Below are positions 1-43,054 of a stretch of DNA of 43,054 nt, piece by piece. Under the pieces are notes generated by a model. It was given only the letters and a program-made list of their open reading frames with translations, was not told where the DNA came from and did no database searches. Source of the stretch: an uncultured Opitutales bacterium (GTDB taxonomy: Bacteria; Verrucomicrobiota; Verrucomicrobiia; Opitutales; UBA9783). Numbering within the stretch: the stretch's first letter is position 1; the number at the start of each line of letters is the position of its first letter. A program made the position numbers and the translations under genes. The stretch spans positions 1 through 43,054 of the forward strand of contig CALXMI010000016.1 in NCBI GenBank assembly GCA_944389435.1. The letters are read 5' to 3'.

Positions 1-1
1 G

Positions 2-475
2 CTCTACAAAGATTTCAAGATCAACGAAATACTAGACCATGTGGATACGTTCTTTAAAGGTTATCGTGGATATTATTTAGTAAATAATGAACTCCCTCCA
101 GATTCAGGCACAGGAGAAGTAAAAACCGTCATGGTCCCTTATTTACCCGCTCATTTTTTCTCTCTCCCCCCTTCAGGCGAGTATTCTTCGGAATCCTCTT
201 GTCGTTTAAGGGTCAATGTGTACCCTAACGGAGAGTTTGATCACGATAATTGGTTATCTCTAACATCTGGAGTCGCCTATCCATTCCGTGTTTTTATAGG
301 ATTCTATAAACTTGACGCTAACAATCGAGCCATGTATGAGAAAAAACTAAAGGCAATATATCCTTTTACCCATGTGTACAATTACTCCAAATGGCTATAC
401 GTTGAATTTTCTGAATTCTCTGTTAACAGCGTACAAACCGAATCCAACACCACCGGCCGCAATCGGTACTATTAA
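2..475 (+). CDS. Hypothetical protein; 3' part of a CDS that is open to the left window edge
   Basis: The frame of ORF 41..475 has no stop back to nt 2. It ends with TAA at 473-475. No motif recognised. Confidence 0.4.
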   Translation, partial: LYKDFKINEILDHVDTFFKGYRGYYLVNNELPPDSGTGEVKTVMVPYLPAHFFSLPPSGEYSSESSCRLRVNVYPNGEFDHDNWLSLTSGVAYPFRVFIGFYKLDANNRAMYEKKLKAIYPFTHVYNYSKWLYVEFSEFSVNSVQTESNTTGRNRYY

Positions 476-601
476 AACCTCCTCCATTAAACAGCCAACA
501 ACTGTTTTCCCCTTGTCTGCTTTATCATTTTGCAAAAAACTCTAAAAAAGCATTGCCCTAAGTAATAAAAGGGCTTTAAATGGAAGACTCTTCTACAAAT
601 T

Positions 602-1987
602 ATGCCGGATTTAATACAAGAGCACCCGATTGCGCAGCAGTTGGACCAATATACCTTCGAGGACTTGGACCAACACTTGGAGACGCATTTTGCGAATCTG
701 GATCCGGCAAAATTAGCCAGAACTTCACCACACGAAATCGGTCTGTTCTTGGAGCGTTTAACCGTTGATGAACGGCGGACTTTTTTGAAGCGGTTGTCTG
801 AAGAAAGCGCATCGGATATTTTGGCTGAAATGAACGCTGAAGATTCTGCTGAAGTATTAAGCGCCATGCGTGAATTTCGCGCAGCAAGAATCATCGAGCT
901 TTTGGATGCTGACGATGCGGCGGATTTGATTAGCAAGCTGGAAGAGCCGGACAAGGTTCGATTGTTGGCCCGCATTAACCCGGAACTGGCCTTTACCTTA
1001 CGTAAACTGCTTCGTTACGATCCAAATACGGCCGGCGGTGTCATGAACCCGGAAGTGGCAACTTTACAGACCCGTTGGACGATAAACACGGCCCTGGATC
1101 ATTTGCGAAAAGATCCTCAGAAAGTAGAAAATTTGTACAACTTGTATGCTTTGGATGAAAAAAATAGGCTGGCGGGCGTTGTTCCGCTGAAAACACTTAT
1201 TTTTGCCGATCCGAACATGCGCGTAGGCGATATCATGGACCCAAAGGTGCAATCTATTGCATGCCTACCGGAAGTTGACAAGGTCTCGGTTGCTAACACG
1301 ATGGCCGAGTATAATTTGGTTGATCTGCCCGTCATTGACGAAAAAGGGCGCCTCTTGGGTGTTGTCACCCACGACGATGTCCTCGATATCGTTCAGGAAG
1401 CCGCTACGGCCGACTTACAGCAATTGCACGGTGCGGGTGCTGACGAAAGTGTTCACGATACCGTTTGGTATAGCTTGAAGAAAAGAAATCCTTGGCTCAT
1501 TATCAATTTGGTAATGGCCTTTTTTTCTGCCTATGTCATTTCAAAATTTGGCTATGCGATTGAACGCATCAGCTGGATGGCCGCCTTTATGACGGTCATT
1601 GCCAATCTGGGTGGTAACACCGGCGCACAAACCCTGGCTGTCGCCATTCGAGGGCTTGCATTAGGCGAATTTCAAAAGGGTGATGGCATCTTTATTTGCT
1701 GCAAAGAACTTCTTAAGGGCCTACTCAACGGCATTTTTATCGGTTTTATAGGCGGGTGCATTGCCGTCTACATGATGCATGACGTACTTATGGGCGTCAC
1801 GGTCTTTCTTTCAATGGCGCTTACCATGCTGCTTTCAGGTCTTGTCGCAGCGGTTATCCCTATCATATTAAAGCATTTCAAGTTTGATCCGGCACAAAGC
1901 TCTTACATCTTCTTAACGGCCTTTACAGACATTGCCGGCCTATTCATTTTCCTAAAACTAGGAAGCTGTTTTTTTTTTTTCTTTTGA
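602..1987 (+). CDS. mgtE: Magnesium transporter MgtE
   Basis: 461 aa. Acidic helical N-domain, tandem CBS-like segments (VVPLKTLIFADPN..., DLPVIDEKGRLLGVVTHDDVLDIV) and a C-terminal TM domain with NLGGNTGAQ. Confidence 0.9.
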   Translation: MPDLIQEHPIAQQLDQYTFEDLDQHLETHFANLDPAKLARTSPHEIGLFLERLTVDERRTFLKRLSEESASDILAEMNAEDSAEVLSAMREFRAARIIELLDADDAADLISKLEEPDKVRLLARINPELAFTLRKLLRYDPNTAGGVMNPEVATLQTRWTINTALDHLRKDPQKVENLYNLYALDEKNRLAGVVPLKTLIFADPNMRVGDIMDPKVQSIACLPEVDKVSVANTMAEYNLVDLPVIDEKGRLLGVVTHDDVLDIVQEAATADLQQLHGAGADESVHDTVWYSLKKRNPWLIINLVMAFFSAYVISKFGYAIERISWMAAFMTVIANLGGNTGAQTLAVAIRGLALGEFQKGDGIFICCKELLKGLLNGIFIGFIGGCIAVYMMHDVLMGVTVFLSMALTMLLSGLVAAVIPIILKHFKFDPAQSSYIFLTAFTDIAGLFIFLKLGSCFFFFF

Positions 1988-2991
1988 ACGATTCCAAGCC
2001 TTACGACACTATACAAACTCTGAAACAACGTGCAAACGGTGAAGCTTTTACAGTCATCGCAGCCGTTCGAAAAATTGTTAAAAAAACAAGCAAAACCGGC
2101 AATCCTTTTCTGCAAGTGGAGGTTGGCGATGCGTCCGACACCTTCGTATTCAATTGCTTTGAAGGTAACACATCCTACATGTTTTTTCAGACACCTGCTG
2201 AAAAAACCCCGCAAATTGTAAAAATTTACGGCTTTGTTGATTTTTATGCAGAAAAACTAAGTCCTAACGTAAAGACCATCCAAAATGTCGATAAGGTCGA
2301 TTACGACACTTACCTTGGCAAAGTAATTGAAAAGCCTGACGAGCCGGTTGATGATCTAAAGAAAGATCTGGACGCCTTGGTTAAACAAATTACGTATCCA
2401 GCCCTACAGGCCACTGTTTTGCAGGTCTTTAAGGACTTGGGGTCCGGCTTTTACGAAAGTGTTGCAGCCATCTCAATGCATCATGCTTACGTTCATGGCC
2501 TTCTAGAACATACCGTACATGTTGGTAAAGTCGTACAAAAACTATTGCCTTTGTACGCCGACGTAAACGCCGACATAGCCCTTGCAGGGGCCTTATTACA
2601 CGACGTTGGCAAAGTTTTAGAGTACAGCTACCACTTTGGCGAAGGCATAGACAGAACGTGCGTAGGACGTCTTCAAGGACATGTCGTGTTGGGCTATCGC
2701 CTTGTTCGTAGAGCGGGCCTTCAGCAAAAATTGCATCCGACTTGGCAAGAACGCTTAGAGCACATCGTCTTATCGCATCAAGGCGAACCGGAATGGGGTG
2801 CAGCCGTTTACCCATCAACGCCCGAAGCTGTCCTCGTGGGTTTAGCTGACAATCTGGATGCTAAAATGGCCATGGTGCATCATCAACTTAAGAAGGCCGT
2901 AAACACCCAACCTTTTTCCGATTTTGTAGCGGGCTTAGACACAAAAATCTTAACGCAACCGCTCCCAGATCCTGAAGAGCTGAGTCTGTAA
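1984..2991 (+). CDS. OB-fold plus HD-domain phosphohydrolase (YhaM-like 3'-5' exoribonuclease family)
   Basis: 335 aa. N-terminal OB-like segment (FTVIAAVRKIVKKTSKTGNPFLQVEVGD) and HD motifs (HHAYVHGLLEHTVHV, LLHDVGK). The TTG start overlaps the mgtE stop. Confidence 0.65.
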   Translation: MNDSKPYDTIQTLKQRANGEAFTVIAAVRKIVKKTSKTGNPFLQVEVGDASDTFVFNCFEGNTSYMFFQTPAEKTPQIVKIYGFVDFYAEKLSPNVKTIQNVDKVDYDTYLGKVIEKPDEPVDDLKKDLDALVKQITYPALQATVLQVFKDLGSGFYESVAAISMHHAYVHGLLEHTVHVGKVVQKLLPLYADVNADIALAGALLHDVGKVLEYSYHFGEGIDRTCVGRLQGHVVLGYRLVRRAGLQQKLHPTWQERLEHIVLSHQGEPEWGAAVYPSTPEAVLVGLADNLDAKMAMVHHQLKKAVNTQPFSDFVAGLDTKILTQPLPDPEELSL

Positions 2992-2996
2992 TCCAC

Positions 2997-5003
2997 ATGA
3001 ACCTTAGTACGATTAACCCCAAAGTCCGTAACCGTCTACGTGTGCTTTTGGCCGAAATTGAACGCCATAATCGTCTCTATTATCAGCAGAATACACCAGA
3101 GATTTCCGACTTTGAATACGATTGCCTGCAAGCTGAATTGCAAGCCATTTACAAAAATTTTCCAGAGTTGGCTCAATTGACTGGCCCTGGCAGTGATCTA
3201 ACCAACGGACCTTTTGCAAAAGTGGCTCATTTATCGCCTATGTTGAGCTTAGCCAACACCTATTCTTTGGAAGAACTGCAAGCGTTTGACAAAAACTTGA
3301 CGGCAAAAATAGGGCCATCGCATACTTTTATCTTGGAACCCAAAGTAGATGGAATGGCCATCAACTTGTGGTATGAATCGGGCGTGTTGGTAAGAGCCTT
3401 GACGCGAGGGGATGGCAAAAAAGGTGAAGACGTCACCGCCAACATTAAAACCATAGGGTCCATTCCACAACAGCTTTCTGGAGACGTTCCCGAACGCTTA
3501 GAAGTTCGAGGCGAGGTATACATTACGTTGGAAGACTTTACCGCCATCAACAAAGAACAGGAACAGTTGGGACAGGAACCTTTTGCCAACGCTCGTAATC
3601 TAGCTTCTGGCAGTGTCAAACTTCTGGATGTTGATGAGGTACGGCGGCGGCGGCTCAGCTTCGTGGCTCATGGAATTGGTTACTTTAAGGGCTCTTTGGA
3701 CACACAGGAGCAATGTCGTCTGTGGCTCAAAGACAAGGGTTTTCCGGTTTTCCCATCCATCGACAAAGCGAATTCTATCCAAGAAGCTTGGGCCTTTATC
3801 CAAAATTTTTGGGAAAAAGCTAAGAGCTTACCTTATGGAACCGACGGTGTTGTTTTGAAGCTAAACGACCGAACCTTTCAGCAAGAACTCGGCGCTACGG
3901 CTAAATTTCCGAGGTGGGCCATTGCCTACAAATTTGAGCCTGAAGCAGCCGAAACACGCCTGCGAACGGTTACATTTCAATTGGGACGAACGGGCATCGT
4001 TACGCCTGTGGCCGAACTTGAACCGGTGTTGTTAGCCGGCTCACGCGTTTCTCGAGCCACCTTGCATAATTTTGACGAAATAAAGCGCAAGGACATCCGT
4101 ATTGGCGATTGGGTTGTTTTGCAAAAAGCTGGAGAAGTCATTCCCATCATTACAGCCGTTAACAAAGCCAAACGCCCTGTAGATGCCCAACCGATCGTTC
4201 CACCCACATGCTGCCCTTCTTGCAAGGGTCCCCTGTCGCACGTAGAAGATCAAGTGGCCTTGCGATGCACGTCTCTTGACTGTCCTGAACAAATTCGCTT
4301 AAAGCTCGTACATTTTGCCTCCAAGGAGGCCATGGATATAAGAGGCATGGGACCAAAGGTTATGAATGTACTGTTCCAAAAAGGCTGGCTGCGTCACATG
4401 GACGACCTATTCAAGTTGCGCGAGCATCGTGCAGCTTGGATACAACTGGAAGGCTTTGGCCCTGTCATCGTCGACCAATTATTGGCAGCAATTGAACGCG
4501 CCAAGCATCGACCCTTATGGAGGTTTATCAACGCTCTCGGCATCCCAGAAATCGGCGTAGAGTCTGCAAAAAACCTAGCCCAGCACTTCAAGTCGTGTGC
4601 AGCCATTTTTGAAGCCTCCTTGGAAGAATTACAAGCGGTGCCCTTGGTAGGCTTATGCGCCTCGCAATCCATACAGCTGTTTTATGCCAATACAGCCAAT
4701 CGAGCCATTCTACAAGCGTTAATGGATCAGGGCCTAGACCTTACCATCGATGCAGCAGCAGGCCCTTGGTTAGGAAAAATCTTCGTTTTAACCGGTACGT
4801 TGGCTCAGTATTCGCGCGATCAAGCCAAGCAGAAGATTGAAGCCCTTGGCGGAAAAGTTTCCTCAACCGTATCGGCCAAAACGTTTGCTGTTATTATGGG
4901 CAAAAATCCCGGCGATAAGCTTACCCAATCACAAAAATTGAACATCCCCATATGGGACGAAAACATGTTCCTTGAGCAGCTCAACGCATATGCGGAAAAT
5001 TGA
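2997..5003 (+). CDS. ligA: NAD-dependent DNA ligase LigA
   Basis: 668 aa. Adenylation motif EPKVDGMAI, Zn-finger cysteines (CPSC...C...C), HhH region and C-terminal BRCT (GKIFVLTGTL). Confidence 0.95.
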   Translation: MNLSTINPKVRNRLRVLLAEIERHNRLYYQQNTPEISDFEYDCLQAELQAIYKNFPELAQLTGPGSDLTNGPFAKVAHLSPMLSLANTYSLEELQAFDKNLTAKIGPSHTFILEPKVDGMAINLWYESGVLVRALTRGDGKKGEDVTANIKTIGSIPQQLSGDVPERLEVRGEVYITLEDFTAINKEQEQLGQEPFANARNLASGSVKLLDVDEVRRRRLSFVAHGIGYFKGSLDTQEQCRLWLKDKGFPVFPSIDKANSIQEAWAFIQNFWEKAKSLPYGTDGVVLKLNDRTFQQELGATAKFPRWAIAYKFEPEAAETRLRTVTFQLGRTGIVTPVAELEPVLLAGSRVSRATLHNFDEIKRKDIRIGDWVVLQKAGEVIPIITAVNKAKRPVDAQPIVPPTCCPSCKGPLSHVEDQVALRCTSLDCPEQIRLKLVHFASKEAMDIRGMGPKVMNVLFQKGWLRHMDDLFKLREHRAAWIQLEGFGPVIVDQLLAAIERAKHRPLWRFINALGIPEIGVESAKNLAQHFKSCAAIFEASLEELQAVPLVGLCASQSIQLFYANTANRAILQALMDQGLDLTIDAAAGPWLGKIFVLTGTLAQYSRDQAKQKIEALGGKVSSTVSAKTFAVIMGKNPGDKLTQSQKLNIPIWDENMFLEQLNAYAEN

Positions 5004-5214
5004 AATAAAAGTCATTGCGCGTGCTTCGCGTTGCGAAATCATCCTGTTGAAAGAAAATCTTTTTAAAGTCAAACTGACGCGTCCCGCTTTAGAAGGCAAA
5101 GCCAACGAGCAACTTTTAGAAATGCTTGCAGATTATTTTAAAACATCCAAAGCCTGCATACGTATCGTTTCTGGAGAACATTGCTCTCTAAAACGCCTAG
5201 AAATTGACGAATAG
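4990..5214 (+). CDS. yggU: DUF167/YggU-family small protein
   Basis: About 74 aa from the ATG at 4990 (the ORF track starts at 4972). The pattern IKVIARASRCEI...KVKLTRPALEGKANEQLLEMLADYF is typical of YggU. Confidence 0.65.
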   Translation: MRKIEIKVIARASRCEIILLKENLFKVKLTRPALEGKANEQLLEMLADYFKTSKACIRIVSGEHCSLKRLEIDE

Positions 5215-5521
5215 CGTCTGATAGCCTTGAGGGACACGAAGTCGTTTTGACGTTTCCCAAATTTTCTAAACAGTATCTGTTACTTCTTAAATTTTATTTA
5301 TCTTAGCCTGAATTCCATAGACAGTGCGTAGGGATAACCTCATATAGCTCGATTACTTGTTCCTTCTTATCGACCCATGCCTTCATCCTAAAAGCTTGCC
5401 ATTGCACTTGCTATAAAATTTTCACAAATTTTTAATTTTTATCTTTGGCGGACTTTTCCATAGATAAATACTAACAAAAACGCTCTTCAGCGAAAAATCA
5501 ACAGAGCCCATTTAACACACA

Positions 5522-5548
5522 TAGCCAACGTAGCCAACGCAACCAACG
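5522..5548. repeat. Three tandem 9-bp repeats: TAGCCAACG, TAGCCAACG, CAACCAACG
   Basis: Read directly. Lies 40 nt upstream of the first ORF of the phage-like cluster. Confidence 0.8.
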
Positions 5549-5588
5549 TAATCCTTGGTGGTTCGAAAAAGTGTGGTAAACTAGGCGC

Positions 5589-6032
5589 ATGAACGCAATT
5601 CCATCTGAACTTATTTCTTTGTTGGGTTCTTCCGTATTTGGCAGCACCATGCGTATGGCAAGCTTTTTGCTCATGGCCCGACATCGTGAAAAATTACTGA
5701 AACTAAGCAAAGCTCATTTTCAGGAAAAGTCCATCGCAACAGCACGTAATCATCCACGTTCCACATTGCATTGGACGCGCATGACCATTACGCTTTTGGC
5801 AGTATTTTCAATTGTTCTATTGCCGAAACTGATAGCGGTCTTGAAACCAGACATCCCTATTTCCATAGGCTACAATCAATTCAATAATGGCTTCCTGTTT
5901 TTTTCCTCTGCCTGTGAAAAAACACGCTGGATCGAACTCCGTGGATTGGTGATCACGCCGCTTGATACCCATCTGTTATCGGCCATCATCGGACTTTATT
6001 TCGGCAGTGCACTTGTAGACCTAAAACCATAA
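5589..6032 (+). CDS. Hypothetical membrane protein (2-3 predicted TM helices); first ORF of the phage-like cluster; holin-like is speculation
   Basis: 147 aa with hydrophobic segments (ITLLAVFSIVLLPKLIAVL, LLSAIIGLYFGSALV). Confidence 0.4.
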   Translation: MNAIPSELISLLGSSVFGSTMRMASFLLMARHREKLLKLSKAHFQEKSIATARNHPRSTLHWTRMTITLLAVFSIVLLPKLIAVLKPDIPISIGYNQFNNGFLFFSSACEKTRWIELRGLVITPLDTHLLSAIIGLYFGSALVDLKP

Positions 6033-6039
6033 AAACACT

Positions 6040-6315
6040 ATGAATCCATCTAACGAAATTATTCGAACCAATATCCTCATTCAACTGGAAGCGGCCTATC
6101 CGGTTTCACTGCCATCAGAGACCTTACAACAAGGCCTGCAGTTAGCCGGCCTGCCGACATCTTACCCAACACTGGTCAAGCAGTTGGAATACCTCGCAGA
6201 CAAGGGCTTTCTGTCGCTTTCAAGGAACGAACTTTATCCGCACCTGAAACGGTACAAATTATCCACAAAAGGCATTGATTTTTTAGACAATGAAAACGCA
6301 AGTCAACACTTTTAA
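6040..6315 (+). CDS. Small hypothetical protein, possibly a winged-helix DNA-binding fold
   Basis: 91 aa. Position just upstream of the terminase. The segment YPTLVKQLEYLADKGFLSL looks wHTH-like. Confidence 0.4.
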   Translation: MNPSNEIIRTNILIQLEAAYPVSLPSETLQQGLQLAGLPTSYPTLVKQLEYLADKGFLSLSRNELYPHLKRYKLSTKGIDFLDNENASQHF

Positions 6316-6619
6316 AGAGCACTTAAAGCGCATTAAAACCGCAAAAGACACCACAACGTTGTTGGAGCAAATGGGGCTTGCTGAAAAATCCATGAGCATC
6401 TTGTGGAACCAAATTTTTGATCTGCTTTGTTTCAATGACCCTGAAAACGACTTGAGGGGCATTAAGGAACTTGCAGGCGTACTCAATAAAATACTGACCA
6501 ATTATCGGCAATTGTTCACGATTACCCAGAAAGTCTGCGGCTCGAACCACAACGAAAAAGCTTGGGAAATTTCAGAAAGCATTTTCAGGGACATTGAGGA
6601 ACAATTGCAACTTTTATGA
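6290..6619 (+). CDS. Hypothetical protein; small terminase subunit candidate by position only
   Basis: 109 aa, helical. Its stop overlaps the large terminase start (ATGA). Confidence 0.35.
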   Translation: MKTQVNTFKEHLKRIKTAKDTTTLLEQMGLAEKSMSILWNQIFDLLCFNDPENDLRGIKELAGVLNKILTNYRQLFTITQKVCGSNHNEKAWEISESIFRDIEEQLQLL

Positions 6620-7935
6620 GCTTCTTTTTACCTTATCAAATTCGTTGGATTCAGGACAATTCTCGCATAAAAATTATGGAGAAATCGCGACAAATTGGCC
6701 TTTCGTGGGCAGCCGCTTATCGCACATTAAGAAATGCCACTTGCCAACCTTATTCCAATCATTGGATTTGTTCTCGTGATGCCAAGCAAGCTCAACTGTT
6801 TTTGGAAGACTGCAAGCGTTTCGCGCACATCCTAAATTTGCCCGTAAAGCAGAAACTGCTTTCAAAGAAACCAGAAAATCGATCCACCCTGACGCTTAAT
6901 AATAAAAGTCAATTAACAATTTTGTCGTCTAACATTAATGCGCAAGCTGGCAAGCGAGGCTCACGTATTTTGGACGAATTTGCCCTGCATGCGTCTCCCG
7001 AAGAACTCTACAACATTGCTTATCCAGGCATTACTTGGGGCGGCCAACTTGAGATTATTTCTACGCATCGTGGCGCCCATAACTTCTTCAATCAGCTCAT
7101 TGAAGAAGTACGCAATGGTCACAATCCCAAAAACATTTCGTTGCATCGGGTGACGCTAACGGATGCGCTTGAGCAAGGGTTTTTAGCAAAACTTAAGTCA
7201 AAATTGCCAGCCGACGACCCGCGTCAAGCGATGGACGAAGGCGATTATTACAACTTTATAAAAAATTCTTGCGCGACCGAAAAGAGCTTTTTGCAAGAAT
7301 ACATGTGCCAGCCTTACGATGACGACAATGCCTTCTTATCGTACGAATTGCTCGAATCTTGCTTCTATGAGAATACGGAGGAAAACCCTGTTCTAGGGCC
7401 TTGCTTTATGGGCGTAGATCTGGCTCGCACGCAAGATTTGAGCGCTTTCGTAGTTCTAGAAAAGCTCAATGGTATTTATTTTCTAAAAATCATCAAGTGT
7501 CTGAAGAACGCCCGCTTTGATGAACAAGAACTTTTATTTAAGCAGTTATTTTCTCAGTATCGTTGCCAAAAGGTCTGCATTGATCGAACCGGTATTGGCG
7601 GTCAATTTTTTGAACGCGCTCAAACCTTTTTCGGCACCTATTGTGTCGAAGGTATTTCGTTCACTGCCAAGACAAAAGAGCAAATGGCTTACAACTTGAA
7701 AGCCTCTTTTGAGCGTAAAACGATACGCATCCCTCGCGATGAACACCTTATTCAAGACCTGCTGAGCATTCGCCTCAACGAACAACAGCAATTTCAGGCC
7801 AACCACAACGCTTTAGGCCACGCAGATCGCTTCTGGGCCCTGGCGCTCGCTTTACACGCCGATCGACAAAGCTCAGTTGCGCCATTCGCAGCAGAATTTT
7901 TTAACATTAACCGACCCTCACTTTATGAAAACTAA
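6616..7935 (+). CDS. Phage terminase large subunit
   Basis: 439 aa. N-terminus LPYQIRWIQDNSRIKIMEKSRQIGLSWAAA (Terminase_6-like ATPase start) and a C-terminal nuclease-like region (CIDRTGIGG..., GHADRFWALALA). Confidence 0.85.
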   Translation: MSFFLPYQIRWIQDNSRIKIMEKSRQIGLSWAAAYRTLRNATCQPYSNHWICSRDAKQAQLFLEDCKRFAHILNLPVKQKLLSKKPENRSTLTLNNKSQLTILSSNINAQAGKRGSRILDEFALHASPEELYNIAYPGITWGGQLEIISTHRGAHNFFNQLIEEVRNGHNPKNISLHRVTLTDALEQGFLAKLKSKLPADDPRQAMDEGDYYNFIKNSCATEKSFLQEYMCQPYDDDNAFLSYELLESCFYENTEENPVLGPCFMGVDLARTQDLSAFVVLEKLNGIYFLKIIKCLKNARFDEQELLFKQLFSQYRCQKVCIDRTGIGGQFFERAQTFFGTYCVEGISFTAKTKEQMAYNLKASFERKTIRIPRDEHLIQDLLSIRLNEQQQFQANHNALGHADRFWALALALHADRQSSVAPFAAEFFNINRPSLYEN

Positions 7936-9133
7936 CCCTTATTTAACCTCCTTCCGTCAAGATAGTCTGTCTCGCATGAGTTGGAATCCCATTCGTGCGT
8001 TAACACCCACGTCTTTATCGAGAATTCTGGATGACTTTCATGCCGGAAAATTGAAGCAAGCTGCCCTTGTTTGGGAAGCTATCGAACGTCGCGATGACCT
8101 CCTCCAAGGTGTAATTTCCAAGCGTAAAAAATCCATTTCACGGTTACCTTGGGAAATTCTTACCTTGGATAATTCTGACGAAGCCTTGCACCACAAGCAT
8201 CTACTCGAGCAGTTTTACAACAACCTTAGGTGCGTAAACGCTTACGATGAAAATGAACGCGGCGGTCTGCCCTTGCTGATTCGTCAAATGATGGATGCGG
8301 TCGGTAAACGTTACGCTGTACACGAAATCGTATTTCAGCCATTCACGCAAAATACCCATAAGTATCTAACGGCCGAATTCCGTTTTGTTCCCCTGTTTTT
8401 CTTTGAGAATATCAAGGGACGCCTGCATTTTGTTGAAAAAAATGGCGACAAACGCATTCCTCTTCATAACGACGAATGGCTGATAACCACAGGCGATGGC
8501 CTCATGGAATCGTGCTCCATTGCCTATTTGTTTAAGCACCTGCCATTGCGCGATTGGCTGATTTACTGCGAACGAAATGGCATGCCGGGAGTTAAAGGTA
8601 TTACGCAAGCACGGCCAGGTTCGCCTGAATGGGAAATGGCACGCGAAGCGGTTCGAAATTTCGGCGCTGAATTTCATGCGCTTATGTCAGCCGGCACCGA
8701 CATCCAAGCCATTGACATCTCGGGCAAGGGCGAACTGCCGTATCCTAAGCTGGTCGAGCGTATGGATCGTGCCATGGCAGCATTATGGCGGGGCTCAGAC
8801 TTGACGACGTTAAGCCAAAAGGACAGCGTTGGCATTTCAGCTCAGCGAAGTGAGCGCGACCTTTTAGAGGAAGACGACGCTCAAATGATTTCGGATACGC
8901 TGAATGCTCAAGTCGACCGTTGCGTCTTGAAATATTTAGAAGGCACGGAACATCCAAAGGCTTACTTCCAGCTTAAGGCAGCGCCTAATAAGAACTTAAA
9001 CAATGATCTCAACATCGTAAAAACATTATGGGATATGGGTATTGAACTGAGTTTGAACGATATCCGTGAACATTTTGGAATCAATCCGCCCTGTAACTCA
9101 GAAGATTCTCTCAAAAAATTTACAAAGCAGTGA
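7925..9133 (+). CDS. Phage portal protein, DUF935 / Mu gp29-like
   Basis: About 402 aa from the ATG at 7925 (the track ORF starts at 7877). The DUF935-like motif RDWLIYCERNGMPGVKG is present. Follows the terminase directly. Confidence 0.75.
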   Translation: MKTNPYLTSFRQDSLSRMSWNPIRALTPTSLSRILDDFHAGKLKQAALVWEAIERRDDLLQGVISKRKKSISRLPWEILTLDNSDEALHHKHLLEQFYNNLRCVNAYDENERGGLPLLIRQMMDAVGKRYAVHEIVFQPFTQNTHKYLTAEFRFVPLFFFENIKGRLHFVEKNGDKRIPLHNDEWLITTGDGLMESCSIAYLFKHLPLRDWLIYCERNGMPGVKGITQARPGSPEWEMAREAVRNFGAEFHALMSAGTDIQAIDISGKGELPYPKLVERMDRAMAALWRGSDLTTLSQKDSVGISAQRSERDLLEEDDAQMISDTLNAQVDRCVLKYLEGTEHPKAYFQLKAAPNKNLNNDLNIVKTLWDMGIELSLNDIREHFGINPPCNSEDSLKKFTKQ

Positions 9134-9762
9134 CGACTGCCATAAAACACTTAACACAAAAAACTCACAAAACAATGAAAACTTGGAACCAATTATCACC
9201 TTACGGCATGTTTGACCATTCTTTGGGCAAGCAATACATCTGTCTTGAAAACGCAAACGTATGCATCAAGAAAACCAAAAACTGGCTGTTCCGGCTAAAA
9301 TTAAAACGTATACCTGTCTACATCGGACATCCGGACGACCCGTATTTTCAAGACTCGTACAAACATTTAAACGATCATGTTTACGGTTACGTAGCTGACT
9401 TAAAGGCTGATGGGAATGGCCTTTGGGCACGCATTCACTGGACTCCGCAAGGCCTTGAGCTCATCAACAACCGCCATTATACCCACTTATCCCCTCGCTG
9501 GGAAATGAAAAAAGATCCGCTTACACAGCTACATCACCCGGTTCGACTGATTTCAGTCGGACTTACCGAGCAGCCGAATTTACCGGTTCAAGCGCTTTGT
9601 ACGCCTCCACCTCCTCATCCAGGAGTAAATTTGCAAGATCGGGCTGACAAAATTGCAATCTTGCGGTTTACCCAAAAGGTCCAACAACGCATGGAGGCTA
9701 CAGGTGAAAGTTATCCGGAAGCTTGGCATAAAATTTACCAACAACATTCGCTTTCTTGTTAA
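9130..9762 (+). CDS. Mu gpI-like head maturation protease/scaffold (Mu-like_Pro family)
   Basis: 210 aa (GTG 9130 coupled to the portal stop; alternative ATG at 9175). WNQLSPYGMFDH...IPVYIGHPDD resembles Mu-like prophage protein I. Sits between portal and capsid. Confidence 0.55.
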   Translation: MTTAIKHLTQKTHKTMKTWNQLSPYGMFDHSLGKQYICLENANVCIKKTKNWLFRLKLKRIPVYIGHPDDPYFQDSYKHLNDHVYGYVADLKADGNGLWARIHWTPQGLELINNRHYTHLSPRWEMKKDPLTQLHHPVRLISVGLTEQPNLPVQALCTPPPPHPGVNLQDRADKIAILRFTQKVQQRMEATGESYPEAWHKIYQQHSLSC

Positions 9763-9771
9763 AATTTTCTT

Positions 9772-10206
9772 ATGAAAACACATACTAAAATCATGGCAAA
9801 CATACGTCCTTCATTGGGCGTACACGAAGGTTCGTTAACGAAACGCTCCAAGTTGGGCGCACTCAAGGCTCACACCTTGGTTTGTTTCGATAGCGATGAA
9901 CATTATGTTAAAACCTGTGGCGCAGATGATACGCCTTGGGGTATTTGCTTGAATGACGCAACGGAAAAGGAGGCCCTTGTTAGCATACAACCCTTGGCTG
10001 CATGTGCTCGAACAGCCAACATCCTTGTCTCCGGAAACGTGCAGGCTGGCCAACTCCTTTGTCAGGACGCGGACGGAAAGGTAAAGGCATTACCCACCGA
10101 CGAAGGTGTTTACAACATCGTGGGACTAGCTTTAACCCAAGGAGCTGCCAATGAATGCATAGAAGCGCTCACCGCACTACCTTATGAAATGGAGGTAACA
10201 GAATAA
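9772..10206 (+). CDS. DUF2190-like head protein (decoration/scaffold-like)
   Basis: 144 aa. Immediately precedes the capsid gene. G/A-rich beta-type sequence typical of DUF2190. Confidence 0.45.
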   Translation: MKTHTKIMANIRPSLGVHEGSLTKRSKLGALKAHTLVCFDSDEHYVKTCGADDTPWGICLNDATEKEALVSIQPLAACARTANILVSGNVQAGQLLCQDADGKVKALPTDEGVYNIVGLALTQGAANECIEALTALPYEMEVTE

Positions 10207-11117
10207 TGATGGAAACTACAACACAAGCAAACGAAACGCAGTTTAATCAACAATATTACTCAGATGAGTTAACGCAATTTGCGGAATCCTGGAAAGATGA
10301 TGAAGGCTTAATGACCCTGCTCAATTTCATCACACCCAAGGTCCCTGTTGCACGTAGATTTGATTACAAGAAAACCGACCACAATGAAATGTTCTTTTCT
10401 GAAGTCGATGATTTACGCAACCAAGGCAGTGGTTTTAAGCGTATTGAATTTACAGGCACAACTGTCCAAGCTAAGACCTTAAACAAAGGTCTTACGGTAC
10501 GCGTTGACACTGATGATATTGTAGGCGAAGATTGGCAAGAACGTTACGTCCATTTGCTGATGAAGCGCTTGTTGCGTAATGAATTGCGACGTGCGGTATG
10601 GGCGCTCAAGATGAACGCAACGGTAATTGAAAAAACATGGGGCGCGAATAGTCAGCCCGACATCGATATCCGCGAAACCTTACTGCAGTCAAGCGACCTT
10701 AATGGCTTCTATCCCAATCGCGTGCTCTTTGGAGAACTCGCATGGTACTTACGACAAGATTGTTACGCGCTCCAAAACAACGCAGGCGCTCGTATCTCTT
10801 CCGAAATGACACGCGCCAACTTAGCTGAAAAGCTGCTCGTCGACGATGTCCAGCTTTTAAGAAAGCAAAGCCTGGGCGTTCAAGGTAGTGAAATAAACGG
10901 CAACGAAATCTTTGCTTTCTATGGGCAAAACGGCTTACTAAAAGATGAGCCTTCACACATGAAGCGTTTTGTAACACCGATTGAAAACAATCAGCTCTTC
11001 CGTGTTTACGTTGAACCGCATACAAAATTTGTCGACGTCACCGTTGAACACTACAGTAACATTGTCGTAACCTCTCCACAAACCATCACGCAACTCACTG
11101 TAAAACAGCAAGCTTAA
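10206..11117 (+). CDS. Putative major capsid protein
   Basis: 303 aa. Size and position after the protease and DUF2190 genes. No direct motif proof. Confidence 0.55.
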   Translation: MMETTTQANETQFNQQYYSDELTQFAESWKDDEGLMTLLNFITPKVPVARRFDYKKTDHNEMFFSEVDDLRNQGSGFKRIEFTGTTVQAKTLNKGLTVRVDTDDIVGEDWQERYVHLLMKRLLRNELRRAVWALKMNATVIEKTWGANSQPDIDIRETLLQSSDLNGFYPNRVLFGELAWYLRQDCYALQNNAGARISSEMTRANLAEKLLVDDVQLLRKQSLGVQGSEINGNEIFAFYGQNGLLKDEPSHMKRFVTPIENNQLFRVYVEPHTKFVDVTVEHYSNIVVTSPQTITQLTVKQQA

Positions 11118-11170
11118 CCCCCTCAACTCGGGAGGATCTTTGTCCTCCCATAACCGCTTAAATCACGCTT

Positions 11171-11602
11171 ATGAACTTACAATGGACCTTACTTGAAGAA
11201 AACAACGTCGCTAATTACTTGGCCCAAGATCAGCTGGAATTGTTGTCTCGCCACAAAAACGGCGATGGGACAACGCCCTTAAGAAACATTATGCGGGACG
11301 TCTGCTCTTACATTCAAAGCCGTATTCCAGAGAAATTGCATCCGAATCCGTTGGCCCCTCGAATGATTCCAAATCCCTGCAAAACCGCTGCTTGCCAATT
11401 AGTTATAGAGGCCTTACAGTCGCGTATTCCTGAAATAAGCTTGTCGGAAGATCAAGTACGCAATGCTCAACAAGCGCGACAATCTCTTGAAGAGCTTTAC
11501 AAACAATGGTCGCATCGATTGGACATCCGCATTCAATCTCGTATTGAAGCCGCACACTTCCGTATCCGTGAAGCCCACCATCAATCTCTTAAAGGCTTAT
11601 GA
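11171..11602 (+). CDS. DUF1320 / Mu gp36-like head-tail adaptor
   Basis: 143 aa. N-terminus LEENNVANYLAQDQLELLS resembles the DUF1320 consensus start. Position after the capsid gene. Confidence 0.5.
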   Translation: MNLQWTLLEENNVANYLAQDQLELLSRHKNGDGTTPLRNIMRDVCSYIQSRIPEKLHPNPLAPRMIPNPCKTAACQLVIEALQSRIPEISLSEDQVRNAQQARQSLEELYKQWSHRLDIRIQSRIEAAHFRIREAHHQSLKGL

Positions 11603-12051
11603 AACCGATCTTAAATCATATCCAAAGCACACTGCTAACTTACCTACAAGCTCAGTCGGCTTTCAAAGACAACATCCATTTTTGGCTCCATTCGACCGCA
11701 TTACCGGACGAATCCTTATCGCAAAAATGGGCACAAACGCATCCGTTAAGCTTTGGGCTTTCGTATCCATTCCCATTGACCACTGCTGAGAATTTATCGC
11801 TGCCTTGCTGGGAAAATTTGTCGATCGAAGGCCTGCTACTCCAGAAGCAATCTCATCTTTCTATAGCCAAGTTTTTAGACATGGCTGAATCGCTCAGTTA
11901 TACAATCTCACACAAGAACTTTGCCAATGATCGCTGGGAAGGTCGCTTCATTTTGAATCCAAAAAAACCTTGGGAATGGACGCAACCGGCTCAAGGCATG
12001 GGCCTAAAAATTCACTTCATAACCTCCAACTTTAACACCTTCATCGCATGA
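11599..12051 (+). CDS. Hypothetical phage structural protein (head-tail joining region)
   Basis: 150 aa. ATGA coupling at both ends. Confidence 0.4.
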   Translation: MKPILNHIQSTLLTYLQAQSAFKDNIHFWLHSTALPDESLSQKWAQTHPLSFGLSYPFPLTTAENLSLPCWENLSIEGLLLQKQSHLSIAKFLDMAESLSYTISHKNFANDRWEGRFILNPKKPWEWTQPAQGMGLKIHFITSNFNTFIA

Positions 12052-12443
12052 AAATAACCCTCAATGAACATGTATTGGCAGGCGGAAACGATGCAAACGA
12101 AAACCCAACTCATTTGCAAATTTCAGGTCAACGCCAACTGCAATTTATCAAAACGATTCAATCACCCTACGTTCAGACGCAAGATCGCGGCAACCTACAA
12201 ATTAAGGTTTCCTTTGACGTTGGCCGTCGGCATAAGACGCAAGCGTCAGCCATCCAGCATATTTTAACGCACGCCAGCAGGCTTAGTAACGCCGGAGGTT
12301 GCTTGAAAATTGATCTAGAAGACAATACTCATCAACGTTTTTGCTTGGAATCGGCCACCTTAAATCGCATCGAAACATATTATAAAGGCAATGCTTCTTA
12401 CACAACTTACGAAATTTATGGAGGAAACTTACATGTCGCTTGA
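12048..12443 (+). CDS. Hypothetical phage structural protein
   Basis: 131 aa. ATGA coupled to the upstream ORF. Confidence 0.4.
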   Translation: MKITLNEHVLAGGNDANENPTHLQISGQRQLQFIKTIQSPYVQTQDRGNLQIKVSFDVGRRHKTQASAIQHILTHASRLSNAGGCLKIDLEDNTHQRFCLESATLNRIETYYKGNASYTTYEIYGGNLHVA

Positions 12444-12552
12444 AGGTACGCGCGCCGTCTGGGAAATGCTGTTTGACAACAATGAACGCATTAAAAAGCT
12501 TGAAGAAGCCCTGCAGGAATTAACCGAACAACTCGCAAATTTGAGGCCATAA
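12433..12552 (+). CDS. Small 39-aa helical protein (below the ORF-track cutoff)
   Basis: ATG at 12433 is preceded by GGAGGA (12420-12425). Product MSLEGTRAVWEMLFDNNERIKKLEEALQELTEQLANLRP. TAA at 12550-12552 lies 1 nt before the next ATG. Confidence 0.4.
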   Translation: MSLEGTRAVWEMLFDNNERIKKLEEALQELTEQLANLRP

Positions 12553-12553
12553 A

Positions 12554-14236
12554 ATGTCTTGGTTTTTAGCTTACAAAGGTACAAAAATGCCACTTCATCA
12601 ATGGCATATTTTTAACCTAAAACGAAGAATATTAAATCTCGGAACGGACGAAATTACCTTTCAAACTTCCCTGGACAATAACGTTTTTGAAAGCAACGAA
12701 ACCGTCGAGATTTATAAAGACGACACGCGTTGGTTTCAAGGAAAAATCACCCGCGTCCCCTACGAATATAGTTCCGAAAAACAACAACGCACCTACTACG
12801 TATCCGGCCCTTATTGGTATTTGGAACACTTGGTCTTTCAGCAACCTTGGCAATATCAGCATAACGATCAAGCGCTTACCGTTAACCGCGGACTATGCAT
12901 CTTGGGCCAATCTGAGTCGGGCGAAACCATTAACGCACAACAATGCCTGGAGGAACTCGTTCGTTACGCGCAAACCTGTGGCGCACCCATTACCTTGGGC
13001 GAAATCAAAGGCCTAGAGTTTTCATTTCCTTGCGAAACCGTTAAAGATAATACGTGTGCAGAAATCCTTAGGAAAATCCTACGTTGGGCCCCTGACACGG
13101 TTGTTTGGTTTAACTATAACACGCCTACGCCGACCTTACACATCTCCCGCACACAACACCTGCCGTCATGCACCCTTCCGCTTAATAGGCTCTCGCGGTA
13201 CAATCTAACGCCACGCCACGACCTGCAAATAAGTGCCGTCGAATTGAAATACGAGCATACGCATTCGGACGAATCCGGCTCTTGGAAAACAATTACGACA
13301 GACACCTATCCTCAAGGCGCTAAAAACGCCTTCAATACGCTTGTTGTCACAATTGAGCTGGAAGGATCCAAAACACATTCGCAGGAACAATGGGTTAAGG
13401 TTCAACCTCTCCAGCTTGACAACGTAGACTGGTGGAAGGCTCACTTCCCCTCTTTTGCCTCCATACCCAACGACAACATTCGCATTACAAACATTCATCG
13501 TACAACCGATCTGCCAAACGAATTAGTCGAAGGGGCTATTGCACCCTGGATGAACTGCAAAGCCGCTTACGAAACCATTACAGCCGACATTCACTACACG
13601 CAAGAAAACAATAACATCCATCAGAAAATGGCCGTTCGCTTATGCACAACAAATGCCACTTCTAAAACGTACAATCAACTGACCTATTTACGAACCGGTG
13701 TTACACCCCCTAAAGACTTAGCTAAGATTCTGTACGAATCTGCACGCTGCTTACGACACGAAGGTTTGATTCAATTTAAGCCCACGACGTTATTGCAAAA
13801 TTTCTTAGGCCAAACGTTTAACATTTCAGGTACGTCACCCGAATGCGAGCACTTAAACTTACCCGTTCAAGAAGCCACCATCGTATTGGATACTTACATG
13901 GTTACCTTAAAATTAGGCGCACCCAAGCAACTAGGCCCCAACGATTGGGTTCAACTGCTACAATCCAATCGCCTACGCCAGGTCACCGACGATCTCAATC
14001 AACGTTTTTCCCTAAAAAGCTTCGGGCAAACCAAGACCTACTTCCCGCATTTGACACCGTTGTTGAATTCAACCAGCAACACCCTTGTTTACAATAGATT
14101 AACCGTAGGAAACAGTCTTGACAAAACGATTTCCTTAGACCCCAACGTTTTACCCGACAAAACACAGTTAACACTGAAGCCCTTCGACGTTGTTGAAAAT
14201 GGCCGCCTGCAAAAAATTTGGCTTTTATCGTCTTAA
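12554..14236 (+). CDS. Large phage tail protein candidate (hub, fibre or receptor-binding); function unknown
   Basis: 560 aa, the largest ORF of the cluster. The N-terminus (...ITFQTSLDNNVFESNETVEIYKDDTRWFQGKITRV...YYVSGPYWYL) resembles gpD/hub-type tail proteins. Confidence 0.4.
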   Translation: MSWFLAYKGTKMPLHQWHIFNLKRRILNLGTDEITFQTSLDNNVFESNETVEIYKDDTRWFQGKITRVPYEYSSEKQQRTYYVSGPYWYLEHLVFQQPWQYQHNDQALTVNRGLCILGQSESGETINAQQCLEELVRYAQTCGAPITLGEIKGLEFSFPCETVKDNTCAEILRKILRWAPDTVVWFNYNTPTPTLHISRTQHLPSCTLPLNRLSRYNLTPRHDLQISAVELKYEHTHSDESGSWKTITTDTYPQGAKNAFNTLVVTIELEGSKTHSQEQWVKVQPLQLDNVDWWKAHFPSFASIPNDNIRITNIHRTTDLPNELVEGAIAPWMNCKAAYETITADIHYTQENNNIHQKMAVRLCTTNATSKTYNQLTYLRTGVTPPKDLAKILYESARCLRHEGLIQFKPTTLLQNFLGQTFNISGTSPECEHLNLPVQEATIVLDTYMVTLKLGAPKQLGPNDWVQLLQSNRLRQVTDDLNQRFSLKSFGQTKTYFPHLTPLLNSTSNTLVYNRLTVGNSLDKTISLDPNVLPDKTQLTLKPFDVVENGRLQKIWLLSS

Positions 14237-14260
14237 CCCCTCTTATAGGAAAGAAATACC

Positions 14261-14941
14261 ATGCCAATTGTCCCTGAATTCCGTACCTTGGTTAACGAAA
14301 TTGGCGTAACGCCCCGTAATATTTTCTGGCCTACCGATATGCATCTGCACAACATCTTAATTGATAAAAAAACCTACGTTTATTGGTATTGGATGCTATA
14401 TCAGTTGACCTTCAAATACGCGTATACCATTAATGGCGAACGTATCGAACGCACCATTAAAACTATCGTATTCGACTACTATAAAAGAATCGAGGGCCTG
14501 TTCGCTTTTGCCCAAAACACCTACGATGATGCAGACGGCATACAAACCGACTTAGACCTCCTTATTTGCCAACCTTACAATAATGAGCTAGCCCAAAATA
14601 GACAGACAACCATCCACTTGCAAGACGCTATTAAGGGCCGAAAATACGTTACAGGACCCTATGCTTACAGTAACCCTTTACCCCCTTCAACACCAGTATG
14701 GCTATGCTTTAAGTTTCAGGAATATGCCGACTGTGGCGACTTTATACTTGAAACATTACCCACCTACACAACAGGACCCGGCAGATGCGGATCTGAAGAG
14801 GACAACACCCTGCTGCACTCCTATGAAGCTTCCTTTTTGGGCTATCCTGTCACCTTCTTCCTTTCAACACCCACTCCACAAGACATCGAGGGATGTATTG
14901 ATAACATCACCATTGAAGCTGAATTTTACACACCACGGTAG
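14261..14941 (+). CDS. Hypothetical protein; last ORF of the phage-like cluster
   Basis: 226 aa. No motif recognised. Confidence 0.4.
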   Translation: MPIVPEFRTLVNEIGVTPRNIFWPTDMHLHNILIDKKTYVYWYWMLYQLTFKYAYTINGERIERTIKTIVFDYYKRIEGLFAFAQNTYDDADGIQTDLDLLICQPYNNELAQNRQTTIHLQDAIKGRKYVTGPYAYSNPLPPSTPVWLCFKFQEYADCGDFILETLPTYTTGPGRCGSEEDNTLLHSYEASFLGYPVTFFLSTPTPQDIEGCIDNITIEAEFYTPR

Positions 14942-14973
14942 AGGCGGACAATTCGATTGTTTTGTTGGGTAAT

Positions 14974-15008
14974 GTTTCGGTCATAATGGGCCTGAAACTT
15001 GCTTTTTT
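14974..15008 (+). terminator. Putative rho-independent terminator closing the phage-like cluster
   Basis: GTTTCGG (14974-14980) pairs with CCTGAAAC (14991-14998, one G:U pair). It is followed by TTGCTTTTTT. Confidence 0.4.
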
Positions 15009-15084
15009 AAACTTTTACCGAACCTCCGTTGGTTTACTTGAGATAAAACTTGCGGTTATTTAAAAAATTTTTGAGACTATAGCT

Positions 15085-15888
15085 ATGACATTTTCGTTCT
15101 ATAATCCAATGCCCTTGTCGATGCGATGGATCAAGCGAATCGTAGTCTGGCATATCGGCATTTTTGTTATTGCCAAAGTAATCCACATTTGGTTCGGATT
15201 AGACCTCTTAACACGTTTGCTAGGGTTAACCCCCCTTGCCTTGACCCATTGTCAAATATGGCGCCTTATCACCTATTCTTTCTTGCACGGGAACTTCTTG
15301 CATATTTTTTTCAACTTACTTTTGTTTTATTCCTTAAGTCGTTTCTTGCTGATGTACGAATTACGCTTGAAAGCCTTGCTGTGTTTATATTTTTCCGGCA
15401 TTTTTTGCGGAGGTCTCACATGGGCCTGCTTACATCTTTCAAGTCCTTACATGACTTTGGTCGGCCTTTCGGCAGGCGTGGCAACGTTATTAACTTATTT
15501 TTGCCTGCTCTACCCAGAAAAATCAATGACTTTACTACTGTTTTTTATCCTGCCTATCAACCTTAAGGCCATTTGGCTATTATACCTGTTCCTAGCTTAC
15601 GAAATTTTTTGTTTCTTGACCTATGAGCTTGCCTCGATGACAACCATTGCTCACTCGGCCCATTTGGCAGGAGCACTGGTAGGCGTGATTGCTGTTTTTC
15701 TACAAAAACGTAGGGAACGAACTTCTGAACAAAAGTTTACAAAAAAATCAACCTACCAAGTCCATATCGAGTCGCATAACGTTGTCGAAAATGTTCCCTT
15801 TAATATTTTGAAAAAATTACAAGACCAAGGCCTCGAGTCCTTATCGATGGATGAACGCAAATGGCTTGAAAATTACAGGAAACTTTAA
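15085..15888 (+). CDS. Rhomboid-family intramembrane serine protease
   Basis: 267 aa, polytopic. Catalytic-type motifs GLSAGV and AHSAHLAGALVG. Confidence 0.8.
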   Translation: MTFSFYNPMPLSMRWIKRIVVWHIGIFVIAKVIHIWFGLDLLTRLLGLTPLALTHCQIWRLITYSFLHGNFLHIFFNLLLFYSLSRFLLMYELRLKALLCLYFSGIFCGGLTWACLHLSSPYMTLVGLSAGVATLLTYFCLLYPEKSMTLLLFFILPINLKAIWLLYLFLAYEIFCFLTYELASMTTIAHSAHLAGALVGVIAVFLQKRRERTSEQKFTKKSTYQVHIESHNVVENVPFNILKKLQDQGLESLSMDERKWLENYRKL

Positions 15889-18069
15889 ATGAAACAATTG
15901 CATATTCTTTTTTTACTTTTATCGGCACAACTCACAGCGTTCGCAGGGACCTTGGAGCCCTCTGCCGTCATGCGAACCGAAACCATGATCATGACTCAGC
16001 TGCTAGAACAATTTCATTATTCACAACGGCCTCTAAGCGGCTTGCCTTACGAGAAGATCCTGCAAGACTACTTAACGTTGCTGGATCCACAAAAGATGTT
16101 TTTTTCAGAAAAGATTGTGCAAGATTTTCTAAAAAAATATAAATATTCGCAAGAAGTTATGTGGCGCGGAGGATGCTTAACGCCTGGATTTGAGATGTTC
16201 GCCTCTCTAAACCAACTGATTCAACAACGCATGCATTGGATTTCCAACCGACTGTCGAATCCTTTTGATTTCAAAACGCAAGCCGGTTACGAATATGATC
16301 GCAAGAATGCACCTTGGCCCGATAGCCTGTTTCAATTGGATCAATTATGGGAAAAACGTTTACAGCATGAGTTGCTAAACGAAATGCTATGCTCAACCCC
16401 AGAGGATTTAGCAACAGAAGGAAAAGCCACTTTGCCAAAGGAAATTGACAAAGACAAAGCTTTAAGCAATGAGGATAAGGCACGTCAAGAGCTCAAAAAG
16501 CGGTACGAAACCCTATCGAGCTTTTATGAAAAATTAGAAGCCATCGACATTCAAGAACTTTACAGCAATGCCTTGGCTCAGTATTATGATCCGCATACCA
16601 CATTTTTTTCAGCCGATTCCATGGAAGATTTTACCATCAGCCTAAGGAATTCACTATTTGGCATTGGAGCTTCTCTGTCGGAAGACAAGGGCATCTGCAC
16701 CATCAGAGAAATCTTGCCCGGAGGCCCGGCCGAAGAATCTCAAGCGCTTCATGCGGGCGATAAAATCTTGTCGGTCGCTCAAGGCAAGCACGATTTTATC
16801 AACATTCAAGGAATGAAGTTACGAAACTCCATCAAACTCATTCGCGGCCCCAAGGGTACAACGGTACGCCTACTCATTCAACCCGCTAATGGGGAACCAT
16901 CGGATCGAAAAATCGTTGAATTGGTACGCGATGAAATCAAGCTGGAAAATAATTTAGCCTCAGCCAAAATTTTTTACGTTCCAGACGGCTTACAGCATTA
17001 CCGTCGCATTGGTTGGATTGATTTGCCTACGTTTTACGGCCAAGATCCCAGTGCAAAGGAAACCTCGCACTCCTTATCAATGGACGTCAAAGAGCTAATT
17101 GAACGCATGAAGCATCACCGCATTGAGGGCATTATTTTGGACATGCGGCGTAATGGAGGTGGCCTGTTGTCGGAAGCCATCGATTTGGCAGGCTTGTTCG
17201 CAGACGCTTGTCCCGTCGTTCAAGTTAAAAATGCACTGCAACAAGTCGATTACCAATACGCACCGTCTAACGCTTGTGTATGGAAGGGGCCCTTACTGAT
17301 CCTAACGTCAAGATTCAGTGCATCAGCCTCTGAAATCGTTGCAGGTGCCCTTAAATGCTGTAATCGAGCACTTCTCTTCGGCGCTAAGACAACCCATGGC
17401 AAAGGCACTGTGCAGGCTATCATTGAGATGGATAAAATCTCCACAATGGCCCACTTCTTTTCAAAATTGGGCGCTTTAAAGATCACCTTGCAAAAATGGT
17501 ACTTGCCTAATGGTCAATCAACGCAATTAAATGGCGTCGCATCCGATATTGCCCTGCCGTCCCTTTACGACGTTTTGCCTATCGGTGAATCTGACTTGCC
17601 ACAAGCGTTGCCCTGTGATTCGGTCGAACCTATGCCTGCCGTTAAGCTGGACGCTTCCATGACTTTACCGGCAGGCCTCATCCAGTATTTGGTTCAAAAC
17701 CAACACGCAAGAGCCGCTTCACTGCCAGCCTATGCTTGGCATTCAAAACAGGTTGATTGGTTTGAAAAAAAGTATAAGCAGACGGAATTTTCTCTCAATT
17801 TAGATCAACGCATCCGCTCTATTAATGAGGAGCGCGCCTTCCGTAAATCCATCGATGCCGAAGAAAAACAATTGTACGCCTATGGTGCATTTTATCATCC
17901 GCTCTACTTAAACGGTATCACGCCCCCTCGCTCAAAAGACAAGATTGCCTTTGATTTTTGGGAATACGAAGCCTTAAATCTCATGGCCGATTGGTTACAG
18001 TACTTAATTCCTTACCATTGGCAGCTACAGGCTTGGTGCTATCTCTTCCCGCTACAAGCTCAAACTTAG
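15889..18069 (+). CDS. tsp: Tail-specific (C-terminal processing) protease, S41 family
   Basis: 726 aa. Signal peptide, PDZ-like segment (GIGASL...REILPGGPAEES...GDKILSV) and S41 catalytic region (TSRFSASASEIVAGAL, THGKGT). Confidence 0.85.
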   Translation: MKQLHILFLLLSAQLTAFAGTLEPSAVMRTETMIMTQLLEQFHYSQRPLSGLPYEKILQDYLTLLDPQKMFFSEKIVQDFLKKYKYSQEVMWRGGCLTPGFEMFASLNQLIQQRMHWISNRLSNPFDFKTQAGYEYDRKNAPWPDSLFQLDQLWEKRLQHELLNEMLCSTPEDLATEGKATLPKEIDKDKALSNEDKARQELKKRYETLSSFYEKLEAIDIQELYSNALAQYYDPHTTFFSADSMEDFTISLRNSLFGIGASLSEDKGICTIREILPGGPAEESQALHAGDKILSVAQGKHDFINIQGMKLRNSIKLIRGPKGTTVRLLIQPANGEPSDRKIVELVRDEIKLENNLASAKIFYVPDGLQHYRRIGWIDLPTFYGQDPSAKETSHSLSMDVKELIERMKHHRIEGIILDMRRNGGGLLSEAIDLAGLFADACPVVQVKNALQQVDYQYAPSNACVWKGPLLILTSRFSASASEIVAGALKCCNRALLFGAKTTHGKGTVQAIIEMDKISTMAHFFSKLGALKITLQKWYLPNGQSTQLNGVASDIALPSLYDVLPIGESDLPQALPCDSVEPMPAVKLDASMTLPAGLIQYLVQNQHARAASLPAYAWHSKQVDWFEKKYKQTEFSLNLDQRIRSINEERAFRKSIDAEEKQLYAYGAFYHPLYLNGITPPRSKDKIAFDFWEYEALNLMADWLQYLIPYHWQLQAWCYLFPLQAQT

Positions 18070-18203
18070 CGGTATCGATGAGGCTGACGAAATAAAGTTC
18101 TTAAGCGGGTTATTAACCAACTCAAATAAAGTGTTCACCTATGTTTTTTATGTCGATGATCACTGCCTTTTTTCGTATAATTTTAATTTAAACGCATTTG
18201 CGC

Positions 18204-18233
18204 TTGACTTGAACCTAAGGGATCATCCATAAT
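18204..18233 (+). promoter_or_regulatory. Sigma-70-like promoter for the tRNA pair
   Basis: TTGACT (18204-18209), an 18-nt spacer, then CATAAT (18228-18233). About 19 nt upstream of tRNA-Met. Confidence 0.4.
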
Positions 18234-18249
18234 GATCTACGATTGAATG

Positions 18250-18326
<77 letters not shown>

Positions 18327-18336
18327 ATCTTTTTTT

Positions 18337-18412
18337 GGGGAAGTAGCTCAGTGGATAGAGCAGCGGTCTTCTAAACCGAAGGTCGTGGGTTCGACTCCCA
18401 TTTTCCCCGCCA
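18337..18412 (+). tRNA. tRNA-Arg (anticodon TCT), CCA encoded
   Basis: Acceptor GGGGAAG/TTTCCCC, D-arm GCTCAGTGGATAGAGC, anticodon loop CTTCTAA, T-loop GGTTCGACTCC. Confidence 0.85.
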
Positions 18413-18478
18413 TTTTTCAAGCCAACTGCTTAGCCAATCTTTCTTAGACGTACATTTCAACTTTACCAAGCCTCGGCT

Positions 18479-19327
18479 TCATTCTAAAAAATTGCCGACA
18501 AAGGCTTCGTAATTATCGGGTTGACGAGCTGATAACTTTAGGTAAGTGCCGTTAATAACCCGAATAGGCTGTTCTGCACCAAAGGGCCTTAAAATAAGAC
18601 AACCTTCGTCTGTAACATTCTCAAAAACACCTTCAAGCCATTCTTTCCTGTCTTCATCAAAAACTTCGACATTATAATTCAAATAAGCCCAAAGATGCTG
18701 ACAGTCTTTAAAAAATTGATGCGCACCTATACGACAGTACCAATATAAGTTCTTCGTAAATAGATCCGCAAACGTTTGCGCTGCAGCATAAATTTCCAAG
18801 AAAGAATAATCTGTGTCATTCCTTAGAAGCGATTTTAGAGAGGTAACCGGCTGATCGATGTTTTTAAAAGCAGAAGGGTCTAAGTTAAAATTAAGCCCCA
18901 CACCTATCGTTACCCAATGGCCTTCTGTCCAAGGACGAACATGAGATAAACAGCCACCAATTTTTTTCCCTTTTACAAAAATATCGTTAGGCCATTTCAG
19001 CAAAAAATCAAAATTTTCTTCCGTAAAGCTTTTCAAAAACTGACAAGCTGATATGGCTGCCAATTGCGAAAACGGCAAAACTTTATCCATCAAAAAAACC
19101 AAATTTGCATGAAAATCTATGCGATTGGAATACCAAACTCTATCATGCGACCCCATTCCGTGTGTTTGTTGCCCAGCCAAAACGACGATGAGGTGATTTT
19201 TTTCCATACGACCAAACCAAGACTTTTGCAACGCAAATTTGTGCGTCGACTCCAATTCTTGAAACAAGCAGAATTCCATCTGCGTCGATGAAGGATCGAA
19301 AGAAAAATTTTTATCCGTGTTGTCCAT
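18479..19327 (-). CDS. birA: Biotin--protein ligase BirA (no N-terminal repressor domain evident)
   Basis: 282 aa. GQQTHGMGSHDRVWYS (GRGRxGRxW-like) and KWPNDIFVKGKKIGGCL. Confidence 0.8.
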   Translation of the reverse strand: MDNTDKNFSFDPSSTQMEFCLFQELESTHKFALQKSWFGRMEKNHLIVVLAGQQTHGMGSHDRVWYSNRIDFHANLVFLMDKVLPFSQLAAISACQFLKSFTEENFDFLLKWPNDIFVKGKKIGGCLSHVRPWTEGHWVTIGVGLNFNLDPSAFKNIDQPVTSLKSLLRNDTDYSFLEIYAAAQTFADLFTKNLYWYCRIGAHQFFKDCQHLWAYLNYNVEVFDEDRKEWLEGVFENVTDEGCLILRPFGAEQPIRVINGTYLKLSARQPDNYEAFVGNFLE

Positions 19328-20618
19328 TTATTTTTTGCTTCAGCTCTTTTCGATAAAGGTAAAGCTCCTCCATGTGCTTCTCGGCCCCTACCGGCTTTAA
19401 GTGATAAAATTGCTGCGCTTCATCCCAATAAGATTGGCCTGAAACATTCGACTCAAAATCATGACTGTACTTATAAACGTCCTCCCGATTTAACGGTGTT
19501 TGCTGTAAAGCATTTGGAACCGGCTGCACATTTCCAGACGCCACAAAGGCTTTTGCTGCATTCCAAGCCTTATAAGTACTGTTGCTTTTAGGTGCAAGTG
19601 CCAGAAAAATAGTTACATGAGACAAGTTAATTGCGCATTCTGGCATGCCTATTTTTTCACAAGCCGTATAGGCAGCTGTAGCCAAGCTTAATGCACGGGA
19701 ATCAGCCAACCCTACATCTTCAGAGGCTAAAATAACGAGTCTTCGCGCAACAAAAAGCGGATCTTCACCTCCCTCCAACATGCGCGCGAGCCAGTAAACA
19801 GCCGCGTCCGGATCACACCCACGAACACTTTTTATAAAAGCCGAAATACAGTCGTAATGATCATCTTCGCGTGCATTATAATTGGCATACCAACGGCCCA
19901 ATTCCTTCTGAATCGTATCCTCTTTTAAAACACCGCCGACGGGTACGCTTCGGCAAAGGAATTCAAGCAAATTAAGCCCTCGACGTAGATCACCATTCGC
20001 TACACGCGCCATCTCAGCAATGCTTGCATCCGACACCGTCACATTCAAGGCACCTAAGCCGTTTTGCACATCTTTCAAGGCAATCTTTAATATTTGACAA
20101 ATATCCTGCGCATCCAATGCCTTAAGCTCAAAGACGTAGCTTCGACTTAACAAGGGGCGAATGAGATAAAAAGCCGGATTGTGCGTAGTCGCACCTATAA
20201 GCTGAATGCGACCCGATTCACAGTAAGGTAACAAAACATCTTGCTGTGAACGATTGAAGCGGTGAATTTCGTCGATAAATAGAATGGCTCTTCCTTGGCT
20301 CATTTCTGCCTGACGAAGTTTGTCCCTTAAGTCGTTTAAATTAGACAAAACCGCATTAAGTGGAATAAGCCGCTTATTCAGATGTTGCGCAATAATACGC
20401 GCCAGGGTTGTCTTACCACACCCAGGTGGCCCATAGAGCAAGACGTTGCCAGAGCCACTGTTTTTTAACCAATTTTGAAAAGCGCTATTCTCTGACAACA
20501 GATGAGCTTGCCCCACCATTCCCTGCAATAGCTGTGGCCGCATCCGTTCTGCTAACGGAACCGTCGCTACAGAGACATTAGGGCTGTCAAAAAGCGAAGG
20601 TACGCTATCTTCCAACAT
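19311..20618 (-). CDS. rarA: Replication-associated recombination protein A (AAA+ ATPase RarA/MgsA)
   Basis: 435 aa. Walker A GPPGCGKTTLARIIA, Walker B LFIDEIHRFN, and a MgsA C-terminal domain (DAAVYWLARML..GEDP). Confidence 0.9.
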   Translation of the reverse strand: MLEDSVPSLFDSPNVSVATVPLAERMRPQLLQGMVGQAHLLSENSAFQNWLKNSGSGNVLLYGPPGCGKTTLARIIAQHLNKRLIPLNAVLSNLNDLRDKLRQAEMSQGRAILFIDEIHRFNRSQQDVLLPYCESGRIQLIGATTHNPAFYLIRPLLSRSYVFELKALDAQDICQILKIALKDVQNGLGALNVTVSDASIAEMARVANGDLRRGLNLLEFLCRSVPVGGVLKEDTIQKELGRWYANYNAREDDHYDCISAFIKSVRGCDPDAAVYWLARMLEGGEDPLFVARRLVILASEDVGLADSRALSLATAAYTACEKIGMPECAINLSHVTIFLALAPKSNSTYKAWNAAKAFVASGNVQPVPNALQQTPLNREDVYKYSHDFESNVSGQSYWDEAQQFYHLKPVGAEKHMEELYLYRKELKQKINGQHG

Positions 20619-20620
20619 TA

Positions 20621-21736
20621 CTAGAACCTGGGTTGTCCGTCCTTAGCCCACCAACATCCCTTTAAAATCGTATCCTCTTCATTCATCCGAAGCGTTTGTG
20701 CTTCGCCATCCCACAGATGATCCACTAAAGCGAACAAATTAGCAGCAAGCATTTGACTCGCCGAGGTTGCAACGTTACGTTCCCAATAACCCTCGCCTAA
20801 GATGTAAACACCCTTTGGCGTCTTTATATTGGATCCCGGCACAAGACCTTCCGTATTGCCTCCTGCTTCAACCGCCAAATCCACCACAACACTTCCCGGC
20901 TTCATACCATCTAGCATCTTTTGATTTACAATAAGCGGCGCCTTACGACCAAAAACTTTTGCTGTCGTAACAACGATATCCGAGTGCGCACAAGTTGCCG
21001 CCATTAATTCTCTCTGCCTGTGAAGTTGCTCTTCCGTTAAGGCTTTTGCATAACCTTGTTGCGTGCTCTCGGTTTTACCTAAATCAATTTTTACGAACTT
21101 GGCACCCAAAGAATTGACCTGCTCTTCAACTTCCGGACGCGTATCAAAAGCTTCCACGCGTGCTCCTAAACGCTTTGCAGTCGCAATAGCTTGCAATCCT
21201 GCAACCCCCGCTCCAATAACAAACACATGCGCAGCTTGTAACGTTCCTGCCGGCGTAACCATCATGGGTAACGTCCGCGATAAATATTGCACACCTTTCA
21301 ACACGGCCACATAACCCGCCAAGCTTGATTGCGAGCTTAACGCGTCCATTTTTTGCGCAAAAGACGTCCTTGGAATGCGTTCCAAACTAATAACGTTCGT
21401 CTGTTGTTCTTGAAAAACGGCCGGATGCTCACTGTAGCGAAAGGCATCAAAAAAACTGACATGCCAAGCTTTTGGCTTCATTTTTCGAATGTCGTTTACA
21501 GAAAGCGGCTGCACGTGCAAAATCAGATCTGTCGTGCGCAAAATCTCATCACGTTTATCTGCCGAAACCACTTGAGCACCTGCCTGAATAAAGCCTTCAT
21601 CTGTAAACAAGCTTTTTAAGCCAACACCACTCTCCACAAAAACTTGAATGCCTTTTCGTGCAAACTTTTCAACTGTGTCCGGCGTTACCACAACGCGCGT
21701 TTCTTTTTCATCTTCTCTGGGAACAAAAACTTGCAT
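20621..21736 (-). CDS. pntAA: NAD(P) transhydrogenase alpha subunit part 1 (PntAA, dI domain)
   Basis: 371 aa. IPRTSFAQKMDALSSQSSLAGY, MMVTPAGT, GAGVAGLQAIATAKRLGA and DLAVEAGGN match PntA dI rather than alanine dehydrogenase. Confidence 0.8.
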   Translation of the reverse strand: MQVFVPREDEKETRVVVTPDTVEKFARKGIQVFVESGVGLKSLFTDEGFIQAGAQVVSADKRDEILRTTDLILHVQPLSVNDIRKMKPKAWHVSFFDAFRYSEHPAVFQEQQTNVISLERIPRTSFAQKMDALSSQSSLAGYVAVLKGVQYLSRTLPMMVTPAGTLQAAHVFVIGAGVAGLQAIATAKRLGARVEAFDTRPEVEEQVNSLGAKFVKIDLGKTESTQQGYAKALTEEQLHRQRELMAATCAHSDIVVTTAKVFGRKAPLIVNQKMLDGMKPGSVVVDLAVEAGGNTEGLVPGSNIKTPKGVYILGEGYWERNVATSASQMLAANLFALVDHLWDGEAQTLRMNEEDTILKGCWWAKDGQPRF

Positions 21737-21814
21737 GGTTGTAGTAAATAGAATTGTCGTCTGTTTTTCAACCCATTTATTTAAAAAATAGCCAATCAGC
21801 TCGGAATCCGTAAA

Positions 21815-22738
21815 CTACTCGGTCGCTCGCAGATGATATTTGTTGTATGTTGCTTGCAGTTGCCCTACATCCAAATGCGTATAAATTTGCGTCGTTGAGA
21901 TATCCGCATGGCCCAACATTTCTTGTATACTTCTTAGATCGGCCCCATTTGACAACAGATGTGTAGCAAAAGAATGCCGCAAATGGTGTGGCTTAACAGA
22001 CGGCAATTGAAGCTGCCGTGCGTATTTCTTGATATCCACCCACAAAGTTTTTCGCGAAACCGGGCCACCTCTGGAACTTAAAAACACAAAATTGCCGCTG
22101 TTTTTCTTCAAAAGCAAGGGTCTTCCATGGACCAAATAATACTGCAGATGCTCTTTAGCTACGGATCCCAATGGCACTAAGCGTTCCTTGCTACCCTTAC
22201 CGTAAATTTTCAAAAAATTTTCCTCTAAGAAAAGGTTTTGAAACAATAGGCTGCAAACTTCCGAAATACGCAGGCCGCAACCATACATGAGAGAAATCAT
22301 CGCACGGTCGCGCATACCTTGAGGAGTAGATAGATGCATACAACTTTGCAGATGCGTAATATCGTTTACCGACAACGTATGAGGCAATTCTCGATGTATG
22401 CGAGGACAAACCGTACGCTCCAGCAGGTTTTTCTCTAACAAGCCTTTTTTGACAAGAAAATTAAAAAAACCCCGCAAACTAATCAATTTTCTCGCACGTG
22501 ACGTAGGCTTTTCATTCAAAAGACTCTGCTCCCATTTGGCAACATCCTCTTGGGTTAACGCGCGTACGTCCTTCAAGTTCAAAACCGAAATGAACTGCAA
22601 AATGTCGTAACGATAAGCCTTCTGCGTATTTTCTGACAGACCCTTTTCAAGGTTTAGGAAACCCAAAAACGCCTCTAATTGCTCAAGCGCAACGTCAGCA
22701 ATTTGGGTAGGCTGTTGACTCTCCTTCACTTCTTGCAA
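21815..22738 (-). CDS. XerC/XerD-family tyrosine site-specific recombinase
   Basis: 307 aa. C-terminal RHSFATHLLSNGADLRSIQEMLGHADISTTQIYTHL with the catalytic Tyr. Confidence 0.85.
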   Translation of the reverse strand: MQEVKESQQPTQIADVALEQLEAFLGFLNLEKGLSENTQKAYRYDILQFISVLNLKDVRALTQEDVAKWEQSLLNEKPTSRARKLISLRGFFNFLVKKGLLEKNLLERTVCPRIHRELPHTLSVNDITHLQSCMHLSTPQGMRDRAMISLMYGCGLRISEVCSLLFQNLFLEENFLKIYGKGSKERLVPLGSVAKEHLQYYLVHGRPLLLKKNSGNFVFLSSRGGPVSRKTLWVDIKKYARQLQLPSVKPHHLRHSFATHLLSNGADLRSIQEMLGHADISTTQIYTHLDVGQLQATYNKYHLRATE

Positions 22739-23990
22739 TTAAAACCGTCCCACAGGTATCGTTAAACACGTTAACGGCCGTTCTAAACATATCCAAGATA
22801 CGTTCAACTACCCAAACCACACCGATCGATTCAATGGGCAATCCGACCGAACTTAGTATCATCGTAATGGCAATCAGGCCTGAAGCTGGAATACCGGCAA
22901 CACCTACCGATGTCAACAGCGCCATTAGCACAACCGTTATCTGATCCAACATACCAAAATGAATGCCCTGTGTTACCTGATACAATTGAGCAATGAACAC
23001 CACCACAACGCACTCATAAAGTCCCGTACCACACATGTTGATGGTAATACCCAACGGAAGCGTAAAGCGAGCCGTTTTAGTCGAAACTTTGCTTTTTTTC
23101 TCTATCGTTTCCAAGGCCAACGGCAATGCGGCTGCCGAAGACGCCGTTGAAAACGACATCAACACTACCGGCAACATCGTCCTGTAGTGAGCCCACGGCT
23201 TTATTCTGCCTACATAACGCAACAAAAGATACAAGAAACCAAAGGTATAAAGCGAGAACCCCATCAAAATGGTAAATACGAAAAACAGGAGTGGCCGAAT
23301 CAAATCAAGGCCCGCATTCAGCAATATGGGTGTAACCAAACCAAACACACCTACTGGAGAAAATGAGATAACAATACGCGTTATATTGCGAGTTATCTGC
23401 TGTATACCTTCCCAAAAGCGGAATTGGACATCTCGCAAATGTTCCGGCAAACGACCTACGAAAAATCCGAACAGCAAACTGAAGGTAATAATGCCTAAAA
23501 TTTGCCCATTGTCGGTCGCCGCCTCCAAAATATTAGGTGGCAATATCCGCAAAAAGAACTCTGAAAGTTTGGAATTTTCGACGCTATCAAAGCTTACAAA
23601 ATGATCCGGTAAAACGTTAGCCTGGCCCAAAATCTTTGCTGCCAATTCGGGTCGTGTATGTCCGGGCTGGAATACATTAACGCAAATGAGTCCAATCGTA
23701 ACCGCCACCAAACAAGTTAAAAAATAAAACAAAAACGTCTTTAAGCCTAACCGACGAAATTCTGACTTGGACCCAAAACTCATTATTCCGCAAATAATGG
23801 AAGATGTAATCAACGGCATAACGAGCATCTTCAGCCCGTTCATGAAGAGCTTACCCACCAGTTCGCAAACCTGGATCAATATCTTTGTGCCCTCAGTGGC
23901 CTCAACGTTCAATACCCGCAAAAGGCAAACAACGGTAACACTTGCAATCAAGGCACTGACAACGCCCCAACGCACGAAAAATTTTTTCAT
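22695..23990 (-). CDS. Dicarboxylate/amino acid:cation symporter (DAACS/SLC1 family)
   Basis: 431 aa, polytopic. FSTASSAAALP and NMCGTGLYE motifs typical of GltP-type carriers. Confidence 0.85.
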   Translation of the reverse strand: MKKFFVRWGVVSALIASVTVVCLLRVLNVEATEGTKILIQVCELVGKLFMNGLKMLVMPLITSSIICGIMSFGSKSEFRRLGLKTFLFYFLTCLVAVTIGLICVNVFQPGHTRPELAAKILGQANVLPDHFVSFDSVENSKLSEFFLRILPPNILEAATDNGQILGIITFSLLFGFFVGRLPEHLRDVQFRFWEGIQQITRNITRIVISFSPVGVFGLVTPILLNAGLDLIRPLLFFVFTILMGFSLYTFGFLYLLLRYVGRIKPWAHYRTMLPVVLMSFSTASSAAALPLALETIEKKSKVSTKTARFTLPLGITINMCGTGLYECVVVVFIAQLYQVTQGIHFGMLDQITVVLMALLTSVGVAGIPASGLIAITMILSSVGLPIESIGVVWVVERILDMFRTAVNVFNDTCGTVLIARSEGESTAYPNC

Positions 23991-24111
23991 ACATTACGAC
24001 GTCTTACCTTTTTTCTACAACAATCACAATCTTTTTATGGAATTTTTTACACTTTTACTTTTTTAAGTCTAAAAACCTTTAGTAAAGACAACTTCCTTCG
24101 TTAACATTTTT

Positions 24112-24860
24112 CGACGCGACGTCCTCGGTGCCTTTAAACAAGCGGCTCTTCAAGCATAATTTAGGCCTCCTTGTGCACGTTGCCCAGTCAGAGTTTTACC
24201 AGCTTATAGGGGAGACATAAACTGGGCGTAGGTTAGATCAATCTGGAACACATAAATAAGCCCAGACCGCGTCCTGCTGATTAAGGAACTGCGGACATTT
24301 GCCAACCCCCATGGCCCAAGCTCAAAATGGATGAACGGGGTTGTGGGTTGAGACAGCCCTTAGTCAAGCGGCAAAAGAAGGAATCTTGCTTCCACCGAGA
24401 CAGGAAGTTGGTTTCTTCAGCTTCGAACGGATATCGAGAGTAGGAGTAGATGGAATGTTTGGGTCGATTACAGAGAGGTTCAAGAAAGTTTAGAAGTAAG
24501 TTGAGGGTCAGTTCGGGACGGCTCGTAATCTCAGATCGCGTCCTGCTGATTAAGGAACTGCGGACGGTATCCGAAACCAATACAGGATCGAGTTGCGGAT
24601 GACCACAAAGTTCAGGAGTAGATTGAACCTCTAGACTCTGGATCGCCTTCTACCCTCTTTTGCCCCAGCTTCTTTTTCTCTCTGCCTAGAATTCTTGCTA
24701 ACCTATTGTTGGTACTGAATGTAGGATATGAGACAAAACCGCATCTTAAAGTTTAAGCCTTCTCTGGTTTATTTTAGCTCGGATGAGTTGCGAACGACCT
24801 AACTTTTAAGGTTCGGACTCAATAAACCACACTCCTCCTGCTGCCAAAAACAGCGGGTAG
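24112..24860. repeat. Repeat locus A: degenerate tandem array of a ~270-bp unit
   Basis: The best unit, 24263-24565, is bounded by a 34-nt direct repeat, CAGA(C/T)CGCGTCCTGCTGATTAAGGAACTGCGGAC. Copies at 24263-24296 and 24532-24565 are 33/34 identical, with a period of 269 bp. Degenerate copies lie near 24118, 24741 and 24833. Only one ORF of 60 aa or more is tracked between 24067 and 25031. Confidence 0.8.
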
Positions 24861-25031
24861 GTTGGCTTGACGAAACGAGAGCCAGACGGCGCAAGGTTGC
24901 CAAAGAAAACAATCTCCCAAATTTGTAAATCCAAAACACCTCTAGCTACAGGTTCAAGATAAATGCCATAAAAGCACGGTCTTTAAGTTCCATCCAACAT
25001 GTGCTTATGCTTGAAGACCGCAGTCATGGGA

Positions 25032-25262
25032 TTAGCTTTCGTCTTCTTCCTTTTGGCGCTGAATTTCTTTCATCATTTCTTGCGTATAACGCCGATTAGA
25101 CGACAACATTTGTTCAAAAATGTAGCGCGTAGTTTGCTTTTTCATGCGATCTTGCAATTCCTCTGTTGTTAAGCCTTTTACCTCTTCAACAACAGGAATG
25201 TTTTCCTCCTCTTCGCTCGCTTGGACAGGAACGCTCACCCCAGATATAGGATTAACCGACAT
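25032..25262 (-). CDS. Small acidic hypothetical protein (76 aa)
   Basis: ORF with charged, helical composition (EEEENIPVVEE..., QRQKEEDES). No motif. Confidence 0.4.
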   Translation of the reverse strand: MSVNPISGVSVPVQASEEEENIPVVEEVKGLTTEELQDRMKKQTTRYIFEQMLSSNRRYTQEMMKEIQRQKEEDES

Positions 25263-25352
25263 GGTAATAACTCCGTGTAAAAAATTTCTTTGTTGTTTGT
25301 TTTGAGTTTCGACTCAATCATACGCCGGGTACATTTTAACTCGGAATAGGAC

Positions 25353-25381
25353 TTGTCATACGTCTGTATTTTATGTTATAT
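25353..25381 (+). promoter_or_regulatory. Possible sigma-70-like promoter for the hexapeptide-repeat gene
   Basis: TTGTCA (25353-25358), a 17-nt spacer, then TTATAT (25376-25381). Confidence 0.3.
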
Positions 25382-25401
25382 GAAAAGAGAAAGCAAATAA
25401 A

Positions 25402-26049
25402 ATGATCTATCCACATCAATTATTTCAAGCCTTCCCTTCTCATTTGCCCTTTGCAGAAAGTTTTCCTATGGATGTTGCCGTATTCGAATGGGTTCCACGT
25501 ATCGCCGAAGCGCTCAAAACATTTTTCCAATCTTGTCCGCAAACAGGACGTATTTTTTCAAAAGTGCCTCCACAATTGTACGTAACCGGAGATGTTTATA
25601 TTGGTGAAAATGTTCAATTACCACCCTTTGGTTACATTGAAGGTCCTACTTACATTGGCAAAGGCTGTGTCTTGCGACCAGGCGTCTACATACGAGGCAA
25701 CGTCATTGCTGGCAAAGGCTGCGTTTTGGGCAATTCGTGCGAATTTAAAAATGCCTTGCTGTTGGAATACGTTCAGGCTCCTCACTTCAATTACGTAGGA
25801 GATTCCATCATGGGATCTCATACTCACCTAGGTGCCGGTTGTATCCTGTCGAATTTGAGATTTGATCAACAGCCAATCTGCATGCGTAATCTTAACAAAG
25901 AAAAATTTAATACAGGTCTAAGGAAGCTGGGCGCTATTTTAGGTGATCATGCGGAAGCTGGCTGTAACGCAGTTCTGTTACCAGGCGCGTGCTTATTCCC
26001 TTACACTCAAGTTCTCCCCTGCGAGACTTTCGGCGGGACAAGAGCTTAG
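25402..26049 (+). CDS. Left-handed beta-helix (hexapeptide-repeat) protein, GlmU C-terminal/sugar-nucleotidyltransferase-associated type
   Basis: 215 aa. Successive [LIV]-G-x-x-x-x repeats (YIGENVQL, YIGKGCVL, YIRGNVIAGKGCVLGNSCEF, HLGAGCIL). Confidence 0.6.
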   Translation: MIYPHQLFQAFPSHLPFAESFPMDVAVFEWVPRIAEALKTFFQSCPQTGRIFSKVPPQLYVTGDVYIGENVQLPPFGYIEGPTYIGKGCVLRPGVYIRGNVIAGKGCVLGNSCEFKNALLLEYVQAPHFNYVGDSIMGSHTHLGAGCILSNLRFDQQPICMRNLNKEKFNTGLRKLGAILGDHAEAGCNAVLLPGACLFPYTQVLPCETFGGTRA

Positions 26050-26123
26050 GCAGACAAAAGCTGAAAGTCCCTTATCTACAGCCACAAACAAGCTCTGTCC
26101 ACAGCCTAGCACACTTTGGGGAG

Positions 26124-26729
26124 TTACTTCTGAACTGCTTGCGATTTCAATTGTTGCGCAACCTGGCCTAGAACATCACAGCTGACCACACATGTTTTAC
26201 AAAAACGGTCGTGAATGCCTTGATGCATCGAATGTAGGCATATAAAGAACAGGTTTATGCACATGAAAAATGGCCATGCCGTAAAGAGTAAAAACGTAAA
26301 CAAGGCCGATCTAAATATCCCATCCCATAAATCCAGTGGCTTTAAGGTCGATACCTTTAAAACACGCAAATTAAACACTTGCTTGCCTAAGCTACCACCT
26401 TTTAAGCAAATGCCGTTTACGACAAAATAGCCCCACGTAATAAAGAACAACCAACGATCCATCGTTAAAAACATATCCAAGATATTCTTATTTTCGTTGA
26501 TTTGTGACAAAAGCTCTGAAAACTGTCCTGCCTGCAAATAGCCTGCCGAAGCTTCTAACAAGAACTTAAACTGAATAATCGTATCTGTAAATTGGTAAGG
26601 AATCAAAAATTTGCCAATAATCAGCAAACTTAGAAAAAAAACCAAGATCAAGTCTAAGATATTTGCGAACAGACGACGCCCTACATTAGCAGGCGGCAAC
26701 ATGAGGTGTAATACGTTTAATGATGACAT
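26124..26729 (-). CDS. RDD-family membrane protein
   Basis: 201 aa. N-terminal GRRLFANILDLILVFFL (RDD signature) plus 3-4 TM helices. Confidence 0.55.
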   Translation of the reverse strand: MSSLNVLHLMLPPANVGRRLFANILDLILVFFLSLLIIGKFLIPYQFTDTIIQFKFLLEASAGYLQAGQFSELLSQINENKNILDMFLTMDRWLFFITWGYFVVNGICLKGGSLGKQVFNLRVLKVSTLKPLDLWDGIFRSALFTFLLFTAWPFFMCINLFFICLHSMHQGIHDRFCKTCVVSCDVLGQVAQQLKSQAVQK

Positions 26730-27604
26730 AAATGATAAGCTTTCAATGTATTTTTCATAAGCATAGCAACCGTCATAGGTCCCACTCCTCCCGGGACAGG
26801 CGTAATGGCAGCCACATAACCCTTTAAATCTTCAAAGTTAGCATCCCCATGTAATACATAGCCTCTTTCGTTCTGTGCAGGAACACGAGAAATCCCTACG
26901 TCAACCACGACAGCACCTTTCTTTACATAGAATCGATCGAAACAACACGGACGACCACAAGCCAAAATTAAAATATCAGCTTGTTGGGTTATCGATCGCA
27001 GATCTTTCGTGCGGGAATGGCATACCGTTACGGTTGCGTCGCCCAAAACTCCGTGGCGCAACAAAAGTGCACTCAGAGGTTTTCCGACAATCAAACTTCT
27101 ATTGACGATAACGACATGCTTACCAGCTGTTTCAACGTTGTAATACTTTAAAAGCTCAATTATACCAGCTGGCGTACAAGGACTTATAGCTGGCTCTGAT
27201 TGAATCAAGCGGCCCATGTTGATCGAACAAAACCCATCGACGTCTTTTTCAGGAGCAATGGTGTTGATAACCTTTATAAAGTCCATAGAATCCGGCAAAG
27301 GAGCTTGCACCAAAATTCCATCTACGCTTGCATCCTCATTTAAACGTTTAACCTCGTCTATGAGCATCTGCTCTGTCGTAGTTTCTGAATCAAAAACTTT
27401 CAATAAGCTTCGAATACCAACCTCAGCTGCCCGCTTCTTCTTTTGATTCACATAGGCAACCGAAGCGTCTGCATTCCCCACGCGCAAAAAAACCACGCAG
27501 GGTGGACGACCTGAAAGCTTTGAAACCGCTTCTTTTACCTCCAAAAGCAAATCGCAGGCAACCTCCTTACCCGACAAAAGCCTACAGCACGCACACATCC
27601 TCAA
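26717..27604 (-). CDS. folD: Bifunctional methylenetetrahydrofolate dehydrogenase/cyclohydrolase FolD
   Basis: 295 aa. DGILVQAPLP, DVDGF, PCTPAGIIELL, TVCHSRT and PVPGGVGPMTVAML. Confidence 0.9.
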   Translation of the reverse strand: MRMCACCRLLSGKEVACDLLLEVKEAVSKLSGRPPCVVFLRVGNADASVAYVNQKKKRAAEVGIRSLLKVFDSETTTEQMLIDEVKRLNEDASVDGILVQAPLPDSMDFIKVINTIAPEKDVDGFCSINMGRLIQSEPAISPCTPAGIIELLKYYNVETAGKHVVIVNRSLIVGKPLSALLLRHGVLGDATVTVCHSRTKDLRSITQQADILILACGRPCCFDRFYVKKGAVVVDVGISRVPAQNERGYVLHGDANFEDLKGYVAAITPVPGGVGPMTVAMLMKNTLKAYHLCHH

Positions 27605-27956
27605 CGACGATTTCTAAATAAGGGTCACGATTGACATACACGGGCCTCCCCTTTACCACCACTTCTTTGCCCATAAGCGATTCAAAAACTTGCGGCATTT
27701 TTACCTTTTCTTCACTCGTTAAAAAAGCTATGCACTTGTCTTTTCGAAATAACGCATAGGTATAATGCGACGATAAACGATCAAAAAAACCTAACTTTTT
27801 AATACAGCCATTAAACTCACGAGAAGCCTGTTGAATTTCACTCTTATGCGAAACACCTTGGGCAACGTTTTGCTGCGTTGTTGCATAACTCACCGAGCTC
27901 CTTCCATACAAAGAAACCGATAAAAACAAAAAACATAATGCAAATATTTTTAACAT
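27582..27956 (-). CDS. Secreted/periplasmic hypothetical protein
   Basis: 124 aa with signal peptide MLKIFALCFLFLSVSLYG. Confidence 0.45.
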   Translation of the reverse strand: MLKIFALCFLFLSVSLYGRSSVSYATTQQNVAQGVSHKSEIQQASREFNGCIKKLGFFDRLSSHYTYALFRKDKCIAFLTSEEKVKMPQVFESLMGKEVVVKGRPVYVNRDPYLEIVVEDVCVL

Positions 27957-28675
27957 TTTTTCTGAAAAATTTGTCTAATTTCTTTTTGTGTAAGCTGACG
28001 CGACTGTCCTGGCATTAACCTTTTATCCAAAACCAGTTGGCCAATCTTCCAACGTTTCAATTTTAACACTTCGTACCCAAAAGAAAACAATAATCTACGA
28101 ATTTCTCGCTTTTTCCCTTGAACAAGGGTAATGTCCACTTTTCGAGAATTAACTTCTCGCACTTCTTTAAACTGTAAAAATTCACCTTGGCATTCACGAC
28201 CTTCCTTCAATTGCTGAATGAGGCCCAGCTCTAACGGCTTATCAAGATGAACACGATATACCTTCTCAATGCAGGCCGATGGATGCGCAACCTTGTTAGC
28301 AAAATCGCCGTCATTGGTCAACAAAAGCAGACCCTCACTGTCCTTATCCAAACGACCCACAAACATCCATTTCTGCTTGCGCAAAGAATGGGGAATATAT
28401 GGCAACAGCGTATGCGTCGCAAAAGGGTCGTCATGCGTGCAAGTGACGCCCTTAGGCTTAAAAAACATCCAAACTTCCTGGGTAAATTGAAACTGCAATA
28501 ATTGCGGAGAAATTTTTCGATGGCCTACAACAACCGTATCCTTCTCACAATCAACCTTACTCCCTAAATAAGCAACCTCACCGTTCAGACAAACACTTCC
28601 CTCGGCAATCATCTCCTCTGCCCGTCGCCTGGAGATACCATAAATCCGCGCCAAGACTTTCTGTAAACGTTCCAT
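27950..28675 (-). CDS. RsuA/RluB-family rRNA pseudouridine synthase
   Basis: 241 aa. N-terminal S4 domain (RLQKVLARIYGISRRRAEEMI..G.V.LNG) and catalytic VGRLDKDSEGLLLLTNDG. Confidence 0.85.
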   Translation of the reverse strand: MERLQKVLARIYGISRRRAEEMIAEGSVCLNGEVAYLGSKVDCEKDTVVVGHRKISPQLLQFQFTQEVWMFFKPKGVTCTHDDPFATHTLLPYIPHSLRKQKWMFVGRLDKDSEGLLLLTNDGDFANKVAHPSACIEKVYRVHLDKPLELGLIQQLKEGRECQGEFLQFKEVREVNSRKVDITLVQGKKREIRRLLFSFGYEVLKLKRWKIGQLVLDKRLMPGQSRQLTQKEIRQIFQKKC

Positions 28676-28812
28676 TTTTTATAAAATATATTCAAAACAA
28701 CTTACAAGTTTTTGCAATAAAATAATGAAGACATGTATGCAGAAATCGCAAAAACAAGAGCCGGCAGCCAACTTAATTAAACTTCACAGGACACCTCCAA
28801 AAAAATTTTGCA

Positions 28813-28841
28813 TTTACAGATCAACAAAAAATGTTTAGACT
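28813..28841 (+). promoter_or_regulatory. Possible promoter of the T3SS operon (would give a near-leaderless sctD)
   Basis: TTTACA (28813-28818), a 17-nt spacer, then TAGACT (28836-28841). Confidence 0.2.
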
Positions 28842-28852
28842 AGGGTGCAGTG

Positions 28853-30307
28853 ATGACAGAGGACACTGCAGACACACTTACTAAAGAAACACTTGTGACT
28901 ACCCAAAACGCAACCATCCAAAGCACTTTGGTATTACGAATTTTGTCAGGGCCGCATGCAGGAGCTGAAATAACTTTGCAAGAAAAACCTTTATGTTTGG
29001 GGCGAGATGAGTCTTGCGATATCGTTTTGGTTGATGATGCATTGCAAAGCCGGCATATGAACATTTTCATAAAAGAAGGAAGCGTTTTTTGTGTTCCTGA
29101 ACAAGGCGCTGATGTTTTCGTTGACGGCGTTCGTATTGACAAAGAACTTACACTTCAAAATTTTCAACCAATTGTATGCGGAACAACCTTAATGGCTGTT
29201 GGTAATGAAAACGTTGTTTGGCCCCACATCGAGCCGCCAAAACCACGAGAACAACAGGACGTGGCGGAAGAAGATCCTGAAAAAACATCTGAAAGTACAT
29301 CCACTCCACCATCAAAAACAAAAAAATTCGACCTTAAAAAGGTAAAAACGTTTGTCTTTGTCTCAAATCATTGGGCACACTTTAAACACAAGAGGTCGCT
29401 GATTGTAGCACTTTTTAGCTTGGCATGCATTTTCTGCTACTGGTTATTTTTTCACTCAAGCAAGAAGTCATCTTCAACGGACCCAACGGCTACATTTCCT
29501 ATTGTTTCACTTAAAAAATCAATAGAGACCGTTCTAGAAGCAGAGAATATTGATCCTAATTTGACAAAAATTAGTCTCAGCGGGCAACGATTTATTTTAT
29601 CTTGCTATGTAGCAACCAACCAAGAAAAAGTTGAATTAGAGAAAAAATTGAAGGCTCTTCCAAGAATTTCTTTCCAGTCGATCCACATTTATTCTCAAGA
29701 AAAGCTCATAGAGCAAGCTCAAGATCTTCTTGCAGGCGCACAAACGTTAAAAATTGGTCCTGGTCCTGAATTGGATACCGTTGTTTTAAAAGGCTACCTT
29801 TATTCCATTGAAACACTCCCCAGTATAAAAAATAAGTTATTGTCAGATGTAAGTGGCTTGAATGGCATTGAAACAACCCTATTAAGCCCGGATGAAATTT
29901 ACGATTTGGCATCGAATTTGCTGACAGAAAATAACTTGATGGGACTCTTAAAAATACAACCCGTAAAAACAGGCCTTATGGTCATGGGCAACATTCAATC
30001 TTCGGATGAGCCCACATGGAAAACCACTCAAAAGGCCTTAAAAAAGTGCTTTTCGGACATTTGTAAGGTTTTAACCTACGTGGCTGTGGTCGCTCCTCAA
30101 GCCGTTAAGCGTATATTTTTCCCATCCTCAATCACAACGGTTTCCATTCCCGAAAAGGGCAAACCTTGGGTTGATTTGAAAAACGGTGAACGATACTTTG
30201 AAGGAACATTACTTCCATCAAGCTATAAAATAAAGTCAATAACAAACGAAGGAATCCTTCTTCAAAAAAATGAAGATGCCGTTTTCTTCTCTCTTGCAGA
30301 ATTATAA
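28853..30307 (+). CDS. sctD: T3SS inner-membrane ring protein SctD (YscD/CdsD-like, N-terminal FHA domain)
   Basis: About 484 aa. FHA-like N-terminus (LRILSGPHAGAEITL..CLGRDESCDIVL.D..QSRHM), a single TM (LIVALFSLACIFCYWLFF) and a periplasmic domain. First gene of the cluster. Confidence 0.7.
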   Translation: MTEDTADTLTKETLVTTQNATIQSTLVLRILSGPHAGAEITLQEKPLCLGRDESCDIVLVDDALQSRHMNIFIKEGSVFCVPEQGADVFVDGVRIDKELTLQNFQPIVCGTTLMAVGNENVVWPHIEPPKPREQQDVAEEDPEKTSESTSTPPSKTKKFDLKKVKTFVFVSNHWAHFKHKRSLIVALFSLACIFCYWLFFHSSKKSSSTDPTATFPIVSLKKSIETVLEAENIDPNLTKISLSGQRFILSCYVATNQEKVELEKKLKALPRISFQSIHIYSQEKLIEQAQDLLAGAQTLKIGPGPELDTVVLKGYLYSIETLPSIKNKLLSDVSGLNGIETTLLSPDEIYDLASNLLTENNLMGLLKIQPVKTGLMVMGNIQSSDEPTWKTTQKALKKCFSDICKVLTYVAVVAPQAVKRIFFPSSITTVSIPEKGKPWVDLKNGERYFEGTLLPSSYKIKSITNEGILLQKNEDAVFFSLAEL

Positions 30308-30311
30308 AACT

Positions 30312-30515
30312 ATGGACACAAAAAACTTTCACTTGACCGAAATGGCCCAGTTGTTACAGAAGGACACAACAGGCGTATATCGACAGAGCTTGATTGAAAC
30401 TTTGCTTAAATTTCAACAAGCTTTTAGTCAACAACCAAACGACGTACAAACGTCTCATAAAGAACTAATACAAGCTTTTGTCTGCGCAAAAACCATTTTA
30501 GTTACGGAGGATTAA
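30312..30515 (+). CDS. Small helical protein, YscE/CdsE-like needle co-chaperone candidate
   Basis: 67 aa from the ATG at 30312. Assigned by position directly upstream of the needle gene only. Confidence 0.35.
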   Translation: MDTKNFHLTEMAQLLQKDTTGVYRQSLIETLLKFQQAFSQQPNDVQTSHKELIQAFVCAKTILVTED

Positions 30516-30518
30516 ACC

Positions 30519-30854
30519 ATGGCAGCAGCAGTAGAAGAAAAAAAACTACCTAATCCACCTTTAAATGGTGATAGCGACTATCTTTTTTACCAAGCAGCTT
30601 GGGAAAAAAGTACCGCAGCAACTTTAGACAGAGCTTTGGAGAACATTTGTCCTTTGCTCGCAAAAGGCGAAAATGCCATTAACAAAGAATTAGCAGATTT
30701 GGCAGCCATCGATCCTGGGCAACTCGATCAAAGCCGATTAATGCAAGCGCAAATGAACATGTCGCGTTGGCAATTGGCCGCACAGCTGTTATCTAATTTT
30801 GCATCGGGTATCGCGACCGGTCTAAAAAACACTGTTCAGCAGATAGGAAGATAA
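30519..30854 (+). CDS. sctF: T3SS needle filament protein SctF (CdsF/YscF-like) with an extended N-terminus
   Basis: 111 aa. C-terminal helix-hairpin pattern ...QLDQSRLMQAQMNMSRWQLAAQLLSNFASGIATGLKNTVQQIGR. Confidence 0.6.
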   Translation: MAAAVEEKKLPNPPLNGDSDYLFYQAAWEKSTAATLDRALENICPLLAKGENAINKELADLAAIDPGQLDQSRLMQAQMNMSRWQLAAQLLSNFASGIATGLKNTVQQIGR

Positions 30855-30860
30855 TAAATT

Positions 30861-31316
30861 ATGAAAAACAATAGACCTTTTCCAGCAGAAATGTTTCAGT
30901 TCTTGACCAATGTTGGTTTAGTAGGAATTGAATGCGGACGTTTTCAAGAAGCCCAAACGATTTTCGATATTATCGTAAACGTCTTACCCAACGACCTAAA
31001 CGCAAAGATCGTTCAAGCTTTAGGGCTTGTTTTCACTGGGAAATGGGTGGAGGGCGCAAAAGCACTTGCGGCTATCCTAAAAGAAGACCCTAAGAATGAA
31101 CAGGTTTTGAGTTTTTTTGCCATGGTATTCAAAATGGGTAAAATCGACGGTGAAGCAATGAGTATCATTCATACGATTCTACAAAACAGCCAAAATGAAT
31201 CGGCGCGCCAACTGGCTCAAGAAATGCTAAATGATTACCGCAATCATATAAAACCAGACCAATTAAACGCCGAACAGGCTGCACGCGTTGGAAAAAAGGA
31301 GCTTTATGTCCATTGA
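30861..31316 (+). CDS. TPR-like class of T3SS chaperone (YscG/CdsG-like)
   Basis: 151 aa, all-helical TPR-like (FQEAQTIFDIIVNVLPNDLNAKIVQALGLVFTGKWVEGAKAL). Position after sctF. Confidence 0.5.
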   Translation: MKNNRPFPAEMFQFLTNVGLVGIECGRFQEAQTIFDIIVNVLPNDLNAKIVQALGLVFTGKWVEGAKALAAILKEDPKNEQVLSFFAMVFKMGKIDGEAMSIIHTILQNSQNESARQLAQEMLNDYRNHIKPDQLNAEQAARVGKKELYVH

Positions 31317-31731
31317 GGGTAATACATTATCCAATGCCTTTGCCAACGCAATGACAGAGCAGGCCTATCAAGCTGCAATGACGTCGAGGGATAACATAAC
31401 TATTTCTTCAAACCAAGACCTTTTAACGCCTGAGATAAATGTCACTCCGCATAATGCTATAACGGCACCAAAACTTGACATTGACCCTCAAAACACAACG
31501 CCAGGCGATGAAATTTTAAATACCTTGCAAAGAATTTCTGACACCCACCATGTAAAAACACATACTTTGATTCACTTAACAGAAAAGGTTCAAAACGACA
31601 ACGGCCTAAATATGTCCAATTTAATCACCCTGCAGAAGGAAATGGCTGAACATCAATTGACAACCGACATCATCGCTAAGGCAGCCAATTCGGTATCTCA
31701 AGGCGTACAAACATTGCTTCGAAACCAGTAA
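31306..31731 (+). CDS. Possible inner rod protein SctI
   Basis: About 141 aa from the ATG at 31306 (AAGGAG lies upstream). C-terminal helix ...LITLQKEMAEHQLTTDIIAKAANSVSQGVQTLLRNQ. Position before sctJ. Confidence 0.35.
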   Translation: MSIEGNTLSNAFANAMTEQAYQAAMTSRDNITISSNQDLLTPEINVTPHNAITAPKLDIDPQNTTPGDEILNTLQRISDTHHVKTHTLIHLTEKVQNDNGLNMSNLITLQKEMAEHQLTTDIIAKAANSVSQGVQTLLRNQ

Positions 31732-31733
31732 AA

Positions 31734-32501
31734 ATGAAATGGGGCTATATCAGTTTTTGTAGTTTACTCCTCTTGGCCGGTTGCGGACAACAAACCCTCT
31801 ATACGAGCTTGCCCGAAAAAGAGGTCAACGAAATGGTCGCCATTTTACTAACCCACGGAATCAATTGCGAAAAAGTTAGTGGCAAAGAAGATCTGTGGAA
31901 TGCGGTTGTCGACAAAGATCTGTTTTCACAAGCCGTTCAGCTCCTGAATGATGCTGGATACCCACGTGATACCTTTTCGTCGCTGGGAGATACCTTCAAA
32001 AAATCGGGCCTGGTTTCCTCACCAACAGAGGAACGTATTCGTTTCATGCATGCTCTATCCGAAGAACTTGCAGAAACGTTAACACATATCCATGGCGTTG
32101 TGACCGCTCGCGTACATATTGTTTTACCGGACAATGATCCTTACACCGACAAAATTACACCTTCTTCAGCTGCCGTCTTCATCTCTTATTTGCCACAAAT
32201 CAACTTAGAAGACTGCGCCCGTGAAATTCGTCAGTTGGTCACCAATAGCATTGAGGGCCTTTCTTACGACAAAGTCAATCTGTCAATGTTCCAAGCGTCT
32301 AATCCAAGCGAAAGGATTCCGCTATCGCATTCTATCGCTAAACCGCCGACAAAGCGAATCTTAGGCGTAAGCGTACTGGAATCCTCGACAACAAGCTTTA
32401 TATGCCTGTTTATTGGGACCCTATTGGTAGGCATACTCGGTGGTGTATTCTTAGGTGAATTAAGGCAAAGCAAACAAAAAGAAACGGAAGATGAAGGATG
32501 A
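31734..32501 (+). CDS. sctJ: T3SS inner MS-ring lipoprotein SctJ (YscJ/CdsJ)
   Basis: 255 aa. Lipobox LLLAGC, LYTSLPEKEVNEMVAILLTHGI, and a C-terminal TM. Confidence 0.9.
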   Translation: MKWGYISFCSLLLLAGCGQQTLYTSLPEKEVNEMVAILLTHGINCEKVSGKEDLWNAVVDKDLFSQAVQLLNDAGYPRDTFSSLGDTFKKSGLVSSPTEERIRFMHALSEELAETLTHIHGVVTARVHIVLPDNDPYTDKITPSSAAVFISYLPQINLEDCAREIRQLVTNSIEGLSYDKVNLSMFQASNPSERIPLSHSIAKPPTKRILGVSVLESSTTSFICLFIGTLLVGILGGVFLGELRQSKQKETEDEG

Positions 32502-33123
32502 AGTTATTAAGCTTTTGCAACCTATTAAGACCCTTTTGGCGGTAAACACGCCAAAAGATTTGCACCCTTCTTTTTCCAAAAAACTACCCGATTGGCTAAA
32601 AACCGCAACCTTATTCAAGCAACCTAGGTATACGTTCGCACGTAATCTTGCCATCAACAAGCAGCTTAATTTGGTTCCCTTACCTTCGAACTTATACCAA
32701 CACCCCTATCTAGAACTACTTGCCATTCCAATTGAAAAATGGGATCCTATCTTAAAAATGCTGGGAGGCCTTTATTATACCCAGAAAATTAAAAAACTTG
32801 TAGATCCTTCCTCTCAAAAGGAAGTGATCGCATACCTTTCAGAAGATATTTATAAATTTATCCTAAAATCAGGCGCGTTATATGTTCCTTTTTTGTCAAA
32901 AATAAAGTGTAATATGACCCTCTCTTCCTGGGCTGAAGGCTTGAAATTAACGGGATTTTATTTACTTGAATACCTTTGGACCTTACAACCTAAGGAACTT
33001 GCCCAACGCTTTGTTCTAAAATTTGATTCCACCCTATCATGGAATTTCTGCCACATCGTAGATTTTAACACACAAGCCCATCTGTTTAACATGGTAAAAC
33101 GGTTTGCCGAAACATCTCTTTGA
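32491..33123 (+). CDS. Possible sorting-platform protein SctK (by position between sctJ and sctL)
   Basis: 210 aa, no motif. Assigned from the Ysc-type gene order only. Confidence 0.3.
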   Translation: MKDEVIKLLQPIKTLLAVNTPKDLHPSFSKKLPDWLKTATLFKQPRYTFARNLAINKQLNLVPLPSNLYQHPYLELLAIPIEKWDPILKMLGGLYYTQKIKKLVDPSSQKEVIAYLSEDIYKFILKSGALYVPFLSKIKCNMTLSSWAEGLKLTGFYLLEYLWTLQPKELAQRFVLKFDSTLSWNFCHIVDFNTQAHLFNMVKRFAETSL

Positions 33124-33126
33124 ATC

Positions 33127-33762
33127 ATGCTCGTTCTACAATCTTCCAAAAAATTCTGTCCTAACGCGCACATCATTCGTCGTGAAGATTACGCAATTTT
33201 AGAACAGGTTGAAAACATCATTAACGATGCAAAAGAAAAACGTAAAAAACTGCTTGCGCAGGCAGACACACAAATCGATTTAATGAAAAAAACGGTTCAA
33301 GAAGAAGCGCGAAACTTTATAGAAAAAACACGGGAAGATACCGAACGTCAATGTCAGCAAAAACAATTGGAAATGCTTTTTAGTTCTATAGATAAAGGTG
33401 TTAAATTTTTTTCAGGACTTGAGCAAGTTTTTGTACAAACGCTAAAATCTTTGTTTATAAAAATTTGGGACGAGGTCCCTCCCGAAGAACGCATTTACAA
33501 ATTGGTAAAAAATGCCGTTAAAACACTGCCTAACTGCAAACTTTTGTACATATCCGTACATCCTGAACAAGTCAGTCTGCTGACCACCAAAATAAAAGAG
33601 TTAAGCGTTCTGCAGTCCTCCTTAGAACGTATAGAAATAACCGGCAGTAAAAATTGCGAGCTCGATCAATGTGTACTTGAAACAGAAACCGGTATTTTAG
33701 ACGCAAGTCTGAACATTCAACTTGACACACTTATTAAAACAATCGAAAACACCCTACATTAG
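33127..33762 (+). CDS. sctL: T3SS stator protein SctL (YscL/FliH family)
   Basis: 211 aa. N-terminal charged coiled coil ([32 protein letters not shown]). Directly upstream of the ATPase. Confidence 0.7.
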
Positions 33763-33767
33763 CTTTC

Positions 33768-35090
33768 ATGAATACTTGGCCTGCTAACTTTTTTGAACGT
33801 GTTATTCAAGCAACACCCTCTTTTGTCACCAAAGGTAAAGTTCTTGAAGTAACTGGCAGCATGATAAAAGCTTTTGTTCCAGGCGTAAAGATTGGAGAAT
33901 TGTGTACTCTCTTTAATCCGCAAGAAAAAACGGAAACCTTGGCTGAAGTTGTTGGTTTTGTCCAAGAAGCTGCCTTGTTAACACCTCTTGGCGACGTTAG
34001 AGGTATTTCTTCATCCACACACGTCATCCCTTCAGGCCAAACCCATCGTGTTCCCGTTGGCAAAGGCTTGCTTGGCCGCGTCTTGGATGGCCTTGGTAAT
34101 GTTTCTGATACAGCCACCAAGGGCCCCTTTGTTCCCGAAACCTACTACCCTGTTTATGCCGATCCACCACCGCCCATGTCTCGTAAACCGATTGATCAAC
34201 CGATATCCTTAGGCATACGTGCTTTGGACGGATTGCTTACGTGCGGAGAAGGCCAGCGTATCGGAATTTTTGCAGCGGCTGGAGGTGGTAAAAGTACACT
34301 GCTCGCTCAAATTATACGGAATACCGAAGCGGAAGTCACCGTGTTAGCACTTATTGGAGAACGTGGCCGTGAAGTTCGGGAATTCGTCGAAAAAGACTTG
34401 GGCGAAGAAGGCCTCAAGCATTCTGTACTTGTCATCGCAACATCGGACCGTTCTTCCATAGAACGTCAAAAGGCCGCTTACGTGGCTACAAGTGTTGCCG
34501 AATATTTCAGAGATTGCGGCAAAAAAGTTTTGCTGCTAATGGATTCCGTTACGCGTTTTGGACGAGCTCAACGTGAAATCGGTTTGGCAGCAGGAGAACC
34601 ACCGACACGACGTGGCTTCCCACCTTCCGTTTTCTCGACACTACCCAAATTGATGGAACGTGCAGGTCAATCTTCAAAAGGATCCATTACCGCACTTTAC
34701 ACGGTTCTCGTTGAAGGTGATGACATGACAGAACCCATCGCCGACGAAACCCGGTCAATATTAGACGGCCACATCATTTTATCGAGAAAATTAGCCAGCT
34801 CAAACCATTACCCTGCCATCGATATTCTGGCCAGTATCAGCCGCGTTATGAACGCTATTGTTGAACCTAAACATTTGGAGGCCGCTGGAAAATTCAGAAA
34901 AATGTTGGCCAAATACCAAGAAGTAGAATTATTGCTGCGCATTGGTGAATACAAAAAAGGTAATGATGCTGAAGTGGATGAAGCCATTGAAAAAATGCCT
35001 GCGCTTAATGAATTTTTGTGTCAGGGCCTTACCGAAAAAGATACCTTTCAAGACACCATTGATCGCATGATTGAAGTTGTTGGTTTATGA
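33768..35090 (+). CDS. sctN: T3SS ATPase SctN
   Basis: 440 aa. Walker [13 protein letters not shown], Walker [25 protein letters not shown] and [13 protein letters not shown]. Confidence 0.95.
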
Positions 35091-35569
35091 TGAAGTATGA
35101 ACTGCAAGATTTGCTGCGCGTCCGAAATCATCGAGAAGATCGTGCACAAAAAGAACTCTTAAAGGCAAAAACCGACCTGCAAAAGGCAGAAGATTCCCTG
35201 CAAAAAGAACGTAATAAGCTCGACGATTTCGTTAAAAAAAAGCCTGGCTACATTCAAGCCGTCTACGACAGAGCCATACAAAAGATCCATTTTAAGCGTA
35301 ATTATGTCGATCTAATTAACTTAAAAATAAGTAAATTAGACGACTGTCAATTGAAGCTTGCAATTAACGTCGAAAAAGCACAGAATAGATGTGAGGAAGC
35401 TCGTCAAAAAGTGTTGACCTGCATCCAAGCGCTTAAGCAAGCTCGCCTTAGCTTGAACAAAATCGAGGAACACAAAAAAATTTGGACAGAAGAAATCAAC
35501 GCTTTAGACGAAATAACTCAGGAACAAGAACTTGAAGATTTTAGAACAAAGAACAACAGCGATGGATAA
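35087..35569 (+). CDS. sctO: T3SS stalk protein SctO (YscO/FliJ-like coiled coil)
   Basis: 160 aa. [20 protein letters not shown] start, all coiled coil. Position after sctN. Confidence 0.65.
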
Positions 35570-36653
35570 CTTTGCAATAGATAACAACGAAACAGATCCT
35601 TCTGTCTCTCCATTAACAGACAAACAAAATTTGCTCCCGGCTTATAACGACTGTAAAGAAGATGACATAGCACTATTCCATGAAGAATTGCAAAAAGACC
35701 CCATTCCAGATTATCTAGTTACCGCATTTGCAAAAAAACTTTTCACTGATAAAGAGACACCTATGCATGTAGGCATTCCTCAAGATACACTTTTAAGGAA
35801 ACCTAACGAAGATACCCCGAAGTTACCTATAGGGTCGTCCGTTGCTAGAAACATTTCTGCACCCGATTTAAGGGAAAAGGCACTCTCAAGGCACGAAGAC
35901 AATCCTAAAGTACAGGTTGATGTTTCCGTTGCCCAAAATAAACTGGGTTTAGAGAAAAAAGCACTCTCAACGTACGAAGACAATCCTAAAGTACAGGTGG
36001 ATTCCATTAACCAAATTAAACCGGCTTTAAGGAAGAAAACACTCTCAACGTACGAAGACAATCCTAAAGTACAGGTGGATGCTTCCGTTGCCCAAATCCA
36101 TACCCCATCTGCCTTAGATAAAAACTTTTCTAGGGTACTTCTTCCCATCAACGAGGATGGACATAAATCTCTCGTGGATTCGTCTTTCCCGAATCCTTTG
36201 CCTGTCTTAGGCGAAACCGTTACAACTTCTGACACACCAATCGCTTTGACGACACAAAGGACCTTAACTTCTCATAACGCTTTTATTGCCCAGCAAATTA
36301 GAGAACAAATTGTTGACCGTATTCTGGTTTCAACAACTGAATTAAATGATAACAGGCTTGTAAAAATTACCTTCAGCCCTCAGCTTTTAGCTGGCACAGA
36401 AGTTAATTTCCAAAAAGCAGGGGCCACTTTGTCCGTCCACTTCGTCTCAACCAATGTACAGAGCATTCAGTTTTTACAAAACATTCAATTAGACCTGCAA
36501 AGCTATCTGCAAGGTAATTTAAAAGATTTTAAGGATGTGGCAGTAAGCGTTGAAGATCGTAACGATGTTTTTGAAGATGCGCGCGATGGACGTTCGCGCA
36601 ACCGTTTCGCTTACCAGTCTTCGGATGACGCTGAAACCATGCTTGAGGCATAG
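35562..36653 (+). CDS. sctP: T3SS needle-length regulator SctP (YscP/FliK-like, C-terminal T3S4-type domain)
   Basis: About 363 aa from the ATG at 35562 (overlaps the sctO stop). Low-complexity repeat-containing N-half and a C-terminal domain (VKITFSPQLLAGTEVNFQKAGATLSVHF). Lies between sctO and sctQ. Confidence 0.6.
   Translation: MDNFAIDNNETDPSVSPLTDKQNLLPAYNDCKEDDIALFHEELQKDPIPDYLVTAFAKKLFTDKETPMHVGIPQDTLLRKPNEDTPKLPIGSSVARNISAPDLREKALSRHEDNPKVQVDVSVAQNKLGLEKKALSTYEDNPKVQVDSINQIKPALRKKTLSTYEDNPKVQVDASVAQIHTPSALDKNFSRVLLPINEDGHKSLVDSSFPNPLPVLGETVTTSDTPIALTTQRTLTSHNAFIAQQIREQIVDRILVSTTELNDNRLVKITFSPQLLAGTEVNFQKAGATLSVHFVSTNVQSIQFLQNIQLDLQSYLQGNLKDFKDVAVSVEDRNDVFEDARDGRSRNRFAYQSSDDAETMLEA
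35880..36100 (+). repeat. Three in-frame tandem repeats (81 and 78 bp) inside sctP encoding K(A/T)LS(R/T)(H/Y)EDNPKVQVD...
   Basis: CACTCTCAA(G/C)G(C/T)ACGAAGACAATCCTAAAGTACAGGT starts at 35881, 35962 and 36040. Confidence 0.9.
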
Positions 36654-36658
36654 AAACC

Positions 36659-37711
36659 ATGGAGCGCTTTAAGCCCAAAAAAACTTTGTCACATTGCTAT
36701 GCCCAGATAAGTCGCATATGGACTAACGACTTGCCGTTTCAGTTTTGGGATGACGCTCTCTGCTTACTTCGACTACAAGGCCACGTAAAGGCCCCATCGT
36801 GCTTCAAGGTAAAAGGCTTGTGTGATGAAAATGAAGTTACCTTTCTGCTACCTTACGAACACTTCTGTACCTTTTTGGACCCCTCTTTAGAAAACATCGG
36901 AACTGAAGACATTGATGCCAGCTGGGAACCCTTGTTTTTTAAAGCCGCCAAGCGTATTCTCAGCGATATTTTTAATCAGTGGGGCATAATGTTTACGTCT
37001 CTGGATATAGAAAAAACCAATGAGGACGGTTGTAATTGCATCGCATTTTCCATCACGAAAGAAGATAAAGCGTTCTATTCGATCCTGTTCCCAGAAACAG
37101 ACGGAAACCTAAATTTTTTGCAAAAAATTTACCAAAAGGCTCAATTTTCACCTTCTAAAGAAGACATAAACCTTACCTTCCCATTCCGCATCGAAAGAGG
37201 ACGCTCATTATTATCTTTAGAAGAGGTACAATCTTTAAGGGAAGACGACATTATACTTTTACACGATGTTGACCTATTCCGTTTTCGGTGGATGCACACT
37301 TACTTTATCGCACAAACATCAGATGAAACCTTTACTGTAAAAACAACGATTATGGAAGAAAAAGACGATTTGCCAGTTGGAATTATCCCGGATGAAGTTC
37401 CTGATAATGGAGAGGATACAAACGAAAGCGTCGATGCAGGTAAAAATGACGGCATGGGCTTGGAATCTGCAGACAACCAATTCGACATCGATCAATTGCC
37501 CGTTAAAATAACTTTCGATGTAGGTAAGAAAGATTTTTCGCTAGAGCAGCTAAAACAACTTCATGAAGGTTATACCTTTGAATTAGATAAAAAGGTTGAA
37601 GAGGAAATTCAAATCTTAGCCAATGGTCAATGTATTGGCCAAGGCGAATGGGTCCAGATTGAAGATCGTCTAGGTGTGCGTATCACGCATCTTTCCCTAA
37701 AGAAGGAATAA
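36659..37711 (+). CDS. sctQ: T3SS cytoplasmic ring / sorting platform protein SctQ (C-terminal SpoA/FliN domain)
   Basis: 350 aa. C-terminus LPVKITFDVGKKDFSLEQLKQL.EGYTFELDK......ILANGQCIGQGEWVQIEDRLGVRI. Confidence 0.8.
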   Translation: MERFKPKKTLSHCYAQISRIWTNDLPFQFWDDALCLLRLQGHVKAPSCFKVKGLCDENEVTFLLPYEHFCTFLDPSLENIGTEDIDASWEPLFFKAAKRILSDIFNQWGIMFTSLDIEKTNEDGCNCIAFSITKEDKAFYSILFPETDGNLNFLQKIYQKAQFSPSKEDINLTFPFRIERGRSLLSLEEVQSLREDDIILLHDVDLFRFRWMHTYFIAQTSDETFTVKTTIMEEKDDLPVGIIPDEVPDNGEDTNESVDAGKNDGMGLESADNQFDIDQLPVKITFDVGKKDFSLEQLKQLHEGYTFELDKKVEEEIQILANGQCIGQGEWVQIEDRLGVRITHLSLKKE

Positions 37712-37712
37712 A

Positions 37713-43054: not shown

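Follow-up and report, generated by a model that had tools for sequence, protein, structure and literature searches.

The 9.4-kb block at positions 5589-14941 of the window (the whole 43,054-nucleotide stretch that was analysed) appears to be a domesticated phage remnant, or viriform, which its host is rather likely to keep for building DNA-filled particles, most plausibly akin to those of a gene transfer agent (GTA). As judged from sequence comparisons and structure models, this is probably a previously undescribed GTA-like particle system of gut Opitutales; no published description of such an Opitutales cluster was found. The block consists of 13 co-directional, intact ORFs of at least 60 aa on the + strand and one ORF of 44 aa. 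Starts and stops are coupled at several junctions (ATGA at 6616, 11599 and 12048, GTGA at 9130, and TAATG at 10204). A preliminary description of this DNA had listed 14 coupled co-directional ORFs. Its layout and couplings stand, but the number of ORFs of at least 60 aa is 13, and the 44-aa ORF at 12418-12552 had been missed. That the ORFs are intact, as it also stated, agrees with gene lengths equal to those of the orthologues in related genomes. GC content and codon usage of the cluster, the examination of which had been proposed, are close to those of the host genes.

The host is an uncultured bacterium of the Opitutales/Puniceicoccales, in the Verrucomicrobiota. It had been taken for a Chlamydiae-like organism, but the close relatives are all Opitutales/Puniceicoccales MAGs from gut, rumen and termite samples. 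The argument from the Microviridae of Chlamydiae and from an obligate intracellular lifestyle therefore falls. A type III secretion cluster is also present in the window and was probably the source of the Chlamydiae reading. Housekeeping genes flank the phage-derived block, as described before. To its left lie LigA and YggU, and to its right rhomboid, Tsp and a pair of tRNA genes. A repeat search around the cluster likewise bore out the reported lack of convincing flanking direct repeats.

Across 13 aligned upstream regions of different species, a footprint at 5523-5588 (+ strand) is conserved, with invariant CC.A...TTG and TA...T blocks amid diverged intergenic DNA. It contains three tandem 9-mers (AGCCAACGT, AGCCAACGC and AACCAACGT), a TTG -35-like and a TAAACT -10-like element, and then a short leader up to the first ATG. 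A generic sigma-70 scan did not call this footprint. Its conservation suggests a promoter/operator role, and as the single conserved promoter upstream of 5589 it would make the cluster one operon.

The first three genes, like all others of the cluster, are on the + strand. Gene c01 (5589-6032) encodes a membrane protein of 147 aa in which hydrophobic windows mark about three segments. It matches phrog_38283 (8e-9), as do 12 of its homologues, has a dN/dS of 0.00-0.09, and lies where Mu has its small membrane proteins, 5' of gp26. We consider it a holin or release factor candidate. Gene c02 (6040-6315) encodes a 91-aa winged-helix DNA-binding protein (phrog_436, 1.3e-8; NCBIfam VpaChn25_0724 phage protein family, 9e-5), the homologues of which match HxlR, PadR and HTH_45. 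In hhalign comparison with Mu gp26 it reached E=8e-4 at a probability of 25%, and it appears to be the gp26 counterpart. The cluster had been called regulator-less, a label that does not survive at profile level, given this protein at the gp26 position; c02 may serve in control as c01 may in release. Gene c03 (6290-6619) encodes a 109-aa helical protein that always lies directly upstream of the large terminase gene and overlaps it. It aligns (hhalign probability 98.7%, E=4e-16) with a 128-aa ORF of the related locus L090, which has a weak Pfam Phage_Mu_Gp27 match. Position and alignment make c03 a small terminase candidate.

The packaging and head genes come next. The large terminase TerL (c04, 6616-7935) is found by Pfam Terminase_6N/6C (about 1e-11) and by the PHROG terminase large subunit profile (5e-36), and aligns with Mu gp28 at an hhalign probability of 100%. 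Gene c05 encodes a Mu-type (DUF935) portal, with a Pfam Portal_Mu (PF06074) match of 2.2e-60 and 978 homologues (E<=1e-10) that are 55-87% identical over Opitutales MAGs. Its ORF is open from TTG 7877 to 9133, but the start is most likely ATG 7925 (7925-9133, 402 aa, as in database protein P0001). The head maturation protease c06 (9130-9762) corresponds to the N-terminal protease part of Mu gpI (Pfam Mu-like_Pro 5.4e-10; PHROG head maturation protease 1.4e-11; hhalign probability of 88% with Mu gp32). It is shorter than the 350-aa form of distant relatives, such as the orthologue in L088. Gene c07 (9772-10206) encodes a DUF2190-like head decoration or scaffolding protein (phrog_673, head scaffolding, 5.5e-13), and its L088 orthologue has a weak Phage_cement_2 match. 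The 303-aa product of c08 (10206-11117) is probably the major capsid protein, in view of a weak match to phrog_1005 (major head protein, 2e-4), a profile match to PDB 3bjq, a phage-related protein (E=0.011), its position and size, and its very high conservation (48-75% identity, dN/dS 0.01-0.13). A relationship with Mu gpT was not detectable in the hhalign comparison with Mu.

The neck and tail genes follow. Gene c09 (11171-11602) is a head-tail adaptor candidate from its position after the capsid gene and from single weak matches of its homologues to Phage_connect_1 (0.0035), Phage_Mu_Gp36 (0.036) and the PHROG adaptor Ad1 (0.0027). The 150-aa product of c10 (11599-12051) is conserved (dN/dS 0.05-0.15) and is presumed to be a neck or head-closure protein; searches of Pfam, PHROG, homologue profiles and PDB returned no family or structure match. 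For c11 (12048-12443), an AlphaFold2 model (pLDDT 82) suggests a tail-tube fold of the tube, tube initiator, Dit or terminator class. Nearly all of its top 50 Foldseek PDB matches are tube, Hcp, terminator or Dit proteins, the Mu tube among them, although the match is modest (E 5e-4 to 5e-2, mostly probability >=0.9, TM 0.4-0.5). The 44-aa micro-ORF c11b (12418-12552) is conserved, predicted to form a coiled coil, and abuts the hub gene. Its translation ends in ...QLANLRP, and in most loci with both c11 and c12 the hub gene is directly preceded by an equivalent ORF of 37-66 aa that bears an NLR or LR motif at its C-terminus. Speculatively, c11b may be a vestigial tape-measure-like plug. The c12 product (12554-14236) is a predicted tail or baseplate hub protein of the gp27/Mu gp44/VgrG/Tal fold (AlphaFold2, pLDDT 81.5, pTM 0.69). 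All 48 Foldseek PDB matches with E<=1e-3 are hub or central spike proteins (best E 1.5e-13), and the BFVD matches agree ('Mu-like prophage tail protein gpP', 'phage protein D', '43 kDa tail protein'). The last gene, c13 (14261-14941), encodes a 226-aa distal protein whose ends are conserved and whose middle is hypervariable and rich in indels. It has the lowest conservation in the cluster (25-39% identity) and yet a dN/dS of 0.06-0.20, had no family or PDB match in profile and PDB searches, and is a candidate receptor-binding or tip protein. A tail-fibre-like gene is present in relatives.

Profile and fold searches thus confirm virion proteins in the cluster. Among the functions assigned earlier, terminase, portal and protease are upheld by Pfam, the DUF2190-like protein by PHROG, and the capsid protein weakly so (PHROG 2e-4), whereas the gp36-type adaptor has only single weak matches. 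The epithet 'Mu-type' is justified by sequence for terminase, portal and protease, but not for the remaining genes. Sheath and tape measure are indeed missing, but the claim that there is no tube conflicts, at fold level, with the tube fold of c11, and the tail is further represented by the hub fold of c12. Further tail genes could be located elsewhere in the host genome.

In the proposed particle, the TerS-like protein and TerL would drive DNA through the Mu-type portal into a capsid made of the 303-aa protein with the help of the gpI-type protease and the DUF2190-like protein. Closure of the head would involve the adaptor c09 and c10. A stub tail could consist of the c11 tube-fold ring, the coiled-coil peptide and a trimeric c12 hub, and would end in the variable c13, which likely mediates adsorption. 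This order of assembly and the shortness of the tail are conjectural, and the c11 and c12 folds come from models. Because replication, integration and transposition functions are absent, the packaged DNA is presumably host DNA. The element would pass vertically with the chromosome and be incapable of self-propagation, although the 9.4-kb cluster might fit inside its own head and hence be transferred itself.

Pfam searches that covered the flanks and the majority of the other larger ORFs of the window gave no match for a transposase, a phage-type integrase, a repressor, a replication protein or a lysis enzyme, and no endolysin was identified for the cluster. The sole recombinase is a XerD-type tyrosine recombinase (21815-22738, minus strand), 6.9 kb away beyond housekeeping genes, which passes the NCBIfam chromosomal tyrosine-recombinase model. 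The previously noted absence of integrase, transposase and replication genes is thus correct next to the cluster, with this XerD-type gene to be added for the window. No att-like repeats were found around the cluster, and no related locus that we examined contains an integrase or transposase. In six relatives with called genes, the same gene block is directly bounded by differing housekeeping genes.

The cluster is not strain-specific. Species-representative genomes yielded 165 matches, and each of the 80 loci that were fetched belongs to a different Opitutales, Puniceicoccales, Opitutia or Verrucomicrobia MAG. Gene order is conserved among relatives, and dN/dS is 0.00-0.27 for all 13 genes (11 species pairs) at dS up to about 1.7, which indicates strong purifying selection. 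A functional phage or satellite would be expected to show such selection as well. Cluster and flanks have similar dS in L002/L004 (0.37-0.71 and 0.33-0.74, respectively) and in L061/L067 (0.73-1.70 and 0.91-1.27), suggesting that the cluster co-diverged with the flanking housekeeping genes by vertical descent. A flank is common even to species with flank proteins only 54-70% identical. The LigA-YggU left flank is kept in one relative, L118 (LigA 62%, YggU 65%, portal 85% identical), and in the human-gut species the location was the same in every contig read.

It is extremely unlikely that the cluster is an ordinary decaying fragment of a Mu-like prophage without function. What is left of a Mu-like layout is its morphogenesis half alone, a few loci keep just the portal, with or without the protease, and in at least one locus, L053, an internal deletion has joined the remnants of a capsid and a hub gene, so the system has been lost in some lineages. 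However, the ORFs are intact with lengths as in dozens of species, and neutral decay is contradicted since reading frames would be destroyed at these divergences. Even portals that are orphan or lack an adjacent TerL are intact in some lineages (L048/L052, dN/dS 0.03 at dS 0.75). Dispersed genes under selection fit a host-integrated multi-locus system rather than a phage. The scattering over loci, with a window that spans 43 kb of the genome, would also suit the structural module of a still-active phage with its other modules elsewhere on the chromosome or a plasmid. This is very unlikely, as a split genome could not be packaged as a unit, the housekeeping flanks co-diverge with the cluster, and no relative inspected has a MuA/MuB-type or other replication gene within +-10 kb.

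The location of the cluster differs among deeper host groups, which may reflect past mobility as an alternative to genome rearrangement. Together with the head-rich, tail-poor gene content, the small winged-helix protein near the cluster start, and three related contigs listed as viral in IMG/VR, it could point to a phage satellite or mobile island (a capsid-forming, PICI-like element) that makes its own heads and would need a helper phage, or genes located far away, to be induced and replicated and to complete its tail. We regard this as improbable. Neither this cluster nor its relatives show an integrase, AlpA, a primase/replicase or an att repeat, the equal dS of cluster and flanks implies no movement since the species splits, and tube-fold, hub and tip proteins are encoded in the cluster itself.

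The preliminary proposal of a host-maintained, non-autonomous, phage-derived GTA-like system held in every suggested check that was run, being supported by virion profiles and folds, by the lack of mobility genes, by its occurrence beyond one strain, by selection, by co-divergence with the flanks and by the LigA-YggU flank shared with a relative. Purifying selection, vertical descent and missing autonomy genes fit equally well with a conserved defective prophage that makes particles for which delivery of DNA to kin is not the selected function, as in PBSX-like killing, in a decoy or interfering capsid against phages, or in a programmed release of DNA. The fast-evolving c13 and the tail-fibre-like gene of relatives would suit an arms race or a targeting role, and PBSX is a precedent, since its particles package chromosomal DNA of the host but act as a bacteriocin. 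A contractile killer is nevertheless difficult to reconcile with a stub tail that lacks a sheath and any puncturing machinery past the hub. Moreover, TerL and portal are among the most conserved genes, and therefore DNA packaging itself seems to be under selection. A purpose other than gene transfer is thus rather doubtful, and the GTA-like reading is preferred.

Among known systems, Mu shares the gene order membrane protein, winged-helix gp26, small and large terminase, portal, gpI protease, capsid, connectors and hub. Homology is evident in the sequences of TerL, portal and protease, and the hub fold of c12 is common to Mu gp44. In contrast to Mu, the cluster lacks the MuA/MuB transposase, repressor, Mor/C regulator, endolysin and spanin, as well as gp30/gp31, sheath, tape measure and baseplate wedge, and no sequence likeness to Mu was detectable in its capsid and neck proteins. 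The cf-PICIs are likewise small islands with a full head and packaging set and few tail proteins. They differ in encoding an integrase, regulators and a module for replication, and their tails come from a helper phage, whereas the Opitutales cluster lacks those genes and supplies tube-fold, hub and tip proteins itself. PBSX-like defective Bacillus prophages form non-infectious particles that are retained by the host and filled with chromosomal DNA, as those of the Opitutales cluster would be. PBSX is about 28 kb and has a long contractile tail, whereas the cluster is without sheath or baseplate genes.

The cluster is unrelated in sequence to the RcGTA type found in Alphaproteobacteria (Rhodobacter capsulatus, Caulobacter), its portal being Mu-type (PF06074) and its terminase and protease Mu-like. 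The RcGTA cluster is also larger (~15 kb versus about 9.4 kb), and in place of long tape measure and tube genes the putative Opitutales GTA has only a tube-fold ring and a hub. Its host belongs to another phylum, the Verrucomicrobiota. Both have a chromosomal operon of head and tail genes without integration or replication genes, vertical inheritance with purifying selection over a large host clade, and genes that can be dispersed over several loci, all of which are traits described in published GTA papers.

Thirteen co-directional ORFs of at least 60 amino acids occupy positions 5589-14941 of the window (ORF listing). The gene set of the preliminary description stands as far as these 13 ORFs are concerned, but it overlooked a fourteenth gene, a 44-aa ORF at 12418-12552 that occupies the only sizeable gap of the cluster. 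The overlaps claimed there (ATGA at 6616, 11599 and 12048, GTGA at 9130, TAATG at 10204) are reproduced from the ORF coordinates, and family profiles (Pfam, PHROGs) together with fold searches bear out that this chromosomal cluster encodes virion proteins. Pfam recognises a large terminase (TerL, 6616-7935), a Mu-type portal (7877-9133, 2e-60) and a Mu gpI-type protease (9130-9762), and PHROGs a head scaffolding or decoration protein (9772-10206) and, with a weak match, the major head protein (10206-11117), all on the plus strand. The profile of the latter, the capsid protein c08, finds one marginal match in the PDB (3bjq), and a tblastn search of 50,697 phage genomes with the protein returned no match. 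The next gene, c09, has weak adaptor matches only, and PDB sequence-profile searches with c09, c10, c11, c12 and c13 gave nothing useful. The GC content of the cluster is 0.447, versus 0.434 for host genes, and its codon usage is broadly host-like (r=0.78 for cluster versus host RSCU, 0.91 for halves of the host set versus each other).

The genes upstream of the terminase have the same order as in Mu, where membrane proteins, the gp26 winged helix, gp27, gp28 and gp29 follow one another. c01 is a small membrane protein and c02 a winged-helix protein. In the c03 family TerL is always directly downstream, and one member has a weak match to the Mu gp27 small terminase. A footprint upstream of c01, with -35-like and -10-like elements, is conserved across 13 species. 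Immediately 5' of the -35-like element, at 5523-5549, there are three tandem 9-bp repeats, AGCCAACGT, AGCCAACGC and AACCAACGT, and related AGCCAA repeats are present at the equivalent position in other species (L003, L009 and L018). The tandem repeats could be a regulator binding site, possibly for the winged-helix protein c02; the conserved element reads AGCCAAYGCAA...TTG.

The tail genes c11 and c12 were resolved only by structure prediction followed by fold search, not by sequence profiles. The AlphaFold2 model of c12 (12554-14236) is confident (pLDDT 81.5, pTM 0.69), and each of its 48 significant PDB matches is to a baseplate hub or central spike protein, among them eCIS and PVC/AFP hubs, Mu gp44, the MuSo2 43-kDa protein, VgrG, T4 gp27 and siphophage Tal; a search of a viral structure library gives the same hub picture. 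For c11 (12048-12443, predicted model with pLDDT 82), nearly all fold matches have the tail-tube fold (eCIS and Mu tubes, Hcp, Dit, terminators), with scores that are modest and consistent. The micro-ORF between c11 and c12 encodes a 44-aa coiled-coil peptide with NLR-type C-terminal residues, and in most related loci, as far out as 55% portal identity, an equivalent adjoins the hub gene. As the micro-ORF lies at the tape-measure position of long-tailed phages, its product is proposed, speculatively, to be a vestigial tape-measure-like plug. The fastest-evolving gene of the cluster is c13 (14261-14941); in the alignment its two ends are conserved, and the middle is hypervariable and rich in indels. 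Receptor-binding tip proteins vary in this way, which makes this a candidate role for c13.

In distant relatives, c11 and the micro-ORF are separated by one additional gene, 400-731 aa long, for example at 14977-17172 in locus L068 and at 15078-16280 in locus L088, which is missing in the lineage of the window. Its products share an N-terminal domain and have tandem peptide repeats (e.g. SAETYADGVGT) and a beta-rich C-terminal part; the repeats are tail-fibre-like, and the tail-fibre PHROG matches are weak. In the more distant IMG/VR phages L095, L096 and L102, the downstream genes have no detectable similarity to c12, and their PHROG matches are uninformative.

The chromosome had been taken for Chlamydiae-like. 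This is not borne out, since the portal homologues point to Opitutales, Puniceicoccales and Verrucomicrobia. There are 978 such homologues at E<=1e-10, and the named ones among the matches listed all belong to MAGs that are Opitutales, Puniceicoccales or unclassified Verrucomicrobia. When one genome per species was scanned, 165 matches were obtained, and the best 80 of them belong to different MAGs of Opitutales, Puniceicoccales and Verrucomicrobia groups, sampled in the guts of humans, ruminants, horses and termites and at some environmental sites. The Chlamydiae-like call was probably prompted by genes for a non-flagellar type III secretion system (injectisome), clustered at 28850-38501 of what looks like a gut Opitutales genome, with a YscD/CdsD-like FHA protein, YscJ, YscK, an ATPase, an HpaP-like protein, YscQ/FliN and YscR/FliP. 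The gene content of this cluster hints at a lifestyle associated with host cells or protists. Within the YscK-like ORF, ARAGORN calls a tRNA-Leu(tag) on the minus strand (32545-32633), which is below the Rfam gathering score and probably a false positive; the Rfam scan finds three tRNAs and nothing else.

Gene calls on both sides confirm that the morphogenesis cluster is flanked by housekeeping genes, with MgtE, an HD protein, LigA and YggU on the left and rhomboid, Tsp, tRNA-Met and tRNA-Arg on the right. The reported absence of flanking direct repeats also stands, as a search for att-like repeats found short, chance-level ones only. ORF scans of the 43-kb window did not find autonomy genes, with the exception of a distant XerD-like recombinase. 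This tyrosine recombinase (307 aa, minus strand, 21815-22738) passes the NCBIfam chromosomal tyrosine-recombinase subfamily model and is just below the XerD cutoff (313 vs 329.6 bits). Between it and the cluster, 6.9 kb away, are rhomboid, Tsp, the two tRNA genes, a BPL/LplA-family biotin/lipoate protein ligase, MgsA and AlaDH. In view of the NCBIfam match and of this distance behind housekeeping genes, we reject it as a prophage integrase; XerC or XerD is the most likely identity.

Around six homologous portals, gene calls place the block directly between housekeeping genes that differ from case to case. It is bounded on the left and right by AhpC, UvrD, MutL and YoeB, NrdD in UBA1183, by ValRS, Mla, Zeta toxin and a sigma-54 activator, LRR in a human-gut species, by glycogen synthase and hypothetical proteins in L088, and by GltX, CorA and an outer-membrane protein in L090. 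In L115 (87% portal identity) the left side is a contig end and the right side FloA; in L118 (85% portal identity) LigA, YggU and an opposite-strand 202-aa ORF of no known family are on the left, and the contig ends inside the cluster. In the human-gut species, the location is identical in every contig examined. Within 10 kb on either side, none of these six relatives shows an integrase, a transposase, a repressor or a replication gene. Genes for own replication, integration or excision were found neither in these stretches nor, the distant XerD-like recombinase aside, in the 43-kb window. Toxin-antitoxin-type genes occur near the cluster in two relatives (L081, 18082-18345, and L084, 6646-7473; YoeB toxin and Zeta toxin), with the Zeta toxin gene directly adjoining the cluster and the YoeB gene one ORF off.

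Purifying selection on all 13 genes emerges from the dN/dS comparison that the preliminary description had proposed (dN/dS 0.00-0.27 in 11 species pairs with dS of 0.06-1.7). A plain decaying prophage is contradicted by these low values and by the intact reading frames. In the same species pairs, flanking host genes and cluster have an equal dS range, and the cluster has therefore diverged together with the chromosome. For this reason, and because no integrase or replication gene was seen near the cluster in the window or in the relatives, it is unlikely that the cluster is a satellite. A flank is still common to pairs with flank proteins merely 54-70% identical; in those pairs the cluster is more conserved than the flank proteins, with 80-95% identity for portal, capsid and TerL. 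The left flank of the window is found again in L118 (LigA 62%, YggU 65%, portal 85% identical). Between deeper groups the neighbourhood of the cluster varies. These differences fit genome rearrangement, and ancient mobility is possible. In a single LigA-based metagenome scan, nearly all matches, at 38-43% identity, were to unrelated bacteria; LigA-YggU is present and the cluster absent in one relative, L120, and a clean empty yggU-rhomboid site was not found. The dN/dS values, the dS relative to flanks and the shared flanks indicate vertical inheritance under purifying selection across the host clade.

In several lineages the cluster is split (L048 7630-8766, L052 6384-7583, L056 4659-5867, L057 4608-6659, and L065 and L076 upstream of 10000). 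Some Puniceicoccales MAGs have the portal amid host genes, either on its own or accompanied by the protease alone, and in others the cluster is otherwise complete but has no terminase next to it. Strong purifying selection acts on the orphan portals, all of them intact (L048/L052 dN/dS 0.03 at dS 0.75), which suggests that a gene set still in use has been dispersed over several loci. A locus of one Opitutales MAG, L053, is a degraded copy, in which an internal deletion took out the neck and tube genes, so that loss of the system also occurs; at 13072-14338, what is left of the capsid gene (13% of its full length) directly adjoins an incomplete hub gene (65%).

These data are consistent with a particle system that packages DNA, is retained by the host and is not autonomous. 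In genomes, this is the hallmark by which gene transfer agents and other viriforms are defined. Since the packaging genes are of Mu type, this would be an independent domestication. We tentatively consider, at somewhat below even probability, that the cluster is an independently domesticated, Opitutales order-wide gene transfer agent, derived from a phage with Mu-type packaging, with a reduced tail and partly dispersed genes. Its carriers would include human-gut, rumen and termite-gut Opitutales (Verrucomicrobiota). All that is left of the tail would be a single tube-fold ring, a hub, a tip protein that varies and, where a tape measure would be encoded, a coiled-coil peptide of some 40 aa, and in some lineages the genes would already have spread over several chromosomal loci with selection kept. 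A PBSX-like or defence function of the particles is a possible alternative. Full-text literature searches for gene transfer agents and domesticated phages or prophages in Verrucomicrobia, Opitutales and Puniceicoccales found no description of the element, and a paper listing known gene transfer agents names only Rhodobacterales, Caulobacter, Bartonella, Desulfovibrio, Brachyspira and Methanococcus. If the order-wide gene transfer agent is real, Verrucomicrobiota would be a new phylum for such agents through a further independent domestication, the combination of Mu-type packaging and a minimal stub tail tipped by a hub would be a new structural solution, and there may be a route of gene exchange in gut bacteria. 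Metagenomes of human gut, rumen and termite gut commonly contain these bacteria, which are almost entirely uncultured. The block is small (9.4 kb) and well delimited, and thus directly testable, and the lineages with selected orphan portals offer a natural series for the dissolution of viral gene sets into host genomes.

With respect to known systems, the cluster has the terminase, portal (DUF935) and gpI protease of Mu type, which are assigned by Pfam and by hhalign probabilities of 100, 94 and 88%. Only these three, and marginally c02, are detectably Mu-like by sequence. Since hhalign against single Mu proteins did not link the capsid protein or any of c09-c13 to Mu, these are not claimed as Mu homologues. 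In contrast to a functional Mu-like transposable phage, MuA (DDE transposase), MuB, repressor and early region are absent from the window ORFs scanned and from the flanks of relatives. Capsid-forming PICIs and satellites have an integrase with att, an AlpA-type regulator and a primase/replication module, all absent here, where the sole regulator-like gene encodes the small winged-helix protein. Unlike tailocins and contractile injection systems, the cluster has capsid, portal and terminase, and no sheath-sized gene. The RcGTA set comprises an HK97-type portal, capsid, protease, tape measure and megatron; by the Pfam models matched and by gene size the cluster is set apart from it, as its portal and protease match Mu-type models only (Portal_Mu, Mu-like_Pro) and no gene is of tape-measure size. 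The cluster also departs from described gene transfer agents in its predicted stub tail, in which a tube-fold ring and a micro-peptide would be combined with a hub and a tip.
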